Below, piece by piece: positions 1 through 64,000 of a stretch of 64,000 nucleotides of DNA. Under the pieces are notes generated by a model. The model saw only the letters and a program-made list of their open reading frames with translations, was not told the DNA's origin and searched no databases. How positions within the stretch are numbered: position 1 is the first letter of the stretch; every line of letters begins with the position of its first letter. The position numbers were made by a program, and so were the translations under genes. This stretch comes from Candidatus Saccharimonadota bacterium (GTDB taxonomy: Bacteria > Patescibacteriota > Saccharimonadia > Saccharimonadales > CAIOMD01), in the NCBI GenBank assembly GCA_031973215.1, contig DALYDK010000001.1, forward strand, positions 38,122 through 102,121. The letters are read 5' to 3'.

Positions 1-1
1 T

Positions 2-418
2 GTGTCTTGCATGTGGCTTAAAAAAGGTCAGTTGGTGCTAGAGGAAAAAAGAGGCGGTATTGTCATGAAAGATTACGACTGTCAGCAAACAGGCATTTTA
101 AATGGCATTAAGACCTCTGTCTTAATTAACGAAGGGAGCGCCAGTGCAAGCGAAATAACTGCGGGTGCTCTTAAGGACAACGGCGCCGCGACAATAGTTG
201 GTCAAAAGTCATACGGAAAAGGTAGCGTCCAGGAAATGTCTAACATGCCAGGTGGTGACATCCTAAAAGTAACAGTTGCTAGGTGGTTTACTCCTAACGG
301 CAAAAACATCGACAAAGAAGGTATTACTCCTGACGAAAAGGTAGAAATTACCGAAGAAAATGCCAAAAACAATCAAGACCCACAGCTAGATAAGGCAGTA
401 TTGGTAGTTAAGTCATAA
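2..418 (+). CDS. S41-family carboxy-terminal processing peptidase, C-terminal part (5' end outside window)
   Basis: The ORF runs off the left edge. The translation contains NEGSASASEITAGAL...GQKSYGKGSVQ, the Ser-nucleophile/Lys region typical of Ctp/Prc S41 peptidases. Confidence 0.8.
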   Translation: MSCMWLKKGQLVLEEKRGGIVMKDYDCQQTGILNGIKTSVLINEGSASASEITAGALKDNGAATIVGQKSYGKGSVQEMSNMPGGDILKVTVARWFTPNGKNIDKEGITPDEKVEITEENAKNNQDPQLDKAVLVVKS

Positions 419-476
419 GCGGGTAAAATAATTAGGCTATTGCATTATTAGGGCAATATAGACTAACATAAACATT

Positions 477-869
477 ATGGATGAACAAAATCAAGCATTA
501 AAAAAAATATTATTAGTAGAAGACGATGACGCACTAGCAGCAGTTTATGAAACTCGATTAGATGCCGAAGGATTTTCTGTAAAAAGGGTAGCCAACGGTG
601 AAGAAGCTTTGTCTACGGCCTTAGCTTACAAGCCAGATCTTATTCTTTTAGATGTAATGATGCCTAAGGTTAGTGGTTTCGATGTGCTGGATATTCTAAG
701 AAATACACCAGAAACAACTAGTATAAAAGTAGTTATGCTAACTGCCCTAAGCCAAGACTCCGACAAAGAGCGAGCGCAGTCTTTGGGCGTTGATGATTAT
801 CTGGTAAAAAGCCAGGTTGTTATTGCAGATGTTGTTGAGCGAATCAAGCATCACCTTGGAATCAGCTAA
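477..869 (+). CDS. Stand-alone CheY-like response regulator receiver
   Basis: 130 aa. It has the LLVEDDD acidic pocket, the DLILLDVMMP phospho-acceptor Asp, and the LTALS and YLVKS positions. There is no output domain. It is about 60% identical by eye to the receiver of 47272..48708. Confidence 0.85.
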   Translation: MDEQNQALKKILLVEDDDALAAVYETRLDAEGFSVKRVANGEEALSTALAYKPDLILLDVMMPKVSGFDVLDILRNTPETTSIKVVMLTALSQDSDKERAQSLGVDDYLVKSQVVIADVVERIKHHLGIS

Positions 870-887
870 AAATTATATACTAAATAT

Positions 888-1409
888 TTACTTGCTGTTT
901 AAATAATTCCTATAATTATTGCCATAAGTAGTTAATGCAAAAATACCTTGGGGCAGTAGGGCAGCCCTGCCAAGTCTTACTTGTAGCATTGCAAACTCTG
1001 GTCCGTTAGTGTTTTCTCTTAAGCGGGGCTCTTTGGATATATCGTTTAGAAACTCTATGGTTTTATCGCTACCGCGCGGGTCGTCAAATTTTTCTTCTGT
1101 TGGCATACACTTTTCTAATGCAAGTTGAGTTGGTCTTTTTATGGTATCTTTTTCAATAAGCCCCAATGTCATAAGCTGATCGGCAACTATTTCTGGACCC
1201 GAAACTGACTCGTTACCAATGTAGTCTTTTGAGGGCCTTAGTTCCTTGGGTGTATCTAGGTCATCTAGGATTCTAGATACCATACTATTCCAGGTTCTTG
1301 ACCCTATGACATCACCAATATGTAGTTGTTTTTTAAATTCATAGCACAATTCAGTCGCCTTAATTACGGCAAAATGACTATCTTTGAATTCTTTCATTAA
1401 AACCTCCAT
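888..1409 (-). CDS. Hypothetical protein (173 aa)
   Basis: Uninterrupted ORF with no competing ORF. I recognised no motif. Confidence 0.5.
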   Translation of the reverse strand: MEVLMKEFKDSHFAVIKATELCYEFKKQLHIGDVIGSRTWNSMVSRILDDLDTPKELRPSKDYIGNESVSGPEIVADQLMTLGLIEKDTIKRPTQLALEKCMPTEEKFDDPRGSDKTIEFLNDISKEPRLRENTNGPEFAMLQVRLGRAALLPQGIFALTTYGNNYRNYLNSK

Positions 1410-1480
1410 ATAGTTATTTCCATATATAGACTACATTAATGAACCATTTAATGCTAACTTATCTAATAATTGAGTAATTC

Positions 1481-1514
1481 AAAAAAACCACTCTTGTTTT
1501 AGAGTGGTTTTTTA
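1481..1514 (-). terminator. Rho-independent terminator downstream of rpmA
   Basis: The plus strand reads AAAAAAACCACTCT-tgtttt-AGAGTGGTTTTTT. On the minus strand this is a hairpin followed by a U-run, 17 nt after the rpmA stop. Confidence 0.7.
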
Positions 1515-1530
1515 TATGTTCTAATTGGTT

Positions 1531-1803
1531 TTATTCTACAACTACTTCGGTGCGGTTGACTGTTTTGCCGGTATAGCGCTTTATTGCTCTTTGCTTAAAT
1601 GCGACGACTCCGTCTTTTGCGGCATGAATTGTAAAGTTGCGGCTCATGAACGTACCTTCTCCAGGAACTTTTGTTTTGCCAATTTGTCTGACAATTACTT
1701 GACCGGTTTTAACTTTTTGGCCGCCAAATTTTTTAACTCCAAGACGTTGACCGGGACTATCGTGGACATTCTTACTGGAACCGCCTGCTTTGACATGTGA
1801 CAT
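1531..1803 (-). CDS. rpmA: 50S ribosomal protein L27
   Basis: 90 aa. MSHVKAGGSSKNVHDSPGQRLGVKKFGGQ... matches the conserved L27 N-terminus (AHKKAGGS..N.RDS.G.RLGVK). Confidence 0.95.
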   Translation of the reverse strand: MSHVKAGGSSKNVHDSPGQRLGVKKFGGQKVKTGQVIVRQIGKTKVPGEGTFMSRNFTIHAAKDGVVAFKQRAIKRYTGKTVNRTEVVVE

Positions 1804-1821
1804 GTGTGGTAATACTCCTTA

Positions 1822-3012
1822 TTATGACTTTTCTAATACAACTAGTTCTCTACCTACAAATTGGTTGTCTCTAATGTAGATTAAATCAGCTTGAGAGGCG
1901 AGCTTAAAATCTATACGATTGTACCCGATTTTTGCCAGAAGGTCAAGGGTAGGGAGGCTGGCAAACCCATTTTTAACACGCCAAGCAGGTACGGCTAAGC
2001 AAAGTCTTGTGCCTGGTTTAATTTGGCCGCCAAGGTTTTGAAGCATTTTTTTATGCAAAACATTAGTTTCTTCAAGTAATTTTTGTAGCTTTTCTTGGTT
2101 TGGCATCATAGAAATAGGACTGCCAAGGTATGTCTCACAAGCTACCAAAGAAATCTCTTTTTCCCAAGTATGAGTTGTAGCATCGCCAAGTTCTATTCTG
2201 GTATATTGGTTGGTTCTTCGGGGGTGCTTCTGTTTAAGCCATGCAATATTTTCAATTGAATAATCGACCATTTTAGAACTAATGTCAGATCCGTAAACGC
2301 TATATCCCATAAGTAGCGCTTCTTGTAGCACAACTCCTGTTCCGCAAAAAGGGTCAAGAAGTGTTAGTGAATCTTTGTCTTGATCTCGCTGTTTCCCAGA
2401 AGCTAAATTAATTATTGTTTGAGCCAGTTTTGGAGGTAGCATGCCAACAAATGCATCTCTTTTTGGCCTGGCTTGGTCTCTGGCAGTGTAGCCAGATATA
2501 TCTTGTTCGTAGGTAGTTGTACCTATTAAAACCTTCGGCCCAAAACCGTAAACGACAACTTCAATACCTGATCTGCCATCGAGTTTATTGTTGATTATTT
2601 GGGCTGTAGATAAGCGGCCATTCGAAGACTGAACAAGTCTTGGGGCTAGGTTTTTCTTTTGAAGTTTGCGCTTTATTTTTATGCCTAGTGCAGTGACATC
2701 ACCAGGTTTTACAGATATTCCGTAGACACTTATTCCAAAATTAATTTTTCTGCTTTTTTTGGTAGCCAATTCTTCTGACATTGCTTCATAAATTGTATTT
2801 TCTAAAGACTGCCAATTAGAGTACGAAATAATTGCGCTAACTTTGCCAACTTTTATAACACTACCCAAATTTCTGGCTTCTAAGTAATTTATCTCCCTAT
2901 TAATAACCCCTAGGGAGCTGTCTAATTTATTAACCGAATTGGCTCCGAACAGACTTTCAAGTTCGGCAAATCCTATAGCTGGTTGGCGTCCTAATATTGC
3001 AAATGATTTCAT
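1822..3012 (-). CDS. Putative SAM-dependent RNA methyltransferase (Trm11/UPF0020-like)
   Basis: 396 aa. It carries the SAM-binding motif LDPFCGTGVVLQEA followed by YGSDIS, with an N-terminal domain of THUMP-like size. Confidence 0.6.
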   Translation of the reverse strand: MKSFAILGRQPAIGFAELESLFGANSVNKLDSSLGVINREINYLEARNLGSVIKVGKVSAIISYSNWQSLENTIYEAMSEELATKKSRKINFGISVYGISVKPGDVTALGIKIKRKLQKKNLAPRLVQSSNGRLSTAQIINNKLDGRSGIEVVVYGFGPKVLIGTTTYEQDISGYTARDQARPKRDAFVGMLPPKLAQTIINLASGKQRDQDKDSLTLLDPFCGTGVVLQEALLMGYSVYGSDISSKMVDYSIENIAWLKQKHPRRTNQYTRIELGDATTHTWEKEISLVACETYLGSPISMMPNQEKLQKLLEETNVLHKKMLQNLGGQIKPGTRLCLAVPAWRVKNGFASLPTLDLLAKIGYNRIDFKLASQADLIYIRDNQFVGRELVVLEKS

Positions 3013-3052
3013 TTAACCTAATTATATCTTACTTGGGGTATAATTAGGTCGT

Positions 3053-4117
3053 ATGTTCTCTAAAAAAGCAAGAATAATTATAAATGTCATTACCATTGCG
3101 GCCTTGGCCGTACTTTTATATTTCTCGTGGGATGATATAACTAGGGGTCTAGAAGAAATTGGCGGAGCAGACTGGTCGATACTACTGTTGATGATTCCTC
3201 TGCAGATTATTAATTTCTATTCAGTGGGAATGCTTTATAAAGATTACTTTAAAGCAACTGGTCAACCTAAAGTTCCATCAAGGTGGCAGTTTTTCAAAAT
3301 TGCGCTTGAGCTCAATTTTGTCAATCATGTCTTTCCCAGCGGGGGTGTCGCCGGATTTTCGTACTTAGGCGTCAGACTCAAGGAAATGGGAATTCCCGTT
3401 GCCAGAACCACGCTTGCCCAAGTTATGCGTTTTGCCCTTACATTTATTAGCTTTTTAGCGCTACTCTTTTTTGGCTTATTCCTGCTTAGTTTTGACCAAA
3501 GGGCAGGTGGTGTCACTTTGTTTATTGCTTTATCGATTGCTTTTTTAACATTATTTGGTTCGGCTATAGGTGTATATATCATCAGCGACAATAAACGCAT
3601 TCAGGCATTTACCGGATTTCTGCCTAAGCTTGTTAATACAGTGTTCAGGCCATTTACCAGAAATAAAGAATTAATAAATATTTCTAAAGTAGAGAAACTA
3701 TTCGGAGATTTGCATCAAGATTATGACAAAATATCCAAACAAAGAAGTAAGCTAAAAAAGCCACTTATTTGGTCACTCCTAATTAACATCAGTGAAGTTG
3801 CGACAATTTATGTAGCATATTTAGCTCTAGGCCAGACAATTAATCCAGGAGCAGTAATTCTGGCATATTCGGTTGCCAGTTTTGCCGGTCTGGTATCTGT
3901 ATTGCCGGGTGGAATAGGAATTTATGAAGCGCTAATGACTGCAACTCTTGCTAGCGCCGGAGTTCCCAGCGCCTTGGCTTTATCTGCCACTTTAATTTAT
4001 CGAATATTTACAATAATTATATTTATACCTCTGGGTTTTGTTTTATACCAAATAGCAATTAGAAAGGGTGAGGCCGTAAAAGTTGAACGACCAAAAGCAA
4101 ATATTCAGTCCAACTGA
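3053..4117 (+). CDS. Flippase-like membrane protein (LPG-synthase TM domain / UPF0104 family)
   Basis: 354 aa and multi-TM. The C-terminal LPGGIGIYEALMTATLASAGV...LIYRIF motif is typical of this family. A paralog lies at 16277..17203. Confidence 0.7.
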   Translation: MFSKKARIIINVITIAALAVLLYFSWDDITRGLEEIGGADWSILLLMIPLQIINFYSVGMLYKDYFKATGQPKVPSRWQFFKIALELNFVNHVFPSGGVAGFSYLGVRLKEMGIPVARTTLAQVMRFALTFISFLALLFFGLFLLSFDQRAGGVTLFIALSIAFLTLFGSAIGVYIISDNKRIQAFTGFLPKLVNTVFRPFTRNKELINISKVEKLFGDLHQDYDKISKQRSKLKKPLIWSLLINISEVATIYVAYLALGQTINPGAVILAYSVASFAGLVSVLPGGIGIYEALMTATLASAGVPSALALSATLIYRIFTIIIFIPLGFVLYQIAIRKGEAVKVERPKANIQSN

Positions 4118-5213
4118 TTTTATTGCAATTACCAATCAAATTTTTGATACAGCTTTTGGATTTGCCTACCTAGAGGGTGAGGTTGCAAACTTTCGAATAA
4201 GTAAAAATAAGTGGGTATATTTTGATTTAAAAGATGAGTTCAGTAAGGTTCAGTGTTTTGGAAGTGTGTATTACTTACCAGGTCCTATAGAGGAGGGGAT
4301 GAAGATAGTGGTTGGCGGAAGACCAAGTCTTCATAACCAATTTGGGTTTAGTTTTAATTTTCAATCTATTACTCCTAGCGGAGAAGGTAGTATAAAAAAA
4401 GCCTTCGATTTACTGAAAGCAAAGCTTCAAAAAGAAGGCCTTTTTGATAGTGATAGAAAAAGGGTATTGCCTTATCCTCCAATGAAAATTGCTCTAGTTA
4501 CGTCGTTGGAGTCAGCGGCTTACGCCGACTTTATTAAAGTATTAAGTAGCCGATGGCCTTTTATTACTGTCGAGGTATTCGATTCACTAGTTCAAGGAGA
4601 GCAGGCTCCAGCTCAAATTTCAGCATCAATTTTAGCTAGCAACCAACAGGCAGAACTAGCCGATATTTTAGTAGTAACAAGAGGTGGTGGTTCCGCAGAC
4701 GATTTATCGGCATTTAACGACGAACGGGTAGTGCGAGCGATTGCTTCTAGCAGAATTCCGACATTAGTTGCAATTGGGCATGAAATTGACGAGTCTTTGT
4801 CTGAACTTGCATCCGACATGCGGGCAAGTACACCAAGCAATGCCGCTGAGTTAATTGCCCCGGACAGACGCAGTGAACTCAAATTTGTTAAGTCACTAGA
4901 AGACAATATTATTAACTACTATAAGCAAAATATAGACATTGCAAAAAATTACTTGCTTACTAGCAGGTCAAGTATGTTGCATAAATTTCAAGAATTAATT
5001 TTCACTGAAAAAAATAAAATAAACTCATCTTTATTACTCTTAAACTCTTTGAATCCAAGAGAAATATTAAAAAAGGGCTATTCAGTTGTTTATAGTAACA
5101 ATCAGTTTACCGGTAGGGCTCATAATATTAAGCTTAAAGATACTTTGCTAATTAAATTTTACGATGGCGAGGTTGTTGCCGAAGTAAAGGAGGTAAAAAA
5201 TGACGAACTTTAA
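4083..5213 (+). CDS. xseA: Exodeoxyribonuclease VII large subunit
   Basis: 376 aa with a TTG start. It has an OB-fold N-terminus (EGEVANFRISKNKWVYFDLKDE..VQCF) and the VTRGGGSADDL and ASTPSNAAEL motifs. It is followed by xseB. Confidence 0.9.
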   Translation: MNDQKQIFSPTDFIAITNQIFDTAFGFAYLEGEVANFRISKNKWVYFDLKDEFSKVQCFGSVYYLPGPIEEGMKIVVGGRPSLHNQFGFSFNFQSITPSGEGSIKKAFDLLKAKLQKEGLFDSDRKRVLPYPPMKIALVTSLESAAYADFIKVLSSRWPFITVEVFDSLVQGEQAPAQISASILASNQQAELADILVVTRGGGSADDLSAFNDERVVRAIASSRIPTLVAIGHEIDESLSELASDMRASTPSNAAELIAPDRRSELKFVKSLEDNIINYYKQNIDIAKNYLLTSRSSMLHKFQELIFTEKNKINSSLLLLNSLNPREILKKGYSVVYSNNQFTGRAHNIKLKDTLLIKFYDGEVVAEVKEVKNDEL

Positions 5214-5385
5214 CTACAAACAGGCAAGGCAAGATTTAGACAAAATTTTAGAATGGTTTGAAGATCCAAACATAGATTTTGAAGAAGCCGATGCAAAATA
5301 CCAAGAAGCTAAAAAAATTATTAGCGACATAGAGAAGTACCTTAGTAAAAAAGAGGCAGAGCTAAAAGTCGAAATTAAGAAGTGA
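5200..5385 (+). CDS. xseB: Exodeoxyribonuclease VII small subunit
   Basis: 61 aa helical protein that overlaps the xseA stop. It has an AAGGAGG Shine-Dalgarno sequence upstream. Size and position are typical of XseB. Confidence 0.85.
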   Translation: MTNFNYKQARQDLDKILEWFEDPNIDFEEADAKYQEAKKIISDIEKYLSKKEAELKVEIKK

Positions 5386-5867
5386 TTATTCTTTTAATAA
5401 TTCTATTTATAATTTTATGCTTCGGCTTTGTGCTGATATTTGGCGCTCCATATTTACCAACTATGAAAACACAACAGAATCAAGCGCTTGATTTATTAGA
5501 CCTAAAGCCGGGTCAAACTTTACTAGAGCTAGGGTCAGGTGACGGTAGACTGTTAATAACTGCCGCAAAACGGGGCATCAACTGTGTAGGTTATGAGCTT
5601 AATCCTATTTTATTCATTGTTTCTAAGGCTTTGTGCTTCAAATACAGAAAATTAATTAAGATCTATTATGGAAATTTTTGGCACAAAAAATGGCCCCCAG
5701 CAGATGGTATTTTTGTATTTTTGCATCCAAGGTTTATGAAAAAGCTCGACCAATATATAACCAAACAATATCCTCACCAAAAAGTTAAATTAGTCAGCTA
5801 CGCCTTCAAAATCCCCGGCAAAAAGCCAGCCAAAACACAATCTGCAATTTTTTTGTATTATTACTAA
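5382..5867 (+). CDS. Class I SAM-dependent methyltransferase with N-terminal TM helix
   Basis: 161 aa with a GTG start overlapping the xseB stop. It carries the LLELGSGDGRLL glycine-rich SAM motif. Confidence 0.7.
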   Translation: MIILLIILFIILCFGFVLIFGAPYLPTMKTQQNQALDLLDLKPGQTLLELGSGDGRLLITAAKRGINCVGYELNPILFIVSKALCFKYRKLIKIYYGNFWHKKWPPADGIFVFLHPRFMKKLDQYITKQYPHQKVKLVSYAFKIPGKKPAKTQSAIFLYYY

Positions 5868-5943
5868 GTAATTTGCTGCTTAATTTTTAGCTTAGGTAAA
5901 TTCAAAAATCTAGCATCTAACTTCTAATTCTGTTAGCATAAGA

Positions 5944-6723
5944 ATGATGCAACCAAATCAACAAAACCCAAACAATAACCAACTTTACCCACCTAGTCCG
6001 TATGTAAATGGTCAATTCCCGGGTAACCCAATGGGCACAGGCACACTGGCTCCGCCTCCTCCGCCGGTAAATTCAAAGCCATCTGTTGGTCTTGTGGTTA
6101 CAATTGTTATTTTAACTTTGCTTTTCTTGTTATCGGCCGTTTTAGCTGGTGTATTTTTTGTGCAAATGCAGGATTATAAAAATAATTCAGACCAAAAATC
6201 AGCTGAAGCTGTAGTACTAGCCAAGGAACAGCAAAAAAAGGAACTCGAGCAAGTTTTTGCAGAGCAGGCCAAAGAGCCACTCGTAAACTACACATCACCT
6301 GCAGATCTTGGCAGTGTAGTTGTAGCTTATCCAAAAACATGGAGCGCTTATATAAATGAAAAGGGATCTACTCAGCCTTTAGACGCTTACTTTCATCCTA
6401 ACTATGTTCCCTCTAGTAGCGGAGGCTCGAATGAATCATTTAATTATGCGCTTAGGGCTCAGATTTTACAGCAAAACTACCAAACTGTAGCCGATGAATA
6501 TAAAGACGAAATTAAGGCGGGTAAGGTAACCGTTACTCCGCTAACAGGTTTGCCTGCTGGTGGTACGGGAATAAGAGTAGACGGCGAAATAGCAACGAAA
6601 AAGAACGGATCTTTAATTATTATTCCTGTAAGAGACAAGGTTCTAAAGGTTTGGACAGAAGGCGATCAATTCAAAAATGACTTTAATAATTTTGTGCTAA
6701 AGAATCTTAAATACAACCCGTAA
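5944..6723 (+). CDS. Membrane-anchored protein with Pro/Gln/Asn-rich N-terminus
   Basis: 259 aa. It has a low-complexity N-terminus, a single TM segment (VGLVVTIVILTLLFLLSAVLAGVFFV) and then a ~170-aa extracytoplasmic domain. Confidence 0.55.
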   Translation: MMQPNQQNPNNNQLYPPSPYVNGQFPGNPMGTGTLAPPPPPVNSKPSVGLVVTIVILTLLFLLSAVLAGVFFVQMQDYKNNSDQKSAEAVVLAKEQQKKELEQVFAEQAKEPLVNYTSPADLGSVVVAYPKTWSAYINEKGSTQPLDAYFHPNYVPSSSGGSNESFNYALRAQILQQNYQTVADEYKDEIKAGKVTVTPLTGLPAGGTGIRVDGEIATKKNGSLIIIPVRDKVLKVWTEGDQFKNDFNNFVLKNLKYNP

Positions 6724-6782
6724 GTTTAATGTTATAATAATACTATTAAGGGTTAATAAAAACTTGGGGTCAAGTATCTAAG

Positions 6783-7448
6783 GTGTCTAAATTTTCTAAA
6801 CAGTATAAAAACTCACTTCTCTTTGATTTTCAGGAAAAATTTATTCAAATTAAAACATTGGCCGAAGCAGGTGTCTCGGGCGATGAAATAAGTAGAATAA
6901 GTAGCGAGGCCTTGTCGACGCTTAACTATGTTTTGTTTGCTAATCATTATGCACAAACTCAGCTAGAACTAACTAGTGTTTCGGCGGCAGGGGCTGCAAA
7001 AAGTGCACTTTTCGATATAGGCAACATTACAAAAAATTTACCTGTTGATATTTGTTTCGAGACTAGCCAAACACTAGACTTAGTTTATTCAAATTCAACC
7101 GCAATAAGAGGCATTGTTTTTGGCTTAGCAACTGGCTGCCTTAACATGTTAGAGCCTGGGAAAAGAGCAAAATTAGTTGTTTCTGTTCAGCAAACCAATA
7201 TTAATACTCAACGGGTTGGAATATTTTCAAACGATATTGACCTTAGGGCTTCAGAAATAAGAAAATCAGATACTTTCAAAGAAAATCTAATGGTTGCCCC
7301 TGAGCTAAGCGCAAACTCTGGTGTTGGTTTTTATATATCTAACGAACTTTCAAAAATGATAGACTCTAAAATTCAACAATTTAACCATCGCAGTTTGCCC
7401 GGTGTTGGTTTTTACGTTCCTTTAAGTAACCAGCTTCAGTTAGTATAA
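6783..7448 (+). CDS. Hypothetical protein with degenerate histidine-kinase-like ATPase C-terminus
   Basis: 221 aa with a GTG start. C-terminal SGVGFYISNELSKMI...PGVGFYVPL resembles the G2 box and lid of HATPase_c. I recognised no H-box. Confidence 0.45.
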   Translation: MSKFSKQYKNSLLFDFQEKFIQIKTLAEAGVSGDEISRISSEALSTLNYVLFANHYAQTQLELTSVSAAGAAKSALFDIGNITKNLPVDICFETSQTLDLVYSNSTAIRGIVFGLATGCLNMLEPGKRAKLVVSVQQTNINTQRVGIFSNDIDLRASEIRKSDTFKENLMVAPELSANSGVGFYISNELSKMIDSKIQQFNHRSLPGVGFYVPLSNQLQLV

Positions 7449-7452
7449 ATAT

Positions 7453-7845
7453 ATGCGCTGTCTAATAGTTGAACCAGATAAGGTTTTGGCTCCTGTTTAT
7501 TACAATCAATTTAAGCAGGCGGGCCTAGAGGTAAATATTGCTGTAGATGCTTCAGATGCGGTTGCAAAAATAGATGATAACGTTCCAGATATTATTATTT
7601 TAGAGCCAAAGCTAGCAAAGCATAGCGGTATAGAATTAATTCATGAAGTTCGATCTTACGAAGATTGGAACTCAGTTAAAATTGTCGTTTACAGCTCTGT
7701 GCCTCAATATGCTTTTGGGGCTAGCGAGGCAGTTTGGCAAAAATATGGAGTCCTCAGGTATTTAGAAAAGTCGAAAACTTCTGTAAGCCAGTTAATAGGA
7801 ATTGTCAAAACATTATTGGAGCAAAATGAAAATAATAGTAGATAA
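7453..7845 (+). CDS. Receiver-like (pseudo-receiver) domain protein
   Basis: 130 aa with a CheY-like pattern. The acidic pocket reads LIVEPD, and the phospho-acceptor position reads DIIILEPKL, so Glu replaces Asp. The conserved SS and K (YLEKS) positions are retained. Confidence 0.65.
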   Translation: MRCLIVEPDKVLAPVYYNQFKQAGLEVNIAVDASDAVAKIDDNVPDIIILEPKLAKHSGIELIHEVRSYEDWNSVKIVVYSSVPQYAFGASEAVWQKYGVLRYLEKSKTSVSQLIGIVKTLLEQNENNSR

Positions 7846-8518
7846 GGCAATTGTCTTAAGAAGAGTAAATTATGGCGAGGCCGACCGTATTGTTTCTGTC
7901 TTAACATCTAGCAGCGGCAGGGTTTCGGTACTTGCCAAAGGAGTACGAAAGCCAAAAAGTAAGCTAGCCGCAGGCATAGAGCCTTTTTGCATTAACGAAA
8001 TATGCTTTGCTCCAGGTAGGGGCGAAATTGCAACCCTCACTAGCTCAAGGATCTTAAAGAATCATACGCAATTTATTAATAGTTTAAAAAAGCTAGAGCT
8101 TGCCAATAAAATTCTAAAAAATCTTGACACTCACCTTGAAGAGAATAGTTCAGAAAACTATTTTAATCTTCTTGAAGCTGCAATAGAACAAATAAATATG
8201 GTAGATTCTGCGGATTTAATTGAGTTATGGTGGTTAGTCAATTTACTCAAAATTTCTGGAAACGATATAAATACAATTAGCCAGACAGATGGCCAACCTT
8301 TCAGCGAAAATATACTTTACAATCTAAATATAGATAAAGGGGGATTTATCGCTTCGGAAAGCGGATTAATTGAAGCAGGTGCAGTTAAAATTATCAAGCT
8401 TGCCAAAAACAACCCACCAAGCAAATTAATTCTACTAAAAAATTATCAGTCTTTTTGCGATTCTGTTTTGCCTCATATTAGAAGCTTCTATCGTTTTCAT
8501 ACAAGCGGCAACTACTAA
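7826..8518 (+). CDS. recO: DNA repair protein RecO
   Basis: IVDKAIVLRRVNYGEADRIVSVLTSSSGRVSVLAKGVRKPKSKL is the typical RecO OB-fold N-terminus. I chose the ATG at 7826, which has a GGAG 5 nt upstream, over the TTG at 7802. Confidence 0.85.
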   Translation: MKIIVDKAIVLRRVNYGEADRIVSVLTSSSGRVSVLAKGVRKPKSKLAAGIEPFCINEICFAPGRGEIATLTSSRILKNHTQFINSLKKLELANKILKNLDTHLEENSSENYFNLLEAAIEQINMVDSADLIELWWLVNLLKISGNDINTISQTDGQPFSENILYNLNIDKGGFIASESGLIEAGAVKIIKLAKNNPPSKLILLKNYQSFCDSVLPHIRSFYRFHTSGNY

Positions 8519-8540
8519 AAACTGATATAATCGAATAATT

Positions 8541-9911
8541 ATGACTAGCAAGCAAACAAAAATGGAAGATATTATTAGCCTAGCCAAAAGGCGCGGTTTT
8601 GTTTATCAGGGAAGTGAAATATACGGGGGTGAAGCAGGCCTATACGATTTTGGACCTTACGGAGTCGAGTTACTTAACAACATAAAAAAATCATGGTGGT
8701 CTAACAATGTCTACCAAAAAGAAAACTATGTTGGGCTTGATTCAGCAATGTTTAAACACCCTAAGGTCTGGGAAGCATCTGGCCATGTTGGTGGTTTTTC
8801 TGATCCTTTGGCAGAGTGCAAGAATTGCCAGACCAGAATTCGGGTCGACAAAGAGCTAGGTGCAATTGGCATAGCTGCCGATGAGAAAATGTCAGAAGAA
8901 GAACTTAATGAACTCTTTAATGCCAATAGGTCAAAAATTAAATGCCCAAAATGCGGAAAAATGGACTTTAGTGATGTTAAGGCTTTTAATTTGCTAGTCA
9001 AGACAAATTTGGGTGATTTTACAGGTAAAGAAGAGCGCCCAGTATATTTACCGGGCGAGGCTTGCCAGGGTATTTACTTAAATTTTAAGAACATAGTTGA
9101 TACAACTAGAATGCGCGTACCTTTTGGTGTAGCGCAAATTGGGAAAGCATTTAGAAATGAAATAAGCCCCAGAAATTTCCTATTTAGAACCAGAGAATTT
9201 GAGCAGGCAGACACTCAGTATTTTATTAATCCAAATGAAAACAAAGAGGCTTACGAACAAATAAAACAAGACAGATGGCAGTGGTATTTAGATTTAGGAA
9301 TAAATGAATCAAACCTGCGCTGGCACCAACATGAAAACTTAGTTTTTTACGCCAAAGATGCTTGGGATATTGAGTATAATTATCCATCGCTTGGTTGGGA
9401 TGAAGTAGAGGGCGTCCATGACAGAACAGACTACGACCTTAAGCAGCATATGGAATTTTCTGGAACAGATTTAACATATACAGATCCAACAACTAAAGAA
9501 AAATATATTCCATGGGTACTAGAAACTTCAATGGGACTAGGTAGGGTATTCCTAGCTGTTCTTAGCGAAGCTTACAGAGAAGAAGATATGGGCAACAATC
9601 AAACTAGAACCGTACTTAAATTAAAGCCAGAACTTGCTCCGGTTAAATACGCAGTTTTTCCGCTACTAAAAAATAAGCCCGAACTTGTTGAAAAGGCCCG
9701 CGAAGTATTTAAAGAATTAAGTAAGAATAATATTTGCGAATGGGATGATAACGGTAATATTGGCAAGCGTTACCGTCGGCAAGATGAAATTGGAACACCC
9801 AATTGTGTAGTTATAGACTTTGACACATTAGAAGACGACACTGTAACGGTCCGCGACCGCGACACCACTGAACAAACCCGCGTCCCAATAAAAGAGCTTA
9901 TCGGCAATTAA
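8541..9911 (+). CDS. glyQS: Glycine--tRNA ligase (homodimeric class II)
   Basis: 456 aa. It contains LAKRRGFVYQGSEIYGG..GLYDFGPYGVELLNNIK and FRNEISPRNFLFRTREFEQ (motif 2), plus a C-terminal anticodon-binding domain. Confidence 0.95.
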   Translation: MTSKQTKMEDIISLAKRRGFVYQGSEIYGGEAGLYDFGPYGVELLNNIKKSWWSNNVYQKENYVGLDSAMFKHPKVWEASGHVGGFSDPLAECKNCQTRIRVDKELGAIGIAADEKMSEEELNELFNANRSKIKCPKCGKMDFSDVKAFNLLVKTNLGDFTGKEERPVYLPGEACQGIYLNFKNIVDTTRMRVPFGVAQIGKAFRNEISPRNFLFRTREFEQADTQYFINPNENKEAYEQIKQDRWQWYLDLGINESNLRWHQHENLVFYAKDAWDIEYNYPSLGWDEVEGVHDRTDYDLKQHMEFSGTDLTYTDPTTKEKYIPWVLETSMGLGRVFLAVLSEAYREEDMGNNQTRTVLKLKPELAPVKYAVFPLLKNKPELVEKAREVFKELSKNNICEWDDNGNIGKRYRRQDEIGTPNCVVIDFDTLEDDTVTVRDRDTTEQTRVPIKELIGN

Positions 9912-9920
9912 ACATTGAAA

Positions 9921-9986
9921 AAGGCTAAGATGGTTTTTGGGCGGGCGCGGTTGCGCTGATTGCTCCAAAAAACCTCTCTTAGCCTT
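9921..9986. terminator. Long GC-looped hairpin between convergent genes (possible bidirectional terminator)
   Basis: AAGGCTAAGATGGTTTTTGG (9921-9940) pairs with CCAAAAAACCTCTCTTAGCCTT (9965-9986). It lies directly after the glyQS stop and before the 3' end of the minus-strand ORF. Confidence 0.5.
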
Positions 9987-9998
9987 TGTTGCACCTCC

Positions 9999-10319
9999 TT
10001 AGTTGGGTGGCGGAAAGTTGTTGTTGATTGTGATGTTGGGTTGGGGTGGTGGCTGGTTTCTGACGCGCAAGCGACGACGGATTCGCCAAATTGCTACTGT
10101 AACTACGCAGACCGTAATCAATACCGTTAGAATTGGGTCGTTGGCCAACCCGAAATTCCACATGTAAACAGTCATGATTACTGCAACTACAATCGCTAGA
10201 CCGGTGTATACGATGTTAGCGAAGATGTTGGAGAATTGATGACCGATTACCCAGAGACACACTGCGATAACAGAGAGTGTGAGTAGGTAGTTCGGGCCGG
10301 TCACGCCAAGATCACTCAT
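9999..10319 (-). CDS. Small membrane protein (about 106 aa), locally GC-richer
   Basis: It has two or three hydrophobic segments. I chose the ATG at 10319 (MSDLGV) because a GAGAGGAA Shine-Dalgarno-like sequence and a TATAAT box lie upstream. The longer TTG start would sit inside the promoter. Confidence 0.5.
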   Translation of the reverse strand: MSDLGVTGPNYLLTLSVIAVCLWVIGHQFSNIFANIVYTGLAIVVAVIMTVYMWNFGLANDPILTVLITVCVVTVAIWRIRRRLRVRNQPPPQPNITINNNFPPPN

Positions 10320-10418
10320 ACTACAATTCCTCTCAAGTTGGGAAGGTGCTCTCAAAATTATAGCACACTAATACACTAATATAGACAAATAACAAAAAAT
10401 ATATTAAAATAATGTTCT

Positions 10419-12176
10419 ATGCGTAAATTAGAACATTTCATGATTCCCATAAACGAAATCGCCAAATATCAAAAAAACCCTTATGAAAAAAGGATAAATT
10501 CGGATACTATTTTTAATTCATTTATGGTTTGCGGAGAACTTTCTTCGCATTATAACTTTGAGCCATTGGAATTAGATGGTACCGATTTTATGACATATAA
10601 CAATAAAGCTTACCAAGAATATGTAAGTTCTGGAGACTTAGATTTTAGTATGGGCTCGGCAAATATAGATATTTCAATCGTTAACGGATATTTATATATC
10701 GATTATGCAACTGAAGTTGTCCGGGCGGTGAGAGATAGCCTAAAAGAGCTACTATCCGGTACTGCAACTAAAAATGAAGCACAAAATACCAAGTGCTTAA
10801 GACGGATTATTGAAGACTTTCAGAATCTCTACAGCGAAGAAGAATATTTTTCTGATCCAAACGACATTAGCTGGTATGAATTAGATGCATTCATTGAATA
10901 TTATCAATACAAAACAAGGCCAAAATTTGAACTTATCGATAATAATGACGAATTTACTGAATCAGGAGAATTTCTTAATGAAATTATACATGCAACGCGC
11001 TCAGAATTTATTGAATCGCTTAATTACTTATTAGAAAAAGGAGAACTAACTAATCAGCTCCTAGAGAGAGCAAAAGAAATCTCCAGTACTGTAATAATAG
11101 ATTTAACAGACCCTTTGGTAGAGCTTGTCAAGGAAGGTCCTGTAGATGGAGATTGGGCAATCGGATATTTTGAAACTCTAGATAGAAGAATATACATAAA
11201 TCACGAGCTCTTAAAATATGAGTCACAGAGAGCTGTTGATCAATCGGAGGGTGAGTTAGCGCTTGAAGATGTATACATACCAAATCTACAAATAATCATT
11301 TTTCATGAACTAATTCATTCAATTACTGCCAGATGGTACTCTGCCAAGCAAATGGAGGCATTATATGAAGAGGAAGAGCCCGAAAATAATAATCAGTTTA
11401 GTGTTGCCGTGCATACTGCTTTTCCAAGATTCATAAATGAAGCATTAACCGAAAATCTTGCCCTAGAACTTTATCAAAAACAAATTGGTCGGCTCGATTT
11501 AGTTCATAAAACTTATTGGGCAGAGAGAGTTATTCTGGGGTTGTTGGTTAATTGTCTCGATTTAGAAAAAGCTAATACAACACCTAATGATTTTTTTAGT
11601 AGCCTAAGAAGGGCTTGGCTCGATTCTTGTAGCGGATTAGATACAGTTCAAAAACCACTTTCGAGCTACAGTGAGTTTTTTGGGAATTTGCATCAAGCAA
11701 GCTTTAGTGGAATTTTAAACAGACTATCAATCATAGACGAACAGCTTGGTATCTTGAAAGTTTTACAAATCGTTAGCAGTAGTAAATTCGACCCGCATGA
11801 AAAGCTAGATTTTGAAGGATTGTTAAGCAGAAAAGATCTAAGATTGATTAAAATAAAAAGACACTACTTGGAGATAGACGAAACTTTTCCTTACCTTGAA
11901 GAGTACCGTGATTACTACGAAAAAAATAACAAACTCATAGAGCTAGCAGAAAGAGCTAAAAAAATACACAATAAAGCTCAAAATTTTCTAAAGACTGAAA
12001 TCGACCTTAAGTATGGATATGGTGACAGTGACATATCCCCAGACGAAAAACTTTTAATTGCAATTTTTGGCGAGGAGCCACAACGATTTGCTTTGACTAA
12101 AAAAGACTTAGAACAGGGCAGGAAAATATATGCAGAACTGAATGAAATAATTGCCCAAATGAAAAAGCTAGCTTAG
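10419..12176 (+). CDS. Large uncharacterised protein with gluzincin-like HExxH...NEAxxE motif
   Basis: 585 aa. It has IIFHELIHSI followed about 45 aa later by FINEALTENLA. This spacing and pattern are reminiscent of the thermolysin-type third zinc ligand (NEAxSD). No signal peptide is seen. Confidence 0.5.
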   Translation: MRKLEHFMIPINEIAKYQKNPYEKRINSDTIFNSFMVCGELSSHYNFEPLELDGTDFMTYNNKAYQEYVSSGDLDFSMGSANIDISIVNGYLYIDYATEVVRAVRDSLKELLSGTATKNEAQNTKCLRRIIEDFQNLYSEEEYFSDPNDISWYELDAFIEYYQYKTRPKFELIDNNDEFTESGEFLNEIIHATRSEFIESLNYLLEKGELTNQLLERAKEISSTVIIDLTDPLVELVKEGPVDGDWAIGYFETLDRRIYINHELLKYESQRAVDQSEGELALEDVYIPNLQIIIFHELIHSITARWYSAKQMEALYEEEEPENNNQFSVAVHTAFPRFINEALTENLALELYQKQIGRLDLVHKTYWAERVILGLLVNCLDLEKANTTPNDFFSSLRRAWLDSCSGLDTVQKPLSSYSEFFGNLHQASFSGILNRLSIIDEQLGILKVLQIVSSSKFDPHEKLDFEGLLSRKDLRLIKIKRHYLEIDETFPYLEEYRDYYEKNNKLIELAERAKKIHNKAQNFLKTEIDLKYGYGDSDISPDEKLLIAIFGEEPQRFALTKKDLEQGRKIYAELNEIIAQMKKLA

Positions 12177-12403
12177 CTGGAAAATATTCAGGCCTCGTCT
12201 CTGGCACATTAGTGGCAATTTGGGTAGCGGTTGCTGGTTTTGTTAATTGGCAGTTGGCAATTTTGCTAACAATAACAGCTTTAACTGGATCATTTATAGG
12301 CTCTAGAATACTCGTAAAAAAAGGCAACGAATGGGCTGCGAAAGTCATGGTAATAGCAATGTTACTGAGCGGTGTTATACTTATAGCAACTACTTTAAAG
12401 TAA
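12146..12403 (+). pseudogene. 3' remnant of a TSUP (TauE/SafE-like) transporter gene
   Basis: The open frame encodes ...GKYSGLVSGTLVAIWVAVAGFVNWQLAILLTITALTGSFIGSRILVKKGNEWAAKVMVIAMLLSGVILI. This resembles only the last two TM helices of ~250-aa TSUP proteins. The upstream two-thirds is absent. Confidence 0.6.
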
Positions 12404-12409
12404 CAAATT

Positions 12410-12976
12410 ATGAGTAAACTGACTGTTCAAGAAATGACCTTAAATGACATCGATGCCATAAGTAAAATACGGCAGAGTGCTTGGTTAGAAACTTATACTA
12501 GCGAAGAAAATGAAATAAGCTTAGAACTGATTAATGATTATTTTGCCTATCGCCGCAAAAAGCAAAATAAACAAGAGCATATCAATAAAATTAAAGACAG
12601 TATTAGTGACGCAAATAAATACTTTAAAGTAGCAAAAGACGGACAGGGCCAAGTTGTTGGGTTTATTTTTGGTGAAAAAACCGCAAACAATAGAGCTATT
12701 TTAGGTTCACTATATTTAAAACCAAGACTTATTGGCAAGGGCAATGGGCGTCTACTTATGGATGGTTTTGTTAAGTGGCTAGGTAAAGGATTAGAATGTG
12801 AGCTTTTTGTCGTTAGTTATAATAACAGAGCAATAAACTTTTATAAAAAATACGGTTTTGTAATAGAAAGCCATGAACCAACGCAAGAAGCACATTTAGA
12901 CGCTACGCACCCTTTGATTAGTAAAATGCCAGTAATAAAAATGGTTAGAAAGGCGGAATTATTTAATGAAAACTAA
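12410..12976 (+). CDS. GNAT family N-acetyltransferase
   Basis: 188 aa. It carries the acetyl-CoA motif region LIGKGNGRLLM and NNRAINFYKKYGF. Confidence 0.85.
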   Translation: MSKLTVQEMTLNDIDAISKIRQSAWLETYTSEENEISLELINDYFAYRRKKQNKQEHINKIKDSISDANKYFKVAKDGQGQVVGFIFGEKTANNRAILGSLYLKPRLIGKGNGRLLMDGFVKWLGKGLECELFVVSYNNRAINFYKKYGFVIESHEPTQEAHLDATHPLISKMPVIKMVRKAELFNEN

Positions 12977-13604
12977 AGAATTCAATGACAAGTTTGTTCC
13001 TGAAGTAAGAATATTATTTTCTGATCTTTTATACTACGGCGAATCCCAAATTTTGGCTAAACACTATGAAAAGACAGTAGAGCCTAAAGAATATTGCATA
13101 ACTAAAATTTCTAAATATAGAGAAGAATGGCAAAAAAGGTCTAATACTATATTATTGGGTATGCAAGATATTTATAAGTTGAATTTTTATCGACCAGTAA
13201 TAGAAGCTACAGTGGCGCCATTTTTTGCACCAATGAGCATGCCTCTGTTAATGAATTTCCGCCCAGAAACAGATTCTTTTGTCGATGTATTGACTCACGA
13301 GTTATTTCATATACTTTTTAATGATAATCATTTAGTTAATTACCAAACAGGGGAAAATTTACTAGAATTATGGAGAAATCTTTTCGGCCAAGATATTGAA
13401 TCAAAAATACTGGTTCATATTATGGTTCATTCAGGCTTGAAAGAAATATACCTAGATGTTTTAAAAGAACCGTATAGACTTGAGCGTGACATTAAAGAGT
13501 GTCAGCAGTGGCCCGCATACAAAGCTGCCTGGGCATATGTCGAAGACAACGATTACAAAGAAATAAATAAAAAAATTAAAGAATTATATAAATCTAATTT
13601 TTAA
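12966..13604 (+). CDS. Hypothetical protein with HExxH motif
   Basis: 212 aa. LTHELFHILF is a candidate metallopeptidase motif. I recognised no other family signature. Confidence 0.45.
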   Translation: MKTKEFNDKFVPEVRILFSDLLYYGESQILAKHYEKTVEPKEYCITKISKYREEWQKRSNTILLGMQDIYKLNFYRPVIEATVAPFFAPMSMPLLMNFRPETDSFVDVLTHELFHILFNDNHLVNYQTGENLLELWRNLFGQDIESKILVHIMVHSGLKEIYLDVLKEPYRLERDIKECQQWPAYKAAWAYVEDNDYKEINKKIKELYKSNF

Positions 13605-13677
13605 GGATTCTTTAATAATCTGCATATATTATGTCTGTGCTTCGATGAACTTTAATGCATCGTCGTGAAAGGTAATT

Positions 13678-14226
13678 ATGCATACTAAAAAGATAAGTTT
13701 AGCTATTGTGGCTTCACTAATATTATTTAGTCTTATAAGCGCACCGGTTTACGCTCAAAAAAATAACCGCCAACAAAGAAATGAAGGCTCTAGTGTAGTT
13801 GTTTCAGAAAGCAATAAGGCGGAGCTTGTTTATTTATACCAAGAAGAAAAATTAGCTCGAGATTTGTATACAAAACTATACGAAAAGTGGGGGTTGAATG
13901 TTTTTAAAAATATTTCTAAGTCAGAGCAAAAACACATGAACAGTGTTGCGAACTTAGCTAAAAAAGCTTCTGTTCAGTTACCTACAAATTTAGCTGTTGG
14001 AAAGTTTGAAAACAGCGATTTACAAAACCTCTATAATAAATTACTAACCGATGGTATGGCTAGTAAAGAGGCTGCTATAAAAGTTGGAATATTGGTTGAA
14101 GAAACAGATATTAAAGATCTACAAAAAACCTTGTCTAATAGTTCTGACAGCAGTGTTAAAAAGGTTTTGAATTCTTTGCTAAAAGGATCCGAAAGACACC
14201 TAAAAGCATTTAAAAATAATCTTTAG
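13678..14226 (+). CDS. Secreted ferritin-like DUF2202-type protein
   Basis: 182 aa with a signal peptide (SLILFSLISAPVYAQ). LYQEEKLARDLYTKLYEKWGL.VFKNISKSEQKHM is typical of the DUF2202 ferritin-like fold. Confidence 0.7.
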   Translation: MHTKKISLAIVASLILFSLISAPVYAQKNNRQQRNEGSSVVVSESNKAELVYLYQEEKLARDLYTKLYEKWGLNVFKNISKSEQKHMNSVANLAKKASVQLPTNLAVGKFENSDLQNLYNKLLTDGMASKEAAIKVGILVEETDIKDLQKTLSNSSDSSVKKVLNSLLKGSERHLKAFKNNL

Positions 14227-14268
14227 TGAGTATTTACATAATATTAGATAAGTTTTATAATAGTTTGA

Positions 14269-14958
14269 ATGATAAAAGACTATGAAGGCGTTTTTGTAAC
14301 TAGCCAACAGGCAGTTGCTGGCGAAAAACAGGCAAATAATTTCTCTAAGCAAATTGAAGAACTTGGCGATAAAAAAATATTACATGTAAAAACTCCTATA
14401 CAGGATGTTGTTAATGATTTTCAGGATACTCATAAGTACGAAAGAACTGTTATTGGAGAAATGCCAAGCGAGTATAAGCGATTATCGGCATACTGTTTGC
14501 TGGTAAGAGATCCTGAAAGAAGTTGGAATATTAGGACTTTGTACTTTAACATGCCCGGGAATTATACTGACAGAATGCCAGAGCTTAAAAACTGGCTTAA
14601 TGTTGAATCTAAAAGTGATGAGGATTTAGATAAATATATTTACTCTACACTTGGGTCTAGGGCCGTAAGAGAAAGCTCAGTTAGCGATCATATCCTTGGC
14701 GCTGTCGAGTTTGGTCAGGGTCTTAGTGGTCAGAAGAGCAAGGATGGTCTTGGGGCCAATTTACTAATACCAACTCCTTTAATAAGTTTCGTTCCTAGAA
14801 TTGCTGGTTCTTTATCTTTTCAGGCGGGGTTCCAGCCCGGTGTTAGCCCTTGGGCAGAATATTACAGAGAAGCAAGTAAAGCAGAACTGGCAACCCAAAC
14901 AACTAATAAACTCGTCTTAAGTGCTCTTATAAAAGCTACCAAGAATGGTGTAAAATAA
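14269..14958 (+). CDS. Hypothetical protein (229 aa)
   Basis: Clean ORF. It shares a short P-x-RSW-x-h-basic motif with 15744..16280. Confidence 0.5.
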   Translation: MIKDYEGVFVTSQQAVAGEKQANNFSKQIEELGDKKILHVKTPIQDVVNDFQDTHKYERTVIGEMPSEYKRLSAYCLLVRDPERSWNIRTLYFNMPGNYTDRMPELKNWLNVESKSDEDLDKYIYSTLGSRAVRESSVSDHILGAVEFGQGLSGQKSKDGLGANLLIPTPLISFVPRIAGSLSFQAGFQPGVSPWAEYYREASKAELATQTTNKLVLSALIKATKNGVK

Positions 14959-14963
14959 TACTT

Positions 14964-15218
14964 ATGGAAACAATTGTAGTAGACGTAAGAGAACCCTACG
15001 AATATTCTTCGGGGCATTATAAAGGGGCTATTAATTTACCGCCAGCAGAAATTATGTCTGGTGCCAAAAAACTGGCCAAAGTACCTAAAGACGCTAAGAT
15101 AGTTTTATATTGCAAAAGCGGAGCCCGCAGCAATGTAGCTATGGTTCACCTAAGCAGATTAGGTTATACAAACTTAGTCAATGGCATCAACCAAGATCAC
15201 GTACCTAGATTTTTATAG
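14964..15218 (+). CDS. Single-domain rhodanese-like sulfurtransferase
   Basis: 84 aa with the active-site loop LYCKSGARS (CxxxxxR). Confidence 0.85.
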   Translation: METIVVDVREPYEYSSGHYKGAINLPPAEIMSGAKKLAKVPKDAKIVLYCKSGARSNVAMVHLSRLGYTNLVNGINQDHVPRFL

Positions 15219-15262
15219 TCATTAATTATTTATTTTTTTCCTCATAAGTGTATAATCCGTAT

Positions 15263-15727
15263 ATGGAAAGGGAAAAACAAAAATTTTTCGTACCTGGCAA
15301 TCCTGTTGAGGCGGCTCAAGCTTTTCAGACTGTGCTTGATATTGAACCAGATAAAAACTTAAAACGAAAATTCGCGGTAGACGCTTTAGAAGTGTTGGGA
15401 GACCCTAAAAATATAGCAGGGTCTGATGAGATTTTAATTAAAGCAAAAGAAGCCATGGTTCTATATAATCCCGTACAAGACTCTGCGAGTTCATTTATTT
15501 ATCATGGCTTAACTTTCGATGATTTTATTGGAAAGGCATATTTTAGGTTTGGTTATCTAGATTATGAAAATGATTCAATAGGAAAATCTATTGGGAGTAT
15601 ATGTCTACAACTATTTGATGCAAAAATATTATCTTGTTCTAATCAGCCGTTGTTCACAAACCAATTAATTGCCGATGGTGTTGTAGTACCCGTGGGAGAG
15701 GTAGAGAGCGTATGGCCAGCAAAGTAA
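15263..15727 (+). CDS. Hypothetical protein (about 154 aa), possibly leaderless
   Basis: The ATG at 15263 lies exactly 7 nt after a TATAAT box (15251-15256). The alternative in-frame GTG at 15248 would sit upstream of that box. Confidence 0.5.
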   Translation: MEREKQKFFVPGNPVEAAQAFQTVLDIEPDKNLKRKFAVDALEVLGDPKNIAGSDEILIKAKEAMVLYNPVQDSASSFIYHGLTFDDFIGKAYFRFGYLDYENDSIGKSIGSICLQLFDAKILSCSNQPLFTNQLIADGVVVPVGEVESVWPAK

Positions 15728-15743
15728 TAATCCTGGACACCTA

Positions 15744-16280
15744 ATGCATAATTTTAATAGTTTAAAATCAGACTATATTATTAAGGAGCGCGAAGCTGTA
15801 GCGGTGCGAGACTTGGCTATGTCTACCTTAAGGCCAATTGCAAGTAGAGAAATATCAAAGAATAATGGCGCCTCTAAAACTAGGGGATTTTTAGTATATT
15901 CAGATTCAGGAGAAAATATCGGAAGTGGAGCAACCGATGAATTTTTTGGTTTTGTGGTTGTTAAGCAGCCTGCCAGATCTTGGAAAATGAAAATTTCATT
16001 CTTGGAATATGTTCTGACAGAAGAACAAAGGTATTCAAATTACAGAGAGGTGTACGATTTTGAGTGTTCGGAAAGCCTGGGGTGTACAGCTTTAAAGAAG
16101 ACTATTGCAGTGGTTGTTCCTATATTAAGTTCAAGAACAGATTTAAAAACAGGGACGGTCATAGATACTGTGCAACCCAATAGACTTGAGGACATAGAGC
16201 CAATGACCACCGAAGACTGTGATGTACTCTGCGACAAAATGCTACAATTTAATAAAGATAATTTAGTTTTAAGCAGATGA
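15744..16280 (+). CDS. Hypothetical protein (178 aa)
   Basis: Clean ORF. The motif VVVKQPARSWKMKISFL is paralogous to LLVRDPERSWNIRTLYF in 14269..14958. Confidence 0.5.
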   Translation: MHNFNSLKSDYIIKEREAVAVRDLAMSTLRPIASREISKNNGASKTRGFLVYSDSGENIGSGATDEFFGFVVVKQPARSWKMKISFLEYVLTEEQRYSNYREVYDFECSESLGCTALKKTIAVVVPILSSRTDLKTGTVIDTVQPNRLEDIEPMTTEDCDVLCDKMLQFNKDNLVLSR

Positions 16281-17203
16281 AAAGCGCAAAAAGTAATAAT
16301 TGGCGATTTTGGGCAACTATCATAGCTACTATTGCCGCTGTGATTTTTGTTTATTGGCAAAGAAAATCAATCCTGGCTAGCTTAAAAGAAATATCACAAG
16401 CAGATCCTGCGTGGTTAATTGTTAGCATTGCAGCTCATGTAACTTCTGTGCTCGCGGCTGCTGCAGTTTACTGGCAGATATCTTTAAAAGTAACTAAGTA
16501 TTTTAACTTGGCGGTTGCGCAAGCATCAAGCCTATTTACGGCTCGGGTTACTCCGGCGGGAGTGGGAGGCGTGGCCACAATGGGTCGTGTCCTCCAAATG
16601 AGCGGGCATAATGCGGCAGAGCTCGGTGCAGTATTAAGTACTAATGCGGTAGTGACATTTTTAGGAAATGTTAGTATTACAATTTTTGCTCTAATAATTA
16701 GTGGAAGATCAGTTATGGATGGTTTTAAAATCCCAAAAATTATTTTTCTGATTCCTGTTTTTTTACTTATTGCAGTTGCTGTTGTATATTTTGTTAAAAG
16801 CTTTCGATCTAAAGTAGTTAGTTTTGTGAAAGACCTAATAAAAACTCTGGCAAGTTATAAACATAAAAAAAGAGGACTTATATTAGGATTCATATTTGGG
16901 CTTCTCACAACAGTAGGCTATATGGTGGCTCTTTGGGCGGCAGGACAGTCTGTTGGTGTTAGTTTGAGCTTTGTAGCAGCTATCGTAACTATTTCATTGG
17001 GTACATTAGGGGCAAGTGCAACGCCACTACCTGGCGGAGTGGTAGGCGCAGAGGCTACGTTAGCTTTAACCATGACACAGTTCGGCATACCGCCAGAAAA
17101 AGCCCTTGCAGTTGCTTTTATTTATAGGTTTATTACTTATTGGTTGCCAATATTACCGGGCTATATTGCTACTCAGTACGCTCTAAGAAAGAAAATTCTA
17201 TAG
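16277..17203 (+). CDS. Flippase-like membrane protein (LPG-synthase TM domain family), second copy
   Basis: 308 aa and multi-TM. C-terminal PLPGGVVGAEATLALTMTQFGIPPEKALAVAFIYRFITYW is typical of the family. Confidence 0.7.
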   Translation: MKSAKSNNWRFWATIIATIAAVIFVYWQRKSILASLKEISQADPAWLIVSIAAHVTSVLAAAAVYWQISLKVTKYFNLAVAQASSLFTARVTPAGVGGVATMGRVLQMSGHNAAELGAVLSTNAVVTFLGNVSITIFALIISGRSVMDGFKIPKIIFLIPVFLLIAVAVVYFVKSFRSKVVSFVKDLIKTLASYKHKKRGLILGFIFGLLTTVGYMVALWAAGQSVGVSLSFVAAIVTISLGTLGASATPLPGGVVGAEATLALTMTQFGIPPEKALAVAFIYRFITYWLPILPGYIATQYALRKKIL

Positions 17204-17205
17204 GT

Positions 17206-17811
17206 ATGGAAAAAGATTATCAACACCTTGAGCTAATAGATGACTACGAGCTGTCAGATTATGAAAAAAGAGAATTATACTATTCACTAAGTAACGATGC
17301 TATGAGATGTTTTGATGATTATATTTTTGACAGTTATCAAGGCAATTTTATTGGCATAAAAAGAGTAGGTGAAGAAACCGAAAATAATGTTGAGTTTAAT
17401 GTGACATTTGAATATGATCCAGATAACGACAGGCATTTTTTAAAAAATTTCACCATTGTAATTAATGAAGTCGATGAATGTATAGGCGGAGAAGTTAGCC
17501 ATTCAATAGTTTCTAGTACCATGGAGTTTAGCGATCAAACATTAAGTTCATACCATACAGATTATTACCTATATGACACAGAGGGGTCTGTGTTTATGAA
17601 AGTATTTTTAGACGATATTCCAGAGCGGCAACCAAATAGTCGTATAGGAAAGAGGCTAAGGAAACTAAACAAAGAGACTGAATCTGATAGGCAAATTATG
17701 ACCAAGAATAAAATCGGAAAACTGCTCTACATACTTGAGTCTGTTTTAGACGACAATGAAATTAATTATGATCTTGAAGATTCAGATGATGATATTGAGG
17801 GCTATGATTAA
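17206..17811 (+). CDS. Acidic hypothetical protein (about 201 aa)
   Basis: I chose the ATG at 17206, immediately after the preceding stop, over the overlapping upstream start. The C-terminus is highly acidic (DLEDSDDDIEGYD). Confidence 0.5.
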   Translation: MEKDYQHLELIDDYELSDYEKRELYYSLSNDAMRCFDDYIFDSYQGNFIGIKRVGEETENNVEFNVTFEYDPDNDRHFLKNFTIVINEVDECIGGEVSHSIVSSTMEFSDQTLSSYHTDYYLYDTEGSVFMKVFLDDIPERQPNSRIGKRLRKLNKETESDRQIMTKNKIGKLLYILESVLDDNEINYDLEDSDDDIEGYD

Positions 17812-18389
17812 TGACTAATCCAAAAAGAATATTACCTAAAAACGCGCGTTTAGTACCTGGTAATGCCAAAAAAGTCTTTTCTGGTGAAATATTCGATATT
17901 TATCAGTGGCAACAACAAATGTTTGACGACTCAATAGCTACGTTCGAAATGGCTAAACGAACTGATACGGTTCAAATTATTGGTATAAATGCCGACAACG
18001 TTATAGTGCTCGATGAAACTCAGCCAGATGGAACTGAAAGGTTTTCTAGCTTACCCGGAGGCAGGGTAGACGATACTGATGACTCCATACTAAAGTCTGC
18101 CCAGAGGGAAATGCTAGAGGAGACCGGCTATTCATTTGGTAACTGGAAGCTCCTTAGTGTTCGTCAACCCCAAAGAAAAATAGAATGGTTCATATATACG
18201 TTTTTAGCTTGGGACATAATCAGCCAACAGCCGCAAACTATTGATGGCGGAGAAAAAATTACAGTCAAAGAATTAAATTGGAAAGATTTTTTAAAGCAGG
18301 GCCCAAAAAACACAATATCTGAGAATAATCTAAACCAATACGCTGATATTCAAGAACTAATTAATGCAGAAGAGTACGTGGGTCAATGA
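17811..18389 (+). CDS. NUDIX hydrolase
   Basis: The Nudix box GGRVDDTDDSILKSAQREMLEETGY is present. The start overlaps the previous stop (TAATG). Confidence 0.85.
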   Translation: MTNPKRILPKNARLVPGNAKKVFSGEIFDIYQWQQQMFDDSIATFEMAKRTDTVQIIGINADNVIVLDETQPDGTERFSSLPGGRVDDTDDSILKSAQREMLEETGYSFGNWKLLSVRQPQRKIEWFIYTFLAWDIISQQPQTIDGGEKITVKELNWKDFLKQGPKNTISENNLNQYADIQELINAEEYVGQ

Positions 18390-19015
18390 TAGTCACAAAG
18401 TACCCGCAAAGTTGTTTACTACTAGAGCATAAAAATAAAAAAATTATCATTGATCCAGGTAGTTTTGTGGCTGAAATGTACAAGCCAGAAATTTTTGGCC
18501 GAATTGATTTAGTTTTAATAACCCACGAGCATTTTGACCACATAAATACTGAATTTTTACAAAAAATTTGTGGTTTATATAAACCAGAAGTTTGGGCAAA
18601 TTCTTCTACGGCTAAATTAATACCAAGCTTAGTCACTACTGAAATAAAGGAAGATTCCAACTTTTATTGGGGCGAAATAAACATAAAAACAATTAATATA
18701 CCACATATGATGTTGCCTAATGGGCAGCCTGGTCCAGAGAATACTGCTTATATCATAGACGATATATTGTTTCACCCTGGAGATGGCATAGGATCGCCCA
18801 ACAGTAAGGTTGAAGTTTTTGCTGCGCCCTTAGCTGGGCCAGATATGAGCCCAAAAAAGGCAGTTGATTATATTAAACTAGTAAATCCTAAAGTAGTCAT
18901 TCCAATTCATTACGATTTTTGGCCAGCAAAACCAGAAATGTGGAGTGGCTTAATAGAGCCTCTTTGTGAGTACAGGTATCTTAAGAACGGAGAATCTTTA
19001 AACCTTGAAAAATAA
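18386..19015 (+). CDS. MBL-fold metallo-hydrolase
   Basis: 209 aa with LVLITHEHFDHIN (the HxHxDH motif). It has an ATGA overlap with the NUDIX gene. Confidence 0.8.
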   Translation: MIVTKYPQSCLLLEHKNKKIIIDPGSFVAEMYKPEIFGRIDLVLITHEHFDHINTEFLQKICGLYKPEVWANSSTAKLIPSLVTTEIKEDSNFYWGEINIKTINIPHMMLPNGQPGPENTAYIIDDILFHPGDGIGSPNSKVEVFAAPLAGPDMSPKKAVDYIKLVNPKVVIPIHYDFWPAKPEMWSGLIEPLCEYRYLKNGESLNLEK

Positions 19016-20294
19016 TAAAATAGTAAAAATTTATATAGATAAACTAGTTCATGGTGGCCAGGGAATTGGAATTTATGAAAATGGCAAAAAGTGCTTTGTT
19101 TGGGGTGCGTTACCGGGCGAAACAGTAGAGGCAGTTATAACAAAATCTCGAAAAGATTATTTAGAAGGATTAGTCGAAAGTGTAATTGAGCCAAGCCAAG
19201 ATAGAATAGAACCAAAAGAACCAGAAATTTATCTTTCCACCAGTCCATGGCAGATAGTTAACTACCTAAAAGAGGCGGTATATAAACAAAAAATTTTAGA
19301 AGAATCTTTTGGCAGAGAAGGGCTTGTCATAGATTGGCAGGACTTTTATCAAGATGCGCGAGAGTATGGCTATCGTAATAAAATGGAATATAACTTTTGG
19401 TTCGACAAAGATACTTCTAGGGTCAGTCTAGCTCTTCATAAAAGAGGTAGCCATTTAAAAATACCGGTAAACGGCAGCCTACTAGCTTCGGATCGTATTA
19501 ATACGGTTAGCCAAGAACTCATTGAATTTATAAATGAAAAAAATATAGAGGGACGTCAATTAAAAAGTGTAATTATTAGAAGTTGCGCCTCTGGTTATGT
19601 GGGTCTGAGTGTTTTTGTAAAAGATAAAAAAATAGTCGACCTCTTTGATGATTTTAGTATTGAAAACAGTGGTCTAGAGATTATTTATTCCGATCCAAAA
19701 AGTCCTGCATCGGTAGCTACAGAGCTGTTGTATAGTAACCAAGATCTACTGACAGACCATCTAAACGGAATTGATTTTAAATACTCAACAAGGTCGTTTT
19801 TTCAGGTAAATTTGCCAGTATATGAACAAGTATTAGGCAAAATTAAAAAATACCTTAGCTCTATTTCTAGAAATACGGTGATAGATTTATATTCAGGGGT
19901 AGGCAGCATAGGTTTAACGGTTGTAGGTAATAACGAACAGTTAATCATGATAGAAACAGATGCCGAAGCTTCTGCCCAGGCGCAAGAAAATATAAAATCA
20001 ACAAAATATCAAAGAATGATAACCGCTAGCGCCGAGGAATCTATTAGCTATATAACGGGGAAAGAAACCATCATTGTTGACCCACCTAGAGCAGGTCTAC
20101 ACAGCAAAGTTAGATCCAGGCTCATTGAGGTTAAGCCCAAAGAAATAATATATTTAAGTTGCAACCCTTCTACCCAGGCTAGAGATGTCAAAGAGCTTAT
20201 AGATGCTGGCTATAAAATAACCAGCGCCCAAGGTTTTAACTTTTTCCCGCGGACTCCTCATATTGAAAGCTTAATCATTTTAAGTCACAATTAG
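19005..20294 (+). CDS. TRAM-domain RNA (uracil-5-)-methyltransferase, RlmD/TrmA family
   Basis: 429 aa. It has an N-terminal TRAM-like OB fold, the SAM motif DLYSGVGSIGL, DPPRAGL, and the catalytic Cys in YLSCNPSTQARD. Confidence 0.85.
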   Translation: MKNNKIVKIYIDKLVHGGQGIGIYENGKKCFVWGALPGETVEAVITKSRKDYLEGLVESVIEPSQDRIEPKEPEIYLSTSPWQIVNYLKEAVYKQKILEESFGREGLVIDWQDFYQDAREYGYRNKMEYNFWFDKDTSRVSLALHKRGSHLKIPVNGSLLASDRINTVSQELIEFINEKNIEGRQLKSVIIRSCASGYVGLSVFVKDKKIVDLFDDFSIENSGLEIIYSDPKSPASVATELLYSNQDLLTDHLNGIDFKYSTRSFFQVNLPVYEQVLGKIKKYLSSISRNTVIDLYSGVGSIGLTVVGNNEQLIMIETDAEASAQAQENIKSTKYQRMITASAEESISYITGKETIIVDPPRAGLHSKVRSRLIEVKPKEIIYLSCNPSTQARDVKELIDAGYKITSAQGFNFFPRTPHIESLIILSHN

Positions 20295-20295
20295 C

Positions 20296-20324
20296 TTGAA
20301 TTAACAGGTTAAATCTGCTAAGAT
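20296..20324 (+). promoter_or_regulatory. Candidate sigma70-type promoter (TTGAAT-N17-TAAGAT)
   Basis: Hexamers at 20296-20301 and 20319-20324 with a 17-nt spacer. It lies just upstream of the GC-richer 20.33-20.84 kb segment. Confidence 0.35.
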
Positions 20325-20342
20325 AATATAGACCTGAAAGGG

Positions 20343-20582
20343 GTGAAAATAATGGTAACAGCTCCTGTTATCGTTGTCATCGTTGCAGTGCTGCTTTCTC
20401 TAGCAGCCATCTTTGTACAAAAAAGAACCGGACCAGCCCAAACTACAAAAGGCACCTACTCGGTGCTTGTACTAAAGGGTCGGCCGAAAATGAAGGCCAC
20501 AACTTCTGGTGCGGTAGAAATGCTTAGCCACCCTAGTAGTGTGAGCCTTGCTAAGAAGCCATCTCACATAGGAATGAGGTGA
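20343..20582 (+). CDS. Questionable small membrane protein (76-79 aa)
   Basis: It has an N-terminal TM-like stretch (VTAPVIVVIVAVLLSLAAIFV) and an AAGGGG Shine-Dalgarno-like sequence before the ATG at 20352. However, it lies in a GC-rich, hairpin-dense region that may be non-coding. Confidence 0.3.
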   Translation: MKIMVTAPVIVVIVAVLLSLAAIFVQKRTGPAQTTKGTYSVLVLKGRPKMKATTSGAVEMLSHPSSVSLAKKPSHIGMR

Positions 20583-20835
20583 ACGAAATGAAGTTCATTT
20601 GGCTCTTTTTTGTGTCAGATGCCGCTCAAAAGCGGCGTTTTGACAGAGCTCAGGCGCAGATCCACCATCTGCCTCGCCGAGACTGCTCGTAAAAAAGCAG
20701 CAATCTGAAGGCATGGGAGGGCTCATTAGTTTTGAGCCCCCCAGCCTTCGGTAAAACCCTTTTTATAACATGGTTGCCGCACAAGTAGGCCTAAATAAGT
20801 GTGTAGTTTTTGCACGGGCCCAGTGCGGCTTTTTC
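20583..20835 (+). ncRNA. Hairpin-dense GC-richer segment ending in an intrinsic terminator (candidate sRNA or structured 3' UTR)
   Basis: It contains consecutive stems. These include TGTCAGATGCCGCT-caaa-AGCGGCGTTTTGACA, GCAGAT-ccacc-ATCTGC, and CTGAAGGC..GGGAGGGCTCA-ttagtttt-TGAGCCCCCC..GCCTTCGG. The terminal stem GCCGCAC...GTGCGGC is followed by TTTTT (20831-20835). Confidence 0.35.
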
Positions 20836-20887
20836 ATAGCTCTAAAATAGACAAAATGCTTAAAATATGCTATTATATATAATTATA

Positions 20888-21715
20888 ATGGAAAAAGATA
20901 AAAAACTAACTGAGCCTACTGACGATACAACTAGCAACATAATTCAAAATCTTCTGGCCGATCCCGAGGCCGTTGCTAATAGGTTAAATCAGTTGCTAGA
21001 GGGTTCATCGGAATCACGTGTTTTAGCCGGTGATAAAATTTCATATACAGAATTTATTAAGCCAACCATTGGTGTTATTTCAGAATCTCAACTTTTATCT
21101 AAGCCGTATTATTTAGATGATTTTTCTGTTTATCAGGAAATTCCAGAGATTCTTGCGGAAATTTCAAGCAAGGTCGAGTCTTTGAATATTCCTGCTGAGA
21201 CCACAAGGATTTTTAATATTGTATTTCATACAGTACAGCAGGCGCAGTTTATGTATTTTAATCATTCACTGGGTGGCTCCGAAGCCGCCGAAAAACGAGC
21301 TAGTTTGCTTGCCGATATTATTGAATTTGACGCAGAAAATGATGATGTGAGCGACGAGGATAAACCAGTTTCAATTCAAGACCTAAAAGAAGCTGCCTTA
21401 TGTATGGAAAGAGCTGTAGTTTGTCACAATTTATTTAAATTTTTCGGGATAGACTCTACCCTTAAAACAGGCAGATTAGAATCAGATGACGGCTTTGAAT
21501 ATCATGCATGGGTTGAATTCTACAGAGAAGATGGACAGCGTTATCTGTATGACCCAACAAATCCTCATATAATAATTAGCGAAAGCGGCTCAGTTATTAA
21601 CATAAAGCCTATGCTTATTAAAATTGATAGTCAGGGGGGTCCTGTTACGACCTCATGGAAAACCCTAAGAGAAGATGGTACTGTTATCAGAGAAAAACAA
21701 CTCCAGTACTTTTAA
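20888..21715 (+). CDS. Transglutaminase-like cysteine protease-fold protein
   Basis: It has a Cys-His-Asp core pattern: AALCMERAVVCHNLFKFFGI...EYHAWVEFY...RYLYDPTN. The start is uncertain (ATG at 20867 or 20888). Confidence 0.65.
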   Translation: MEKDKKLTEPTDDTTSNIIQNLLADPEAVANRLNQLLEGSSESRVLAGDKISYTEFIKPTIGVISESQLLSKPYYLDDFSVYQEIPEILAEISSKVESLNIPAETTRIFNIVFHTVQQAQFMYFNHSLGGSEAAEKRASLLADIIEFDAENDDVSDEDKPVSIQDLKEAALCMERAVVCHNLFKFFGIDSTLKTGRLESDDGFEYHAWVEFYREDGQRYLYDPTNPHIIISESGSVINIKPMLIKIDSQGGPVTTSWKTLREDGTVIREKQLQYF

Positions 21716-21753
21716 ATTAATTTAGTGACTATCGGGTTGTATAATAGTCATTA

Positions 21754-22998
21754 ATGAAGAATGACAAACATTTTTTTTGGGGCGCGAGTACAGCGGCTCA
21801 TCAGGTAGAGGGTGGTACTCATAACCAGTGGTCTGTTTGGGAGCTCGCTCATGCTAAACATCAGGCAAATACGGCTGAGGCCAGACTTGGTTATCTTAAA
21901 AACTGGGAAAATATAAAAAGCCAAGCAGAAAATCCAGAAAATTATGTTTCTGGCCGTGGAGTTGATCATTTTAATAGGTACGAAGAAGATTTTGACATAT
22001 TAAAGCAATTAAATTTGAACAGCTTTCGTTTCACCATAGAGTGGTCCCGCTTGGAGCCAATAAAAGGCGAATGGGACAAAGAGGCCTTCGATCATTATAA
22101 AAGATACATAAAAGCTTTAAATGACAGGGGTATAGAACCTTTTTTGAACATTTGGCACTGGACTGTCCCGGTTTGGTTTGCGGAAGAGGGTGGTTTTTTA
22201 AAAAGAGCAAATATTAAATATTTCGAACGATTAGTACTAAAAGTCGCCGATGAGCTCCTGGGTGGTGTAAATTTTGTTATTACCCTAAATGAACCTAATG
22301 TCTACATTGGAATAAGCTATAGCGAGGGGCAGTGGCCTCCGCAGGAAAAAAGCCTAATTAAAGCGGTTTGGGTTTACAACAACCTTAAAATTGCCCACAA
22401 AAAAGCCTATAGAATACTAAAAAATAAAAAACCTTCAATTCAGGTTGGTGTTGCGCAGCAGCTAGCAAACATTGAACCTCTGCGCCCTGGCAACTGGTAC
22501 GACGAAGTTTCTGTTAAAACTATGCGATACTTCTGGAACTGGTGGTTTTTAAACCGTATTAAAAAACAACAAGATTTTGTTGGATTTAACTATTATTTCA
22601 CAGACTATTACAAGGGCTTTAGGCGCACAAATCCGTCTAAACCGGTTAATGATATGGGCTGGTACATGAACGCGGCCGGAATTTTGCCGTTAATGCAGAG
22701 GATTGCGTATCATTACCCAGGTAAGCCGATTTATATAACCGAAAACGGGGTAGCCGATGCCGATGATAAATTTAGAAAAGGCTGGATTGCCGAAACTATG
22801 GAAGCAATAGAAACTGCCAAAACCCAGAATGTACCCATCAAGGGCTATTTCCATTGGAGCTTACTAGATAATTTTGAGTGGTCTTACGGATGGTGGCCAA
22901 AGTTTGGACTTGTTGAAGTTGACCGAAAAACTATGAAAAGAAAAGTCCGTAGAAGCGCTTTATGGTGGGCGACATATATTGACAAAAACAAGCATTAG
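21754..22998 (+). CDS. Glycoside hydrolase family 1 beta-glucosidase
   Basis: 414 aa. It has FFWGASTAAHQVEG, the acid/base motif TLNEPN and the nucleophile motif YITENG. Confidence 0.9.
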   Translation: MKNDKHFFWGASTAAHQVEGGTHNQWSVWELAHAKHQANTAEARLGYLKNWENIKSQAENPENYVSGRGVDHFNRYEEDFDILKQLNLNSFRFTIEWSRLEPIKGEWDKEAFDHYKRYIKALNDRGIEPFLNIWHWTVPVWFAEEGGFLKRANIKYFERLVLKVADELLGGVNFVITLNEPNVYIGISYSEGQWPPQEKSLIKAVWVYNNLKIAHKKAYRILKNKKPSIQVGVAQQLANIEPLRPGNWYDEVSVKTMRYFWNWWFLNRIKKQQDFVGFNYYFTDYYKGFRRTNPSKPVNDMGWYMNAAGILPLMQRIAYHYPGKPIYITENGVADADDKFRKGWIAETMEAIETAKTQNVPIKGYFHWSLLDNFEWSYGWWPKFGLVEVDRKTMKRKVRRSALWWATYIDKNKH

Positions 22999-23007
22999 TA
23001 GTATAAT

Positions 23008-23238
23008 ATGTATATGAGTAATCTAAATTCTTCATCTCCAATCCTAGATAGACGACTAAGCAAAGACCCCTCCTATAGTGGTGGGTGGCTTGAAAGAAAC
23101 GGCGGTAAGTTATTAACCGGTTTGTTGGTGGGAGCTACTGCACTTAGTTTATTTTTTAACGGAAGCCATCGGTACGATAGCAATAATGATAGCGTCAGAC
23201 CAAATGTTAAGATTAGTTCAGAAGATAACAATAGATAA
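23008..23238 (+). CDS. Small hypothetical membrane protein (76 aa)
   Basis: It has a single hydrophobic segment (LLTGLLVGATALSLFF). Support for the ORF is weak. Confidence 0.35.
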   Translation: MYMSNLNSSSPILDRRLSKDPSYSGGWLERNGGKLLTGLLVGATALSLFFNGSHRYDSNNDSVRPNVKISSEDNNR

Positions 23239-23320
23239 TCAGAAATATTAGTTGACAAATTTATAACGCGGGCGTATACCAGATGTATAGCTCGATTATA
23301 AACATAGAAAGGTCTATAAA

Positions 23321-23623
23321 ATGTCATTCGAAACCATGCCCAGTGCTGATATTGTTGATTTAAGAGTTGAACAAGACACTTACCAAGGTCAGCCCCAACA
23401 CGATACTCAACCAGGTGTTGACCTACAAAGATGGGGTTCTATTGTTGCGTCTTTTCAAGGTGATCCTGCAACTGTTGATGCTAACGGTAATGTCTGGAGG
23501 GGTAGAGAAGCTCAGCGAGAAATCAACCCAAGAGCAGAACAGTTTTTACAGGACTATTATAAGAGTCTTTTAAGACAAATAGTAGTGGTTGACTCTGAGG
23601 CGCGAGGTTGGAGATTCTGGTAG
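23321..23623 (+). CDS. Hypothetical protein (100 aa)
   Basis: The ORF is preceded by TTGACA-N17-TATACC (about 23252-23280). An overlapping alternative-frame ORF at 23367..23573 is less likely. Confidence 0.45.
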   Translation: MSFETMPSADIVDLRVEQDTYQGQPQHDTQPGVDLQRWGSIVASFQGDPATVDANGNVWRGREAQREINPRAEQFLQDYYKSLLRQIVVVDSEARGWRFW

Positions 23624-23671
23624 AATATTATCATTCATTTTTAGAACTATAGATTATAATTGGTCCTATTG

Positions 23672-24670
23672 ATGGATTTAAGTGTTAACAAGAATATTGT
23701 AGTTATTGGTGGCGGCACTGGAAGTTTTACGGTTCTTAGTGGTCTAAAAAAATACACAAGTAATTTAACTGCAATTGTTAATATGGCAGATGATGGTGGT
23801 TCAACCGGCCAACTCAGAGATGAGCTCGGGGTTCTGCCGCCAGGAGATGTTAGGCAATGTTTAGTTGCGTTATCGTCTAGCCCTAAGCTTAGAGACCTCT
23901 TTAATTATCGTTTTACAGGTGGCTCATTTGAGGGACATGCTTTTGGAAATTTATTTTTAACTGCGCTAGAAAAAATGACGGGTAGTTTTGCCGAGGCTGT
24001 AGATATTGCCGACGAAGTTCTTAGGGTAAAGGGCAGGGTTGTGCCAATTACTTTAGAGAACGTTCAATTGGTGATGAAAAAGCCTGGTAGCCAAGATATT
24101 ATTGGTGAATATAAAATTGGCAATATGGCGTTCAAAATTAACGAACAAAGACCAATATTAGAGCTAAGTCCAAGAGCTGATATTAACCCAGATGCCAGGC
24201 AAGCAATTATCGATGCAGATTTTATTGTTATTGCTCCAGGTAATTTATATGGCAGTTTGGCGCCTGCTTTGTTAGTAGACGGTGTTGAAGATGCTTTATT
24301 GCAGACTAGAGCAAAAGTTCTGTATGTTTGCAATCTTGTTACTAAGCCAGGACAAACAGATAACTTTTCTGTGAATGATTTTGCCGGAGAAATAGAGAGG
24401 TTTATGAAGGGTAGGCGCCTAGATATTGTTTTATATAACACCAAGGCTCCAGAGAAAAGGCTTCTGAATAAATATCAAACAGACCATGAATATTTAGTTA
24501 GAGTTGACAAAGACCTATTGGCTAACAGCCATTTTAGGGCCGTTGGGACAAGTTTAATATCTAATAAAGAAGTAGTTCATGATGAGCACGATAAAATATC
24601 AGCCGGTAGATCTCTTATTCGTCATGACAGTGACATTTTGGCAAAAGAAATAATTAAGCTAATTGACTAA
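23672..24670 (+). CDS. yvcK: YvcK/CofD-family gluconeogenesis factor-like protein
   Basis: It contains NIVVIGGGTGSFTVLSGLKKY...NMADDGGSTGQLRDELGVLPPGDVRQC. The ATG at 23672 is 12 nt after a TATAAT box (23655-23660). Confidence 0.85.
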   Translation: MDLSVNKNIVVIGGGTGSFTVLSGLKKYTSNLTAIVNMADDGGSTGQLRDELGVLPPGDVRQCLVALSSSPKLRDLFNYRFTGGSFEGHAFGNLFLTALEKMTGSFAEAVDIADEVLRVKGRVVPITLENVQLVMKKPGSQDIIGEYKIGNMAFKINEQRPILELSPRADINPDARQAIIDADFIVIAPGNLYGSLAPALLVDGVEDALLQTRAKVLYVCNLVTKPGQTDNFSVNDFAGEIERFMKGRRLDIVLYNTKAPEKRLLNKYQTDHEYLVRVDKDLLANSHFRAVGTSLISNKEVVHDEHDKISAGRSLIRHDSDILAKEIIKLID

Positions 24671-24734
24671 TTTTTGACAGACCAAATTAGGGGGAGTACA
24701 GTGGATGTATAAACCTTAAACGAAGGAGACAAAA

Positions 24735-24911
24735 ATGACACAAACATTAGAACACCTTGATTATTCTATGGTGACTGATAGTGAAATGGAGTTAATTACT
24801 AGGAATATGGCAACTCTGGTATTATTGTCGCCTGAAATTAATATAGACGCAGAGAGAGAAAAGCCGGAATATAATGACAGGCTTGGAACTTTTGTGCTTG
24901 GCTACAGCTAA
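24735..24911 (+). CDS. Small ORF (58 aa) not in the supplied track
   Basis: The ATG is preceded by AAGGAG 7 nt upstream. The ORF MTQTLEHLDYSMVTDSEMELITRNMATLVLLSPEINIDAEREKPEYNDRLGTFVLGYS is followed by a terminator. Confidence 0.45.
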   Translation: MTQTLEHLDYSMVTDSEMELITRNMATLVLLSPEINIDAEREKPEYNDRLGTFVLGYS

Positions 24912-24932
24912 AATATAGTTTAACTAAACTAA

Positions 24933-24970
24933 AACACTCCTCTCATTAGCAAGGGGAGTGTTTTAATTTA
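24933..24970 (+). terminator. Rho-independent terminator
   Basis: ACACTCCTC-tcattagcaa-GGGGAGTGT followed by TTTTAATTT. Confidence 0.6.
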
Positions 24971-25063
24971 TGTCTAATACGCTATATATGGTGTAGGGTG
25001 AACGGCATGCGAACGAAATGTGGAAAAGCAAGTAATAACTTAACAAAAATATAAAAAAAGTAC

Positions 25064-25116
25064 TTGCAGTGGGTAGTTGTGGGTAGTATTATCTAGTCAG
25101 TGGGTAGCAGTGGGTA
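25064..25116 (+). promoter_or_regulatory. mraZ/dcw promoter overlapped by four GTGGGTA direct repeats (candidate MraZ boxes)
   Basis: The promoter is TTGCAG (25064-25069)-N17-TATTAT (25087-25092). GTGGGTA occurs at 25069, 25079, 25100 and 25110, giving spacings of 10, 21 and 10 bp. The region lies 43 nt upstream of the mraZ ATG. Confidence 0.65.
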
Positions 25117-25158
25117 ACACCACCACAAAACAAAAACACCACTAAAAAGCAGATTAAT

Positions 25159-25518
25159 ATGGCCACCGTAGACTATTTCGAAAGGAAGCTTGACGACAAG
25201 CGAAGGTTGACAATACCAGCCGAAATTCGAAACGAGTTCAAAAGCGGTGTAGTCGTGACCCGCGGCTTTGGCAAGTATCTGCATATGTACTCGCAAGATG
25301 TTTGGGACCAAAAAGTAGAGCCCGAACTTAAAGGTCATATCCTTGATGAAAGGACGGCCGACTTAAATGTGCAGTTTCGCACAGGTAAGGTTGCGACTAC
25401 GCTCGATGAAAAACAGGGAAGATTCACCCTCGAGCTGCACCACATCGAGTATGCAGAAATAGACAAAGAAGTTGTAGCGGTCAGAGCCGGAGCCTATTGG
25501 CGCATCCAGGCAAAATAA
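25159..25518 (+). CDS. mraZ: Transcriptional regulator MraZ
   Basis: 119 aa. LDDKRRLTIPAEIRNEF and a second LDEKQGRFTL repeat give the double SpoVT-AbrB pattern. It is the first gene of the dcw cluster. Confidence 0.9.
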   Translation: MATVDYFERKLDDKRRLTIPAEIRNEFKSGVVVTRGFGKYLHMYSQDVWDQKVEPELKGHILDERTADLNVQFRTGKVATTLDEKQGRFTLELHHIEYAEIDKEVVAVRAGAYWRIQAK

Positions 25519-25551
25519 TTTGCTTTCACCTTAACAATTTAAAAACAAAAA

Positions 25552-25581
25552 ACCGAATCGACTCGAGATTAGCGATTCGGT
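25552..25581. other. Perfect 9-bp stem-loop in the mraZ-rsmH spacer
   Basis: ACCGAATCG-12 nt-CGATTCGGT. It is preceded by an A-run, so it would be terminator-like only on the minus strand. Confidence 0.5.
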
Positions 25582-25844
25582 AGTCAACAAGTTGCAAAGG
25601 GCCCAACTATAAAAGACCCTCGTACCTTACTTAACTCAAAACACCTCCCAAAACTCCACCTCACACATAAGTCTCTCAAACTTTTTAACGACACCAATTG
25701 GCATTAAAGCAAATTTTTCAAATTCGCGTTTGAAGTATGAGCGTCAATGATCAGGATCGTTAAACCAACAAAAACAAAAACAACAAAAAAACAAAAACAG
25801 TTGGCTACTGAATCGGTGACCTTGCAAAAACAAAAACAAACACT

Positions 25845-26741
25845 ATGCATGAACCAGTATTAATTAAAGAAGTTATAGCTATACTCAAACCTCAGATGGG
25901 TGAGTCTCTATTAGATGCGACAGCAGGCTATGGGGGTCATTCGTCTGAAATTTTGAGTATAACGAACAGCTACACTGAATCAGTGCTGGTTGATCGCGAC
26001 AAAAAGGCAATAGATTATTTGACCTCCAAGTTTGCTAGCAATGGTACAAAATTTATGCGGATGGATTTTGTGTCAGCTGCGAAAAAGCTAGCAAACGAGG
26101 ATCGTCAGTTTGATCTAATAATAGCCGACTTGGGCGTATCGTCACCGCACCTTGATATAGCGAGTCGTGGGTTTAGCTTCAAGCATGAAGGACCTTTGGA
26201 CATGAGAATGGATCAATCTCAGGATTTAACCGCTGAGATAATCGTAAATACTTGGCCAGAGGAAAAAATTGCTTACATACTAAAAGTGTATGGAGAAGAA
26301 CCCATGAGTAGAAAGATTGCTAAGAGCATTATTGAGGGTAGGCCTTTTGGCAGTACTACTCAACTCGCACAAAACATTGCTGCGGCAGTAAATAGAAAAG
26401 GTAGCAAAAAGCATCCTGCAACTAAGTCATTCCAGGGTCTTCGGATAGCTGTGAACAATGAACTCTTGTTGCTAGAGCAGGCTCTTCCTATATGGCTTAA
26501 GCTTCTTAAGCCGGGTGGAAGAATAGGTATAATAACTTTCCATAGCCTTGAAGATAGAATCGTTAAGAATTATTTCAAGGAAAAATCAGGGGATAGGTAT
26601 GATGCCGAACTAAGCCTAGTTACTAAAAATCCTATTACTGCAACCAGCGAAGAATTAGACCTTAATCCGCGATCTAGAAGCGCAAAGCTTCGGGTCGCCG
26701 CAAAAATAAAAACAACAGAAAGGGCCAGTGATGCGAATTAA
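25845..26741 (+). CDS. rsmH: 16S rRNA (cytosine1402-N4)-methyltransferase
   Basis: MHEPVLIKEVI...LLDATAGYGGHS...DLGVSSPHLD...FHSLEDRIVK are canonical RsmH motifs. Confidence 0.95.
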   Translation: MHEPVLIKEVIAILKPQMGESLLDATAGYGGHSSEILSITNSYTESVLVDRDKKAIDYLTSKFASNGTKFMRMDFVSAAKKLANEDRQFDLIIADLGVSSPHLDIASRGFSFKHEGPLDMRMDQSQDLTAEIIVNTWPEEKIAYILKVYGEEPMSRKIAKSIIEGRPFGSTTQLAQNIAAAVNRKGSKKHPATKSFQGLRIAVNNELLLLEQALPIWLKLLKPGGRIGIITFHSLEDRIVKNYFKEKSGDRYDAELSLVTKNPITATSEELDLNPRSRSAKLRVAAKIKTTERASDAN

Positions 26742-26808
26742 AGTCTCTGGTCGGTCGGTAGCTCACAAAGTACAAGTTCATGTACTTTAACCACTGACCA
26801 ATTTAGCT

Positions 26809-26832
26809 CTTTTGGGGGTTCGCCTCCAAAAG
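26809..26832 (+). other. UUCG-capped 10-bp hairpin in the rsmH-ftsL spacer
   Basis: CTTTTGGGGG-TTCG-CCTCCAAAAG. It is preceded by a second hairpin around 26748-26800 (AAAGTACA-agttca-TGTACTTT core). No U-run follows. Confidence 0.55.
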
Positions 26833-26858
26833 GGCACCAAAACAAAAACAAAAAAATT

Positions 26859-27206
26859 ATGACATACGGAAAAAATGTATCTTTATCACGCTCAAGCGCC
26901 TATCAAAGGAATCGCAATGTGGTTAGTATCAGAACAACAAAACCGTCTATTGGACCGGTTACAAATATTATTGTTTTGATTTTAGTCGCATGCCTTTTGG
27001 GGTTGGTTTACCTAACCCAAGTGACAAAAACTAATGCCCTTGGCTATAAGGTTAGTGATTTAAGCAACAAACAGATTGAGCTTAAAGAAGAATACGCTAG
27101 CTTAGAAGTAGATGCTCAGAGACTACAGAGCTTAGAAAGAGTGAAAAACAGTCAAACCGCTCAAAATATGGTTACTACCAAGCCAACCGCGTTCGTAAAT
27201 AACTAG
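26859..27206 (+). CDS. ftsL: FtsL-like cell division protein
   Basis: 115 aa. It has a single TM (IIVLILVACLLGLVYL) followed by a coiled-coil-like segment. It sits between rsmH and ftsI. Confidence 0.6.
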   Translation: MTYGKNVSLSRSSAYQRNRNVVSIRTTKPSIGPVTNIIVLILVACLLGLVYLTQVTKTNALGYKVSDLSNKQIELKEEYASLEVDAQRLQSLERVKNSQTAQNMVTTKPTAFVNN

Positions 27207-27303
27207 TCGTGCTTATTGGTCAATATATTAATTTATCAAAACTGTATTTTCGGGCATTATTAATCTGATTTATGACACCTAAAATGTTATAATAATAGGG
27301 TTA

Positions 27304-29067
27304 ATGAAGTTCGTAAAAATCAATAAACAACAAGCTCAAAACAACCCTGAAAAAACTTTAAATATCAGGAATAAAACAGCGGTTTTAAGATTTTTCTTAA
27401 TTTTGGCTGGAGTATTGGTAATAGGTAGGCTTTTTATGGTGCAAATTATTAAGCATGACTATTATTCTGCTCAGGCACTTGCTGAACATGAGAAACAGTA
27501 TCAGCTACCTGCAAAAAGGGGCATTATTTATGCTTACGATGGCGATAAAAAAGTTCCAATTGTACTTAACGAAGTCAGATATGAGCTTTACGCAGATCCA
27601 AAAAATATAGAAAACAAAACTGCTGTCGCCGATATTGTTTCAAAAGCTACCGGAGAAACGCCAGATGAGGTTTTAAAAAAAATATCCGATGATAAAAAAA
27701 GATATGTAATTTTATCTAAAAAAGCTACAGAAGAACAAAAAAATAGCCTCTTGGCGCTTAAGGACAAGGGAATTGGTTATAAAGAAATTAGCATTAGGTC
27801 TTATCCGCAGGGACAGTTTGCCTCTCAGGTGCTGGGGTTTGTAAATGATGATCAGGTTGGTCAGTACGGAATAGAGCAATCTCTGGACAAACAGCTGGCA
27901 GGCGAGAAAGGACAGTTAAAAGCAATAACAGATGTCAATGGTGTTCCGTTGGCAATAAGTAATGAAAATATTCAGAAGCAGCCCAAGTCTGGTAAGGCGG
28001 TTGTTTTAACTATTGATATTGGTATGCAGAAGCTAACCGAAGATGCACTAGCAGAGGCAATTACCAGAACGAGGGCTAACAGTGCAACGGCATTAATTTT
28101 AGACGCAAATACGGGTCAAGTTAAGGCAATGGCTAACTACCCTAGTTTTAACCCAGCTGAATACCAAAAAGTTACAGATGGTTCTTGGTTTACAAATGAA
28201 GCCGTATCTGGCGCCTGGGAGCCAGGATCTGTAATGAAGCCAATAATTATGGCATCGGCATTTAATCAAGGGGCTTTAAACCCAGGATCAACATATTATG
28301 ATTCAATGAGCGTTAAAGTAGATGACAGAACCATAAATAATTCATATCCGTGGGGCGCTCAAACTATGTCTATGCAGGATATTATTACTAAATCACTAAA
28401 CACAGGGGCGGTGCACATCTTAAAGAGCTTAGGCGGGGGTGATATTAACGCTCAAGCCAGATCTGTGTATTACGACTATCTTACAAATAAGTTTTGGTTT
28501 GGAAAAACAACAGGCATAGAACAGACCGGTGAGTCGGCCGGTATGGTTGGAGGACCAGAAGAAGGTTATGGCCTTAGGGTTCGTTATGCCAATATGTCGT
28601 TTGGTCAAGGTTTGACAGTTACGCCACTTCAACTAGCTGGTGCATATGCTGCTTTGGTTAACGGTGGAGTTTATTATCAGCCTACACTGGTTTCTGCAAT
28701 AGATGATCAGCAAAACAAGCCCATAACCAAACAGGGTGCCGTCATTAGTCAGGAATCTAGTGCTCAAATAAAAAATATCCTTAAAACCGCCCTTGAAAAC
28801 AATAATAAGAATGCTGTTAGGGCAGGTTATGAGCTTGGCGCAAAGACGGGTACTGCAGAAACTGCTGATGGCAGCGGAAACTATAAAAAAGATGCCTATA
28901 ACGGTGTTTATGTTGGATTTATATCTGGTCAAGACAAGAACTATATAATGGTAGTCAGACTGGATGAACCGAAGAGTGCCAGGTTTGCCAGCTCAGAAGC
29001 TGCCACAACTTGGACTGATATAAGTAATAAGATTCTTGATTCTTATGCAATTAGACCTAAAAACTAA
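27304..29067 (+). CDS. ftsI: Penicillin-binding protein 2/3-type transpeptidase
   Basis: 587 aa. It has an N-terminal TM, the SxxK motif (GSVMKP), SxN (SLNTG) and KTGT (GAKTGTAE). Confidence 0.9.
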   Translation: MKFVKINKQQAQNNPEKTLNIRNKTAVLRFFLILAGVLVIGRLFMVQIIKHDYYSAQALAEHEKQYQLPAKRGIIYAYDGDKKVPIVLNEVRYELYADPKNIENKTAVADIVSKATGETPDEVLKKISDDKKRYVILSKKATEEQKNSLLALKDKGIGYKEISIRSYPQGQFASQVLGFVNDDQVGQYGIEQSLDKQLAGEKGQLKAITDVNGVPLAISNENIQKQPKSGKAVVLTIDIGMQKLTEDALAEAITRTRANSATALILDANTGQVKAMANYPSFNPAEYQKVTDGSWFTNEAVSGAWEPGSVMKPIIMASAFNQGALNPGSTYYDSMSVKVDDRTINNSYPWGAQTMSMQDIITKSLNTGAVHILKSLGGGDINAQARSVYYDYLTNKFWFGKTTGIEQTGESAGMVGGPEEGYGLRVRYANMSFGQGLTVTPLQLAGAYAALVNGGVYYQPTLVSAIDDQQNKPITKQGAVISQESSAQIKNILKTALENNNKNAVRAGYELGAKTGTAETADGSGNYKKDAYNGVYVGFISGQDKNYIMVVRLDEPKSARFASSEAATTWTDISNKILDSYAIRPKN

Positions 29068-29121
29068 AGGCTTAAGCTGTTATAATTATTTAAAGAATAA
29101 GGAAAAATCAAAAAGGATTAT

Positions 29122-30165
29122 ATGACAAATATTGATCTCGTCAGCCAATCATCAGCAGTTGAAGCCATTTTTTTGCTTGGACTACTGGGATTTGCTGTAA
29201 GTATGTTAATTACACCGCTTTATACATTTATTGCTTATAAATACCAATGGTGGAAGAGGCCAAGAACTACAACTCTCACGGGAGAAAAAGCTACAGAATT
29301 TCAAAAACTCCACGCGGCTAAGCATAAACGACATATCCCGACAATGGCAGGCTTAATTATGTTGGTGAGTGTTTTGTTGGTAACAATGATTTTTAATTTG
29401 TCTAGAGAGCAAACTTGGCTGCCTCTAGCTGCTATGGCTATGGCTGGGCTCGTGGGTCTTTTAGATGATTATATTAATATCAAAGGTGATGGTAAGGGCG
29501 TTGCTGGACTTAGGAGTAAAATTAAGTTTTTGCTAATAGCTGGCGTCGCGCTTATATGTGGCTGGTGGTTTTTTGCCAAGCTAGATGTTAATTCTTTCTT
29601 TTTCCCGGGAATAGGTGATATTACGATAGGGTGGCTAATAATACCCCTGTTTATGTTGGTAGTTATTTCTACCGCCAATGCTGTAAATATATCAGACGGT
29701 CTTGATGGATTGGCAGGTGGACTACTTGCTACTTCATTCGGAGCTTATGCGGTAATTGCGCTGCTTCAGGGTCGATATGGAGTCGCCGCATTTTGCATGA
29801 CTGTTGTTGGATCTTTGCTTGCCTATGTTTGGTTTAATATTTTCCCTGCAAGGTTTTTTATGGGCGATGTTGGTAGCTTTTCCTTGGGAATGGCGCTTGG
29901 TGTAGTAGCGATGATAACAGATACTTTAGTGCTTCTGCCTATAATTGGATTTGTGTTTGTTGCAGAGGCTGGTTCGGTAGTTTTACAGACAATATCAAAG
30001 AAAACAAGAAACGGTAAAAAGATTTTTAGGATATCGCCAGTTCATCACCATTTCGAGGCAATTGGCTGGCCAGAAGCTAAGGTTACAATGCGCTTCTGGG
30101 TTATTGGACAGATTGTAGCCGTAACTGGAATTGTGATAGCAATTCTTGGAGGTTTTATTGAATGA
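29122..30165 (+). CDS. mraY: Phospho-N-acetylmuramoyl-pentapeptide transferase
   Basis: 347 aa and multi-TM. It contains NAVNISDGLDGLAGG, MGDVGSFSLG and PVHHHFE. Confidence 0.95.
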   Translation: MTNIDLVSQSSAVEAIFLLGLLGFAVSMLITPLYTFIAYKYQWWKRPRTTTLTGEKATEFQKLHAAKHKRHIPTMAGLIMLVSVLLVTMIFNLSREQTWLPLAAMAMAGLVGLLDDYINIKGDGKGVAGLRSKIKFLLIAGVALICGWWFFAKLDVNSFFFPGIGDITIGWLIIPLFMLVVISTANAVNISDGLDGLAGGLLATSFGAYAVIALLQGRYGVAAFCMTVVGSLLAYVWFNIFPARFFMGDVGSFSLGMALGVVAMITDTLVLLPIIGFVFVAEAGSVVLQTISKKTRNGKKIFRISPVHHHFEAIGWPEAKVTMRFWVIGQIVAVTGIVIAILGGFIE

Positions 30166-31400
30166 TCTTCAGCCAGAGATCTAGAGCTGGCGTTAATCGT
30201 TATGACGGGCAAAACTTAAAATTGATCCGTAAGCATAGGCCAGATTACATGATACTAATACTATCTTTGCTGATGTTAACTGCTGGTTTGATAGTAATGT
30301 ATGCAATTAGTCCGGCCTTGGCGGCTCAGGGTGGAAATGTTAGCGATAATTATTTTGTTGCCAGGCAATTTGTCGCCATATTACTTGGGGTTGGCATTTT
30401 TTTCTTGGTTTCGCGTATTCAGCTAGATAAATGGCAGCAATGGTCAAAGGTTCTCTTAGCTATTGTTTTAGTTGCTAGTTTAGTAGCTGTATTTGATGGC
30501 GGCGGAAAAGAGGGCTTGCGATGGATCCAGTTTGGTTTCTTTTCATTTCAGCCTGTAGAATTTTTAAAGTTCGTCGTTATTATTAGTTTGGCAGGATTCC
30601 TGAGTAAGCTCCAAAACGAAGGTAAAATAAATGATTTTAAGAGCCTAAAACCAGTTTTGGCAATTAGCGCTGTAGTTGCCATTGTGGTAGTTATATTGCA
30701 ACGAGACTTAGGGTCTGCTGTCGTGCTTGCTTCTATTGTTGGTGCCATGATATTTTCGGCTGGTTTTCCTATGAAAAAACTACTATTACTAGCTGCGGTA
30801 GCTTTGACTTTAATTGTACTTGCCATTAGTAGCACTCCTTACAGAAGAGATAGGTTTATGACCTTTATGAACCCAGAAAGAGATTGCCAAAACGATGGCT
30901 ATCATGCCTGTCAGGCGTTAATTGCAGTAGGCTCAGGAGGATTGATAGGTCTTGGTCTTGGTAGAAGCGTCCAGGCATATGGATATCTTCCAGAAGCAGA
31001 AAATGACTCCATATTCGCTATTTTTGCCGAAAAATTTGGTTTTTTGGGTGTTGTTCTGCTGCTTGGAATTTTAGGAGCTCTGCTTTTGAGACTGTTAAAT
31101 ATAATGCAAAGGGCGCCCAATAGCTATGCTCAACTAATTGTTGCTGGGGTATTTACATGGTTGGCCGTGCAATCATTTATAAATATTGCGGCCATGGTTG
31201 GTCTTATTCCTTTAAAAGGAATCACACTGCCTTTTATTAGCTATGGGGGAACTAGTCTGGTCTTTGCAATGGCTGCTTTAGGATTGGTATTTAATATTTC
31301 TTACTACACAAGCATAAGAGAGCCAATAAGAGCAGGCAAAGACACGCAAGATGTGTTGAGCCGCAGAAAAGCGTCCTCATTTGGAAGTAGGGTAGTCTAA
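30162..31400 (+). CDS. ftsW: FtsW/RodA/SpoVE-family peptidoglycan polymerase
   Basis: 412 aa and multi-TM. It contains FQPVEFLKF, LPEAENDSIFA and GITLPFISYGGTS. Confidence 0.9.
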   Translation: MIFSQRSRAGVNRYDGQNLKLIRKHRPDYMILILSLLMLTAGLIVMYAISPALAAQGGNVSDNYFVARQFVAILLGVGIFFLVSRIQLDKWQQWSKVLLAIVLVASLVAVFDGGGKEGLRWIQFGFFSFQPVEFLKFVVIISLAGFLSKLQNEGKINDFKSLKPVLAISAVVAIVVVILQRDLGSAVVLASIVGAMIFSAGFPMKKLLLLAAVALTLIVLAISSTPYRRDRFMTFMNPERDCQNDGYHACQALIAVGSGGLIGLGLGRSVQAYGYLPEAENDSIFAIFAEKFGFLGVVLLLGILGALLLRLLNIMQRAPNSYAQLIVAGVFTWLAVQSFINIAAMVGLIPLKGITLPFISYGGTSLVFAMAALGLVFNISYYTSIREPIRAGKDTQDVLSRRKASSFGSRVV

Positions 31401-31404
31401 ATTC

Positions 31405-32583
31405 ATGTCTACAAAACAGCAATCCAGAATAATTGTTACCGGAGGAGGTACCGCCGGTCATGTAATGCCCGTAATATCTATTGCTGAAGAAATTAACAAA
31501 CTGCAGCCCAATGTTAGCATTCGTTTTATTGGTCAGAGGACTGATATGAGAAGCATGGCTATAGTTAGTAGCTGCAAGGCCATAGAAAAATCATATGCTA
31601 TATCTGCCGGAAAACTCCGAAGATTCCATGGAAGGGGGTTGGTTTGGTATATTATGCACCCATCAATAGTATTCAAGAATTTTATAGATATCTTTAGATT
31701 AATATTAGGTATAGTACAGTCGATAGTAATTTTATTAAGATGGCGTCCAGATGTTGTGTTTGTAAAAGGGGGATTTGTTGGACTACCCGTAGGGCTTGCT
31801 GCTGCAATTTTGAAAATAAAAATTATAACGCACGATAGTGATGCAATTCCAGGACTTACTAATAGAATTCTTTCCAGATTCGCCGCTACTAGTGCGGTAG
31901 CGCTTCCTGAGAAGTATTATTCTCAGTACTACAAACGAGAAAAGGTCATTCAGACTGGAGTTCCTATAAATAGTAAATTTTTCTCTAACAACTCTGTGAA
32001 AAATTTAAAACATGAGATTAATATTGACAATAATTCAAAGGTGTTAAGCGTTATAGGTGGTAGCTTGGGCGCGGTTAGAATGAATAATGCCGTTATGAAA
32101 TTAGTCCCCTCGTTGCTTGATAGTTACTCTAATTTAAAAATTATTTGGTCTACCGGAGAGAACCAATATAAAGAGATAAGCACGTCAATTGAAAAATTGG
32201 GACTTAAGAGTCGAGTACATGTTAAGCCTTTTTTTGGAGATTTAGATGAAGTCTTCGGTGTCTCTGATTTAGTAATTTCAAGAGCGGGGGCTACGACTAT
32301 TGCAGAGCTTGCTGCCAGTAAGAAAGCTTGTATTTTTATTCCTAATCCCGTTCTAACTGGTGGTCATCAGTCGAAAAATGCTGATATTTTAACGAAAAAT
32401 AATGCAGCAGTAGTCATTACTGAAAATGATCTTGATCATGGTATAGGAAAACTTAAGAGCAGTGTTGAAGTCCTTTTGAAAGACAAAGCTAAGCGCACGC
32501 AACTTGGAGACAATCTGTCGAAATTTGCCGATTCTAAAGCTACTTCTAAATTGGCGGCAGTGATATTAGGAGAAAAGATTTGA
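31405..32583 (+). CDS. murG: UDP-N-acetylglucosamine--N-acetylmuramyl-(pentapeptide) pyrophosphoryl-undecaprenol GlcNAc transferase
   Basis: 392 aa with TGGGTAGHVMP and a C-terminal SRAGATTIAEL...GHQSKNA. Confidence 0.9.
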   Translation: MSTKQQSRIIVTGGGTAGHVMPVISIAEEINKLQPNVSIRFIGQRTDMRSMAIVSSCKAIEKSYAISAGKLRRFHGRGLVWYIMHPSIVFKNFIDIFRLILGIVQSIVILLRWRPDVVFVKGGFVGLPVGLAAAILKIKIITHDSDAIPGLTNRILSRFAATSAVALPEKYYSQYYKREKVIQTGVPINSKFFSNNSVKNLKHEINIDNNSKVLSVIGGSLGAVRMNNAVMKLVPSLLDSYSNLKIIWSTGENQYKEISTSIEKLGLKSRVHVKPFFGDLDEVFGVSDLVISRAGATTIAELAASKKACIFIPNPVLTGGHQSKNADILTKNNAAVVITENDLDHGIGKLKSSVEVLLKDKAKRTQLGDNLSKFADSKATSKLAAVILGEKI

Positions 32584-33464
32584 ATATTTTTAATAAAAGA
32601 AAAAAAGGCCAAGACGAATCTTCGGGCAATTCAAATCAGCGAAGTAAAGTATATTCATATTACGCGGCTAGATCTCAGCAGCTTAATCAAAATGTACGAA
32701 AAAGTAACGACATAGAAAAAACACCAAAGAACAGACTGGCTTTTATACTAAAGCATTGGTTTTATTTTTTTATAGGATCTTTGCTTGCTTTATCTTTTAT
32801 TTACTCTTTATATTTAAAACCAAATGCTTCTCTGACTGTAAATGGAACAAAGTACAGGACCTCGGCTGAATACCAGCAAATTACTGATCAGGTTTTATCG
32901 GAGAATCCTCTGATATTATCTAAAGCGACAATTAGAATTTCTAAACTAGAAGAAAAAATAAAAAAAGAAATTCCCGAGGCAAGCTCAGTAAAAATATCAG
33001 TTCCAATACTAGGAAACCGTCCAGATGTTGAGATAACCACCGATTCTGCCATGGCCATATTTTCAAACAGCAATGCGTCGCAATATATTCTTAGCTCGAA
33101 GGGAAGGGTCCTATTGCCTGCTGAAGAGTCAGTAGAAAGCGTTAAACAGCTTCCTAAAATTATCAATAATACAGGGGTAGAAATAGGTCAAGGCGAACAG
33201 TTCTTGAATCCATCCGAGGCTAAGGCACTCCAAATGCTAATATTTCAAACGGGTTTTGGAGTATCTTTTGAGGTCCCCGTTCAGTTACAGGAGGTATATT
33301 TAAGGGATCCTGCTAAGGGTAATTTTTATGTAAAATTCTTGCTAGATCCAGAAAATATTAATCAACAATACGGAGCCTATTTAGCAGTGTTTCAAAAATT
33401 AGCAGGGAACAACCCGGCTGAATATATAGATGCAAGGCTAGCAGACAAAGTATTTGTAAAATAA
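32580..33464 (+). CDS. ftsQ: FtsQ/DivIB-like cell division protein
   Basis: 294 aa with a TTG start overlapping the murG stop. It has a single TM and then a POTRA-sized extracytoplasmic domain. It lies directly after murG. Confidence 0.6.
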   Translation: MNIFNKRKKGQDESSGNSNQRSKVYSYYAARSQQLNQNVRKSNDIEKTPKNRLAFILKHWFYFFIGSLLALSFIYSLYLKPNASLTVNGTKYRTSAEYQQITDQVLSENPLILSKATIRISKLEEKIKKEIPEASSVKISVPILGNRPDVEITTDSAMAIFSNSNASQYILSSKGRVLLPAEESVESVKQLPKIINNTGVEIGQGEQFLNPSEAKALQMLIFQTGFGVSFEVPVQLQEVYLRDPAKGNFYVKFLLDPENINQQYGAYLAVFQKLAGNNPAEYIDARLADKVFVK

Positions 33465-33609
33465 ATTTTTTAAAATGGGGGGAGGAGCGGGGGAGTTTGT
33501 ACAGTTATTAATTATTTAATAATTATTAATGTTTAAAACATAGGCGTGCGCTTAAATGTCGTAAAAAAATATATTTTTTAACAAAACTGTGGAAAAATCA
33601 AATATTTAG

Positions 33610-33652
33610 TGTTCGCTATTTGTTCACCACTTCTAGTTCGTATTTTGTTCGC
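33610..33652 (+). repeat. Two pairs of 7-bp direct repeats with 4-bp A/T spacers (TGTTCGC-tatt-TGTTCAC; AGTTCGT-attt-TGTTCGC)
   Basis: Read directly from the sequence: 33610-33627 and 33635-33652. The periodicity within each pair is 11 bp. Confidence 0.5.
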
Positions 33653-34158
33653 AAAAAATGATAAAAAAATATTATTTTGTGGTTCTGATAGACTTGTTCC
33701 TACTTAGTTATTAAATATTTAATTAATTCTAAAATAGCGACAATACTACTCCGCTATAGTCTTGCGTTTATATTTAATATTATTAATTTATGTATAATTA
33801 CTCTTCTACTAGAACTACATATACAAATTTTCAGGGATTATAACCGTCAGAAGAGGATCATGTGCTTATTTATGTTATTTACCCCTGATAATAGGTGTAT
33901 AACTTATCATCTTTTACATACTAGTTAAAGTCGTAAAAGATATATTGTGCGACATTGACTCACTATTTCCGGGGCACACCCTATTTGCTTTTTCTATTAA
34001 TATTTAATCGCCTTTTGCGGTTCAAGCTTTTATAATTTGCAGATTTTATATGTTTATAAATATATATATTTACCTTTTTGATTCATTTTTATTTTTCATA
34101 CTAATAGTATTAATTATATTTCGGTAAACTAGTTTTGCGATATTATGATCGATTACAA

Positions 34159-34176
34159 TGTTCGCAAAATGTTCGT
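34159..34176 (+). repeat. Third pair of the same direct repeat (TGTTCGC-aaaa-TGTTCGT)
   Basis: Read directly from the sequence. It lies 22 nt beyond the 3' end of the minus-strand gene 34198..35250. Confidence 0.5.
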
Positions 34177-34197
34177 TTGTCTGTCATTTATTTAAAA

Positions 34198-35250
34198 TTA
34201 TGAAAGGGCTTTTTTAAATTTTATTATTTTGCCTTCTAGCAGTTGTTTTTGGAAAATACTTAGTGAATGATTTTCTAGTAGATCTTCTAATATGTTTATG
34301 GCTGTGTGTGATAATGTTCTATCTAAGTTTATTCCAATTTGGTTGTATTGCTCGGCTTTCCACACTGTAGGCGATATTGTGTTTGTTTGATTTATTCCTT
34401 CGGCAATAGAATCTATTACATTAATAGACATGGTCTTTAGGCCTAAGCTTCCTAATTTTCTAATTAGCAGCTCAGCTGTAATAGGGCGGTTGCGAATATC
34501 AATTTCAGGATAGTTTTTGGCTAGTATCTTTGACATGTAATACCCGGTACTTAAATTATTGTTTTCCGTAGCTACTCTCAGGTTATCAAAGCTATATAGA
34601 GCCCTTGTTCCTTGTGGAAGGTTGAACGTTCTAACAACTAGGCAAGGGTTTTTATTAGACCTTATATCTTCCCTGTCGCTACTGCCAAACTTGTTCGCAT
34701 TTTTAGAAAATCTAATCCAACTATTTTCTCTAATGAAGCTATTCATATTATGGATATAAAACAAGCTTCTCGCATGATTTAGCATATTTATACTAAATAT
34801 ATCTTGACTTAAGCATTCTTTGTGGCAAATATTTTCAGGCAAAAGCTCGCCTGTTATTTGGGGCAGTAGTGAATCTACCACATAAAATTTGTCGTTATTA
34901 CTTGCAATAACGAATGAATGAGTGTTGGCAAATGCTATTTTATGATCAATTCCCGCGGTGCCAAGAATTTGACTAGTAGCAATAGAATATCCGTAGCAAT
35001 CAACTTGTTTGGAATGATTAATTGTTTCTTTATCTAGCGCAGATGCACCAATTGTTCTTTTTTTGAATGAATATTTGTTTTTTACTGTGCGGCTTGTGAG
35101 CGCTAAGGCTTCTTCTATCCCCCGCTCATCTTTTGTTTCAATTATTTTGTAAATTTCGGCATCTGAAAAATCGGCCAAAAAATCATATACCTCTGGCTGA
35201 TAATTTTCTGGGTTATATTTTTCTACAAAAGGGTGTCTAGGCTTTGGCAT
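34198..35250 (-). CDS. Transglutaminase-like cysteine protease-fold protein
   Basis: 350 aa. VDCYGYSIATSQILGTAGIDHKIAFANTHSFVIASNNDKFYVVDS fits a Cys...His...Asp transglutaminase-core pattern. Confidence 0.55.
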   Translation of the reverse strand: MPKPRHPFVEKYNPENYQPEVYDFLADFSDAEIYKIIETKDERGIEEALALTSRTVKNKYSFKKRTIGASALDKETINHSKQVDCYGYSIATSQILGTAGIDHKIAFANTHSFVIASNNDKFYVVDSLLPQITGELLPENICHKECLSQDIFSINMLNHARSLFYIHNMNSFIRENSWIRFSKNANKFGSSDREDIRSNKNPCLVVRTFNLPQGTRALYSFDNLRVATENNNLSTGYYMSKILAKNYPEIDIRNRPITAELLIRKLGSLGLKTMSINVIDSIAEGINQTNTISPTVWKAEQYNQIGINLDRTLSHTAINILEDLLENHSLSIFQKQLLEGKIIKFKKALS

Positions 35251-35290
35251 TGTTAATATTTTTTAGCTTTTAGTGACTTAATTTCTTTCT

Positions 35291-36148
35291 CTAGTATGTG
35301 AAGTATGCGGTTATTATTTTTTGTTGATCTGGGCTATAAAAAGATGTAGGCCTCCCAGACCTGATATCATTGATATTATTTTTATATATTTTAACGGGAC
35401 CGAGAAGGTCTGGGGGTATTTGGTCAATTATTCTATTCAAAGTATTCATATCAGTTTTCAGCTTACGGATAAGTTCTGATTTTCGAATATAGCCATCGGG
35501 AATTTCAGTAAATGTTTCTATTTCTTTTTCAATCTGGATCTGATCTTTTGGGGAGTAAAAAGGTGCTTTGTGATTCTGAATATTGCGGTATATTGGTTCT
35601 ATCAAGCCTTTATTTTTTAATCGCTTAGCAGCGGCGTAAGCCATTGCGGGAGTTACTTCTAGCAGCTTGGCTATGCCGTTTGCGGTCATATAGCCCTCAG
35701 GTATCCAAATTTCTGATTTGATGACTGTTTCAACCAGTTTTTGTTGATCTGGAGAGAGTAATTCAATAGACTCTGTGCTCAATTGTGAGTTATTTGTTTC
35801 TTCACCATAATCTTCTGATAGTTTAATAGCATATTTAATTAATGATTTACTGACTTCTAGGGATTCTGATAATTCATCTAGGCTTAAATATCCTTCTGGC
35901 CTATTTTCTGTGCCGATGTTTTCGGTGTCGTTATGCAGTTCTGTTGCTTCATCTAATTGGGTAGATAAAATGGACAACCTTCCTATGATAGAGCTGAGTT
36001 CAGCTTTTGTTGCTTCATCGAGGTTTTCTGAGTCGTTACTTAGTTGAATGAGCATATCAAGAACGACCGAACTTAGCATTTTGTTATTGGCTCTTTCTTG
36101 TGACTTAGCAGTCTCGTACTGCTGCTTGCCTTCAGGTAACTCTTCCAT
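35291..36148 (-). CDS. Protein with three tandem HTH-like repeats
   Basis: 285 aa. There are three modules beginning P-[ED]-G-Y (EGYLSLDELSESLEVS..., EGYMTANGIAKLLEVT..., DGYIRKSELIRKLKTD...). The last two end in FYSP-x-DQ. Confidence 0.5.
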   Translation of the reverse strand: MEELPEGKQQYETAKSQERANNKMLSSVVLDMLIQLSNDSENLDEATKAELSSIIGRLSILSTQLDEATELHNDTENIGTENRPEGYLSLDELSESLEVSKSLIKYAIKLSEDYGEETNNSQLSTESIELLSPDQQKLVETVIKSEIWIPEGYMTANGIAKLLEVTPAMAYAAAKRLKNKGLIEPIYRNIQNHKAPFYSPKDQIQIEKEIETFTEIPDGYIRKSELIRKLKTDMNTLNRIIDQIPPDLLGPVKIYKNNINDIRSGRPTSFYSPDQQKIITAYFTY

Positions 36149-36190
36149 AAAAAATAATTCTACAATATATATAATTTTTACGCAAGTTAA

Positions 36191-38869
36191 TTAACGGAGG
36201 TGGAGGACGGTTGGGTCATCGTCTTTGTTTTTATGGTTATTGGGTGTCTCTGCCGCTCCGCGTGTTACCCCACTCAAGTCAACCAAGCCTTTATGACTAA
36301 TGGTGCTCTGTGGTTTTTCTGGCTTATTGACAGGAGCGCTATTTACTGGCTTTTTTATTAGCTCTTGCCTATTATTATGACTTTTTGGGACATTTTGAGG
36401 GCCGCCTGGAGCCTTTTCTGCGACTTGGGCGGCTTCTTTGGCTCTTTTGCGCCTTAGGCGCCTTTTTTGGCTTTCTGTGAGTTTTTGGACCGGAGCGGTA
36501 ATTATTGAACTGAGTGGTATTTTACCTGGGACGTTTGAAGAAGTGGGATTATTGTTTTGGCTGATCTGTTGCTGATTTGTATTCGTGGGTAGGGTTTTAT
36601 TGATTATTTCAGTTTCTACTTCAAGTTTTGATCTTGAGTATAAAGACCTAGAATGTTCAATTATTTGGGTTGAAAAATCTTTGGTTACAGATGGAATATT
36701 TAATGAAGTACCCGAAAAAGGAGCTGCCTTTTCTCCGTTAATGCTCATGCTTGTAACAAAATGTCTGTTATGAAAAGAAGATAGGTCTCCTGCTTCAAAT
36801 TGCGGCTCGTAGTATTTAACCAAAAATGGGCTATCATCTGGACTTACTCTGAAGGTAATCATTGTTCCAACATTACCAAAAACAGCGTCACGCACCGGTT
36901 CTTCCATTTGGGAAATGTACTGATTAGCAACCGTTAAGTTAAGTCCATATTTTCTGGCCTCGCTAAGAATGACGGCAAAGCTGTCGGTGGCAAAGTTCTG
37001 AAATTCGTCTACGTATAAATAAAATGGTCTTCTATCTTCAATTCTGGGAATGTCTGCACGGCTCATGGCGGCAAGCTGAATTTTAGTCACTAACATTGAT
37101 CCCAAAATGGCAGCATTATCTTCACCGACTAATCCCCTTGAAAGATTAACAATGAAAATTTTGCCTTCATCCATCATTTTTCTAATATTAAAGGAGCTTT
37201 TTTGCTGGCCAATTATATTTCTGACCAAAGGGTTGGCCACAAAAGCACCGACTTTATTTAGTACAGGTGCTACTGCTTCGTTTGCAAATTTCTCATTCCA
37301 AGATGCAAATTCTTTAAGCCAAAAACTTTTAACAACAACATCATCAACATGGCTAATCACTTCATCTCGGAATTTTTTTTCTGTAAGCATTCTGGTAATG
37401 TCTAGCATGGTCGAGCCGGGGTAGTCTAGTAGTGCAAGAATGGTGTATCTAAGAATATATTCTAGCCTTGGTCCCCAAGAGTCAAACATTCTTTTGAGTA
37501 CACCCACAAGCTCGCTACTTACTTGACCTTTGCTGACGGAGTCGTTTATCTCTAGCGGGTTGAACCCTATTGGGAAGGCGCTGTCTGCCGGGTTAAAGTA
37601 GACAACATCTTTGATTCTTCTTTCTGGAATATAGCGAATGACATTAGAGGCGTAATCGCCGTGAGGATCAATTACGGCAAAACCTTGATTATAAAAAATG
37701 TCTGAAAGAGTAAGTAGCTCTAATAGCCCAGACTTACCTGTGCCAGTTTGCCCTAATACATAAACATGCCTGCCTCTGTCGGCTCTAAGCAGTCCAAACA
37801 TTGCGTTGCTGCCTCTAAAATTAGTACTTCCGAATAAACTTATCTCGTTTTCAGGTACTTTTCCGTATGCAGGAATATTGGCTGGTGGTTCGGCAGTTTT
37901 GGTGGTAGCCCAGACAATATTGGGAGTTTCAACAGTGGTATGTGGCAAATGAAAAAGGCTGGCTAATTCTTCTATATTTAGGATAAAACCTTTGTCGGTG
38001 AAAAGCCTATCTTGGTAATCGTTTAATTTGTTTGGATCAAAACTTGGCAATTTACTTTGAAAACCGTTTAGGTTGGTTGTGTTAAATTGCTTGAATGTGC
38101 CGACCATTGCTTGCATCCTAAGCTTAGCCGTATTTTCGTCGTTACCAGCATATACTAGTCGTATTTTAACCTGGTAGCCAAGTTTTTTACTCTTATCTTC
38201 TATGGCTGTTATTCTGGTTTTGTCTCGCTCGGATGGTTCGTAGGCATTTGCTTGACCTGCCTCGGGTGGCTTAATTAAAGCTCCAAAAGCTTGCCCTACA
38301 TAAGATAGCCCCCCTCCCCCGCTCCAAACTGCTTTACCAGATTTAATTCGAGCTATCATTTTGCTGCTTTTTTGGTGCCACTCATCGCCAATAGGTCGAC
38401 ATAAAATTTGGACCCACATTTCTTCATCTAGCTGATCTAGCTTTGCCAAGGTTGCTGTAATCGCCGCCAGCGGATCAACTTCAAAACTGGGGAACGTTTT
38501 AATCGGTAGGGTTTCGTTGTCTGTTAATACTAGCTCTGTGCTGTAAATTACTCTCTGGGGCATTGCGCGGTTAGCATAGTCTGACGTTTCTGATATTTGG
38601 GCCTGGGGGTATTGGGCATATATTTGGCCCTCAACAAAAGCCTGTAGGTCTTTGGGAACCCAAGCGTAAAATCTTATTCGTTGTCCAATAGATGCAAATT
38701 CAAAACCAACATGCTGTTGCTTTAAATATCCGTCACTAAAAAGTGACTTGAGTGGTTTGTATATACCATGAAGCGCAGCAAACATCTGTTCTGCTGACAG
38801 TTCTTTTTTATCATTTGTCCTTGGAATCTCAACTAATAGAAGAGAATTATCTGTTGGTTTACTGTCCAC
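36191..38869 (-). CDS. T4SS coupling protein-like (TraD/VirD4/DUF87-type) P-loop ATPase with basic low-complexity tail
   Basis: 892 aa. Walker A is VYVLGQTGTGKSGL and Walker B is PFYLYVDEFQNFAT. It has a ~340-aa N-terminal domain with no TM helices. The C-terminus is Lys/Arg/Pro-rich. Confidence 0.7.
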   Translation of the reverse strand: MDSKPTDNSLLLVEIPRTNDKKELSAEQMFAALHGIYKPLKSLFSDGYLKQQHVGFEFASIGQRIRFYAWVPKDLQAFVEGQIYAQYPQAQISETSDYANRAMPQRVIYSTELVLTDNETLPIKTFPSFEVDPLAAITATLAKLDQLDEEMWVQILCRPIGDEWHQKSSKMIARIKSGKAVWSGGGGLSYVGQAFGALIKPPEAGQANAYEPSERDKTRITAIEDKSKKLGYQVKIRLVYAGNDENTAKLRMQAMVGTFKQFNTTNLNGFQSKLPSFDPNKLNDYQDRLFTDKGFILNIEELASLFHLPHTTVETPNIVWATTKTAEPPANIPAYGKVPENEISLFGSTNFRGSNAMFGLLRADRGRHVYVLGQTGTGKSGLLELLTLSDIFYNQGFAVIDPHGDYASNVIRYIPERRIKDVVYFNPADSAFPIGFNPLEINDSVSKGQVSSELVGVLKRMFDSWGPRLEYILRYTILALLDYPGSTMLDITRMLTEKKFRDEVISHVDDVVVKSFWLKEFASWNEKFANEAVAPVLNKVGAFVANPLVRNIIGQQKSSFNIRKMMDEGKIFIVNLSRGLVGEDNAAILGSMLVTKIQLAAMSRADIPRIEDRRPFYLYVDEFQNFATDSFAVILSEARKYGLNLTVANQYISQMEEPVRDAVFGNVGTMITFRVSPDDSPFLVKYYEPQFEAGDLSSFHNRHFVTSMSINGEKAAPFSGTSLNIPSVTKDFSTQIIEHSRSLYSRSKLEVETEIINKTLPTNTNQQQISQNNNPTSSNVPGKIPLSSIITAPVQKLTESQKRRLRRKRAKEAAQVAEKAPGGPQNVPKSHNNRQELIKKPVNSAPVNKPEKPQSTISHKGLVDLSGVTRGAAETPNNHKNKDDDPTVLHLR

Positions 38870-38943
38870 TGCTATATTATAACTCTTTTTATTTTAATGA
38901 TTGATAATAGCTGAACTAATATAGAAAGGCTTATTTTATAGGA

Positions 38944-39999
38944 TTAGGCTTCAGCTAGGGTGTATGTTGCCTTGGCAACTCGCTTGAATTGATCTTTCCC
39001 CTGTAGGTTAAGAAGGATTGTCGTTTCTTTGACATGTCGAGTTTTGAGGACTCTTTTTACAATTTCGTCTCTGTGAAGGGGTTCGCCGGCCTTTTTGAGA
39101 ACATCGCTAATAATATCGGCCACAGTTCCCTTTTTATAGCCCCATTCGTCTAGTGCATAAATACCACGGCCAATAAGTACGAACCTTTTATCTTTAATAA
39201 GTTCATTATGAATAGCCTGAGTAGTTACGTCTTTGCGCTTAAAATCACTTTCTCTAATTGCTGCTGCAATTTCGTTGAAATGCATGTGTGATCCCTTTTC
39301 GCTCAAAATAACATATATTTTATCCCTGATATTCTTAGGGTTTACTGTAGGCCATTTGATATAACCCCATTTACCATTAAGGTGAGCTAGGTCTTTAGAA
39401 ATAGATGCTACGGCCTCGATGTGGGTTGTATCATCGCTACCAAATAATTCGGCTACTTCGCTGATATCACATGGTTTTCCAATTTTTTTGCGGATAATCT
39501 CGACTATTTTACTGGCTTGCTCGCGTATAGTTTTTTCATCATAAAGCTCTCTATCAGCTGTAGAGGCAAAGTAGTGGTCAGATTCTTCAATGTTTGCAAG
39601 CTTTGGAGCCAGTTCTGCTATAAAGCTTAGTCTGGCTTGATCAATTTTTGTGCCGTCTTGCGTAAGTAGATCGGCCAGCTGACTAATTCTCATGACTGAG
39701 CCATTAGTTTTGATAATTTCTAAAATGTTGTCCTGGGCCTCTTCAAGAGACTGGAGCTTGCCTTCTTTAGCGGAATTCTTAAGCTTTGTAACAATTGCTT
39801 TTTCTAGTTGTCTAACTCTCTCTCTTGTTATGCCAAGGAGTTCGCCAATTTGCTCTAGGGTTTCTTTTCGGTCAAATAGGCCGAATCTTCTTGATACAAC
39901 TTCTTTTTCTCTTTCTCTATCAATGGAATTAAGTATAGAATTTATAGTCTCTTCAAGATTAATCGTTGAAAAACCGGAGCTTGTTTTTGGCTTTGTCAT
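38944..39999 (-). CDS. Sigma-70 region-4-like HTH fused to two HARE-HTH-like (RNAP delta-like) domains
   Basis: 351 aa. N-terminal VVSRRFGLFDRKETLEQIGELLGITRERVRQLEKAIVTKLK matches RpoD region 4.2. Later, HFNEIAAAI...RFVLIGRGIYALDEWGY and a second similar module follow. Confidence 0.65.
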   Translation of the reverse strand: MTKPKTSSGFSTINLEETINSILNSIDREREKEVVSRRFGLFDRKETLEQIGELLGITRERVRQLEKAIVTKLKNSAKEGKLQSLEEAQDNILEIIKTNGSVMRISQLADLLTQDGTKIDQARLSFIAELAPKLANIEESDHYFASTADRELYDEKTIREQASKIVEIIRKKIGKPCDISEVAELFGSDDTTHIEAVASISKDLAHLNGKWGYIKWPTVNPKNIRDKIYVILSEKGSHMHFNEIAAAIRESDFKRKDVTTQAIHNELIKDKRFVLIGRGIYALDEWGYKKGTVADIISDVLKKAGEPLHRDEIVKRVLKTRHVKETTILLNLQGKDQFKRVAKATYTLAEA

Positions 40000-40242
40000 A
40001 CTAGTCAGTCTCTCCTAATTTATAGGTTATATTATTTTTAGTTAACAATATTATAAAATTATTAAACACATTAGTCAATATTAGCGACTAATTTCTTTAC
40101 GAACAGCTGACTATTTGGCTATTTATACGATATTGTTGAATAAATTTACAAATAGTCTTGCAATAAGCCTATTGTAGCACAAACTAGACAAAATATCATA
40201 TAGCAATTATTAGTATTAACAATTTCACCTATTTATTATGAT

Positions 40243-42543
40243 TTACTTTTTAGTTGATTTTCTTTTGGCTATTCGTTTTTTGGCTGGCTTAGCTTTTGCG
40301 AGTAACTCATTTGCCTCTAGTAGACTGATTTTTTCTGGTTCAATAGCTTTTGGTATGCGAGCATTTACTTTGCCGTTTGTAACGTAAGGTCCGAAAGGTC
40401 CTCTTAAAACCTGAATTTTTTCTTCGGCAAATTCTTTAATTTGACGATTGGCCTCTAGCTTAAGCTTTTCTTCATAAAGCTCGTTGGCTTTTTCTTCATC
40501 TACTTCAAATGGCCCAAGTGGCTTTGTAGATACAAAAGTCCTATCTACCTGAATGTACGGACCAAATCTACCAATATTGGCTTTAATTTCTTTACCGTCT
40601 TTAGTATGTCCTACCAGTCTAGGCAGCTTGAACATTTCAAGGGCTTCTTCTAGGGTGATTGATTCTAGACGGGTGTTGCTGGGGAATGGTGCAAACTGAG
40701 GCTTCTCTTCTGAGTCTGTGGAACCTTTTTGAAGCATTAGGCCATACTTACCATAGCGAGCAAATATTGGCTTACCGCTTGCTGGATCATTTCCTAGTTC
40801 CCGAGCCTGGGAACTTTCTGATCTGCTTACAGTCTCGGCATTCTCAACTAGGGGGTGAAATTTTGTATAAAAATCATCTATTGCTTTTTGCCATTTAATT
40901 TTCCCCTCGGCTACTTCGTCGAATTCTTCCTCTGCCTGGGCTGTAAAGCTTGAATCGACTATTTCGGCAAAATATTTTGCCAAGAAATCTGTTGCAACAT
41001 CCGCAAGGTGGGTGGGAATTAATTTAGACTTATCTGCTCCGTAAATTTCGGTTGTTTTCTTTTTCTCTATTGAGCCGTTTGTTAGTTTTAGCTCCAATAC
41101 ATCTTTTTCTTCACCTTCGATATCGACCTTTTCTATATATCCTCTTGTCTGGATTGTACTGATTGTTGGGGCGTATGTGCTTGGCCTGCCTATCCCTAGT
41201 TCTTCTAGTGTGCGTACTAGACTAGCTTCTGTATAACGAGATGGGTGCCTGGTGTATGATTCTGTGGAGGTAATTTCTTGTCTCTGAAGGCTTTGGCCTT
41301 GCTCTAGCTTGGGAAGAAGCTGATCTTCTTTGGTTCCGCCGTATACTTTCATGAAACCATCAAATAGTAACACCTCACCTTTGCCAACAAATTTTTCTGG
41401 CCTGGTGCTTATGGAAATATAGGCTTCGGTTTTCTCTGTTCGAGCTGGCGCCATCTGGGAGGCTACCATTCTTTTCCATATTAATTTGTATAGTTTTTGT
41501 TGCTGTGCGTCTGCTCCGGCTTCTAAGTTTGAGATATTCGTCGGCCTGATGGCTTCGTGTGCTTCTTGAGCCGATGCGTTCTTGGTTTTGTAGGTGCGAA
41601 CCTTTAGATAATTTTTACCAAATTCGGACTCTATATAAGAACTGGTGGCTGCAATTGCAATATTGCTAACAAATAAGCTGTCGGTACGCATATAAGTTAT
41701 GTGTCCGTTTTCATAGAGCTTTTGTGCGACACTCATTGTTTGCTTAACACTAAAGCCGAGCTTTCTTGACGCCTCTTGCTGTAAGGTGCTTGTTGTAAAG
41801 GGAGCTCCTGGGTTTCTTTCGCTGGGCTTTTTTAAGATTCCGTCAATAACATAAGATGCATCTATATTGTCTTCTAGGAATTTATTGGCTTTATCTTCGG
41901 AGTCAAATTTTTCATTAAGCTCCGCACTTAGTTCGTGTCCATCGGCCTGAAAGTTTCCAACAGTTTTATATGTCGATTGACTTTCAAAATTGGAAATTTC
42001 TCTCTCTTTGTCGACTATTAGCTTGACTGCCACCGATTGTACCCGGCCTGCGCTAAGACCTGGCTGGACCTTTTTCCATAATATAGGAGAAAGTTCGTAG
42101 CCTACTAATCTATCAAGAACACGCCTTGCCTGCTGGGCGTCAACTAAGTTTATATCTATGGTCCGGGGGTTCTCTATTGCTTTTGTAATAGCCGGCTTAG
42201 TTATTTCATGAAAAACAATTCTTTTGGTTTTGGCGGTATCTAACTTTAGAGCTTCGGCTAAATGCCATGCAATAGCCTCCCCTTCTCGGTCTTCATCGCT
42301 TGCTAGCCAGACTTGGTCAGATTGTTCTGCTAATTTTCTAAGTTCTGTGACAACCTTTTTTTTGTCTGCTGGAATTTCATACTTCGGTTGATAATTCTTT
42401 TCAACATTAATATTAAGGCCTTTTTTTGGTAAATCTCGGATATGTCCAAAGCTACTTTTTACTAGAAAATCTTTACCAAGAAACTTTTCTATAGTCTTGG
42501 CTTTGGCCGGACTTTCGACAATTACTAGATTTTTTTTCGCCAT
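40243..42543 (-). CDS. topA: DNA topoisomerase I
   Basis: 766 aa. The Toprim domain starts LVIVESPAKAKTIEKFLG. It also has DEDREGEAI and the active-site region YMRTDS. Confidence 0.95.
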   Translation of the reverse strand: MAKKNLVIVESPAKAKTIEKFLGKDFLVKSSFGHIRDLPKKGLNINVEKNYQPKYEIPADKKKVVTELRKLAEQSDQVWLASDEDREGEAIAWHLAEALKLDTAKTKRIVFHEITKPAITKAIENPRTIDINLVDAQQARRVLDRLVGYELSPILWKKVQPGLSAGRVQSVAVKLIVDKEREISNFESQSTYKTVGNFQADGHELSAELNEKFDSEDKANKFLEDNIDASYVIDGILKKPSERNPGAPFTTSTLQQEASRKLGFSVKQTMSVAQKLYENGHITYMRTDSLFVSNIAIAATSSYIESEFGKNYLKVRTYKTKNASAQEAHEAIRPTNISNLEAGADAQQQKLYKLIWKRMVASQMAPARTEKTEAYISISTRPEKFVGKGEVLLFDGFMKVYGGTKEDQLLPKLEQGQSLQRQEITSTESYTRHPSRYTEASLVRTLEELGIGRPSTYAPTISTIQTRGYIEKVDIEGEEKDVLELKLTNGSIEKKKTTEIYGADKSKLIPTHLADVATDFLAKYFAEIVDSSFTAQAEEEFDEVAEGKIKWQKAIDDFYTKFHPLVENAETVSRSESSQARELGNDPASGKPIFARYGKYGLMLQKGSTDSEEKPQFAPFPSNTRLESITLEEALEMFKLPRLVGHTKDGKEIKANIGRFGPYIQVDRTFVSTKPLGPFEVDEEKANELYEEKLKLEANRQIKEFAEEKIQVLRGPFGPYVTNGKVNARIPKAIEPEKISLLEANELLAKAKPAKKRIAKRKSTKK

Positions 42544-42621
42544 ATTCAGTAACTTAGGCTAAAGCTTTATAAAAATATTTGCAAGTACTAATATTGAAAA
42601 TTTTTAGTTAAATAAGATTAG

Positions 42622-43485
42622 CTAGATTAATTCCCAGGTATTATTTCCAACATTTCTAACAACACCCATTATTTCTAAATATGACAAAGTGCTATTTAGG
42701 TTGCTTGATGTCATTTTTGTCGTTTCGAGTAAACTTTCGAAATTAGCTTGGCCTTTAATTAGCACTTTTGCTATGTTCATTTGTTCTTCGTTCTCAAGAA
42801 GTGGTAGCTTTTTCTGAATATGCCGATTTTCCAAACCTAGCAAATTTAATATTTCTGCAGAATCATTAAGTAAATTAGCACCTGTTTTAATAAGATTATT
42901 GGTTCCTTCTGAGTCGGGGCTAAATATTGGTCCTGGTGCTGCAAATATATCTATGCCAAGATCTATACCAAACTGCGCAGTGTGCAGACTGCCACTTCCT
43001 TTGGCGGCTTCCGGTATGACAATAATGTCCGATAAGCCTGCGATAATGCGGTTTCTGGCAATAAAATTGCGTTTATAAGCTATTTTTTCATCTGGTTGGT
43101 ATTCGCTGATTAGGGCACCATCTTTAGCTATTTGGTTGGCTAAATTCAGGTGAGATCTGGGATATATGTTATTAACACCACAAGGTAGAATGGCAATTGT
43201 TAAGCCGTTTGATTTAAGGGCCTGTTGGTGAGCTACGGAGTCTATCCCAAGGGCAAGTCCACTCACGATGACAACGCCCTTTGCGACAAGGTCAGATACG
43301 ACTTTTTCTGTAACAGCTTTGCCGTAAGATGTTAATTTTCGGCTGCCAACAATTGCAACGCTAGGTAGTTTAAATAAGTCTATTGGATTGTCTAGTTCAG
43401 TTTTTATATAAAGATGATCAGGACTGTCGCTTAAGTGGACCAGCTTTTTGGGTATTTGTTTGGGTTTAAGCTTAAAAGTTTTCAT
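42622..43485 (-). CDS. dprA: DNA processing protein DprA
   Basis: It contains VAIVGSRKLTSYGK...VSGLALGIDSVAHQ...GSGSLHTA. I chose the ATG at 43485 (MKTFKL), because the longer track ORF would run through a plus-strand promoter. Confidence 0.9.
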   Translation of the reverse strand: MKTFKLKPKQIPKKLVHLSDSPDHLYIKTELDNPIDLFKLPSVAIVGSRKLTSYGKAVTEKVVSDLVAKGVVIVSGLALGIDSVAHQQALKSNGLTIAILPCGVNNIYPRSHLNLANQIAKDGALISEYQPDEKIAYKRNFIARNRIIAGLSDIIVIPEAAKGSGSLHTAQFGIDLGIDIFAAPGPIFSPDSEGTNNLIKTGANLLNDSAEILNLLGLENRHIQKKLPLLENEEQMNIAKVLIKGQANFESLLETTKMTSSNLNSTLSYLEIMGVVRNVGNNTWELI

Positions 43486-43501
43486 ATATTTAATAATACT
43501 A

Positions 43502-43530
43502 TTGACAATATTTACATTAAATGCTATTAT
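43502..43530 (+). promoter_or_regulatory. Near-consensus sigma70 promoter TTGACA-N17-TATTAT
   Basis: Hexamers at 43502-43507 and 43525-43530 with exactly 17 nt between them. There is no plus-strand ORF downstream. Confidence 0.55.
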
Positions 43531-43536
43531 TGTGTG

Positions 43537-43833
43537 CGTAAGTATGGCATTAGTCGTACTTAATGCACCTTTTACCCCCAAATTCTAACACTATGTTAGT
43601 AGAGTTAGATAGTTTTAGAGCAAGCAGCTAGATTCGTTGTTACCCTCCACGATTTATTTGCGCGCATTTTCTTTAGGGATTATGCAAAGTTCTAAAACTA
43701 ACTAATGCCTTTAACCTAAGCTCAACCCCTCGAGATATGTGAGGTGGAAATCACGAAGCGTGGGATATCTCCCAGGGTTGAAGGCGAAATAGAGCCTACA
43801 GCGGTGCCCACCCCCTCTGTAGGCTCTTTTTTT
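43537..43833 (+). ncRNA. Candidate ~300-nt structured RNA of unknown class
   Basis: It is bounded by the promoter above and by the terminator AGAGCCTACAG-15 nt-CTGTAGGCTCT plus T7 (43791-43833). Internal stems include GTGCGTAAGTA...TACTTAATGCAC and CAACCC..GAGATAT...ATATCTC..GGGTTG (43723-43780). No ORF is present. Confidence 0.45.
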
Positions 43834-44470
43834 ATAGAACTTTTCTGGTTTCTTCTTTGAATGATCCGCCGTAAATATACTCAGTTAAAATATTTGTCGA
43901 TTCTGACAAAATTTGAGGAATCTTAGGCTCTTCTTCTTTGCTAAATTTTCCTAGGACAAAATCACTGGCATCTATATTGCTACTTAAATCTGATTTAATT
44001 CCAATTCTAAGCCTATAAAAGTTGCTTTCCAGATGGTTGATAATAGATTTTATTCCATTGTGACCCGCGGCTTGCCCCCCCAATCTAGTTCTGATAGTGC
44101 CAAAAATTACTGCTAGTTCATCGTAAACAACCACAATATTTTCAGGACTTATTCTATAATAATCGGCCACAGCTCTAACGGATTGGCCGCTGTCATTCAT
44201 ATAAGTTTGTGGTTTGGCTAAAATTATCTTTTGGTTATTTATAATCTTTTCAGAAAACAGACCTTTAAATTTTGATACATTGGAAAATTCCGGAAAATCT
44301 TGGTTTTTGGCAAAATAATCTATTGCCCTGAAACCAATGTTGTGTCTTGTTAGCTCATATTGCTTACCCGGATTACCAAGACCTACAATTAGCTTGTAGC
44401 TTGTGGCAAGTCCTATAGTATAGGGCACTGTTTTGCTAACTTCTATTGGCTTTTTCTGAAAAAGTGCCAT
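43832..44470 (-). CDS. pth: Peptidyl-tRNA hydrolase
   Basis: 212 aa with LIVGLGNPGKQYELTRHNIGF and GGQAAGHNGIKSI. Confidence 0.95.
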   Translation of the reverse strand: MALFQKKPIEVSKTVPYTIGLATSYKLIVGLGNPGKQYELTRHNIGFRAIDYFAKNQDFPEFSNVSKFKGLFSEKIINNQKIILAKPQTYMNDSGQSVRAVADYYRISPENIVVVYDELAVIFGTIRTRLGGQAAGHNGIKSIINHLESNFYRLRIGIKSDLSSNIDASDFVLGKFSKEEEPKIPQILSESTNILTEYIYGGSFKEETRKVL

Positions 44471-44476
44471 AACAGC

Positions 44477-45820
44477 TTAATCCTCTGCCTTTTTCTTATG
44501 CCTGTCTTCATTTTTTGGTATAAACCACATTTTTATTGGCGTGCCTTCGAACCCATATTTCTGGCGCATGTTTTTCTCTAAATATCTTTTATAACTCCAG
44601 TGTAGTAGTTTGGTTTGGCTGCCGAATATTTTGAAGTTGGGGGTATCTTCTTCGGTTTGGGTTATATAGTTAAGCCTTGGATGAGAATTTTTTAGACCCG
44701 CAGGTGGATGTTCATCTACCGCTGCTCTAAGCCACTTGTTAAGTTCAGAAGTGGCAATTTTCTTACGACGATTTTGGAAAATTTCGGCAGTTAGGTCGAA
44801 TATTTTAGTGACATTTTGGCCGGTTATTGAACTAGTAAAGATCAGAGGCGCCCAAGGGACAAAAATAAATTCTTTTTGTATCATTGGTGCCAGTCTGTCT
44901 CTTGTAAAGGCGTCTTTGTCGATGACGCTATCCCACTTACTAACCACTAATATAAGACCCTTGCCGGCCTCCTTAATAAGTCCTGCAATTTTTTGATCAA
45001 GCTGAGTTCCTAATTCATTAACGTCCATTAGAAGTAAACAAACATCCGCCTCTTCTATGGCACTTAAAGACCTAATAACGCTAAATTTTTCTATTCCTAC
45101 TTCAATTTTGCCGCTTCTGCGAATACCTGCTGTGTCAAGTAGCTCAATTTCTTGCTGATTGTACTTAACGACTACTCTGTTTATGTCTCTTGTTGTACCT
45201 GCTCTATCGGCAACTATTGCTTGTTGTTTTTTTGATAGGCTATTAAACATTTGGCTTTTGCCAACATTGGGACGGCCTAAAATGGCTAATTTAATTCTAT
45301 TTGGATCCGAAGAGATTGTTGCCTGTGGTAGTTCGCGCGTTATTGAGTGAACTAGATCTTCTATGCCATTGTTCTGAGTAGTAGATGTAAAATAGATGTT
45401 TTTTATGCCAAGTTTTTGGAAATCTTTATATCCTAGACTGCCTTTCTTATCGGCTTTATTTACAACTAAAAAGACTGGCTTTTTGGTTTTCAGAATCATT
45501 TTGGCGATACGGCGATCTTCTTCTGTAATTGGAATATTAGCCTCGACTACCACCATTACTATATCGGCGCTATCGGCTGCCTGAAGTATCTGCTCTTGAA
45601 TAGTGAACTCAAAATCATCGGCAGCTTCTTTCATGCCAGCGGTGTCTACTAGCCAAAAATCTTTTTTATTGAAGCTGGCTTTTGCGACTATGCTGTCACG
45701 GGTTGTTCCGGGCTCGTTGGCAACAATTGCCTCACGCCTGCCAATAATGGCATTGAAGAGGCTACTTTTTCCGACATTAGCACGGCCAACAATAGCAACA
45801 ATAGGAATTTTTTTACTCAT
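44477..45820 (-). CDS. der: Ribosome biogenesis GTPase Der (EngA)
   Basis: 447 aa. It has two G domains (GRANVGKSSLFN, DTAG, NKAD; GRPNVGKSQMFN, DTAG, SKWD) plus a KH-like C-terminus. Confidence 0.95.
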   Translation of the reverse strand: MSKKIPIVAIVGRANVGKSSLFNAIIGRREAIVANEPGTTRDSIVAKASFNKKDFWLVDTAGMKEAADDFEFTIQEQILQAADSADIVMVVVEANIPITEEDRRIAKMILKTKKPVFLVVNKADKKGSLGYKDFQKLGIKNIYFTSTTQNNGIEDLVHSITRELPQATISSDPNRIKLAILGRPNVGKSQMFNSLSKKQQAIVADRAGTTRDINRVVVKYNQQEIELLDTAGIRRSGKIEVGIEKFSVIRSLSAIEEADVCLLLMDVNELGTQLDQKIAGLIKEAGKGLILVVSKWDSVIDKDAFTRDRLAPMIQKEFIFVPWAPLIFTSSITGQNVTKIFDLTAEIFQNRRKKIATSELNKWLRAAVDEHPPAGLKNSHPRLNYITQTEEDTPNFKIFGSQTKLLHWSYKRYLEKNMRQKYGFEGTPIKMWFIPKNEDRHKKKAED

Positions 45821-45949
45821 AAACTACTACGATACTATCATTTACAGGGGTTATAAACAAATCTAAAGAATAAAATCGAATTACTAAATAAGCAGCAATT
45901 TAATGTTTTGTGGCATTTTAGGCAAAGTGGGGAGCATAATAGTATTTAT

Positions 45950-46585
45950 ATGAATAGGTTGGTGCAAAGTAAGGTTAAAAAATTTTTTGATGATTTTCCA
46001 GATATCAGTTACGTAAAAGACGAAATTGTAATAAATAAAAACGATCAAATTGATAAAATTTTTTACATTGTCACTGGGGAAATTGTTCAAACTGGGCTTA
46101 GTTTAGCCACTAACAGAGTCGTTTTAAATGTTTATAAGCCGGGATCGTATATACCTTTGCCCTATATTTTTACCAAACAGGCCAGTAAGTATTATTTTAC
46201 TGCTACAAAGCAGACTGTCTGCCGAGTTGCACCAGCTGAGAGAGTTGCTAAGTTTATTAGACAAGACGCGGGTGTGCAGTCTGATTTAATAAAAAGACTC
46301 TCTCTTGGTCTAGATGGAATAGTAGATAAACTTTTTATGGCTTATGCGGGCACTGCCAAACAGAAAGTTGTGCTTGAGCTCTTAATTATGCAAGCTCGGC
46401 GCAATAATCATAGTGGTAACTTTGAAATAACTGTTACTCACGATGATATTGCCGAAAAATGTGGCTTAAGCAGAGAAACTGTAACTAGAGTTTTGGGTAA
46501 TTTGGCCAAGAGTGGATTAATAAATAAAAAAAGTAACAAAATAATATTCAATAGCATTGAGGGTTTGCAAAAAATTATTAGCTAA
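45950..46585 (+). CDS. Crp/Fnr-family transcriptional regulator
   Basis: It has a cNMP-binding-like beta-roll N-terminus and the C-terminal HTH IAEKCGLSRETVTRVLGNLAKSGLI. The start is uncertain (ATG at 45950 versus TTG at 45908). Confidence 0.75.
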   Translation: MNRLVQSKVKKFFDDFPDISYVKDEIVINKNDQIDKIFYIVTGEIVQTGLSLATNRVVLNVYKPGSYIPLPYIFTKQASKYYFTATKQTVCRVAPAERVAKFIRQDAGVQSDLIKRLSLGLDGIVDKLFMAYAGTAKQKVVLELLIMQARRNNHSGNFEITVTHDDIAEKCGLSRETVTRVLGNLAKSGLINKKSNKIIFNSIEGLQKIIS

Positions 46586-47246
46586 TTTCTAGGATATCTC
46601 TAGGCTTGGGCACCTGGCTGAGTGAGTATTCTCCGAACTGCTGTCTAATTAGTTTCGTGACCCTATATCCCAAAGCTTCAAATGAGCGACGAATTTGACG
46701 ATTTCTGCCCTCGTGTAGTGTTACGAGCATTTGTTTCCTGTCGTCGTTTAAATTGCCGATTCCTAGAACACTTGGTCCATCTTCGAGTTCAACGCCATTC
46801 GTTAATATTTCAACATCCCCAGGATGCAATGGTTTATTTATGCTTACCCGATAAACTTTTTCTTTTTCAAAACTTGGATGTGACAATTGCTGGTTTAATT
46901 CACCGTCATTGGTAAGCACAAGCAGTCCCCCGCTATCTTTATCTAGCCTCCCTATGGGATTCAGATGATGGTATTCTTTCGGTAATATATCATATATAGT
47001 ATAGCTTCCTTGATTATTGCGACTACATACAAATCCTCTAGGTTTATTAAAAAGAATAGTTAAAGTCGGTTTTGCGCCTGGTAACTCAAGGTTATTATAA
47101 AGAACCGTGTCTAGTTTTGGGTCTACTTGTTGGCCTACTGTTCCGGGAGCTGAATTAACACTAATCACACCAGAAGATATTAATTCATCTGCCTTTCTTC
47201 TGGATACATTAAGCCTTTCGGCAATAAACTTATTTAGTCGAATCAC
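46578..47246 (-). CDS. RsuA/RluB-family pseudouridine synthase with S4 domain
   Basis: 222 aa. The N-terminus is S4-like (RLNKFIAERLNVSRRKADELI). The catalytic motif is GRLDKDSGGLLVLTNDG. Confidence 0.9.
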   Translation of the reverse strand: MIRLNKFIAERLNVSRRKADELISSGVISVNSAPGTVGQQVDPKLDTVLYNNLELPGAKPTLTILFNKPRGFVCSRNNQGSYTIYDILPKEYHHLNPIGRLDKDSGGLLVLTNDGELNQQLSHPSFEKEKVYRVSINKPLHPGDVEILTNGVELEDGPSVLGIGNLNDDRKQMLVTLHEGRNRQIRRSFEALGYRVTKLIRQQFGEYSLSQVPKPRDILEIS

Positions 47247-47271
47247 TGGCTATAATATTTCAAAATATTTG

Positions 47272-48708
47272 CTATAAAGCAATATTGTTTGGGTCGTTGG
47301 GGTCAGTTGAGATTGGTTTTTCCGGTATTGTAGATGCTTGCTCTACGGGATCTGCCTGAGATACGGGTGTAGTATTTGTTTCTACTGGACCATCATTGGT
47401 TGTTAGTCCTTCGATTTTACTGATATCGGCAGTTTCTAGTGGAGCTGTATCGGCTACCGCCTGTTGAACTGCCTGTGCTTCCGCTACTGCAGTGCCATCG
47501 TTAACCATAGGATTATTTACTGAAGTTGTATCGTTCTCTGGCTGCTCGTTATTGACCTCAATATTTGTGCCGGCGCTAGGATTAACTACCGGCTCATTTT
47601 CTGCTTCTTTAGCTAGTTCTTTTTGATAAAGTTCGTTTATTGAAGGTGCGGAACTTGCGTCGGTGATTGGGTTAATAACTTTTTTTCTAGCCGATGCAGG
47701 TTCATCATCGTTGGCTGGCCTAACTGGAGCGGCTGCTATAACAGTTGGGTCGGGGTTATTGGCTTTTTCGGCATCTATAGCTGCCTTATCAATTTGCTCG
47801 GCCGTTGGCTCTACCATTGCAACCTGATGCTTGGCTTGTTCTGCGGGTTCGGTGGCTACAAAATTTTCAATTTGTTTATTAATTTCTGCTAATTCTTCGG
47901 CTGCAGATTCGGGCTTAACACTTGAGTCTGGGGTTACAAGTTCGGCTTTCTTGTCTTCAGAAGTTTGTTCGGTTACTGCTACCATAGGATTAATAGGAGG
48001 AGTTGCCGGAGCGGTGCCCTCAGCAGGCTCGGGAACGGAAGTTGGTTCAGCAACTGGAGCGGCCGGCGTAACTGTAATCTGTTCTGCTGGTTGTTGGGCT
48101 AATTCTGGTTCCGCTTGAACCTCGGGTGTTACGGCGCTTGGCTCTGCTAATGGTGCTGCGCTAGTATCATTGACCGAAGAGTCTGGCGCTGGGGCCATGG
48201 CCACAACAGGAGCAGGCTCGGAAACTACAGGCTGTTCATTTACGGTTGGCTCCTGGGCAACGGGTGCGGCCGGTGCTTGGCCGGACAAAATTTCAGTAGC
48301 CGTAGGAACGCCAGCGTCAGGAACTTGAATAGGAGCGGATCTGTCGTTTAGGACATCATCTACTACCCTTGCTACGTCTTCTAGGGTAACTTGCGATTTA
48401 ACTAAGTACTTGTCTGCTCCCAAAGAGCTTGCTCGTTGTTTATCTTCTGCTTGGCTAAGGGCGGTCATCATTATAACTTTTGTATTTTTTGTTTCAGGAG
48501 TTTGCCGTAAGATGTCTAGCATATCGAAGCCGCTAATTTTAGGCATCATTACATCGGAAATAATTAGATCAGGTTTTTCTTTTACTGCTAAAGCAAGGGC
48601 TTCTTCGCCGTCTTTAGCTGATACAATTTCGTACCCTTCTGCTATTAATCTTTCGCCATAAATTTCTCTTAAATTGTTGTCGTCTTCGACGAGCATTATT
48701 TTTGCCAT
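47272..48708 (-). CDS. Response regulator receiver with ~350-aa Pro/Ala/Glu/Thr/Val-rich low-complexity tail
   Basis: 478 aa. The N-terminal 120 aa form a canonical receiver (LVEDDN, DLIISDVMMP, MTALS, YLVKS). The remainder has no recognisable domain. Confidence 0.8.
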   Translation of the reverse strand: MAKIMLVEDDNNLREIYGERLIAEGYEIVSAKDGEEALALAVKEKPDLIISDVMMPKISGFDMLDILRQTPETKNTKVIMMTALSQAEDKQRASSLGADKYLVKSQVTLEDVARVVDDVLNDRSAPIQVPDAGVPTATEILSGQAPAAPVAQEPTVNEQPVVSEPAPVVAMAPAPDSSVNDTSAAPLAEPSAVTPEVQAEPELAQQPAEQITVTPAAPVAEPTSVPEPAEGTAPATPPINPMVAVTEQTSEDKKAELVTPDSSVKPESAAEELAEINKQIENFVATEPAEQAKHQVAMVEPTAEQIDKAAIDAEKANNPDPTVIAAAPVRPANDDEPASARKKVINPITDASSAPSINELYQKELAKEAENEPVVNPSAGTNIEVNNEQPENDTTSVNNPMVNDGTAVAEAQAVQQAVADTAPLETADISKIEGLTTNDGPVETNTTPVSQADPVEQASTIPEKPISTDPNDPNNIAL

Positions 48709-48798
48709 ATTTTTACCCTTTTAACTTAAGCATTAACTAGAAATAATTGTATCATTATATAAATTACTTGCCTAGATTTGGTCATCAGTTTGGTTTGG

Positions 48799-50055
48799 CT
48801 ATAAACCGGCCGTAGAATTTGTAGTATTTTGGGTGGCAAGCATTTCGGTTGCTTTCTGACTAGAAACTCTGGGAAGATTTATATAAAAAGTGCTGCCCTC
48901 CCCTGGTTGGCTATCAACCCAAATCCTTCCGTTATACATTTCAACTATTTTTTTGCAAATAAAAAGTCCAAGGCCTGTTCCGCCTATTGCTCTTGTTGCG
49001 CTATTGTCAACTCGGTAGAATTTTTCGAATAAATGTCCAATATCTTCTTTTGGTATTCCTTGACCGGTATCTTTAATTTGTATTTGGACCACTCTGTCAT
49101 CTCCTGTAATGCCAATTGTTACTTTGCCAGTTTCAGTGTACTTAATAGCGTTGTCAAAAAGGTTTGTTAGAACCTCTCTCATTCTGTCAGGGTCAACAAT
49201 AGCGTAATACAAAGGCTTAACGACTTGGTGATCTCCTGGGTTGGTAGTTGAGGCATCTTGGCTGGCGCCCACTTGGTATTCAAGCAACAAGCCCTTCTTT
49301 TCCGCGGTGAACTTCATTCCTTCTGTTAACTGTTCTAGGTATTCACCCATTTCTACGACTATAGGGTGATTAACCAATCTTCCGTCTTCGGCCTTGGCGC
49401 TAGTAAGTAGATCCTGGAATAGTTTACCCAAATGCTGCGTGCTCATATGTGCTTTACTTAGATACTCCCTGGCCTTGGTGTCTATGTGGCAAACCTTGTC
49501 GTTCATTGCTAGAGCTAAATATCCCTCTATAGCAGCTACTGGGGTCCGCATTTCATGGCTAGCGGTACTAATAAATTCGGCTCGGGCGGAATCTGCTTGC
49601 CTTTGTTCTGTGACATCTAGGAAAACCCCAATTAAACTAGTTATTGTTCCGCTTTGATCGACAAGCGGGTTAACGCTTATAGATATTCCTATAGTTTTTG
49701 CTTCATCTTGAGAGCTTATGTTAGCGGTAGTATCTTTGATGATTGTTTTCTCAGATATAGCTCTTGAAAAAGGATCTAGCCCTGCCTGGTTGGGTTCATT
49801 TTTGTCATTTACAAACTTAAAAACAGCATCTGTAGACAGACCGACGGCATCTTCTTTTTTCCAGCCAGTAATTGCTTCGGCGCCAGGGTTGAACATAATA
49901 ATATTTTTTTTTGCATCTAATAACACTACCCCGTCGGCAATAGAATTGATGATTATTTCGGAAAGAGCTTGGGCGTTCTTAAGACTGCTAGAAATTTTAT
50001 CTGCTGCATTATCACTTGATTTGGTTGCTTTGTTCTTAAAAAATAGCATTCCCAC
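48799..50055 (-). CDS. PAS-domain sensor histidine kinase
   Basis: 418 aa with no obvious TM. It has a PAS-like region, the H-box STASHEMRTPVAAIEGY, the N box LTNLFDNAIKY and G boxes DTGQGI / GTGLGLFICKKIV. Confidence 0.85.
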   Translation of the reverse strand: MGMLFFKNKATKSSDNAADKISSSLKNAQALSEIIINSIADGVVLLDAKKNIIMFNPGAEAITGWKKEDAVGLSTDAVFKFVNDKNEPNQAGLDPFSRAISEKTIIKDTTANISSQDEAKTIGISISVNPLVDQSGTITSLIGVFLDVTEQRQADSARAEFISTASHEMRTPVAAIEGYLALAMNDKVCHIDTKAREYLSKAHMSTQHLGKLFQDLLTSAKAEDGRLVNHPIVVEMGEYLEQLTEGMKFTAEKKGLLLEYQVGASQDASTTNPGDHQVVKPLYYAIVDPDRMREVLTNLFDNAIKYTETGKVTIGITGDDRVVQIQIKDTGQGIPKEDIGHLFEKFYRVDNSATRAIGGTGLGLFICKKIVEMYNGRIWVDSQPGEGSTFYINLPRVSSQKATEMLATQNTTNSTAGL

Positions 50056-50156
50056 CGTTTTTCTATTTGTAATTGTAATGGATATGCTTTTATATTATCA
50101 AATTTAAATGCTTTACGGTTTTATTTTAAAGGCTTCGGTCTTGTAATCTATGTATT

Positions 50157-50816
50157 ATGGATAATTCAAAATACTCAAACGAGCCTAAGGTAGATTATTG
50201 GGATTTTATTAATGATAACGATTTGAAGCTACTGCTAGAAGATATTCTTGATTCAAAAAACAGTAAAATAATATTAATTGATGGCAGGTCTGGAAGCGGA
50301 AAATCATATCTTGGTAATAAAATAGGAAATTTGCTTAAAGCACCTGTAGTGCATACTGATGATATTGCATGGAATAATCATCCAATTAATTGGGATACAG
50401 AAATAAAGGAAAATATTATTAAGCCATGGCTAAATAATGAAAATATTGAATATAGACCAAAGGGCTGGAATGAAACTCGCAAGGGTGCAATTACTCTATC
50501 AAGAAGAAGTAAATTGTTAATTATAGAGGGCGTTGGTGCCGGCCGAATTAGTTTGAATACCAATAACTCAATACTTATTTGGGTTCAGGCTGATGCAGAA
50601 AAGGCTTTTCAGCGTGGAATATTGAGAGACATGAAGACAGAGCAGCGAACCAAAAGTGAGGCTGTAGCATTCTGGAACAACTGGAAAATGTACGAAGACC
50701 CTTTTTTGGAAGAAGAAAAACCCTGGGAAAGGGCTGATATTGTAATAAATGGTGACGGCTATGGAGCTAACAAAAGTACTTCTAAAATAACTCGTGGTCC
50801 TCTGTTTAGAAATTAA
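50157..50816 (+). CDS. P-loop kinase-like protein (uridine kinase-like fold)
   Basis: 219 aa with Walker A IDGRSGSGKSYLG followed by VHTDD. Confidence 0.5.
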   Translation: MDNSKYSNEPKVDYWDFINDNDLKLLLEDILDSKNSKIILIDGRSGSGKSYLGNKIGNLLKAPVVHTDDIAWNNHPINWDTEIKENIIKPWLNNENIEYRPKGWNETRKGAITLSRRSKLLIIEGVGAGRISLNTNNSILIWVQADAEKAFQRGILRDMKTEQRTKSEAVAFWNNWKMYEDPFLEEEKPWERADIVINGDGYGANKSTSKITRGPLFRN

Positions 50817-50859
50817 TTGAAGCAAATTGGTTATTTAGTGTAAAATATTGTCTAGCTAT

Positions 50860-51036
50860 GGTCTCATTGTCGGAGCGGTCTTGGACACCAGGTTCTCATC
50901 CTGGCAATCGGCTGAAAACTGCTAGGCAGCAGTTCGCAAGGCCGGAAGCCTGGATGGCCAATGCCACCAAGCTGAGGCGGGCCCGACCAAATTTACGAAG
51001 TAAATTATGGGTGGGTCGATTCCGAATCGAGCCTTT
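50860..51036 (+). ncRNA. tRNA-Glu-derived chimeric unit 1
   Basis: From 50860 to 50911 the acceptor 5' strand and the anticodon arm through CAATCGG are base-for-base identical to the tRNA-Glu gene. The D-loop differs and position 9 is T rather than C. The same 22-nt upstream box is present (50834-50855). After 50911 come hairpins ACTGCT-aggc-AGCAGT and AATTTAC-gaa-GTAAATT, a T-loop-like GGGTCGATTCC, and a terminal palindrome plus TTTAT. Confidence 0.4.
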
Positions 51037-51054
51037 ATAATATAGTTAGCAAAT

Positions 51055-51140
51055 GGTCTCATCGTCTAAAGTGAGACAAGCCGGTCGGCTTGTTGCAAGG
51101 AAATCTACTCTTCAAAACTTGTTTTGAAAGATGTAGTTTT
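51055..51140 (+). ncRNA. tRNA-Glu-derived unit 2
   Basis: GGTCTCATCGTCTAA is identical to tRNA positions 1-15. It is joined to GTGAGAC (an acceptor 3'-strand-like sequence), then AAGCCGGTCGGCTT and an imperfect hairpin ending in TTTT. A TATAAT box lies at 51036-51041. A decayed anticodon-arm-like piece, GGAGCACCAGGCTGTTCTAAA, lies at 51160-51180. Confidence 0.35.
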
Positions 51141-51229
51141 GGGGCCGCGCTAGCGTGGCGGAGCACCAGGCTGTTCTAAATGATGATGACTTGGTTAAGT
51201 AGTTTAGTGTAAAATATTGTCTAGTATTT

Positions 51230-51304
51230 GGTCTCATCGTCTAACGGTTAGGACACCAGGTTCTCATCCTGGCAATCGGGGTTCGATTCCCCGTGAGATC
51301 ACCA
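51230..51304 (+). tRNA. tRNA-Glu (anticodon CUC), CCA encoded
   Basis: A manual cloverleaf fits. Acceptor: GGTCTCA/TGAGATC. D arm: GTCT-aacggtta-GGAC. Anticodon arm: CCAGG-TTCTCAT-CCTGG. T arm: CGGGG-TTCGATT-CCCCG. It ends A-CCA. The D-arm sequence TCGTCTAACGGTTAGGACACC is typical of tRNA-Glu. Confidence 0.9.
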
Positions 51305-51307
51305 AAA

Positions 51308-51340
51308 TAAAAACTCCAGCTTGTCTGGAGTTTTTATTTT
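51308..51340 (+). terminator. Rho-independent terminator after tRNA-Glu
   Basis: AAAAACTCCAG-cttgt-CTGGAGTTTTTATTTT. Confidence 0.8.
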
Positions 51341-51477
51341 GGATTTTTCTTGCAGAGAAACCGTCAATCCAGCAATAAATCACTCCAGCAAAGCCTGAAT
51401 CCCTTTTTGACTTACCTTCTAACAAGAATTACCTTGGTATAATCAAGTTAAGAGTTAACTAAAAAAGGAGCAATTAA

Positions 51478-52683
51478 TTGGCTAAGAAGGTATGGCAAGC
51501 AGATGATAACGGCCTGCATCCGCTGGTAGAAGATTACACCGTTGGTAGTGACTATATTACAGACTTGCAGTTGCTTGAATTTGATATTGAAGCATCAAAG
51601 GCACATTCTAAAATGCTATTAGCTCAGAAGATTTTGACCAAAGAAGAGTTTGGAAAGTTGACTACTGCCCTAGAGAAGCTTACTGTTTTGGTACAAGAAG
51701 GTAGCTTCAAGATAGATAAAAGCCAAGAAGATGGACATACCGCTATCGAGCAATATTTAACAGATGAGTGTGGCGAGGCTGGTAAAAAAATACATACAGG
51801 CAGAAGCAGAAACGATCAGTCGCTGGTGATGACCCGTCTGTTTAGCAAAAAAATCTTATTAGAAATAGAGAAAGATATAAAACAGTTAGTAAAAGCCTAT
51901 GAAGCAGCCATAAAACAGTTTGGAAAAGAACCAATGCCTGGCTATACACACATGCAAAAAGCAATGCCTACAACGATAGGTACTTGGCTGGGTGCCTATA
52001 AAGACGGTTTTTCAGATGTTGCTAATTATTTACCATCCACACTTGATTACATTAATCAAAATCCACTAGGTTCAGCATCGGGTTTTGGCATAACTAATTT
52101 TGCTAATCAAAGAGATTTAACAACTAAAGAGCTAGGCTTTGGTAAAACTCAGGAAAACCCTATTTACTGCGGAATTTCTAGAGGTTTATTCGAGAATGTT
52201 GTTCTTCAGAGCTTGTCACCTGCTATGGTTTTAGCCGGAAAATTTGCCAATGATATGCTGTTGTTTACTACTAGTGAATTTGGTTTTGTGAGTCTGCCAA
52301 GCCAATACACAACTGGGTCTTCTATAATGCCCCAAAAACGAAACTATGATGTGTTTGAAATAATGCGTGGTAACTCTAAGCTTTACCACACCCTTCAACT
52401 ACAAATTCAGGATATTATTCTTGGCTTTGGCACTGGTTATCAGCGTGATCTACAACTTACCAAGAAATCATTTATAGATGCTATAAACTTATGCAAGCAA
52501 ACAATTATTTTACTAAGTGAGCTAGTTGCGAACTTGCAGTTCAATAAAGAACGCCTAGAATCTGCCATGACAGAAGATTTATTTGTGACTAATAAAGTGT
52601 ACGATTTAGTAAATGACGGAATGTCATTTAGAGAAGCCTATAAAACCGTTAAAAAGAAGTATTTTGACAACATCCAGGGTTAA
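51478..52683 (+). CDS. argH: Argininosuccinate lyase
   Basis: 401 aa with a TTG start after AAAGGAG. It has HTGRSRNDQ and the signature GSSIMPQKRN. It is shorter than typical ArgH. Confidence 0.9.
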   Translation: MAKKVWQADDNGLHPLVEDYTVGSDYITDLQLLEFDIEASKAHSKMLLAQKILTKEEFGKLTTALEKLTVLVQEGSFKIDKSQEDGHTAIEQYLTDECGEAGKKIHTGRSRNDQSLVMTRLFSKKILLEIEKDIKQLVKAYEAAIKQFGKEPMPGYTHMQKAMPTTIGTWLGAYKDGFSDVANYLPSTLDYINQNPLGSASGFGITNFANQRDLTTKELGFGKTQENPIYCGISRGLFENVVLQSLSPAMVLAGKFANDMLLFTTSEFGFVSLPSQYTTGSSIMPQKRNYDVFEIMRGNSKLYHTLQLQIQDIILGFGTGYQRDLQLTKKSFIDAINLCKQTIILLSELVANLQFNKERLESAMTEDLFVTNKVYDLVNDGMSFREAYKTVKKKYFDNIQG

Positions 52684-52754
52684 TAATGTATTACGGTCTA
52701 TTGAGTTTATTAATGAAAATATAGAATGAATATTTATAAGGAATCGAAAGTATA

Positions 52755-53423
52755 ATGAAACACAAAATCGCCGTAATTTTTGATATGGACGGAGTTATCG
52801 TCGATAGCGTAGGTTATAATTGGCGGCTAAATAATACTATCCTCTGTAACTACGGTATAAAAATCACAGATGAAAAATTATTTAAGTATATTGGCAGGAA
52901 TCTGCAGGACCAAATAGATGCAATAAACAGAGATTATAAAGTAAACATAAATTATAAAAGCTTTTCAGATTCACTTGCTGAGCTTAAGAAACAGCAAAAA
53001 AGACTTCCAGAGCCAATGTCTGGCGCAGTCAAGCTTATAGAAAATATCAATAAAATTGGAATTGATATGGCAATTGGTACGAGCAATAGCCGGCAAAATG
53101 TTGATGCCGTATTAGTGAAAATGGGACTACAAAGCATTTTCAAAGTAATAGTTTCCAAAGAAGATGTCATAAATCACAAACCAGACCCAGAGGTTTACGT
53201 AAAGTGTGCAATGTTACTAGGTTACGATAGTACTAATTGTATTGTCATTGAAGACTCCCCTTCTGGCATATCAGCCGCTAAGAATGCAGGTGTTGCCTGT
53301 ATAGCTGTTAAAACCAAATATTGTAGGCTAAGCGATCTTTCAGGGGCCGATATCATTGCAGATTCTTTAGAGGACCAAAAAATAATTCAGTTCGTTAAAT
53401 CGTTTTCAAACCAAACAAAGTGA
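52755..53423 (+). CDS. HAD-superfamily hydrolase (beta-phosphoglucomutase-like subfamily)
   Basis: 222 aa with VIFDMDGVIVDS, GTSNS, KPDPEVY and IEDSPSGI. Confidence 0.85.
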   Translation: MKHKIAVIFDMDGVIVDSVGYNWRLNNTILCNYGIKITDEKLFKYIGRNLQDQIDAINRDYKVNINYKSFSDSLAELKKQQKRLPEPMSGAVKLIENINKIGIDMAIGTSNSRQNVDAVLVKMGLQSIFKVIVSKEDVINHKPDPEVYVKCAMLLGYDSTNCIVIEDSPSGISAAKNAGVACIAVKTKYCRLSDLSGADIIADSLEDQKIIQFVKSFSNQTK

Positions 53424-53455
53424 CTACTGTATCTATAGGACACATTCATTCGACA

Positions 53456-54118
53456 TTACATCAAATCAAGTAGTTTGCGAATAAATGTTTTTCTTGGAAC
53501 GGTATCGGCCGTCTGTGTTTCAGAATTTAGTTTTATATCGGGTGCGTTTGAGGACAAATCGGACACATTGACCGCAGGTCTGAATAGTCCTTCGGAAGGA
53601 CTAGAGCTGCGAGCTGTCTTACTTTCTATTTTTCCATTTTTGGTATGAACACTAATAACAGCGGGTTCAGGGTAACCCATATAATCTAAATAAAAACCCG
53701 AATCGGTAAGAAGTGTACTAGTTAGTTGGTCTGGTAGCTCTTTATTAGATGACTTAAGGCTTTCGCACAATGCTTTATACACGCTCAAGCTCATTGATTT
53801 ACTGGTGTCTATTTTTAGACCATCCATATCTACAACAATCATTTCAGTGCGGACCCCTTCGCCTACGATATCGTCAAAACTCATACTCTTTCTATCATCT
53901 CTTAAAAGTTCGATACCGCTCTGCTGATTGTAGACCAAGTAAGTATCTACCTGTCCTAGTTCGTTAGCTACTTCTACTACGGAAAAATCATCAGGCGAAC
54001 AACTGAACTTTTTTGCCAGTATTTCTTTAAATTTAATTAGTGTACTTTCAAGATATAATTCTTTTTTTGGTAATGACTCTGATGGAATGATACTATTCAT
54101 AATTATATTATACACCAA
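53456..54118 (-). CDS. Hypothetical protein (220 aa)
   Basis: Clean ORF with no recognised motif. Confidence 0.5.
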   Translation of the reverse strand: MVYNIIMNSIIPSESLPKKELYLESTLIKFKEILAKKFSCSPDDFSVVEVANELGQVDTYLVYNQQSGIELLRDDRKSMSFDDIVGEGVRTEMIVVDMDGLKIDTSKSMSLSVYKALCESLKSSNKELPDQLTSTLLTDSGFYLDYMGYPEPAVISVHTKNGKIESKTARSSSPSEGLFRPAVNVSDLSSNAPDIKLNSETQTADTVPRKTFIRKLLDLM

Positions 54119-54363
54119 TTATTTAAAAAAGTCAAGTATATGTCACGGCCAGTTTGGCACACAGTACTAGTTTGCGCTAATTTAAGAAAACTACAAACTA
54201 TTAGTCGAATTGCATGATTTTTATCTCATTAGTTAATATTTTTAGTTGTGCTTCTGTGTATGTTCGCCTTTTAGTAATTGTGTAGAATATAACCACCGAA
54301 AAGAAGTATTTTGACAATTTAGACAGATAGTTTTAGGATTATAAAATAACTAAGATTGGTCTT

Positions 54364-54657
54364 ATGAAACAAAAAACCAAAGAACAACTTCAGGGCGTTA
54401 TACAGGAAAGAGGAATCGAGAAAGCGGCACGCCGACTTGGCCAAATGCTTTTTAGTAATGATAGTGAAGAAGCAATAATTACTTTAAGGGACGGAGAGGT
54501 ATTTGTTGATAATAATCGCCTTACAGCCTTGGCTGAACAATCTTTTGCTAATTTAGGTTCTACTGCTCCTGACCAGGTTATAGCTGTCGCTACGCTCATG
54601 TTAGAGAGCCTAAAAGGAGCCCTAGAATCTATAGAGCCTGCCAGTGAAGATTCTTGA
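54364..54657 (+). CDS. Hypothetical protein (97 aa)
   Basis: ORF from the track with no recognised motif. Confidence 0.45.
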   Translation: MKQKTKEQLQGVIQERGIEKAARRLGQMLFSNDSEEAIITLRDGEVFVDNNRLTALAEQSFANLGSTAPDQVIAVATLMLESLKGALESIEPASEDS

Positions 54658-54765
54658 AAACCCTAGTATATTTTTTGCCTCTTTAACAGCCTAAGATGGT
54701 ATATATTTTTTATAATGATTATGGTATAAATAAGTTATCCATTCAAAAACAAAAAAGGATAAAAA

Positions 54766-54909
54766 ATGCAGCCAGATACACCCGAAAAACCAAAAGTTTT
54801 AGATAACTTTCCTACTCCTTACGAAGATTTAGATGAAATAATTGCCAACGCTAGTACAAATATTGCCGGAGATTTAGTTAACAAAGACCTCGAAGCAACC
54901 ACTGAGTAA
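54766..54909 (+). CDS. Possible small acidic ORF (47 aa), not in the track
   Basis: The ATG is preceded by AAAGGA. The product is MQPDTPEKPKVLDNFPTPYEDLDEIIANASTNIAGDLVNKDLEATTE. Support is weak. Confidence 0.25.
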   Translation: MQPDTPEKPKVLDNFPTPYEDLDEIIANASTNIAGDLVNKDLEATTE

Positions 54910-55122
54910 TTAGAGCCATCATTGTTGGTGATGTTTTAGCACTTATTTTTGGTATAATTTAAGTAGTTGTGTAAGTGCTGGTATTTGCCTTCTTACTTAC
55001 AGACTTTATTTTTCAGATAGGTAAACTGCGGTCCCTGCCATATCTTATAAGTCAATCTCTTTACTAATTTTTTAAATTAGACAATTCTTTTTAAAATAAC
55101 TCTCTTAAAAAAGGATTTTAGT

Positions 55123-55395
55123 ATGAACGATGGTGTAGTTTTAATTAATAAACCGGTTAGTGTGGCTGTTATATATGAAAAAAACGGTGACATTAACTCT
55201 ATGTGCATGCCAAAAAAAATGCATTATAGTGGTCAAGAAATCATTTTTACCGAGCTAGGGTTACGGCACCCCACCCAAAAGGGAAAACGCATGGTACATG
55301 TTTTTGATATGAGCGATGGGCTTCATGACTACCGCCTAGAGTTTGATGCCGAGCGCTTAACTTGGGTTTTAATATCGATGCTTTCGGGGAGCTAG
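55123..55395 (+). CDS. Hypothetical 90-aa protein, translationally coupled to the Y-family polymerase
   Basis: Its stop TAG (55393-55395) lies 1 nt before the polymerase ATG (55397). AAAGGA precedes its own ATG. Confidence 0.5.
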   Translation: MNDGVVLINKPVSVAVIYEKNGDINSMCMPKKMHYSGQEIIFTELGLRHPTQKGKRMVHVFDMSDGLHDYRLEFDAERLTWVLISMLSGS

Positions 55396-55396
55396 A

Positions 55397-56647
55397 ATGC
55401 ATATGCAAGATTTAAACCCCGAAAGGCCTAAAATTATGCATATAGATCTTAATAGTGCATTTGCTAGCACCGAGCAGCAATCTCGCCCTACCCTGCGTGG
55501 CCGACCGGTTGGGGTAACTAACAGAATATCTAAAAATTGTTGCATGATTACCGTTTCTTATGAGGCAAAGGCCGTTGGCGTGAAGGTTGGCATGGGCCTA
55601 AAAGAAGCTAGGGCTATTTGCCCAGATATTTTTGTCGTAGAATCTGACCCGCCGAAATATCATCATATGTATAAAAAAATAGCCGGAATAATGCAAAGCT
55701 ATAGCCCCTTGGTAGAAATGAAAAGCATAGATGAAGGTATTATAGATTTTACTGGCACAACCAATAAAAAAAGTCTGGTAGATATTGGTTTAGAAATTAA
55801 AAACCGGGTCAAGCAAGAAATGGGTTGCTATATGAGAGTTAATATAGGCATTGGTCCTAATAGGTTTTTGGCCAAGCAGGCTGCTGGTTGGCATAAGCCA
55901 GACGGGCTTGATGTGCTAGATGCTAAAAACGTAATTGATTACTATAAAATAATTAACTTAGTTGACATAACCGGCATTGCCAGCCGTTATGAGGCTCGCT
56001 TGAATGCTGCGGGCATATACACTCCTCTGCAGTTTTTTGGTGCTAGCAGTAAGTTTCTGCAAACTAGAGTTTTCGGTGGAATTGTCGGAGACCATTGGCA
56101 TAAAAGACTAAGAGGATATGAGATAGATGACAGACCTACCAGGTTGGGTATTGTTGGCCGGCAGTGGGTTTTAAGTAAGCCCAGCAATGAAGATAGTTTT
56201 ATATTGCCCTGCTTTCATTATTTGTGTGAAACAACTGGTAAAAAACTTCGCTATAACAGTGTTGATGCTCGTGGAGTTTTGGTTTGGGCTCGTTTTACAA
56301 ATGGGCAAGGCTTTGTTCTTAGAAAAATGTTCAAAAGCTCTTTTTATACAGATAAAGAAGTTTATAGGCGGGCGCTACTTCTTTTTAACAGGCGCCCCCG
56401 GCACATGAAAGTTCAAACAATGGGCATTTCATGTTATGGGCTGAGTCCATCAAAAAGAAGTCAACTTAGTATGTTTGAGTCTTTTAATAAAGAGCAGTGG
56501 CTAACAGAGGCGGTAGACGAAATTAACGATAGGTACGGCAATTTTACTATTTGTTCTGCTAACGCTATGGCGGGAAAGCAATTGGTTAAGCAAAAAATTC
56601 CCTTTGGGGGAACCAAATACTTTGAGCTTTTGCTAAAACGCGCCTAA
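55397..56647 (+). CDS. Y-family DNA polymerase, UmuC-like
   Basis: 416 aa. IMHIDLNSAFASTEQ..RP.LRGRPVGV resembles the UmuC DVNSFYAS..RP.L.GRPVVV signature. The catalytic SIDEGIID motif is present. Confidence 0.85.
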   Translation: MHMQDLNPERPKIMHIDLNSAFASTEQQSRPTLRGRPVGVTNRISKNCCMITVSYEAKAVGVKVGMGLKEARAICPDIFVVESDPPKYHHMYKKIAGIMQSYSPLVEMKSIDEGIIDFTGTTNKKSLVDIGLEIKNRVKQEMGCYMRVNIGIGPNRFLAKQAAGWHKPDGLDVLDAKNVIDYYKIINLVDITGIASRYEARLNAAGIYTPLQFFGASSKFLQTRVFGGIVGDHWHKRLRGYEIDDRPTRLGIVGRQWVLSKPSNEDSFILPCFHYLCETTGKKLRYNSVDARGVLVWARFTNGQGFVLRKMFKSSFYTDKEVYRRALLLFNRRPRHMKVQTMGISCYGLSPSKRSQLSMFESFNKEQWLTEAVDEINDRYGNFTICSANAMAGKQLVKQKIPFGGTKYFELLLKRA

Positions 56648-56678
56648 ATGTAAGAATAAATGATAAAATCAATTTGTT

Positions 56679-57368
56679 ATGGAACATGTAGAAAATACAA
56701 AATCAAAGCTGAACTGGCTTAGAGCTGGTGTCTTGGGAGCAAATGACGGAATAGTATCTATGGCCGGTTTAGTGGTGGGTGTTGCTGGGGCTACTCAAGA
56801 CAAAACGGCAATTTTGGTGGCGGGGCTTGCCGGACTGGTTGCCGGCGCTTTTTCTATGGCTGTTGGTGAATATGTATCTGTTAGTACCCAAAGAGACGCC
56901 GAGAAGTATTTCATAGAAAAAGAATCGAAAGAAATAGAGGAAGATCCCGAGGGGGAGCTTGAAGAGTTGGTAGAAATATATGAGGCAAAAGGCCTAAGCA
57001 AAGAAACAGCAAGAGCTGTAGCTGTTGAACTTACTGAAAAAGACGCCCTTGAGGCTCATCTTGAGTTACAGTTTGGTTTAAACAAAGACGAGCTGACTAG
57101 CGCATGGCAGGCAGCCATTGCATCTGCAATATCTTTTACGATAGGTGGCTTAATACCTGTTCTAGCAATTATATTGCCTGCTGCAAGTGCTAGAGTACCA
57201 GTAACTTTTGTAGCTGTTGGAATAGCCTTATTAATCACCGGAAATGTCAGTGCCAGAATGAGCAATGCACATGTGCCAAGAGCTATGATAAGAATATTTT
57301 TTGGTGGCATGCTTGCCATGATAGCTACTTATATAGTTGGATTGCTTTTTGGCTCTGCTGGAATATAA
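56679..57368 (+). CDS. VIT1/CCC1-family iron/manganese transporter
   Basis: 229 aa with NWLRAGVLGANDGIVS, a central acidic helix region and C-terminal TM helices. Confidence 0.85.
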   Translation: MEHVENTKSKLNWLRAGVLGANDGIVSMAGLVVGVAGATQDKTAILVAGLAGLVAGAFSMAVGEYVSVSTQRDAEKYFIEKESKEIEEDPEGELEELVEIYEAKGLSKETARAVAVELTEKDALEAHLELQFGLNKDELTSAWQAAIASAISFTIGGLIPVLAIILPAASARVPVTFVAVGIALLITGNVSARMSNAHVPRAMIRIFFGGMLAMIATYIVGLLFGSAGI

Positions 57369-57402
57369 AAAAATCGCCCACAAGTAAGGGCGATTTTTTT
57401 AT
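57367..57402. terminator. Bidirectional rho-independent terminator between convergent genes
   Basis: AAAAAAATCGCCC-acaagtaa-GGGCGATTTTTTTATTTT. Confidence 0.8.
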
Positions 57403-57412
57403 TTTAGGGGAA

Positions 57413-58075
57413 TTATTCTTCAGATTTTTTAGCTTCTGCCTCGGCCGGTTCTTCGGCTGGCTTGTCGGCGTTTTCAGCTATAGCTTCTGCAGCTGCGTCG
57501 GCTTCGGCAATTTGGTCTTTAGGTACTTCTACAATTGCAACAGGTGTATCTAGGGCAGTCAGGATAGTCACGCCAGCAGGAGCTTTGATAGATTCTACTC
57601 TAACTACATCACCTGCTTCCTCAAGCGAGCTTAGGTCAACTTCGATTTTTTCTGGAAGATCTTTCGGTAATGCCTTAATAAGAAGAACATCTAACTCTTT
57701 TAGAACCATAAGGCTTTTCTTTTCTGCTGGGATCTCGGTTTCTGCATAAACAACAGGTACTTCGGTTTCAATAGCTTCATTTTGTTTGACTGCTTGAAAA
57801 ACAATATGTCTAATTGAATGCTTCGTAGGGTCAAAATCGACATTTCTAATTATTGCTAGGTAGTTTTTACCATCTAGGTCAAGATTAACGGTTTGGCTTT
57901 TTCCGGCCGCACTATAGGTGACTTCAAAATCTCTATATTCGCCTTCGGCAATAATAGATTCTTTACCGTGATTGTGGATTACGGCTGGTACGGTACCACT
58001 TTTTCGTAGTGCATTTAAACCTTTACCCACTTTAGTTCTTGGTTTTAATTTTAGTTCAATAGTATTGTTAGACAT
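57413..58075 (-). CDS. rplY: 50S ribosomal protein L25/general stress protein Ctc
   Basis: 220 aa. It contains LKLKPRTKVGKGLNALRKSGTVPAVIHNHGKESI and has an acidic C-terminal extension. Confidence 0.9.
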   Translation of the reverse strand: MSNNTIELKLKPRTKVGKGLNALRKSGTVPAVIHNHGKESIIAEGEYRDFEVTYSAAGKSQTVNLDLDGKNYLAIIRNVDFDPTKHSIRHIVFQAVKQNEAIETEVPVVYAETEIPAEKKSLMVLKELDVLLIKALPKDLPEKIEVDLSSLEEAGDVVRVESIKAPAGVTILTALDTPVAIVEVPKDQIAEADAAAEAIAENADKPAEEPAEAEAKKSEE

Positions 58076-58184
58076 TAATTCCCTCTTAATTATCTAGATT
58101 ATTATAAACTATTTTTGAACAAATTTATAGTAATTATGTACATTTTGGGAATAATATACTTCAAAAACGATATAATGAATTGTT

Positions 58185-59348
58185 ATGGATATTTATGAAA
58201 AATCACTAGAAGAACACCTAAAACATAAAGGGAAAATTAAGGTTGAATCAAAGGTTCCTTTGAATTCAAAAGAAGATCTTAGCATATACTACAGTCCCGG
58301 CGTTGCGGGCGTATCATCTTATTTAGCAAAAAACCCAAACGAAACATTTAGGTATACTTCGGTTAATAACAGTGTAGCGGTAATTTCTGATGGATCTAGC
58401 GTTTTGGGGCTTGGCAATATAGGTCCAGAGGGTGCTTTACCAGTTATGGAGGGTAAGGCCATTCTATTTAAGAATTTTGCAGATATTGATGCTTTCCCTA
58501 TTGTTTTAAATACCCAAGACCCCGATGAAATTGTTAAAACCGTTCTTAATATTGCTCCGAGTTTTGGTGGAATTAATTTAGAAGATATTTCAGCTCCCAA
58601 TTGTTTTTATGTTGAAGAGCAGCTAAAAGAGCGACTATCAATTCCGGTTATGCATGACGATCAGCACGGTACTGCCGTAGTTGTACTTGCGGGCTTAATT
58701 AATGCCTGTAAGGTTACCGGTAGAAATTTACAAGACGCAAAAATTGTAATTATTGGCGCCGGTGCTGCGGGAGTAGCAATTGCAAAATTGCTACATGAAT
58801 ACGGTAAAAGACTTGAGCAAGTTACTGGTTATGGCGGCCCAAGAATGTTTGCCGTTGACAGCAAGGGTGTTATACATAAAGGACGAAGTGGCTTAAATGA
58901 ATCAAAGTTAAGATTGCTTGATTTTGTGAATTTGTCTAATACTATGGCAAGTGTAGAGGAGGTTGTATCTGGGGCAGACATTATTATTGGCGTTTCTGGT
59001 CCCGGTAGTATTACTCCGCAAATGGTTAGTGCAATGTCAAAAAACGCAATAGTATTTGCACTAGCTAACCCAGAACCAGAAATTATGCCAGACTTAGCAA
59101 AAACAGCGGGAGCAGCTATTGTGGCCACAGGAAGAAGTGATTTTCCGAATCAGGTTAATAATGTTTTGGCATTTCCTGGCATATTTAGGGGAGCTTTAGA
59201 TAATAGGCAGCCAATAACCGACGATATTAAGATAAAAGCTGCCGAGGCAATTGCTAGCTTGGTAAAAAAGCCGTCAGAAGATGAAATTATTCCTAGCCCT
59301 CTCAACCCTGCTGTGGTTGACGCGGTTGCTAGTGTATTTAAAAAATAG
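58185..59348 (+). CDS. NAD(P)-dependent malic enzyme (short form)
   Basis: 387 aa with LSIYYSPGVA, VISDGSSVLGLGNIGP, FGGINLEDISAP, HDDQHGTA and GAGAAG. Confidence 0.9.
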   Translation: MDIYEKSLEEHLKHKGKIKVESKVPLNSKEDLSIYYSPGVAGVSSYLAKNPNETFRYTSVNNSVAVISDGSSVLGLGNIGPEGALPVMEGKAILFKNFADIDAFPIVLNTQDPDEIVKTVLNIAPSFGGINLEDISAPNCFYVEEQLKERLSIPVMHDDQHGTAVVVLAGLINACKVTGRNLQDAKIVIIGAGAAGVAIAKLLHEYGKRLEQVTGYGGPRMFAVDSKGVIHKGRSGLNESKLRLLDFVNLSNTMASVEEVVSGADIIIGVSGPGSITPQMVSAMSKNAIVFALANPEPEIMPDLAKTAGAAIVATGRSDFPNQVNNVLAFPGIFRGALDNRQPITDDIKIKAAEAIASLVKKPSEDEIIPSPLNPAVVDAVASVFKK

Positions 59349-59541
59349 AATTACTTATTTTACTTCTTTCACAGTATAAGTATTTTTTAATATGGTTAAA
59401 AAGTCTATTGCATATTATATAATAATATTGTATATTATCAAGTAGATAGCAAAGTATTGTTATTCCAACAATTAACATCTGAATAAATACAGCAACAAAT
59501 ACTTCAAAACCAAATAGTAAGTTTTAGGGAGATTTGTTGCC

Positions 59542-60138
59542 GTGGAAAAGCAATACGAATTATTTGAGCAAATTGGTGAAAGATTACGAAACGAAGAAAA
59601 TCTTTTAAAAAAGAAATTTTTTCGTTATGTGATTATTCTTCGATTTCCGTTGGCAATAATAATTGCTTTATTTGTTTTTTCTGCAATGAGTACCCAGGCT
59701 GCTTCGCCTGCAGCCAGCGCTGTTGTTTATAGTGAATCAAAAGCACAGACTATAAATGCAGCAGATATTTTTTATATAGATAAAATTAATAATTTGCGGG
59801 CATCTTTAGGGAAGCCATATTTGTTTTATAAGCCGGCCCTTGAAAGATCTGCAGCATTTAAAGCTCAAGATATGATTAATAATGATTATTGGGGTCATTT
59901 TAGCCCCTATGGTACTAGTTTTTCTGATTTTATATGGAGACAAACCCCTTTTAGCGAAAAGGTTGGTGAAAATTTGGCCAAATGTTATGAAAATAGGAAC
60001 GATGCCTTTAGGGCGCTTGTTAACAGCCCTTCCCATTATGAAATAATGGTTGGCGATTTTACTCACGTTGGAATTAGCGAAAGAACTAACTTAAACGACG
60101 GTTGCATTTATACTGTTCTGCATTTTGCAAAAAATTAG
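59542..60138 (+). CDS. CAP (SCP/PR-1, YkwD-like) domain protein with N-terminal TM/signal anchor
   Basis: 198 aa with a GTG start. It contains INNLRASLG...AQDM...YWGHFSP...VGENLA...SPSHYEIM...HVGIS. Confidence 0.8.
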   Translation: MEKQYELFEQIGERLRNEENLLKKKFFRYVIILRFPLAIIIALFVFSAMSTQAASPAASAVVYSESKAQTINAADIFYIDKINNLRASLGKPYLFYKPALERSAAFKAQDMINNDYWGHFSPYGTSFSDFIWRQTPFSEKVGENLAKCYENRNDAFRALVNSPSHYEIMVGDFTHVGISERTNLNDGCIYTVLHFAKN

Positions 60139-60187
60139 CCTTAATTTGCTATAATTACTTCTAAATTAGCAACAAGGAGAAGTTATC

Positions 60188-60922
60188 ATGCAGCAATCGG
60201 ACAACCCATCATTATCTAAGTCTGTTCTAGAGAGAATTTCTGCTGCTGAAGATACAAAAACAGCAACAATTACTGGAACTAGCTTAAAAATATTATTTCT
60301 TCTATTACTAACGGTAGGTGCGGGATATTTTGGCTGGCAAGCTATGTCTAGTGCATCCACTTCTGCAATTGTGACAATAGCCGGATTTTCTATTGTCGCC
60401 ATTGTCGCGGCTGTGGTAACCGCATTTAAGCCTACTTGGGCAATGTTTACTGGCCCTATATATGCTTTGGCCCAAGGATTTGTAATGGGTGCCATATCTC
60501 AGGTCTACAATGCTCAGTTCAATGGGATAGTTGTACAGGCAATAGGTCTAACTGGCGCAATATTTTTTGTTAGTTTATGGGCATTTTGGCTAGGGCTCAT
60601 TAAAGTTACTAATAAATTCCGAATTGGCGTCGTTATAGCAACGCTAGGAGTTGGCTTATACTACCTAATAGCATTTATTCTTAGTTTATTTGGGGTGACA
60701 GCGCCTTTAATATTTGATACCGGCACTTTTGGGATAATATTTAGCGTAGTGGTTGTATTTATTGCCACTTTAAATTTATTTTTAGATTTTGACTTTATTC
60801 AACAGGCAGAAGCCTCTAAGATGCCAAAAGTTTTTGAATGGTATGGTGCTTTCGCACTAATGGTTACATTAATTTGGCTATATATAGAAACACTAAGGCT
60901 TATTGGCAAGACTCGTTCTTAG
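60188..60922 (+). CDS. Bax inhibitor-1/YccA-family membrane protein
   Basis: 244 aa with about 7 TM helices and typical size and topology. This is a pattern-level call only. Confidence 0.65.
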   Translation: MQQSDNPSLSKSVLERISAAEDTKTATITGTSLKILFLLLLTVGAGYFGWQAMSSASTSAIVTIAGFSIVAIVAAVVTAFKPTWAMFTGPIYALAQGFVMGAISQVYNAQFNGIVVQAIGLTGAIFFVSLWAFWLGLIKVTNKFRIGVVIATLGVGLYYLIAFILSLFGVTAPLIFDTGTFGIIFSVVVVFIATLNLFLDFDFIQQAEASKMPKVFEWYGAFALMVTLIWLYIETLRLIGKTRS

Positions 60923-61720
60923 TTCTTTAGCTATAAATTTACTGTAATATTTATTTAGAACATGCCCTACCCTGGCTTTAATTACGGTTACATTATGCCG
61001 TTCTTTTGCTAGCTGTTGGTAGTTTTTGGGCATCACTAGTACGTCAAAAACACCGTAAATAATTTTAATATTTTGTTTAATATTTTGAATATCTGTAAGT
61101 GTTTTTTGGTTGACTATTGAGTTAACCAAACTCCTTTTAAAAGGTATCCATGTCTGTGCATTAATCTTAAATCCGCTAAAGCCCGCAGTTGCTATTTTTG
61201 CCGCCCTAAGAGTTGTCTTAGGATTGTTAACAATCATTTTATAAACTCTAAAATACGCATTATTTTTGCTTCTTGCCGTTTTTGAATATTGCTTTTCAGC
61301 TTGTGCTACATCGGCAGGCAGGTATATGGGAGGGCTACAAAGAAAAAGACTATCTATTTTAATTTTATTTCTTTTAGATATTTCAATTGCTATAAGTGAA
61401 CCCATAGAATGACCAACTACTATAATTGGTTCTTTCAGCCGAAGCTTTTTAATGGTTTTTTCAATAGATTTAGCGTGATCTTGTAAGTCGTAAGAACAAT
61501 TTGCGGGCTTTGGCGAGTTCCCAAATCCTAGCAGATCCAGAACAATTAATCTCAAGCCCTGCCCGTTTAAATTACTTATACAATCATCCCAGCACTTACC
61601 ATCGGTCGCTATGCCGTGCAAAAACAGAATAGGCTTCCCTTCTTTGTTGTCATATCTTACAAATAGTTTTGGAGTTCTGTAAAATAGATCCAATAATTTT
61701 TGAAAACTATTTTTTAGCAT
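60893..61720 (-). CDS. Alpha/beta-fold hydrolase
   Basis: 275 aa with HGIATDG and the nucleophile elbow VGHSMGS. Confidence 0.8.
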   Translation of the reverse strand: MLKNSFQKLLDLFYRTPKLFVRYDNKEGKPILFLHGIATDGKCWDDCISNLNGQGLRLIVLDLLGFGNSPKPANCSYDLQDHAKSIEKTIKKLRLKEPIIVVGHSMGSLIAIEISKRNKIKIDSLFLCSPPIYLPADVAQAEKQYSKTARSKNNAYFRVYKMIVNNPKTTLRAAKIATAGFSGFKINAQTWIPFKRSLVNSIVNQKTLTDIQNIKQNIKIIYGVFDVLVMPKNYQQLAKERHNVTVIKARVGHVLNKYYSKFIAKELRTSLANKP

Positions 61721-61789
61721 ATTGAATCATCTTCTAGTAATTTATCAATTTCTTAAGTCAATTATCTTATTATGGAATTCTTGTAATAA

Positions 61790-62353
61790 TTAGACGGTCA
61801 TTATTTCTTGCTCTTTGGCCTTGGACAGTTGATCGACTTTTGTTTTTATATTAGCCATTAAGTCATTCACCTTCTTCTCTAATGATGCTAGATCATCTTC
61901 TGTGATTTCTTTGGCATTTTTTGCTTTTTTAGCTTCATCTAGAATATCGTGTCTAATATTTCGACAAGAAATGTGGCAATCTTCAGCCTTAGTGCTTAGT
62001 TGTTTGACAATATCTTGTCTTCGCTCGGTAGTAAGTGGGGGTATTGGTATGCGAACAACTCGACCATCGTCACTAGGATTTAGCCCTAAGCTTTGATTAT
62101 TTCTAATTGCCTCACTAATAGCTTGAATATTGCTTGGGTCAAAAGGACTAATTTGTATTAGTTGGGCTTCTGGAGTGGTAATGTTACTGACTTGGTTAAG
62201 TGGCATTTCCGTTCCATATGCAACAACAGTAACTCCATCTAACATGCTTGGGTGTGCCCTACCGGTTCGGAGCTTTTTTAGCTCTTCTTCAAAATGTGCC
62301 AGAGCACCGTTTAATTTATTTTCAGTATCTTTAATAGCTTTATTAGTATCCAT
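61790..62353 (-). CDS. frr: Ribosome recycling factor
   Basis: 187 aa with LRTGRAHPSMLDGV...PFDPS...GLNPSDDG..VRIPIPPLTTERR. Confidence 0.95.
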   Translation of the reverse strand: MDTNKAIKDTENKLNGALAHFEEELKKLRTGRAHPSMLDGVTVVAYGTEMPLNQVSNITTPEAQLIQISPFDPSNIQAISEAIRNNQSLGLNPSDDGRVVRIPIPPLTTERRQDIVKQLSTKAEDCHISCRNIRHDILDEAKKAKNAKEITEDDLASLEKKVNDLMANIKTKVDQLSKAKEQEIMTV

Positions 62354-62404
62354 TTGTTCCCTTTATTACTATGATTTATATTTTACGCTAAATTAACGGT
62401 TAAA

Positions 62405-63130
62405 TTAATCTATTTTTTTACGCTCTAGCTTTCGAGCGATAGCAATACCTAGCATGCCACTTGAATTTATGGACCAGTGCACTAGCCACGGGGCAACAAT
62501 ACTATTAGATATGATTCTAAGCCAAGCAAAAATTGCCCCGGCAATGCTTGTTATGACAACCACCCCAATAATCGATCCGTATTTTCGGCGTTTTAGGTCA
62601 CGGTTTGCTTTGGCGAGTATTCGATTGTTTTCTAGCATGGCAATGGTTGGAAAAATATGCCATAAGCCAAAAATTAACGAAGAAATTATAATAGCTGTAA
62701 TTGTAGAATTATGTTGCAATAAAAGCCCAAGTAATACTCCCCTGAAAAGCACTTCTTCTATTAATGCCGTTCCAAATGGAACTCTTACGGTTGCTTCGTA
62801 AGATATTAATTTGCCGCTGGCATTAGCTAGGTCGTCTCCTAGGAAAAATCTACGCAGTATGGGGATAGTGGCAATTATGGATGTTCCGAGTACAATGGCT
62901 GCAACCGCTAGAAAAGCAATATATATACCTGGCCAAATTTTATCGAATGCAAGGCCCATTTGCTCAAAATTTAGGCCAAAGCTTAAGCCCAATAGTACGG
63001 CAACACCAGTGATTCCTATATTTAAGTATAAATGCAACTTTTCTGGAACGGACTTAGCTAGCACCGTGCTATACAGTAAAATTAAAATAACTAGGACAGC
63101 TTCTTGGGCGTAAGGGGTTGGAATAACCAT
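62405..63130 (-). CDS. CPBP-family intramembrane glutamic endopeptidase (CAAX protease/Abi-like)
   Basis: 241 aa and multi-TM. It has EEVLFRGVLL and FGLWH motifs. Confidence 0.85.
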   Translation of the reverse strand: MVIPTPYAQEAVLVILILLYSTVLAKSVPEKLHLYLNIGITGVAVLLGLSFGLNFEQMGLAFDKIWPGIYIAFLAVAAIVLGTSIIATIPILRRFFLGDDLANASGKLISYEATVRVPFGTALIEEVLFRGVLLGLLLQHNSTITAIIISSLIFGLWHIFPTIAMLENNRILAKANRDLKRRKYGSIIGVVVITSIAGAIFAWLRIISNSIVAPWLVHWSINSSGMLGIAIARKLERKKID

Positions 63131-63186
63131 ATTTCAATGCCTTATTATACGCCGAAAAATTATATAAGCATAAATACTTAAATATG

Positions 63187-63657
63187 AAAAAAGGCCCCGG
63201 TTGGGGCCTACCTCTTTGTAAGAGGGGTTTGTTGGAATGCCGACGCCTTATGTAAATGGCGCTTGGCTTAACTTATGTGCCTCGTGCTACCGCGGGGTTT
63301 GCAACGGCTTCCAACAATTGGTCAGGGGGGCTTTCTCCCTGGTCCATGCGCGTTTTTGTTTCTTTTGCGCTATTGGGTTGGACGACCCAACGATCTTTTG
63401 GTCTTTTCGACCCAGGCATCTATTTTTTCCTGTTTGACGGTTCCGTCTCGATTCCAGTGTTGCACTGTCCGAGCTTGTCAGGCTCGAACCACTGTTTCGA
63501 GCCCGGTTGGGCTATCTTTGCGGCGTCTTTCGATCACCTCTAGAGATATCCGTCTCCCAGCCACCGCTTTTGCTGCTTTGAAGGAGGAGGCTTAGCGGCT
63601 TTTCCAAGAGTTTCTGACCCTGTGCGGGGTCATCAACACTCCCTCTCTTACGAGATA
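63187..63657 (-). ncRNA. Large structured RNA A (~470 nt), unknown class
   Basis: It lies between a perfect TTGACA-N17-TATAAT promoter and the terminator GGCCCC-aacc-GGGGCC plus U6. It is visibly GC-richer than the flanks and full of short perfect hairpins. The plus strand shows overlapping ORFs in three frames, typical of non-coding GC-rich DNA. It is homologous to RNA B. Confidence 0.6.
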
Positions 63658-63663
63658 AATTAC

Positions 63664-63692
63664 ATTATACACTATATATAAAAAAATGTCAA
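63664..63692 (-). promoter_or_regulatory. Consensus sigma70 promoter of RNA A
   Basis: On the minus strand, TTGACA (63692-63687), a 17-nt spacer, and TATAAT (63669-63664). Confidence 0.7.
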
Positions 63693-63723
63693 TATTATAT
63701 TGTCATATTCTTGTTTTAAATAT

Positions 63724-64000
63724 GAAAAAAGGCCCCGGTTGGGGCCTACCTCTTTGTAAGAGGGGTTTAACGGAATGCCGCCACTTCTACCAACTTGGGT
63801 ATAGGTGCTGGACTAAATTGTCCAGTGCTCCCTTGCGGGAAAGGCAACGGCGATTCCGTAAATGGTCAGGGGGGTGTGATCCTTTTGGGATCCTCCCTGG
63901 CTTCCTGTCGCTTTCGCGACTCTTGCACTATAAGCTTCTCCTAGAAGAAGCAGTGCAGTGGGTGGATAGCGACCCATTTTAGCCTACCGGCAAGGGTTTT
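63724..64000 (-). ncRNA. Large structured RNA B (3' ~280 nt; 5' end beyond the window), paralog of RNA A
   Basis: The ~52-nt 3' module including the terminator (63716-63767) is identical to 63179-63230. Upstream blocks are collinear with RNA A, with compensatory substitutions and GNRA-capped hairpins (GTCGC-GAAA-GCGAC, TCCC-GCAA-GGGA). Confidence 0.55.

Follow-up and report, generated by a model that had tools for sequence, protein, structure and literature searches.

Four co-oriented minus-strand genes, situated within a 64-kb stretch of saccharibacterial DNA (the window), make up a composite locus in which a conserved pair, encoding a sigma4/HARE-HTH protein (gene 1) and an ATPase (gene 2), is followed by two lineage-specific genes (genes 3 and 4). 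The ATPase had been described earlier throughout Patescibacteria as an orphan "T4CP homologue", while the VirB4-like character of its N-terminal domain, the loss of its membrane helix in one clade and its conserved tail motif come from the present analysis. A gene for an essential DNA-binding protein and one for a motor of secretion-system type are paired far from any secretion system on the chromosome of the Saccharibacteria, which are ultra-small parasites, and the role of the ATPase in these bacteria is now a testable question, for which we tentatively favor a T4SS-family docking/translocation motor that would work with a T4SS encoded elsewhere.

Re-reading of the sequence confirmed the four open reading frames, their motifs and the intergenic gaps of 74, 42 and 40 nt (genes 1-2, 2-3 and 3-4) that had been described in a preceding sequence-only reading of this DNA. 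Gene 1 (351 aa; 38944..39999) and the ATPase gene (892 aa; 36191..38869) were delineated by ORF and Pfam analysis, the triple HTH-containing repeat protein of gene 3 (285 aa; 35291..36148) by its ORF and repeats, and the transglutaminase-like protein of gene 4 (350 aa; 34198..35250) by its ORF and conserved residues. Upstream of gene 1 lie topA (40243-42543) and dprA (42622-43581), both labelled by Pfam. A candidate promoter for genes 1-4, TTGACT-17-TATAAT on the minus strand at 40050..40078, agrees with the consensus at 11 of 12 positions; it is a consensus match only, and shuffled sequence is expected to contain as many sites of this type as the region does. Terminator prediction on the coding strand gave none in the spacers between the four genes. 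The locus is probably co-transcribed. Beyond gene 4, an AT-rich spacer of 733 nt (33465..34197; 27% GC) separates it from a convergent ftsQ-like gene and forms the end of a variable slot. Precomputed annotations, available for most of the window, contain no T4SS, relaxase or integrase families, and phmmer searches of the window with phage VirB4/VirB6-like queries returned no match, in agreement with the earlier statements that such genes are missing here and that the locus is not an ordinary conjugation module.

Synteny was appraised in 80 GTDB Saccharibacteria species loci, with the pairing of gene 1 and the ATPase gene scored in 76 species. Only these two genes were always adjacent: gene 1 orthologues are directly upstream of the ATPase gene and on the same strand in 76 of 76 species, at a median gap of 74 nt, and the two constitute a Saccharibacteria-wide operon-like pair. 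Gene 3 was absent from all 80 species loci and gene 4 was present in one, and all four genes in this order were found again only in L173, L206 and L207, which are close relatives; the proposed four-gene operon therefore does not hold as a conserved unit, since the neighbourhood comparison retained genes 1 and 2 alone. Frequent insertions directly ahead of the pair often part topA from gene 1, so that the linkage to dprA and topA, which had been correctly pointed out, amounts to weak evidence. Median identity to the window ATPase is 65%, versus 56% for topA and 61% for mraY. The rates of genes 1 and 2 covaried no more than background, and the phenotypes of the paired genes differ in published Tn-seq of Ca. 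Southlakia epibionticum, where the gene 1 orthologue SEML1_0294 is essential (ES/ES/ES) and the ATPase orthologue SEML1_0293 is dispensable, its normalized reads dropping about four-fold during outgrowth. Adjacency of the two genes was not seen in other Patescibacteria, though both are present there; the ATPase neighbours examined in those genomes included no T4SS genes and no sigma4/HARE gene, and were housekeeping/DNA-metabolism genes such as dnaX (14 loci), a xerC-like recombinase gene, dnaE (loci L133/L124), cysS and tgt.

Gene 1 is a core Saccharibacteria gene, and in its product a sigma-70 region 4 precedes winged-helix/HARE-HTH modules. Pfam placed Sigma70_r4 at aa 29-74 (E 1.5e-12) and HARE-HTH in two stretches, of which the best covers aa 228-286 (39142..39318, minus strand; E 1.1e-8; 35.7 bits against a cut-off of 25.9). 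The region 4 module, comprising 4.1 and 4.2 (aa 13-85; 39745..39963, minus strand), can be aligned with the corresponding region of group 1 and group 2 sigmas, and region 4 alone was matched among the sigma factors of the PDB (best E 1.5e-10). Full-length sigma models all scored far below their cut-offs and, as the protein has neither region 2 nor region 3, it cannot be a sigma-70 family sigma factor. The HARE-HTH modules resemble the N-domain of the RNA polymerase delta subunit (RpoE), although the delta-type model TIGR04567 was matched below its cut-off of 42 (36.6 bits; E 3.7e-9) and the acidic tail of delta is absent, for which reasons a delta subunit was also rejected. A further difference from sigma-70 factors and RpoE is the essentiality of the orthologue in S. 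epibionticum. Judged from its domains, gene 1 would encode an essential DNA-binding, possibly RNA polymerase-binding protein, and its function extends beyond the ATPase.

The ATPase carries Walker A (GQTGTGKSG; 37727-37753) and Walker B (YLYVDEFQNF; 36992-37021) motifs, with catalytic residues invariant across 20 to 30 homologues, in a TrwB/VirD4-type P-loop core that Pfam and the structural model place at aa ~360-760 (36590..37792, minus strand) and that has a predicted helical insertion. The families TrwB_AAD_bind (36.3 bits; cut-off 20.5), T4SS-DNA_transf (25.9; 20.1) and TraG-D_C (24.8; 22) were matched above their Pfam cut-offs, as was DUF87 (34.5 bits), a domain common to the whole superfamily. 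Among PDB sequences, TrwB was the sole clear match (E 1.6e-5) and IcmO/DotL a marginal one (E 0.0064). Eight helices (aa 444-568) are modelled between the core strands, and the matched part of the profile runs from position 16 to 314 out of 387. Ahead of the core, the N-terminal domain of ~340 aa (aa 1-340; 37850..38869, minus strand), for which the sequence-only reading had suggested structure prediction, corresponds to PF26449 DUF8128 in the precomputed annotation, a family of 2210 clusters at 50% identity; the local Pfam copy gave no match to it. Its AF2 model, of moderate confidence (pLDDT 72, pTM 0.71), predicts a fold like that of the VirB4 N-terminal domain, the best 13 Foldseek matches in the PDB all being TrwK/VirB4 (E 7e-6 to 4e-4; TM 0.40-0.45; probability 1.0). 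With the full-length model, likewise of moderate confidence, TrwK/VirB4 again ranked best, followed by the T4CPs DotL, TrwB and Cag-beta and then by HerA.

The description of the ATPase as T4CP-like and devoid of a membrane anchor was borne out by these Pfam matches and by a hydropathy scan, in which no hydrophobic 19-mer was found (maximum Kyte-Doolittle 1.18), and a longer ORF is not possible because of a stop codon upstream. An N-terminal hydrophobic helix is present in 60 of 65 distant homologues and in 44 of 80 saccharibacterial ones; its absence from the window ATPase is a clade-specific loss and not a family trait. At the opposite end, the K/R/P-rich basic tail (aa 765-892; 36194..36577, minus strand) appears disordered from its composition and low pLDDT (<50), and contains the polybasic run QKRRLRRKRAK (aa 801-811), such a run being found in 69 species loci. 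The tail of the family ends in a conserved …I-R-L-R motif, represented in the window by the extreme C-terminus …PTVLHLR (36194-36214), and the pattern [ILVM]x[LIVMF][RKH]-COOH occurs in the ATPases of 61 of 76 species.

In gene 3 a unit of about 66 aa occurs three times, with P[ED]GY and YSPxxQ at the boundaries of every copy. The assertion that the neighbours of the ATPase are nucleic-acid binders stands insofar as HTH-type domains are present, but the HTH matches of gene 3 are weak and all lie under the Pfam cut-offs. Its family counts only 4 clusters among 5.8 billion proteins, with a homologue of 39% identity at the same position in L173, and the gene 4 family counts only 14. Gene 4 matched the transglutaminase-like DUF553 weakly (E 0.002; 17.9 bits against a cut-off of 20.5), six of its 11 homologues match DUF553 as well (best 4.7e-5), and a profile search of the PDB with gene 4 found nothing. 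The Cys-His-Asp set noticed previously in gene 4 is kept, C85, H111 and D126 of the transglutaminase-like core (34852-35034, minus strand) being invariant in 11 homologues together with an ICHxxC motif. Members of this family always occur in the slot after the ATPase, in some cases without gene 3 or with three other genes between them and the ATPase. The slot is hypervariable, precedes the convergent cell-wall (dcw) cluster, and holds Cas9/Cas1 in S. epibionticum and a HATPase_c_3 protein in locus L169. Genes 3 and 4 are lineage-restricted, accessory cargo of this slot, outside the conserved machinery, and would probably be transcribed with the pair by read-through.

The reading of the ATPase as a T4SS-family motor is supported by the T4CP families above their Pfam cut-offs, by the TrwB/VirB4 matches and the ancestral membrane helix, by the phage G homologue gp156, which adjoins VirB4-/VirB6-like genes, and by the T4SS cluster of S. 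epibionticum, which lacks a recognizable coupling protein (PMC10633639). Further support comes from the high conservation of the ATPase and its invariant catalytic residues, from its pairing with gene 1, from the conserved tail motif and from the many T4CP homologues known in Patescibacteria. Within the VirB4/VirD4 lineage of T4SS ATPases, the protein would be a P-loop motor of hexameric type that joins a VirB4-like N-terminal docking domain to a TrwB/VirD4-like nucleotide-binding core with a predicted helical insertion, and the conserved peptide ending its flexible basic tail is a probable docking site for a partner. A single N-terminal helix would anchor it at the membrane, on the cytoplasmic side, in most Patescibacteria; as this helix is lost in the window clade, recruitment there would have to use the N-domain or the tail. 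It could represent the coupling/docking ATPase that the T4SS gene cluster of Patescibacteria lacks and could supply the T4SS with DNA or protein as a substrate needed only under certain conditions, which would explain its dispensability in laboratory co-culture despite strong conservation. In Saccharibacteria, gene 1 may additionally be its DNA-side partner. The same reading is weakened by the finding that only 148 of the 5,713 T4CP homologues in 2,918 Patescibacteria genomes are near virB4, by the rarity of relaxases in Patescibacteria (109 homologues in 103 genomes; PMC12102498), none being seen in the window, and by the essentiality of the T4SS genes of S. epibionticum, whereas SEML1_0293 was called non-essential. 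The missing membrane helix of the window ATPase, NCBIfam scores far below cut-offs, the moderate model confidence with TM-scores of about 0.4, neighbours elsewhere that are not T4SS genes and the background-level rate covariation of genes 1 and 2 weaken it as well. In a more elaborate reading, which we regard as rather improbable, the DUF8128 ATPase would be a deep VirB4/VirD4 intermediate driving relaxase-independent DNA translocation in Saccharibacteria, with the essential gene 1 protein as a DNA adaptor that replaces the relaxosome and docks on …IRLR; at the contact with the host cell, the motor would hand DNA over to the essential T4SS or ComEC or take it from them.

It is conceivable, if unlikely, that the ATPase is an exapted, T4SS-independent DNA motor acting on chromosomal or incoming DNA with the sigma4/HARE protein as its DNA-side partner, either as a cytoplasmic pulling motor behind ComEC in transformation, a role proposed because no ComFA is annotated, or in DNA handling linked to replication, recombination or topology. 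The DNA uptake contemplated earlier would be conceivable. The basic tail of the ATPase is consistent with such a motor, and so are the DNA-metabolism neighbours in every lineage examined (topA and dprA here; dnaX, XerC-like and dnaE elsewhere), but these neighbourhoods are general housekeeping ones that include tRNA synthetases and tgt. Adjacency of dprA and topA is, moreover, common in bacteria, the two also adjoining in Bacillus subtilis, and topA is often parted from the pair. In the supplementary tables for S. epibionticum, ComEC is present together with a protein of the ComF family (zinc ribbon plus phosphoribosyltransferase-like), and neither ComFA nor ComEA appears there, and comEC, comF and dprA are non-essential, as is SEML1_0293; exaptation has been raised by the authors who found the gene almost never near virB4 (PMC12102498). 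The VirB4-like N-domain and the ancestral membrane helix point instead to a membrane translocon partner, the phage G homologue is grouped with VirB4-/VirB6-like genes, and a canonical, essential FtsK is present in S. epibionticum, hence the ATPase is not a replacement for FtsK.

Improbable, in our estimation, is a transcription-linked remodeller in which the sigma4/HARE protein, seated on RNA polymerase through flap tip and delta-like contacts, recruits the ATPase to DNA/RNAP, for example for clearing stalled complexes or managing supercoiling with TopA. The union of sigma region 4 and delta-type HARE-HTH in one essential protein, and the tight operon-like pairing throughout the class with topA upstream, would suit this role; RNAP binding by gene 1 is, however, suggested by domain homology only, one gene is essential while the other is dispensable, and other Patescibacteria possess both genes but not as a pair. 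The mycobacterial RNAP-HelD-SigA-RbpA complex, one chain of which gave a weak Foldseek match (E 1.6e-3; TM 0.13-0.16), would also suit the role, but this match ranks far below those to VirB4 and T4CPs. The defence function contemplated earlier, as a dedicated four-gene DNA-sensing/anti-phage module of HTH sensors, a HerA/T4CP-like motor and a transglutaminase-fold effector, is highly improbable, inasmuch as genes 1 and 2 are universal, position-fixed and highly conserved, one being essential, unlike defence genes. PADLOC gave isolated domain-level matches for the ATPase (mad8, 2.4e-15, and HerA models), gene 3 (mad1, 4.6e-5) and gene 1 (MzaA/PglW C-termini), with none for gene 4 and no complete known system. 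Co-orientation of the four genes without a predicted coding-strand terminator between them, and the defence-type genes that occupy the ATPase-downstream slot of other genomes, would accord with such a module, but nearly all relatives keep genes 1 and 2 and lack genes 3 and 4, and gene 4 also occurs without gene 3 or three genes away from the ATPase. Overall, the interpretation given in the sequence-only reading is partly supported.

In comparison with T4CPs (TrwB of R388, VirD4, TraD, DotL and Cag-beta), the ATPase has the same P-loop core with Walker A/B motifs and a putative helical insertion, and TrwB, its best PDB sequence match, is 17-20% identical by Foldseek. The tail of TraD binds TraM, and the flexible tail of the ATPase with its conserved end peptide recalls it. 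The ATPase differs from T4CPs in the VirB4-like domain ahead of its core, in the at most one N-terminal helix of the DUF8128 family (none in the window clade), in having no relaxase or T4SS gene nearby (annotated window parts and phmmer) and in being encoded by a chromosomal core gene rather than a part of a mobile element. A curated TraD/VirD4 equivalog was rejected, the best NCBIfam model (TIGR03743) scoring 42.9 bits against a cut-off of 366. The two-domain plan of an N-terminal domain and a C-terminal ATPase is that of VirB4 (TrwK of R388), to which alone the N-domain fold was matched and with which full-length alignments extend over 800-930 columns. VirB3-VirB4 fusions have a membrane helix ahead of a VirB4-type architecture, and the ancestral N-terminal helix and architecture of the ATPase resemble them. 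By sequence profile it is not a VirB4 (TIGR00929, E 0.031, 12.5 bits versus 643; no CagE_TrbE_VirB match), and Saccharibacteria carry a separate VirB4 in the T4SS cluster (SEML1_0008), outside which the ATPase gene lies. HerA was also dismissed, the N-domain being VirB4-like instead and the HerA equivalog matching at E 0.0065 with 15 bits against a cut-off of 970, and so was FtsK, a Pfam FtsK_SpoIIIE match being absent.

The same pair, in the same order, with the same domains and with topA and dprA upstream, is present in Ca. Southlakia epibionticum ML1 as SEML1_0293/SEML1_0294 (PMC10633639), the families of both being flagged as core and Patescibacteria-enriched. SEML1_0293 has 921 aa with its ATPase domain ~35 residues later, consistent with an N-terminal extension that is absent in the window clade, and the downstream slot of S. 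epibionticum contains a GNAT gene and CRISPR-Cas in place of genes 3 and 4. A full-length homologue with both the N-domain and the ATPase is gp156 of the jumbo phage Bacillus phage G (26% identity over aa 5-757), and the ATPase matched phrog_5156 at E 1.7e-75; gp155, which is VirB4-like, is the neighbour of gp156, and the VirB6/TrbL-like gp153 lies two genes upstream of gp156.

In a chromosome segment of low GC content (38% over the window), four ORFs of the minus strand had been taken together by the sequence-only reading as one operon, encoding a sigma region 4/HARE-HTH protein (sigma4/HARE; gene 1, 38944-39999), a coupling-protein-like ATPase (gene 2, 36191-38869), a triple HTH-repeat protein (gene 3, 35291-36148) and a transglutaminase-like protein (gene 4, 34198-35250). 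The ORFs were placed correctly, with spacers of 74, 42 and 40 nt and with topA and dprA upstream, and their closest homologues all belong to Candidatus Saccharibacteria/Saccharimonadales. A strong promoter-like site (TTGACT-17-TATAAT, minus strand, 40078-40050) lies upstream of gene 1 and none of the three intergenic spacers has a predicted terminator on the coding strand, so that co-transcription of all four is plausible as judged from the DNA. Conservation as one unit did not hold up, as synteny splits the supposed operon in two. The gene order in 80 species-representative loci is der-pth-dprA-topA-sigma4/HARE-ATPase followed by the convergent pbp-mraY-ftsW-murG-ftsQ, gene 3 being found in none of them and gene 4 in one. 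The sigma4/HARE gene directly precedes the ATPase gene on the same strand in all 76 loci that carry both (median gap 74 nt), a count taken inside one class and partly reflecting shared descent, while in 28 of 68 loci insertions longer than 600 nt lie between topA and sigma4/HARE. A mirror-tree test of rate covariation on 19 loci, corrected for common phylogeny by regression, put the partial r of sigma4/HARE and the ATPase at 0.17; the pair ranked 15th of 28 gene pairs, which amounts to no covariation signal.

Genes 3 and 4 form only 4 and 14 clusters, respectively, among 5.8 billion proteins and, wherever present, they always sit in the slot after the ATPase, the interval before the convergent dcw cluster. 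Their arrangement is ATPase-gene 3-gene 4 in three close relatives (L173, L206 and L207), ATPase-gene 4 in two loci (L171 and L007), and ATPase, three other genes and gene 4 in L169. The slot itself is hypervariable: of the 46 protein clusters that it holds across 57 loci, 35 are singletons. Scarce, variably arranged and confined to such a slot, genes 3 and 4 are lineage-specific cargo outside the conserved unit. That the four genes came from a prophage or an ICE was considered and rejected, with integrase, relaxase and T4SS genes all unseen in the annotated parts of the window; in GC and GC3, moreover, genes 3 and 4 stay inside the range of the adjacent core genes.

The slot measures 0.5-7.9 kb and holds mostly singleton genes (33465-36148 in the window; equivalent slot in L001-L083 and L169), and its end in the window is a 733-nt spacer of 27% GC. 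In Candidatus Southlakia epibionticum ML1 it contains a GNAT gene and Cas9/Cas1 (Wang et al. 2023, PMC10633639), and in L169 a HATPase_c_3 protein. The three HTH-bearing repeats read in gene 3 were borne out, with the limits P[ED]GY and YSPxxQ. For gene 4 the Cys-His-Asp set proved invariant and the proposed fold stood less firmly, since matches to the transglutaminase-like family DUF553 are weak; a profile search against PDB gave no match. A second, unrelated transglutaminase-like gene (20867-21715; precomputed Transglut_core3, weak) lies ~13 kb away.

The ATPase is very conserved, with more than 7,900 homologue matches; across species, the median homologue is 65% identical to the ATPase of the window, compared with 61% for mraY, 56% for topA and 42% for dprA. 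It has a TrwB/VirD4-type P-loop core (GQTGTGKSG and YLYVDEFQNF), no hydrophobic helix and a long, basic, disordered tail, which bears out the sequence-only reading of a T4CP-like ATPase with a Lys/Arg/Pro tail and no membrane anchor. The N-terminal ~340 residues correspond to DUF8128 (Pfam PF26449), a family of ~2,200 clusters at 50% identity for which a literature search under that name returned no paper. When modelled with AlphaFold (pLDDT 72, pTM 0.71), this domain had no Foldseek match other than TrwK, the VirB4 ATPase of plasmid R388 (top 13 at E 7e-6 to 4e-4, TM 0.40-0.45). The full-length model (pLDDT 64) placed full-length VirB4 at the top (alignments of 800-930 columns), ahead of the coupling proteins DotL, TrwB and Cag-beta and then HerA; these are models of moderate confidence with TM-scores of ~0.4. 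By sequence, the core is nearest to coupling proteins and not to VirB4; the combination therefore points to a VirB4-like architecture with a VirD4/TrwB-like core, which bears on the divergence of the two T4SS ATPase families. A HerA-type defence ATPase was dismissed, the N-domain having no HAS-barrel and HerA matches ranking below VirB4 and coupling proteins, and so was a substitute for FtsK, of which S. epibionticum has a canonical, essential copy. Many DUF8128 proteins are stand-alone, of ~415-430 aa with an N-terminal membrane helix (P0198, P0208 and P0219), and stop exactly where the ATPase core would start.

As called by hydropathy on maximal ORFs, 60 of 65 distant homologues from Patescibacteria and 44 of 80 from Saccharibacteria carry an N-terminal extension of ~35-47 residues that includes a hydrophobic helix; the closest relatives of the window lack it. 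The missing helix is a local loss and the membrane tether is ancestral. At the other end of the protein, a polybasic run (aa 801-811, within 36194-36577) occurs in 69 species loci, the rest of the tail being unconserved, and the terminus follows [ILVM]x[LIVMF][RKH]-COOH in 61 of 76 Saccharibacteria species, typically as IRLR and in fuller form as [E/D]x[T/V][I/L][R/K/H][L/I]R-COOH (36194-36214 in the window). This conserved C-terminal peptide looks like a docking motif for a partner.

The same gene pair has been catalogued in S. epibionticum, both members as 'core' and 'Patescibacteria-enriched' (Wang et al. 2023, PMC10633639). In that study the Sigma70_r4 plus HARE-HTH gene SEML1_0294, annotated 'RpoS', was essential (1-2 insertions left after selection versus 24 in the input DNA) and the T4CP-like SEML1_0293 was non-essential at three of three time points, although its normalised reads fell from 5817 to 2940 and then to 1372; topA was essential and dprA was not. 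Since the ATPase is dispensable and the sigma4/HARE protein is not, the latter must have a role apart from the ATPase; it is an uncharacterised, Patescibacteria-enriched essential factor. Its sigma region 4 and HARE-HTH domains, assigned earlier, were upheld and suggest DNA and perhaps RNA-polymerase binding, and a literature search for HARE-HTH plus sigma returned nothing on such a fusion. Sigma regions 2 and 3 are absent from the 'RpoS'-annotated orthologue (38944-39999 in the window).

Outside Saccharibacteria, 80 metagenomic loci with distant ATPase homologues never had sigma4/HARE adjacent, and only two had it at all, ~6 kb off. One of these, L133 (1122-10478), has the order sigma4/HARE-HIT-dnaE-aspS-ATPase with the two genes co-directional, a hint that they were once neighbours in a looser arrangement. 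In 31 of the 80, the ATPase has upstream of it a gene for a small protein, either 132 aa (coiled-coil-like) or 167 aa in length, and recurrent neighbours further include a ~200-aa protein (often downstream), dnaX (downstream in 14 loci), a XerC-like recombinase, GtrA, cysS and tgt; example loci are L141 (1500-1898), L107 (1480-1983) and L091 (4340-5914). Six loci carry tandem ATPase paralogues. The genes of these neighbourhoods are housekeeping ones rather than T4SS genes.

With a probability that we put slightly short of even, the ATPase is a T4SS-family docking or translocation motor. It would serve a Patescibacterial T4SS encoded elsewhere, on a substrate that may be needed only conditionally. 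This reading is favoured by homology, by an N-domain resembling that of VirB4, by the ancestral tethering to the membrane, by the context in Bacillus phage G, by strong purifying selection and by the missing coupling protein of the T4SS cluster, which in S. epibionticum is essential and has no recognisable coupling or relaxase proteins (PMC10633639). Its weak points are that the ATPase is unlinked to virB4 and dispensable although the T4SS is essential, that relaxases are rare in the phylum and that the neighbours belong to DNA metabolism. These feed the main competing account, in which a DNA motor was exapted, conceivably to act behind ComEC since ComFA is not annotated in S. epibionticum, and which we hold to be unlikely overall. 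Exaptation could not be ruled out by Quinonero-Coronel et al. (2025, PMC12102498), who found 5,713 VirD4-type homologues in 2,918 Patescibacteria genomes, only 148 of them near virB4.

The tight pairing with sigma4/HARE would fit a transcription-linked role of the ATPase together with that protein; however, the phenotypes of the two genes are discordant and the pairing is absent elsewhere, leaving this role improbable. A four-gene defence module is most improbable, given that genes 1 and 2 are universal, genes 3 and 4 are sporadic and PADLOC matches are at domain level only.

As both the ATPase family and its pairing in S. epibionticum had been catalogued before, there is no novelty in the object as such; the other papers found on Saccharibacteria and VirD4 concern unrelated mobile elements, and a look into the MADS literature proved uninformative. 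In the literature searched we found no mention that DUF8128 has a VirB4-like fold, that the ATPase ancestrally had a membrane helix, lost in the clade of the window, that the C-terminal peptide is conserved, that the ATPase is locked to an essential sigma4/HARE gene throughout the class, or that genes 3 and 4 are accessory. Patescibacteria rely on an essential, unusual T4SS whose gene cluster has no coupling protein, and a T4CP-like gene, dispersed at other sites in thousands of these genomes, is so far without an assigned role. The analysis adds the VirB4-like N-domain, the ancestral tether, conservation above that of TopA, the putative docking-type peptide and the sigma4/HARE locking, by which a vague orphan homologue becomes a matter of concrete experiments in S. 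epibionticum ML1; the role of this orphan coupling-type ATPase, an acknowledged question, is now directly testable in a tractable organism.

Among viral contigs, a stand-alone DUF8128 query retrieved no relative and the family alignment retrieved mostly homologues of the ATPase domain only; phage 0305phi8-36 and a Microcystis phage offered no informative neighbours. The sole T4SS-like context is that of Bacillus phage G (L088, JN638751.1), a jumbo phage in which ~5.6 kb (2890-8454) holds a T4SS-like trio of gp153, gp155 and gp156. Here gp156, a full-length DUF8128-T4CP homologue, adjoins the VirB4-like gp155 and lies two genes downstream of the TrbL/VirB6-like gp153.

Follow-up and report, generated by a model that had tools for sequence, protein, structure and literature searches.

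A structured non-coding RNA family between dprA and pth in Saccharibacteria

Saccharibacteria (TM7) and other Patescibacteria have among the smallest genomes of free-replicating cells, and to our knowledge almost nothing is known about the regulatory and structural RNAs of the Patescibacteria. In a 64,000-nucleotide stretch of genomic DNA from a Candidatus Saccharimonadota bacterium (the window), a preliminary description placed an orphan RNA of some 300 nt, with a promoter and a terminator of its own, between dprA and pth. The locus raises the questions of whether this segment is an RNA gene in its own right, whether its product belongs to a known family and what the conserved parts of that product might do.

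Boundaries and distribution of the gene

The segment begins at a sigma-70-type promoter that agrees with the consensus at 11 of 12 positions, carries a TG upstream of its -10 hexamer TATTAT (43525–43530) and is the sole site scoring above 9/12 in a promoter scan of 42000–45000, with a predicted transcription start near 43536–43538. A -35/-10 pair with 16–18-nt spacing occupies the same position in 55 of 55 distinct homologous sequences (lengths 304–566 nt), with the TG kept in 54 of them, so that the TTGACA-N17-TATTAT promoter named in the preliminary description appears to be real; the dprA–pth RNA is predicted to be transcribed constitutively. At the other end, the 11-bp terminator stem and the T7 run, which ends at 43833 and overlaps the pth stop codon, are present as described, and a T-run closes the RNA in 54 of the 55 homologues. 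A generic terminator scan missed this terminator only because its loop limit was 8 nt, whereas the loop here is 15 nt. The coordinates of all features are listed in Table 1.

Table 1 Features of the dprA–pth RNA locus (positions in the 64,000-nt window)
Feature	Position	Strand	Description
dprA	42622–43485	-	divergent neighbour, context; Pfam DNA_processg_A, E = 2e-64
Sigma-70-type promoter	43502–43530	+	-35 TTGACA 43502–43507, 17-nt spacer, extended -10 TGcTATTAT 43522–43530
P1, 5' hairpin	43534–43568	+	GUGCGUAAGUAUGG / UCGUACUUAAUGCAC
J1/2	43567–43579	+	near-invariant unpaired segment; window copy ACCUUUUACCCCC, family form ACCUUAUACCCCC
P2 hairpin	43583–43610	+	UUCUAAC ... GUUAGAU, small apical stem; family helices 2 and 3, 86–92% paired
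P3 domain	43611–43699	+	long helix AGUUUUAGAGC (43611–43621) / GUUCUAAAACU (43689–43699); encloses P3a and a second variable hairpin
P3a hairpin	43633–43653	+	UUCGU/ACGAU stem; 11-nt loop UGUUACCCUCC at 43638–43648
J3/4 linker	43700–43706	+	AACUAAU here, AAACUAAC in family; columns nearly invariant
P4 domain	43707–43785	+	closing helix GCCUUUAACC (43707–43716) / GGUUGAAGGC (43776–43785)
Terminal hairpin and intrinsic terminator	43791–43833	+	11-bp stem AGAGCCTACAG (43791–43801) / CTGTAGGCTCT (43817–43827), 15-nt loop, T7
pth	43832–44470	-	convergent neighbour, context; Pfam Pept_tRNA_hydro, E = 4e-61

The plus strand of the segment folds far more stably than shuffled sequence (z = -5.3, with 0 of 200 shuffles as good), and the minus strand has z = -3.4 against shuffles. 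The segment had been described as lacking an ORF; two short ones, of 29 and 38 aa, do exist, both in the part that varies most in length and sequence among the homologues, and the alignment over the RNA exhibits compensatory base-pair changes and no coding pattern. The locus thus combines the generic features of a non-coding RNA gene, namely its own promoter, an intrinsic terminator, a covarying structure on the transcribed strand and the lack of a coding pattern. We infer that 43537–43833 (+) is a stand-alone, structured non-coding RNA gene, present as one copy in the 64-kb window, and it is almost certain that it specifies a real, conserved and structured plus-strand RNA.

Profile nhmmer searches identified homologues at 42 of 45 Saccharibacteria pth loci, with E-values down to 1e-106, and at none of 35 pth loci of other phyla. 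Metagenome contigs also carry the RNA in identical topA-dprA / RNA / pth-der synteny, and even copies retrieved through the loop sequence alone still sit at the topA/dprA / RNA / pth/der position. The gene order at this chromosomal site is preserved among Saccharimonadia even where Pth shares only 45–50% identity with that of the window. As far as sampled, the family is found only in Saccharibacteria (Saccharimonadia).

Conserved architecture of the RNA

In the alignment of the 55 family sequences, 91.9% of the cells are paired, and 30 of the 50 base pairs tested have changed on both sides (223 compensatory cells). None of 500 shuffles equalled the observed covariation values, and slid controls were 27–50% paired. 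The stems are therefore kept across homologues, and conservation and covariation agree with the proposal of a promoter- and terminator-bounded orphan RNA of about 300 nt on the plus strand. U-G and G-U pairs are abundant, with 24 at pair 7/39, 18 at pair 8/38 and 50 in P4; these would be C-A mismatches on the minus strand, which identifies the plus strand as the RNA.

This strand assignment bears on whether the segment is a cis element instead, either a long minus-strand 5' leader of dprA-topA or a regulator of pth, antisense or terminator in kind, that works through convergent transcription. Its placement exactly between pth and dprA, the overlap of the terminator with the pth stop codon and the better-than-chance fold of the minus strand would all suit such an element. 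However, many covarying positions have G-U or U-G pairs that only the plus strand allows, the promoter and the T-run are conserved on that strand, the RNA ends 60–3559 nt away from pth in 23 of 37 loci, with other DNA intervening, and the RNA and its modules occur on phage contigs that lack pth and dprA. A cis element is scarcely credible on this evidence.

The RNA forms an open chain of five helical domains (P1, P2, P3 with P3a, P4 and the terminal hairpin) joined by invariant linkers; the peripheral helices vary in size between lineages, giving total lengths of 304–566 nt, and the core is fixed. The 5' hairpin of the preliminary description corresponds to P1 (family helix 1), in which five of seven pairs have changed on both sides, with frequent U-G and G-U pairs. 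In the long P3 helix (family helix 4), which is 94.9% paired, this is the case for 8 of 11 pairs. The closing stem of P3a (helix 5) also covaries, being AAGU/ACUU in most sequences and UCGU/ACGA in the window copy. Its loop is invariant or nearly so, with ACCCUCC invariant in the family alignment, and includes CCUCC, the core of the anti-Shine-Dalgarno sequence. In the P4 closing helix (family helix 6), 98% paired, the changes at 533/792, 534/791 and 535/790 are compensated. The interior of P4 is strongly reduced in the lineage of the window, where the apical element GUGAGGUGGAAAUCAC (43739–43754) bears GGUGG. In the stem of the terminal hairpin (family helix 7), 10 of 11 pairs have changed on both sides, and its 15-nt loop CGGUGCCCACCCCCU (43802–43816) is identical in 55 of 55 sequences except for a C-to-U change at the first base. 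The terminator hairpin is thus more than a terminator, since no other element of the family is as conserved as its loop. Runs of five C are present in both J1/2 and this loop.

Two other pairings were considered for the P4 region. The preliminary description had drawn a long stem with a GGAA tip. The GGAA-tipped part exists, confined to the reduced lineage that comprises the window and two further sequences (L001 and L002), but the outer pairs CAACCC/GGGTTG compete with the conserved, covarying P4 (energies of -26.4 versus -29.4 kcal/mol), and they were rejected because changes in the P4 strands are compensated within P4. A pairing of J1/2 with the 3' strand of P4, proposed by RNAalifold, was likewise rejected as the main fold, since the few substitutions in that 3' strand are offset by the P4 5' strand and not by J1/2.

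Comparison with known RNA families

Rfam 15 models were scanned at the gathering threshold and in a permissive E-value mode (E ≤ 10, about 13 bits). At the gathering threshold, the whole window yielded only the tRNA-Glu at 51230, and 16 genome loci and 18 viral loci yielded nothing on the RNA or the hairpins. In the E-value mode, 43300–44000, seven short family loci and one further locus (L024) gave only spurious miRNA-type matches on the P3 helix. The Rfam comparison thus assigned no family, the window copy and eight homologues in E-value mode included. No RNase P, 6S, SRP, tmRNA or large ornate RNA model matched even at E ≤ 10 and ARAGORN detected no tmRNA in the window, in accordance with the earlier view that the RNA is none of tmRNA, RNase P RNA, 6S RNA and SRP RNA.

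The structure of the family agrees with these searches. RNase P RNA is recognised by its universal P4 strands (GGAAAGUCC ... ACAGAA/GGCUUA) and by a P1 helix that joins its 5' and 3' ends. Neither is present in the family consensus or its invariant columns, the two ends form independent covarying hairpins, and RF00010 and RF00011 were unmatched at the gathering threshold or at E ≤ 10 in the window copy, the seven short loci and L024. 6S RNA, a rod with a closing stem, a large central bubble and a terminal stem, was rejected because here the ends are unpaired and the RNA is a chain of five hairpin domains, besides the lack of an Rfam match. For SRP RNA, RF00169 and RF01854 were unmatched, the helix-8 motif, with its GNRA tetraloop and symmetric loop AGG/AGCA, is absent from the family consensus and the GGAA-tipped element occurs only in the lineage of the window. 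tmRNA is defined by a tRNA-like domain (acceptor stem, T-arm and 3' CCA) and a tag reading frame; the consensus contains no such domain and its 3' end is a terminator hairpin, which together with the negative ARAGORN and Rfam results speaks against tmRNA. The dprA–pth RNA does resemble 6S and RNase P RNAs, which are hard to detect in CPR, in being single-copy, vertically inherited, of similar size and, as predicted, strongly transcribed; it differs in having neither the closing stem and central bubble of the former nor the P4 pseudoknot strands and P1 of the latter.

These likenesses raise the question of whether standard models fail, in CPR, to recognise the RNA as an extremely divergent copy of one of the universal housekeeping RNAs (RNase P, 6S, SRP or tmRNA). 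Its size range, single copy, strong promoter and order-wide conservation would fit, and for RNase P RNA, scores under the Rfam thresholds are known from CPR (PMC8172020). Moreover, PGAP annotates only two ncRNAs in a complete Saccharibacteria genome (PMC8830319), so that some housekeeping RNA is undetected in these bacteria, which leaves a small chance for this reading. Against it, isolated copies were unmatched even at E ≤ 10, the consensus lacks the universal P4 strands, an end-joining stem, the helix-8 motif and a tRNA-like domain, and the mini-RNAs of phages (see below) retain just 130–170 nt. RNase P RNAs were also detected by RF00010 at lowered thresholds in 35 circular CPR genomes, of which two are listed as Saccharimonadia (PMC8172020). 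We consider a divergent form of a universal RNA highly improbable.

Among the large ornate RNAs, the OLE, ROOL, GOLLD, HEARO and raiA models were unmatched in the window, the 16 genome loci, the 18 viral loci, the seven short loci and L024. These RNAs are similar to the dprA–pth RNA in being hundreds of nucleotides long, multi-domain and lineage-restricted, with a conserved core, a variable periphery and strong covariation. ROOL and GOLLD are also phage-linked, as is the dprA–pth RNA, and raiA RNA is located near comFC, comparable to the position of the present RNA beside the competence gene dprA. They differ in distribution from the dprA–pth RNA, which is confined to Saccharibacteria as far as sampled, and the latter is an open hairpin chain with C-rich invariant linkers in which the terminator loop is the most conserved part. 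The C-rich, SD-targeting sRNAs of Gram-positive bacteria (RsaE/RoxS and the UCCC-motif sRNAs of Staphylococcus) share with it unpaired C-rich motifs in loops and linkers, and like it they have their own promoter and end in an intrinsic terminator. In size and layout the phage mini-RNAs resemble such sRNAs, whereas the host RNA is 3–5 times larger and far more structured, and its conserved elements are invariant over 11–15 nt.

Several short resemblances were noted and set aside: GUUUUAGAGC is reminiscent of a Cas9 repeat and is here one strand of P3, and in our reading the terminal loop is similar to a stretch of 5S rRNA and to the SRP Alu loop GCGGUGCCC; an extended -10 element is suggested by the complement of J1/2, and the branch site UACUAAC by J3/4. 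The terminal loop sequence was not found in the literature searched, and a keyword search of it returned no Saccharibacteria- or Patescibacteria-specific structured RNA. The dprA–pth RNA belongs to a family not previously catalogued.

Phage copies, C-rich modules and possible partners

Copies of the RNA or of its parts are located on phage-like contigs in IMG/VR. One such contig (L273) has the RNA at full length (nhmmer E = 6e-81), outside the gene context seen in the host, together with ORFs that, named from their translations alone, are methyltransferase-like, RecT-like and FtsK-like. About 8–10 mini-RNAs on other contigs consist of the 5' module only and retain a length of only 130–170 nt; those in L419, L422, L423, L443, L567, L572, L605 and L455 have their own promoter, the J1/2 element, the UACCCUCC loop of P3a and a terminator. 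No neighbouring genes common to the mini-RNAs were evident. The 15-nt terminal loop also occurs by itself: 48 of its 87 exact matches in IMG/VR cap a perfect stem five or more pairs long, compared with ~0.6 expected. About 45 phage hairpins present the exact loop on unrelated stems that are complementary on their own, and these are not truncated gene ends. One of them is placed between phage tRNA genes (L233, L234). In the contig stretches examined, no phage carried both modules. Among 50,697 phage records, blastn found no match to the RNA in cultured phages, and the terminase of one contig (L255) is only about 25% identical to those of cultured phages.

With a full-length copy and many module copies in IMG/VR contigs, the RNA might itself have a phage or mobile-element origin, for example as an attachment site or as an RNA brought in by a prophage and by chance fixed in Saccharibacteria. 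This is very unlikely given the stable synteny across genomes with strongly diverged Pth, the single copy in the window and the phage hairpins with complementary stems of their own; nor were an integrase or repeat flanks noticed near the RNA in a non-systematic reading of the flanking ORFs. By analogy only, the phage copies may be compared with phage-encoded copies or mimics of host RNAs such as phage tRNAs, tmRNAs and the pseudo-ToxI antitoxin mimic: here, too, phage-like contigs bear the whole RNA or its modules under own promoters, but the mimicry is modular, with the 5' module or the 3' loop-hairpin alone.

As a whole, the observations are probably best explained by a new, uncatalogued Saccharibacteria ncRNA family whose C-rich modules serve as recognition surfaces and which phages have copied. 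The working parts would be the invariant unpaired C-rich elements, arranged in two separable modules: module 1 would comprise J1/2 (ACCUUAUACCCCC) and the P3a loop (UGUUACCCUCC), both retained in the phage mini-RNAs, and module 2 the 15-nt terminal loop (CGGUGCCCACCCCCU). These elements may act as recognition surfaces for a G-rich RNA or for a protein that prefers C-rich RNA, and we favour, with similar reserve, a trans-acting or RNP-type function exerted through them. That phages encode stand-alone modules, and once the whole RNA, suggests that they engage the partner of the host RNA or compete for it. Any one specific partner is at present a doubtful proposition.

In the host, the CCCACC motif in the terminal loop would probably dock on a GGUGG(G) that is conserved within the same RNA molecule. 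In 50 of 55 sequences GGUGG lies 6–7 nt before the 3' strand of P4, and in the lineage of the window it is in the apical loop; one sequence (L160) lacks it altogether. A GGUGGG-like partner was present within 150 nt of 0 of 45 phage loop-hairpins, versus a background of 11%. Invariant elements cannot show covariation, which applies equally to the proposals of terminal loop–GGUGGG pairing, loop–loop kissing and Shine-Dalgarno pairing.

ROOL and GOLLD are multimeric, phage-linked RNAs whose assemblies are known from recent cryo-EM work, and the terminal loop GGUGCCCACC of the present RNA is quasi-palindromic (GGUG..CACC). The RNA could thus be a self-assembling ornate RNA that forms dimers or oligomers by kissing loops, with the phage hairpins joining or capping the assemblies. 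Read from the sequence, two copies of the loop could pair with each other through two 4-bp helices; the large multi-domain architecture with variable peripheral helices, the phage linkage, including the hairpin between phage tRNA genes, and the lack of a nearby GGUGGG-like partner in the phage hairpins are consistent with this. Yet the symmetry of the loop extends to only 8 of 10 positions and, being invariant, it cannot covary, the CCCU remainder of the loop and the 5' module are left unexplained and the ROOL and GOLLD models found no match, all of which makes self-assembly distinctly unlikely.

A specific version of the favoured explanation, with C-rich modules as recognition surfaces, is an anti-Shine-Dalgarno-like regulator in which unpaired CCUCC and CCCCC pair with the G-rich ribosome-binding sites of some host or phage mRNAs and block translation initiation, as the C-rich sRNAs RsaE/RoxS of Firmicutes do through pairing with such sites. 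On this view, start codons should have conserved sites resembling GGAGGGUAAC or GGGGGUAUAAGGU nearby. The exact CCUCC core in the P3a loop and the C5 runs in J1/2 and the terminal loop suit this mode of action, the phage mini-RNAs are built like classical sRNAs (5' hairpin, single-stranded seed, terminator) and some phage genes have strong AAGGAG sites. CCTCC is also enriched 7-fold upstream of the phage loop-hairpins (10 of 45 vs 1.4 expected), a value inflated by the kinship of the phage contigs. However, the use of Shine-Dalgarno sequences is low in the window, where GGAGG is found in only 2 of 51 upstream regions, and most genes have no such sequence and a TATAAT 6–10 nt before the ATG, which suggests that most mRNAs of the window are leaderless. 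The apparent scarcity of Shine-Dalgarno sequences in the genome weakens the sequestering version. In addition, seeds for such pairing need neither 11–15 invariant nucleotides nor an ornate scaffold of 300–560 nt. When the window and 532 kb of Saccharibacteria DNA were searched for sequences able to pair with J1/2, the P3a loop or the terminal loop, only the RNA gene itself and scattered sites with 2–3 mismatches were recovered, and thus no extended complementary site. We therefore regard translational blocking of this kind as rather unlikely.

The family offers several handles. If rRNA, tRNA or mRNA 5' regions hold conserved sites resembling GGGGGUAUAAGGU or GUGGAGGGUAACA, these would identify an RNA partner. 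The loop-hairpin, with a variable stem and an invariant CGGUGCCCACCCCCU, is searchable in viromes and may help to assign phages to Saccharibacteria hosts, and the family provides a new model for Rfam-type annotation and a concrete target in the now genetically tractable Saccharibacteria. The whole-RNA, 5'-module and loop-hairpin copies of phages represent a natural dissection of the RNA into functional units and point to host–virus conflict. An RNA of 300–560 nt with rRNA-like invariant segments, kept at one chromosomal position in genomes so diverged in Pth, is a strong candidate for an unrecognised core function. Tentatively, and with less confidence than in the family itself, it is possible that the RNA is a new housekeeping RNA or RNA–protein machine unique to Saccharibacteria, retained in genomes of ~0.7–1 Mb because its task is essential. 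The two invariant C-rich modules would then be the interface to a conserved cellular partner, possibly in the gene expression of organisms whose mRNAs would be largely leaderless, and phages would repeatedly have copied the whole RNA, the 5' module or the loop hairpin to hijack or jam that partner.

A conserved plus-strand RNA gene beside pth

The 345-nt gap between dprA and pth in the window carries the sole promoter-like site scoring above 9/12 within positions 42000–45000, and a terminal hairpin lies 260 nt past it. Folding compared with shuffled sequences gave z = −5.3 for the plus-strand RNA and z = −3.4 for the minus strand. Loci were collected through the Pth protein, and the window segment was then compared with them by blastn and nhmmer; almost every Saccharibacteria locus gave a match, in the region antisense to pth and downstream of it. 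In this homologue search, which the preliminary description had called for, the family profile matched 42 of 45 Saccharibacteria pth loci (40 at full length and 2 cut by contig ends) and 0 of 35 pth loci of other phyla. No copy was seen within the 0.6–1.7 kb past pth in two Saccharibacteria loci, L013 and L017; loss or relocation of the RNA, or an artefact of assembly or binning, may be the reason.

The invariant terminal-loop 15-mer also served as the query for a scan of a metagenome collection. Among the first 120 stretches listed, there were at least 20 copies that cover the RNA wholly or for the most part, plus at least 4 cut by contig ends; these copies, chosen without regard to neighbours, still lay between topA/dprA and pth/der. 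Metagenome matches outside the family were mostly GC-rich, stemless sequence. Of 37 genome loci, 14 have the terminator directly against pth, and in the remainder 60–3559 nt separate the two. After removal of duplicates, the family comprised 55 distinct sequences of 304–566 nt; the window copy falls, like L001 and L002, in the shortest lineage. Insertions of 150–200 nt, which may be extra domains or mobile insertions, occur in three loci (L012, in J3/4; L113, after P4; L004, mid-molecule).

Six helices (P1, P2, P3, P3a, P4 and the terminal stem) were tested on the family alignment, A1. Standard pairs occupied 91.9% of cells, against 83.1% in shuffles and 27–50% with slid partners. The covariation check suggested earlier showed changes on both sides in 30 of 50 pairs (223 cells), including 10 of 11 in the terminal stem and 8 of 11 in P3, and none of 500 shuffles reached the observed value for any measure. 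U-G or G-U pairs (24 at 7/39, 18 at 8/38, 28 at 12/34 and 50 in P4) would be C-A mismatches on the minus strand, and the RNA is therefore the plus strand. The promoter directed away from dprA and the 11-bp terminator of the preliminary description recur across the family, as a −35/−10 pair just upstream in 55 of 55 sequences (TG in 54) and a T-run 3' of the terminal stem in 54 of 55. The observation in the preliminary description is thus confirmed: the RNA gene on the plus strand is conserved and structured, and its invariant core is modular.

The pairing of J1/2 with the P4 3' strand that RNAalifold prefers was set aside as the main fold, because the few substitutions in that strand leave C-A mismatches with J1/2, whereas the P4 5' strand carries changes that compensate them (533/792, 534/791, 535/790); the RNA may switch between the two pairings. 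The long stem drawn previously was retained in part: its inner portion and GGAA-containing tip are present, but only in the window lineage, and its outer pairs CAACCC/GGGUUG are in competition with P4, at an energy less favourable by 3 kcal/mol. One P3 strand, GUUUUAGAGC, matches the beginning of type II-A CRISPR repeats, while the strand it pairs with looks like an anti-repeat; no array or cas-sized ORF was noticed beside P3, and the relation is regarded as coincidence.

Positions of the features in the window and in related loci
Feature	Position	Strand	Detail
dprA	42622-43485	-	Pfam DNA_processg_A, E = 2e-64
pth	43832-44470	-	Pept_tRNA_hydro, E = 4e-61
Promoter	43502-43530	+	TTGACA-17 nt-TATTAT, upstream TG; score 11/12
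Terminal hairpin	43791-43801 / 43817-43827	+	11 bp, 15-nt loop, then T7
P3 strand / partner	43611-43621 / 43689-43699	+	
Previously drawn long stem	43723-43780		
Apical loop, window lineage	43739-43754		GGUGG
J1/2		+	ACCUUAUACCCCC; near-invariant (alignment)
P3a loop		+	UGUUACCCUCC, CCUCC within; near-invariant (alignment)
J3/4		+	AAACUAAC; near-invariant (alignment)
P4 strands		+	CCCUUUAAC / GUUGAAGGG; near-invariant (alignment)
Terminal loop		+	CGGUGCCCACCCCCU; identical but for first-base C-to-U in 8 sequences
Copies with insertions	L012:5149-5656; L113:1794-2359; L004:5038-5792		
Full-length copy, L273	7977-8374	+	nhmmer E = 6e-81
Second loop-hairpin, L273	6863-6877	-	
Mini-RNAs	L419; L422:1079-1197(-); L423:3923+; L443:506-634(+); L567:5885(-); L572:4185+; L605:923(-); L455:3423+		~130-170 nt; phage-like contigs
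Loop-hairpin examples (IMG/VR L201-L286)	L204:2333; L209:1933-1947(-); L233/L234; L255:5185-5199; L276:3506		

Comparison with known RNA families

At the gathering threshold, Rfam 15 reported only tRNA-Glu in the window and no match in 16 family loci; at E ≤ 10, the isolated region, seven short loci and L024 gave only chance miRNA-like matches to P3. The consensus has none of the features that would mark RNase P RNA (P4 strands, P1), 6S RNA (closing stem, bubble), SRP RNA (helix 8) or tmRNA (tRNA-like domain), and ARAGORN found no tmRNA. With RF00010, RNase P RNAs could be detected in all of the 35 circular CPR genomes that Lui et al. checked, whose genome table lists two Saccharimonadia (PMC8172020). 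For a complete Nanosynbacter genome, PGAP lists only two ncRNAs (PMC8830319); annotation therefore misses some of the housekeeping RNAs of Saccharibacteria. The loop sequence CGGUGCCCACCCCCU occurred in no paper searched, and keyword searches returned no description of such an RNA. The earlier view of an orphan RNA fitting no known class is thus supported: by comparison with Rfam 15 and with the literature that could be searched, the family is new and has no demonstrable relative.

Two separable modules on phage-like contigs

The invariant or near-invariant segments lie between the helices. In 50 of 55 sequences, the P4 3' strand is preceded at a distance of 6–7 nt by GGUGG, the complement of CCACC in the terminal loop. 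The window lineage lacks GGUGG at this site but has it in an apical loop, and this relocation may point to a pseudoknot or to a contact between loops. The RNA of L160 has no GGUGG anywhere.

Scanning IMG/VR with the terminal-loop 15-mer gave 87 matches in 86 stretches; 48 of the 87 matches form the loop of a perfect hairpin of at least 5 pairs (~0.6 expected by chance). The stems, typically of 7–12 pairs, are unrelated in sequence, and when the hairpins of the viral and metagenome scans are pooled, the base 5' of GGUG is C in 74 of 76. This motif, a variable 7–12 bp stem around CGGUGCCCACCCCCU, occurs ~45 times on phage-like contigs and is covered by no Rfam family. Its contexts are unrelated to one another: directly 3' of promoter-like TGnTATAAT boxes, between two tRNA genes (L233, L234), at the end of very short transcription units as their terminator, and in a conserved 5' UTR (L207, L213, L226, L229, L237, L243, L254, L255, L257). 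In this L255 group, a stop codon within GTTGAT, the loop-hairpin, a hairpin CCAGCUUUGCUGG, CCAAUAGAACAAAUCU, an AAGGAG site and ATG follow in order, before an acidic protein taken to be a putative scaffolding protein; the UTR, which may serve in cis regulation or in processing, lies downstream of a terminase gene (tblastn-confirmed) and a 729-aa ORF that may encode the portal, by size and position.

Scanning with J1/2 and P3a-loop words revealed mini-RNAs, each with its own promoter, a P1-like 5' hairpin, ACCUUAUACCCCCUA and then a loop UACCCUCC hairpin nested in the terminator. P2 (UUCUAAC/GUUAG hairpin) is often, not always, present, and L474 and L611 keep J1/2 alone. The mini-RNAs are the 5' module of the family RNA on its own. 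Together with the loop-hairpins, they show that the RNA has two separable modules, J1/2 with the P3a loop and the terminal loop, both copied on phage-like contigs.

The 38-kb IMG/VR contig L273 has a full-length copy at its end and none of the host synteny genes. Its genes look phage-like: by eye, the translated ORFs are similar to methyltransferases, RecT and FtsK. The contig has a second loop-hairpin 1.4 kb from the RNA and ~190 nt upstream of the RecT-like ORF. A 626-aa protein is common to L273 and the mini-RNA contig L572. The copy may be phage-borne or mark a host-prophage junction.

Candidate partners of the C-rich elements

GGUGGG-like sequence was found within 150 nt of 0 of 45 stand-alone hairpins, against a background of 11%, which argues that these loops are free for interactions in trans. 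No site complementary to the C-rich elements was found in the 532 kb of Saccharibacteria DNA searched. Following the example of RsaE/RoxS, one candidate partner is G-rich RNA, for instance Shine-Dalgarno regions; it is weakened by the rarity of such sequences, GGAGG being present in only 2 of 51 regions upstream of window genes, and by TATAAT ending 6–10 nt before the ATG of many (e.g. starts 3053, 21754, 27304, 8541 and 58185), an arrangement that suggests widespread leaderless mRNAs in this genome. A protein binding C-rich RNA is a second candidate, and another copy of the terminal loop, which is quasi-palindromic (GGUG..CACC), a third; any one specific partner seems unlikely. We moderately favour modular C-rich recognition, in which unpaired C-rich elements would let the RNA act in trans or as a component of an RNP, with the terminal loop docking on GGUGG(G) inside the host RNA. 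Phage RNAs would then mimic either module, using or blocking the same partner.

Follow-up and report, generated by a model that had tools for sequence, protein, structure and literature searches.

A tRNA-Glu(CUC) gene in a Candidatus Saccharibacteria (TM7) chromosome is preceded by two partial 5' copies of the same tRNA, and each of these carries a copy of a previously undescribed three-hairpin module of ~95-105 nt. The two inserts belong to one family, their hairpins covary, their arrangement is polymorphic among strains, and the unit nearest the gene is conserved across species. There is roughly an even chance that the locus is a recombination hot spot at tRNA-Glu(CUC), where units 1 and 2 are displaced 5' fragments, each with a small structured insertion module that works at the RNA level. 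Contigs of the same species (about 20) and three related species were compared with the window, i.e. the whole 64-kb stretch of DNA that was analysed. The organism belongs to Candidatus Saccharibacteria even though its MAG is labelled a Gammaproteobacterium.

tRNA genes are classic landing sites for mobile DNA, and the usual trace is a displaced 3' fragment beside an integrase-bearing island. The locus described here presents a different trace in a reduced CPR genome, namely nested 5' fragments with predicted promoters, together with replacement promoters that would arrive with the insert. In addition, a compact putative RNA module is found that is always embedded in tRNA-Glu sequence, has its fold kept by compensatory change and appears to be shuffled between sites and species.

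An intact tRNA-Glu(CUC) gene behind two partial copies

Across the 64-kb window, ARAGORN called 1 tRNA, the tRNA-Glu(CUC) gene at 51230-51304, which the Rfam tRNA model scores at 60.8 bits. This gene, like the other parts of the tRNA locus, is on the forward strand. It is followed at 51302-51342 by an intrinsic terminator consisting of an 18-bp stem and then a U-run (terminator scan, repeat search). The original prediction had placed the gene and its terminator here, behind two rearranged units derived from tRNA-Glu, and had suggested a check of the region against tRNA and RNA families; this check (ARAGORN, Rfam) returned the intact gene alone. Units 1 and 2 were not called as tRNA by ARAGORN, and the Rfam tRNA model found no match in 50860-51229 even at E <= 10. 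Neither unit has the full cloverleaf with both acceptor strands and a T-arm. Both units nevertheless form more stable predicted folds than shuffled sequence, with z = -3.0 for unit 1 and z = -2.6 for unit 2.

Unit 1 stands behind a predicted promoter, P1 (50817-50855), with a -35 element TTGAAG at 50817-50822 and a -10 element TAAAAT at 50841-50846. The predicted promoter of the intact tRNA, P1' (51186-51224), has ATGACT at 51186-51191 and TAAAAT at 51210-51215, and the promoter scan found the same pattern of a -35 element, 18 nt and TAAAAT ahead of both unit 1 and the intact tRNA (unit 3). Both promoters contain the 22-nt box TTTAGTGTAAAATATTGTCTAG (50834-50855 and 51203-51224), and its 100% identity in the repeat search bears out the shared upstream box of the original prediction. 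The same 22-mer is located upstream of tRNA-Glu in the sister species (loci L193 and L194), and in L194 the same promoter as P1' is also predicted.

Unit 1 itself (50860-50911) is a tRNA-Glu 5' fragment of nt 1-51 that starts with the acceptor 5' strand and a variant D-arm, retains the anticodon arm in full as well as the variable loop, and breaks off 3 nt into the T-stem. A block of 29 nt, GGACACCAGGTTCTCATCCTGGCAATCGG, is 100% identical between the fragment (50883-50911) and the gene (51251-51279) in the repeat search; the anticodon arm through CAATCGG is thus identical to that of the gene, and the D-loop differs, both as first noted. The D-arm of unit 1 is unlike the tRNA of every relative and is unexplained by any step of the best model. 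The tRNA sequence ends after nt 51 and restarts at the T-loop (GG-TCGATTCC) past an insert of ~100 nt. The GC-rich insert had been read correctly, but the T-arm had been described as replaced and is rather interrupted. The resumed T-loop-like sequence GGGTCGATTCC (51013-51023) and its inverted copy GAATCGAGCC form the terminal palindrome that had been proposed for this unit (51013-51033 in the repeat search, with arms at 51013-51022 and 51024-51033).

Unit 2 follows a promoter-like TATAAT box (P2, 51036-51041), read from the sequence. It consists of tRNA-Glu nt 1-15 (51055-51069), identical to 51230-51244, and forms the left copy of a 15-nt direct repeat, GGTCTCATCGTCTAA. With the adjoining upstream nucleotides, TAGCAAATGGTCTCATCGTCTAA at 51047-51069 matches 51222-51244 at 87% in the repeat search. 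As originally described, these nucleotides are joined to GTGAGAC, which pairs with the acceptor 5' strand in the predicted fold, and two further hairpins and a U-run follow. A decayed tRNA fragment had also been noticed behind unit 2; it is the tRNA continuation, nt 22-31, at 51161-51177, directly behind the module, and reads GAGCACCAGG here as against GGACACCAGG in the gene. At the same site, the sister species has GGACACCAGG (L193) or AGACACTAGG (L194).

Chance is excluded as the source of exact repeats this long (22 and 29 nt) in a span of 750 nt. Since the same arrangement is present in independent assemblies (L001, L167) and the unit-2 architecture is found in another species (L193, L194), the locus is not an assembly artefact.

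The three-hairpin module

Manual and MAFFT alignments place the GC-rich inserts of units 1 and 2 in one family. This kinship was not recognised in the original prediction. The module has the order GUGAGA, hairpin 1, U(U/C)GCAAG, a long hairpin 2, GGG and hairpin 3. Six copies were found, all within tRNA-Glu sequence, either in the D-loop after tRNA nt 15 or in the T-stem after nt 51, regions that form the tRNA elbow. In 6/6 copies, ~10 nt of tRNA sequence resume on the far side of the module (15 to 22, 51 to 54). In both types, hairpin 3 uses the first nucleotides of the downstream tRNA segment. Copy E1 (50911-51013) is of the T-stem type and comprises hairpin 1 (50917-50934), GCAAG (50936-50940), a hairpin 2 rich in GC, and a hairpin 3 to which an AT hairpin is added. 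Copy E2 (51070-51161), located by alignment, RNAalifold and covariation counts, is of the D-loop type and scores 92.1 bits with the covariance model R1. It comprises AGUGAGA, hairpin 1 (51075-51094), GCAAG (51095-51099), hairpin 2 (51100-51140, ending in UUUU) and hairpin 3 (51141-51161). Its GUGAGA(C) pairs with the acceptor 5' strand at 51055-51061, and so the truncated transcript would be closed into a helix.

R1 was trained without E1 and recovers it at 23.1 bits, with E = 0.0027 when the window and L215 are searched and E = 0.02 in 0.5 Mb. The model also recovers a decayed module copy in a third species (L215), and it is available for charting the module family. RNAalifold gives 33 pairs, 15 of which show compensatory changes. 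Paired cells amount to 93.9%, as against 79.3% in shuffles and 30-47% in slid controls, and the number of compensated pairs was reached by 0/500 shuffles; these statistics are thin because they come from five module sequences, about four of them independent. In 6/6 copies, the fold of the sense (tRNA) strand is 4-12 kcal/mol more stable than that of the antisense strand, and G-U pairs are numerous. Compensatory changes beyond both kinds of control and strand asymmetry are thus found together, as in a conserved structured RNA, for five sequences of which about four are independent. E1 is a weak copy, with its hairpin 1 broken by a SNP in most strains, and four of the five SNPs that separate the window from strain L001 over ~1.08 kb sit within E1. 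Copy E2b of L193 is a mosaic whose hairpin 1 is nearest to E1 of the window (80%), hairpin 2 to insA (77%) and hairpin 3 to E2 of the window (90%).

No known family accounts for the module. Rfam, at the gathering threshold and at E <= 10, found tRNA alone in the window region, L193 and L084, with units 1 and 2 and the module unmatched, and ARAGORN found no tmRNA. No other copy is present in the 64-kb window, none lies outside tRNA-Glu sequence in 0.9 Mb of related loci, and the 10-kb recombinase-proximal parts of conjugative elements (ICEs) are free of it. No recombinase, transposase or donor element carrying the module was found. A multi-copy repeat is rejected by the lack of a further copy in the window, and a MITE or IS-derived element by the lack of terminal inverted repeats (repeat search) and of dispersed copies (window; 0.9 Mb). 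The inserts might have been fragments of a known mobile element, but a blastn "distant" search of 50834-51229 against phages and plasmids gave no match. Viral contigs were scanned for exact occurrences of the anticodon-arm 26-mer, the 3'-end 22-mer, the P1 box and the D-type junction, with zero matches for each, and no relatives of the recombinase were found in viral contigs with a single-sequence or an alignment query. A hammerhead or other self-cleaving motif was dismissed on a core mismatch seen by eye and the absence of an Rfam match. A tmRNA-like "GCA" resume codon was dismissed since, on inspection, the tags it would encode do not resemble those of tmRNA.

BOX, ERIC and Correia elements are dispersed, with tens to hundreds of copies per genome. 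The module resembles them as a non-coding sequence of ~100 nt with modular hairpins kept by compensation, mosaic copies and strain-variable presence. Unlike these elements, it is seen only within tRNA-Glu sequence at one locus.

Strain polymorphism and conservation in related species

Four arrangements occur among strains with an identical flanking 219-aa kinase-like protein. Types A and B have unit 1, the intact tRNA and then an insert, followed by a displaced 3' fragment of the tRNA. Type C carries a serine-recombinase ICE immediately behind the tRNA, and the exact alleles of three window proteins are not on the type C contig. Type D is the arrangement of the window. A segment of 175 nt (51070-51244), composed of E2, the tRNA remnant, P1' and tRNA nt 1-15 and bounded by the 15-nt direct repeats, is exactly missing from types A-C, as seen against L084 and L161-L170. 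In these types, the sole promoter-like box ahead of the intact tRNA is the TATAAT of P2. Unit 2 is dispensable, since it is missing from most conspecific strains. The comparison of related genomes that had been advised thus revealed both the empty and the occupied state for the 175-nt segment; unit 1 is fixed, as it was present in all conspecific contigs examined and its empty state was not seen. Downstream, a 208-aa gene with a HELGH motif and no Pfam family is intact in other strains and deleted in the window strain, where a remnant of the last ~11 codons and the stop is left at 51424-51458 (alignment with L084, L082 and L083). No integrase is found within about 10 kb on either side of the locus.

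In relatives with 73-74% histidine-kinase identity, the tRNA start (the first ~30 nt, at a contig end) lies directly behind the native upstream region, which can be aligned with the sequence upstream of unit 2 in L194. Unit 2 therefore appears to be an insertion. Compared with L194, identity is 100% for the tRNA, 93% for the P1 box, 73% for the spacer and 68% for the module; the histidine-kinase gene reaches 71% nucleotide identity, and the adjacent intergenic DNA, at about 50%, is unalignable. Unit 2 and the second promoter are thus conserved in the sister species despite unalignable neighbouring intergenic DNA. L193 has the module within a tRNA-Glu that is otherwise complete and adjoins a recombinase gene. 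The 163-nt precursor is predicted to fold as a perfect cloverleaf with three hairpins within the D-loop (MFE equal to the centroid, z = -4.3), and this interrupted copy scores 22.7 bits with the tRNA model, below threshold.

Serine-recombinase ICEs are located directly 3' of tRNA-Glu in a conspecific strain (L183), the sister species (L193), human-oral Saccharibacteria (L201-L208) and L214. The L193 and L214 ICE sequences become alike right after ...CCA while the acceptor stems differ, so the element ends at the tRNA 3' end.

Possible origin of the fragments and role of the module

Under the favoured explanation, insertion into the tRNA-Glu gene would have taken the rarer 5'-fragment configuration. 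The displaced 5' fragments would have kept their own predicted promoters, and the working gene, with a replacement promoter, would end up furthest downstream. Each fragment would hold one module copy at a fixed D-loop or T-stem position. Gain and loss of the module would be precise, between short direct repeats of tRNA sequence, the copies would become mosaic between sites and species, and the hairpins would be maintained through compensatory changes on the tRNA-sense strand. The module would be either a small non-coding element that inserts on its own or the conserved terminus of a mini-element, which would supply a promoter and a tRNA 5' part. The original argument against simple pseudogene decay holds. 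Among the three origins that had been offered, small insertions into older tRNA copies are best supported, with one module family at two fixed tRNA positions and tRNA sequence resuming beyond it. Recombination scars at a tRNA attachment site are supported in general: the four arrangements, the ICE 3' of the tRNA and the displaced 3' tRNA fragments in two arrangements speak for them, but not for a serine-recombinase ICE as the source of the 5' fragments.

Islander-type tDNA islands are alike in having an intact regenerated tRNA gene beside a same-orientation partial copy, direct repeats of tRNA sequence flanking the fragment, and the upstream position as the correct configuration for a 5' fragment, which 159 of 3919 mapped islands leave (PMC4383910). 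Such islands also form arrays at one tDNA and vary in presence between strains. The present locus likewise has a same-orientation partial copy on the correct side, 15-nt and 29-nt repeats, and occupied and empty states. In contrast to most of those islands, the displaced piece here is the 5' part; in addition, the fragments are interrupted by a structured module of a sort not known from them, and no integrase with cargo is present between fragment and regenerated gene, where only about 30-175 nt of non-coding DNA are found. As the "islands" span only about 30-65 nt, a Campbell-type history requires large later deletions. In a protein-coding target, SXT/R391 reportedly integrates into the 5' end of prfC and supplies a new promoter and 5' end. 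The inserted DNA brings a promoter and a replacement 5' part in both cases and the target gene stays functional, whereas SXT/R391 is an ICE of ~100 kb with a tyrosine integrase and the segment at the tRNA measures 175 nt and has no genes.

Sense-strand covariation and cross-species conservation argue, at the level of sequence, that the module acts as RNA, and it may have been selected as such. Its most likely role would be to stop and cap transcripts that are initiated at the displaced promoter of the tRNA. E2 and its L194 orthologue have UUUU(U) behind hairpin 2, just ahead of the promoter of the working gene; hairpin 2 has no consensus terminator call because its stem is AT-rich. UUUU or UUUUU follows hairpin 2 in E2 of the window, L194 and E2a of L193, and UUCU in place of a U-run follows it in E2b of L193 and insA, so termination would not be a general property of the module. 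Should the module be an RNA-level insulator, it illustrates how a very small genome can withstand repeated insertions at a tRNA gene.

Several other histories are conceivable. Tandem duplicated tRNA-Glu genes may have decayed by internal deletions, with the module as an ancestral 3' trailer or spacer, GTGAGA as the real acceptor 3' strand and no mobile element. GTGAGA does equal tRNA nt 66-71, the identical 22-mer of P1 and P1' fits duplication, and tandem arrays at tDNAs are known (PMC4383910). This history is nonetheless rather unlikely: the tRNA resumes where it stopped in 6/6 copies, including the otherwise complete L193 tRNA, one module occupies two different tRNA positions, and no such trailer is found at tRNA-Glu genes with a recovered 3' flank (window, types A-C, L194, L201-L208, L214). 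The cross-species mosaic hairpins also suggest exchange. The third of the original options, that units 1 and 2 are functional genes, expressed as tRNA-derived small RNAs (regulators or decoys) and retained in their own right, not by-products of insertion, would agree with their own predicted promoters, the conserved structure with sense-strand covariation, the retention of unit 2 in the sister species amid unalignable intergenic DNA, and the presence of unit 1 in all strains with a base-perfect anticodon arm. Only a fairly small chance is given to it, as unit 2 is exactly missing from most conspecific strains, a SNP breaks a stem of E1 in most strains, no target or partner is evident and the family is seen at one locus only. 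It is highly unlikely that the fragments and inserts are attL/attR scars of the large-serine-recombinase conjugative element with its attachment site in tRNA-Glu. ICEs do lie directly 3' of tRNA-Glu in L183, L193, L201-L208 and L214, and the L193 recombinase gene adjoins the module-interrupted tRNA. But the ICE boundary is the tRNA 3' end, so the 5' fragments are not its product and this junction misses the fragment and module ends, while the recovered ICE parts contain neither a partial tRNA copy nor the module. Exchange by serine recombinases takes place at a 2-bp core and leaves no long direct repeats. A serine-recombinase crossover in the D-loop is rejected by the same L214-L193 comparison.

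The L193 copy also raises the question of a new bacterial tRNA intron, or processed intervening sequence, at the elbow loops, with units 1 and 2 as decayed intron-containing copies. Archaea have tRNA introns at non-canonical D-arm and T-arm positions as well as split tRNAs, and these need the archaeal bulge-helix-bulge motif and splicing endonuclease. The likeness lies in short D-loop or T-arm inserts around which the mature tRNA domain can fold; the host here is bacterial, and no bulge-helix-bulge motif is evident. Patescibacteria, the same phylum, are unusually rich in tRNA introns, structured non-coding inserts that hide tRNA genes from annotation tools (PMC13011429). However, the known ones are self-splicing group I introns in the anticodon loop that are detectable by models (PMC13011429), and nearly all bacterial cases of group I/II tRNA introns share that position. 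The module sits in the D-loop or T-stem instead; its ~95 nt fall well short of a group I/II core, and it matches no Rfam intron or ribozyme. The module does interrupt an otherwise complete tRNA-Glu whose precursor is predicted to fold as a perfect cloverleaf, and hairpin 3 draws on the start of the downstream tRNA segment in both types. Joined flanks, though, would give a T-loop of 6 nt or a D-loop without nt 16-21, 3' exons are missing from units 1 and 2, and the L193 copy may be dead, its sub-threshold score going with a tRNA-Glu(CUC) that is likely dispensable. Processing as an intron is therefore very unlikely. A slim chance is given to an extension of the insertion reading, in which the module would be a new class of small protein-less insertion element specific to the elbow-forming loops (D-loop, T-stem) of Saccharibacteria tRNA-Glu, one that may behave as a removable intervening sequence in a complete gene such as that of L193. 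If the module is itself mobile or removable, it would represent a new kind of tRNA-targeted element.

The locus is also of practical concern for annotation and assembly. A 60-aa ORF at 50858-51040 appears as a gene in the public annotation; it has no Pfam match and no ribosome-binding site and is treated as spurious, and its strain SNPs are two synonymous and two non-synonymous. Assemblies break at this locus, several of them within the tRNA.

The tRNA-Glu(CUC) locus and its strain arrangements

The intact tRNA-Glu(CUC) at 51230-51304 is the sole tRNA detected by ARAGORN in the 64-kb window (Rfam score, 60.8 bits) and is directly followed by an 18-bp terminator (51302-51342). Two displaced 5' tRNA fragments, each with a promoter, precede it: unit 1 (50860-50911) and unit 2 (51055-51069). 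The layout of 50834-51340 described in the original prediction matches the sequence. Repeat searches returned two identical copies of a 22-nt box (50834-50855 and 51203-51224) and of a 29-nt anticodon-arm block (50883-50911 and 51251-51279), a tRNA start common to 51047-51069 and 51222-51244, a T-loop-like GGGTCGATTCC at 51013-51023 and a palindrome at 51013-51033. A promoter scan places promoter-like sites ahead of unit 1 and the intact gene, and a TATAAT at 51036-51041 lies ahead of unit 2. In scans with ARAGORN and Rfam, neither unit 1 nor unit 2 qualifies as a tRNA or matches an Rfam family, even at E <= 10. Each of them folds better than shuffled sequence.

The D-arm of unit 1 (50860-50882) reads GTCG GAGCGGTCTT GGAC, whereas the working gene and every relative have GTCT AACGGTTA GGAC. 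The difference forms one block, the following 29 nt being identical to the working gene, and it resembles another tRNA-Glu allele or a footprint more than random decay. In public annotation, a 60-aa ORF (50858-51040) covers unit 1 in all strains. It starts 2 nt ahead of the tRNA fragment, has neither a ribosome-binding site nor a family match, and is probably a false gene call.

The strain comparison covered about 20 contigs encoding exactly the same 219-aa P-loop kinase-like protein as the gene just upstream of unit 1 (50157-50816). Unit 1 is present in all of them, and four arrangements occur downstream of the 219-aa gene. Type A has unit 1, the TATAAT box, an intact tRNA-Glu at the place of the window's unit 2, a different terminator, an insert of about 130 nt (insA), a tRNA 3' fragment GGTCGATTCCCCGTGAGATCACCA, a 208-aa HELGH gene and the lyase. 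Type B differs from it only in having the window's terminator, an unrelated insert of about 100 nt and the fragment ATTCCCCGTGAGATCACCA. In type C (L183), unit 1 and an intact tRNA are immediately followed by a mobile element with genes for a 578-aa large serine recombinase (opposite strand), Replic_Relax, FtsK/SpoIIIE, and HATPase and Z1 domain proteins. Type D comprises the window and contigs L001 and L167. An additional 175 nt (51070-51244), missing from type B, are flanked by a 15-nt direct repeat, GGTCTCATCGTCTAA, and type D lacks the 208-aa gene save for the last 11 or so codons at 51424-51458. The comparison of related genomes suggested in the original prediction shows that strains either carry unit 2 or lack it exactly. 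Over 1.08 kb the window and L001 differ at five places; four of these are inside the unit-1 insert, and one of the four breaks a stem.

The 208-aa gene (L084, 2355-2981) carries a HELGH zinc-protease-like motif, matches no Pfam family, and lies between the tRNA and the lyase in other strains and the sister species. Its deletion in the window strain (51343-51477) has end points in similar AAGAAT..TATAAT sequences. The type B insert (L162 / L170, 3975-4160) is hairpin-rich and lies between the tRNA terminator and the displaced 3' fragment. Several independent assemblies have contigs that stop within or next to tRNA-Glu (L081, L172, L174, L175, L197-L200), as expected from the repeats and strain heterogeneity at the locus.

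The locus in related species

Two loci of the sister species, L193 and L194, show 80% histidine-kinase identity to the window and lack unit 1, and an ABC-F gene replaces the kinase-like gene. Both hold the full architecture of unit 2, i.e. tRNA nt 1-15, AGTGAGA, three hairpins, a decayed GGACACCAGG, the same -35 region, an identical 22-nt box and an intact tRNA-Glu(CUC). L193 has a second unit fused into a gene, in which tRNA nt 1-15 are followed by an insert of about 100 nt and then by nt 22-75, so that a tRNA-Glu(CUC) (2556-2718, minus strand) is interrupted in its D-loop. A 574-aa serine recombinase follows this interrupted tRNA, and no intact tRNA-Glu(CUC) copy was seen at that locus in the 10.4-kb contig. 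In L197-L200 (73-74% identity), the first 30 or so nt of the tRNA stand directly behind their upstream region, only this much being visible because the contigs end there. The upstream region of L199 aligns with that upstream of unit 2 in L194, which indicates that unit 2 with its promoter is an insertion into the D-loop of a native tRNA gene. A relative at 85% identity (L215) has no tRNA at the locus; its kinase gene is adjoined by a type A insert that has decayed and carries a tRNA-3'-like tail.

Identity between the window and L194 is 100% in the tRNA, 93% in the P1 box and leader (P1 being the unit 1 promoter), 73% in the remnant and spacer, 68% in the insert and 71% in the nucleotides of the histidine-kinase gene; the 40 nt upstream of unit 2 and the 60 nt downstream of the tRNA are unalignable at about 50%. 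This pattern indicates that the insert and promoter region are either constrained or exchanged between lineages.

A structured module within tRNA-Glu sequence

Six inserts were lined up (E1 and E2 from units 1 and 2 of the window, one from L194, two from L193, and insA), and all share one plan: (A/G)GUGAGA, an 8-bp hairpin 1 with a tetraloop, U(U/C)GCAAG, a long hairpin 2, UU(C/U)U, GGG and a GC-rich hairpin 3. RNAalifold predicts 33 pairs from five copies, 15 of which keep pairing through changes on both sides. With the covariation statistics resting on only about five independent sequences, standard pairs make up 93.9% of pair cells (79.3% in shuffles), the compensated-pair count is reached by 0 of 500 shuffles, and sliding partners by 1-3 columns lowers pairing to 30-47%. 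A covariance model (R1) built from five copies, E1 left out, recovered E1 in a search of the window and L215 (23.1 bits, E = 0.0027). It returned nothing further in about 0.9 Mb of Saccharibacteria and other loci, including the recombinase-proximal 10 kb of nine copies of the serine-recombinase conjugative element, and it does not match the type B insert. No donor element or enzyme was found among the loci examined. G-U pairs are frequent, and in all six copies the predicted fold of the sense strand is 4-12 kcal/mol more stable than that of the antisense strand, which places the constraint on the strand co-transcribed with the tRNA.

Every copy of the module lies within tRNA-Glu sequence, at one of two fixed sites, and the tRNA numbering carries on across it. 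In the D-loop type (window E2, L194, both L193 copies), nt 1-15 precede the module and nt 22-31 or onward follow it. In the T-stem type (window E1, insA, L215), the module stands between ...CAAUCGG (to nt 51) and GG-UCGAUUCC... Folding pairs the leading GUGAGA, identical in sequence to the acceptor 3' strand, with the fragment's GGUCUCA. The interrupted L193 gene is predicted to form a perfect cloverleaf with three hairpins in its D-loop (MFE equal to centroid, z = -4.3), but its tRNA-model score, 22.7 bits, is below threshold. Conservation of the family extends across species, and individual copies are mosaic: the second L193 copy is nearest to window E1 in hairpin 1 (80%), to insA in hairpin 2 (77%) and to window E2 in hairpin 3 (90%), while it is only 55-64% alike to its positional relatives.

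Origin of the units and neighbouring elements

The recombinase of L183 has more than 1400 homologues. In human-oral Saccharibacteria (L201-L208), the same 578-aa protein occurs in a conjugative element with T4SS genes that is always directly 3' of tRNA-Glu(CUC), its recombinase reading frame running antisense into the tRNA. The L193-type recombinase is widespread, is 46% identical to the L183 type and lies 3' of an intact tRNA-Glu(UUC) in L214. Compared at the recombinase-proximal end, the L193 and L214 elements are alike immediately past ...CCA whereas the acceptor stems differ, so the boundary of the element is the tRNA 3' end; the element hence marks a hot spot and did not make the 5' fragments. 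A model with a serine-recombinase crossover in the D-loop was dropped on account of this boundary. These two related large-serine-recombinase families are part of integrative or conjugative elements that have Replic_Relax, FtsK or T4SS genes, occur in environmental and human-oral Saccharibacteria and stand directly 3' of tRNA-Glu (CUC or UUC), with the recombinase ORF antisense into the tRNA (L183, 6755-16516; L193, 872-2596; L201-L208; L214, 8811-11747). According to the 2014 Islander survey, the integrases then known to target tRNA genes were all of the tyrosine type (PMC4383910).

The original prediction was right to argue against simple decay. Two of its explanations contribute: recombination scars at a tRNA attachment site, with the serine-recombinase element marking the hot spot, and small insertions into older tRNA copies, seen as structured modules embedded in tRNA-Glu sequence. 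The module itself may be a small insertion element; alternatively, it may form the conserved end of a mini-element bringing along a promoter and the 5' part of the tRNA. That the units are instead decayed tandem copies with a common trailer is unlikely. Independent small-RNA genes are likewise an improbable reading of them. An intron-like insert is very improbable, since no intron or ribozyme model matches the module and the tRNA introns known from Patescibacteria are group I ribozymes located in the anticodon loop (PMC13011429), whereas the module lies in the D-loop or T-stem.

The module probably works as RNA; most simply, its putative role would be to end and cap the transcript from the displaced promoter just ahead of the working gene's promoter. 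The locus is a variant of the tRNA-gene insertion scar. Islands in tRNA genes also leave 5' fragments, but in a minority of cases (159 of 3919; PMC4383910). What is new is the RNA module, which is conserved, has no earlier description and is tied to tRNA-Glu sequence in a single Saccharibacteria clade. It is quite unlikely to represent an entirely new type of mobile or intron-like element that targets tRNAs.

The genes around the locus are housekeeping genes (TopA, DprA, Pth, Der, a two-component pair, an argininosuccinate-lyase-like gene and a HAD hydrolase), with no integrase nearby in the window's gene annotation. The 219-aa kinase-like gene has weak AAA_18 and PRK matches and no close relative in other Saccharibacteria or other species, and relatives carry the ABC-F gene in its place. 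Its nearest homologues (30-42% identity) are mostly from Actinomycetota, with some from Chloroflexota and Deinococcota, and the host phylum is a possible source of the gene. The species-representative MAG that matches, L001 (CAYLXL010000091.1), carries the title 'uncultured Gammaproteobacteria bacterium'. The histidine kinase of the window has homologues named Candidatus Saccharibacteria, Saccharimonadales or Patescibacteria, which assigns the window to a TM7/CPR bacterium, and the public label looks wrong.
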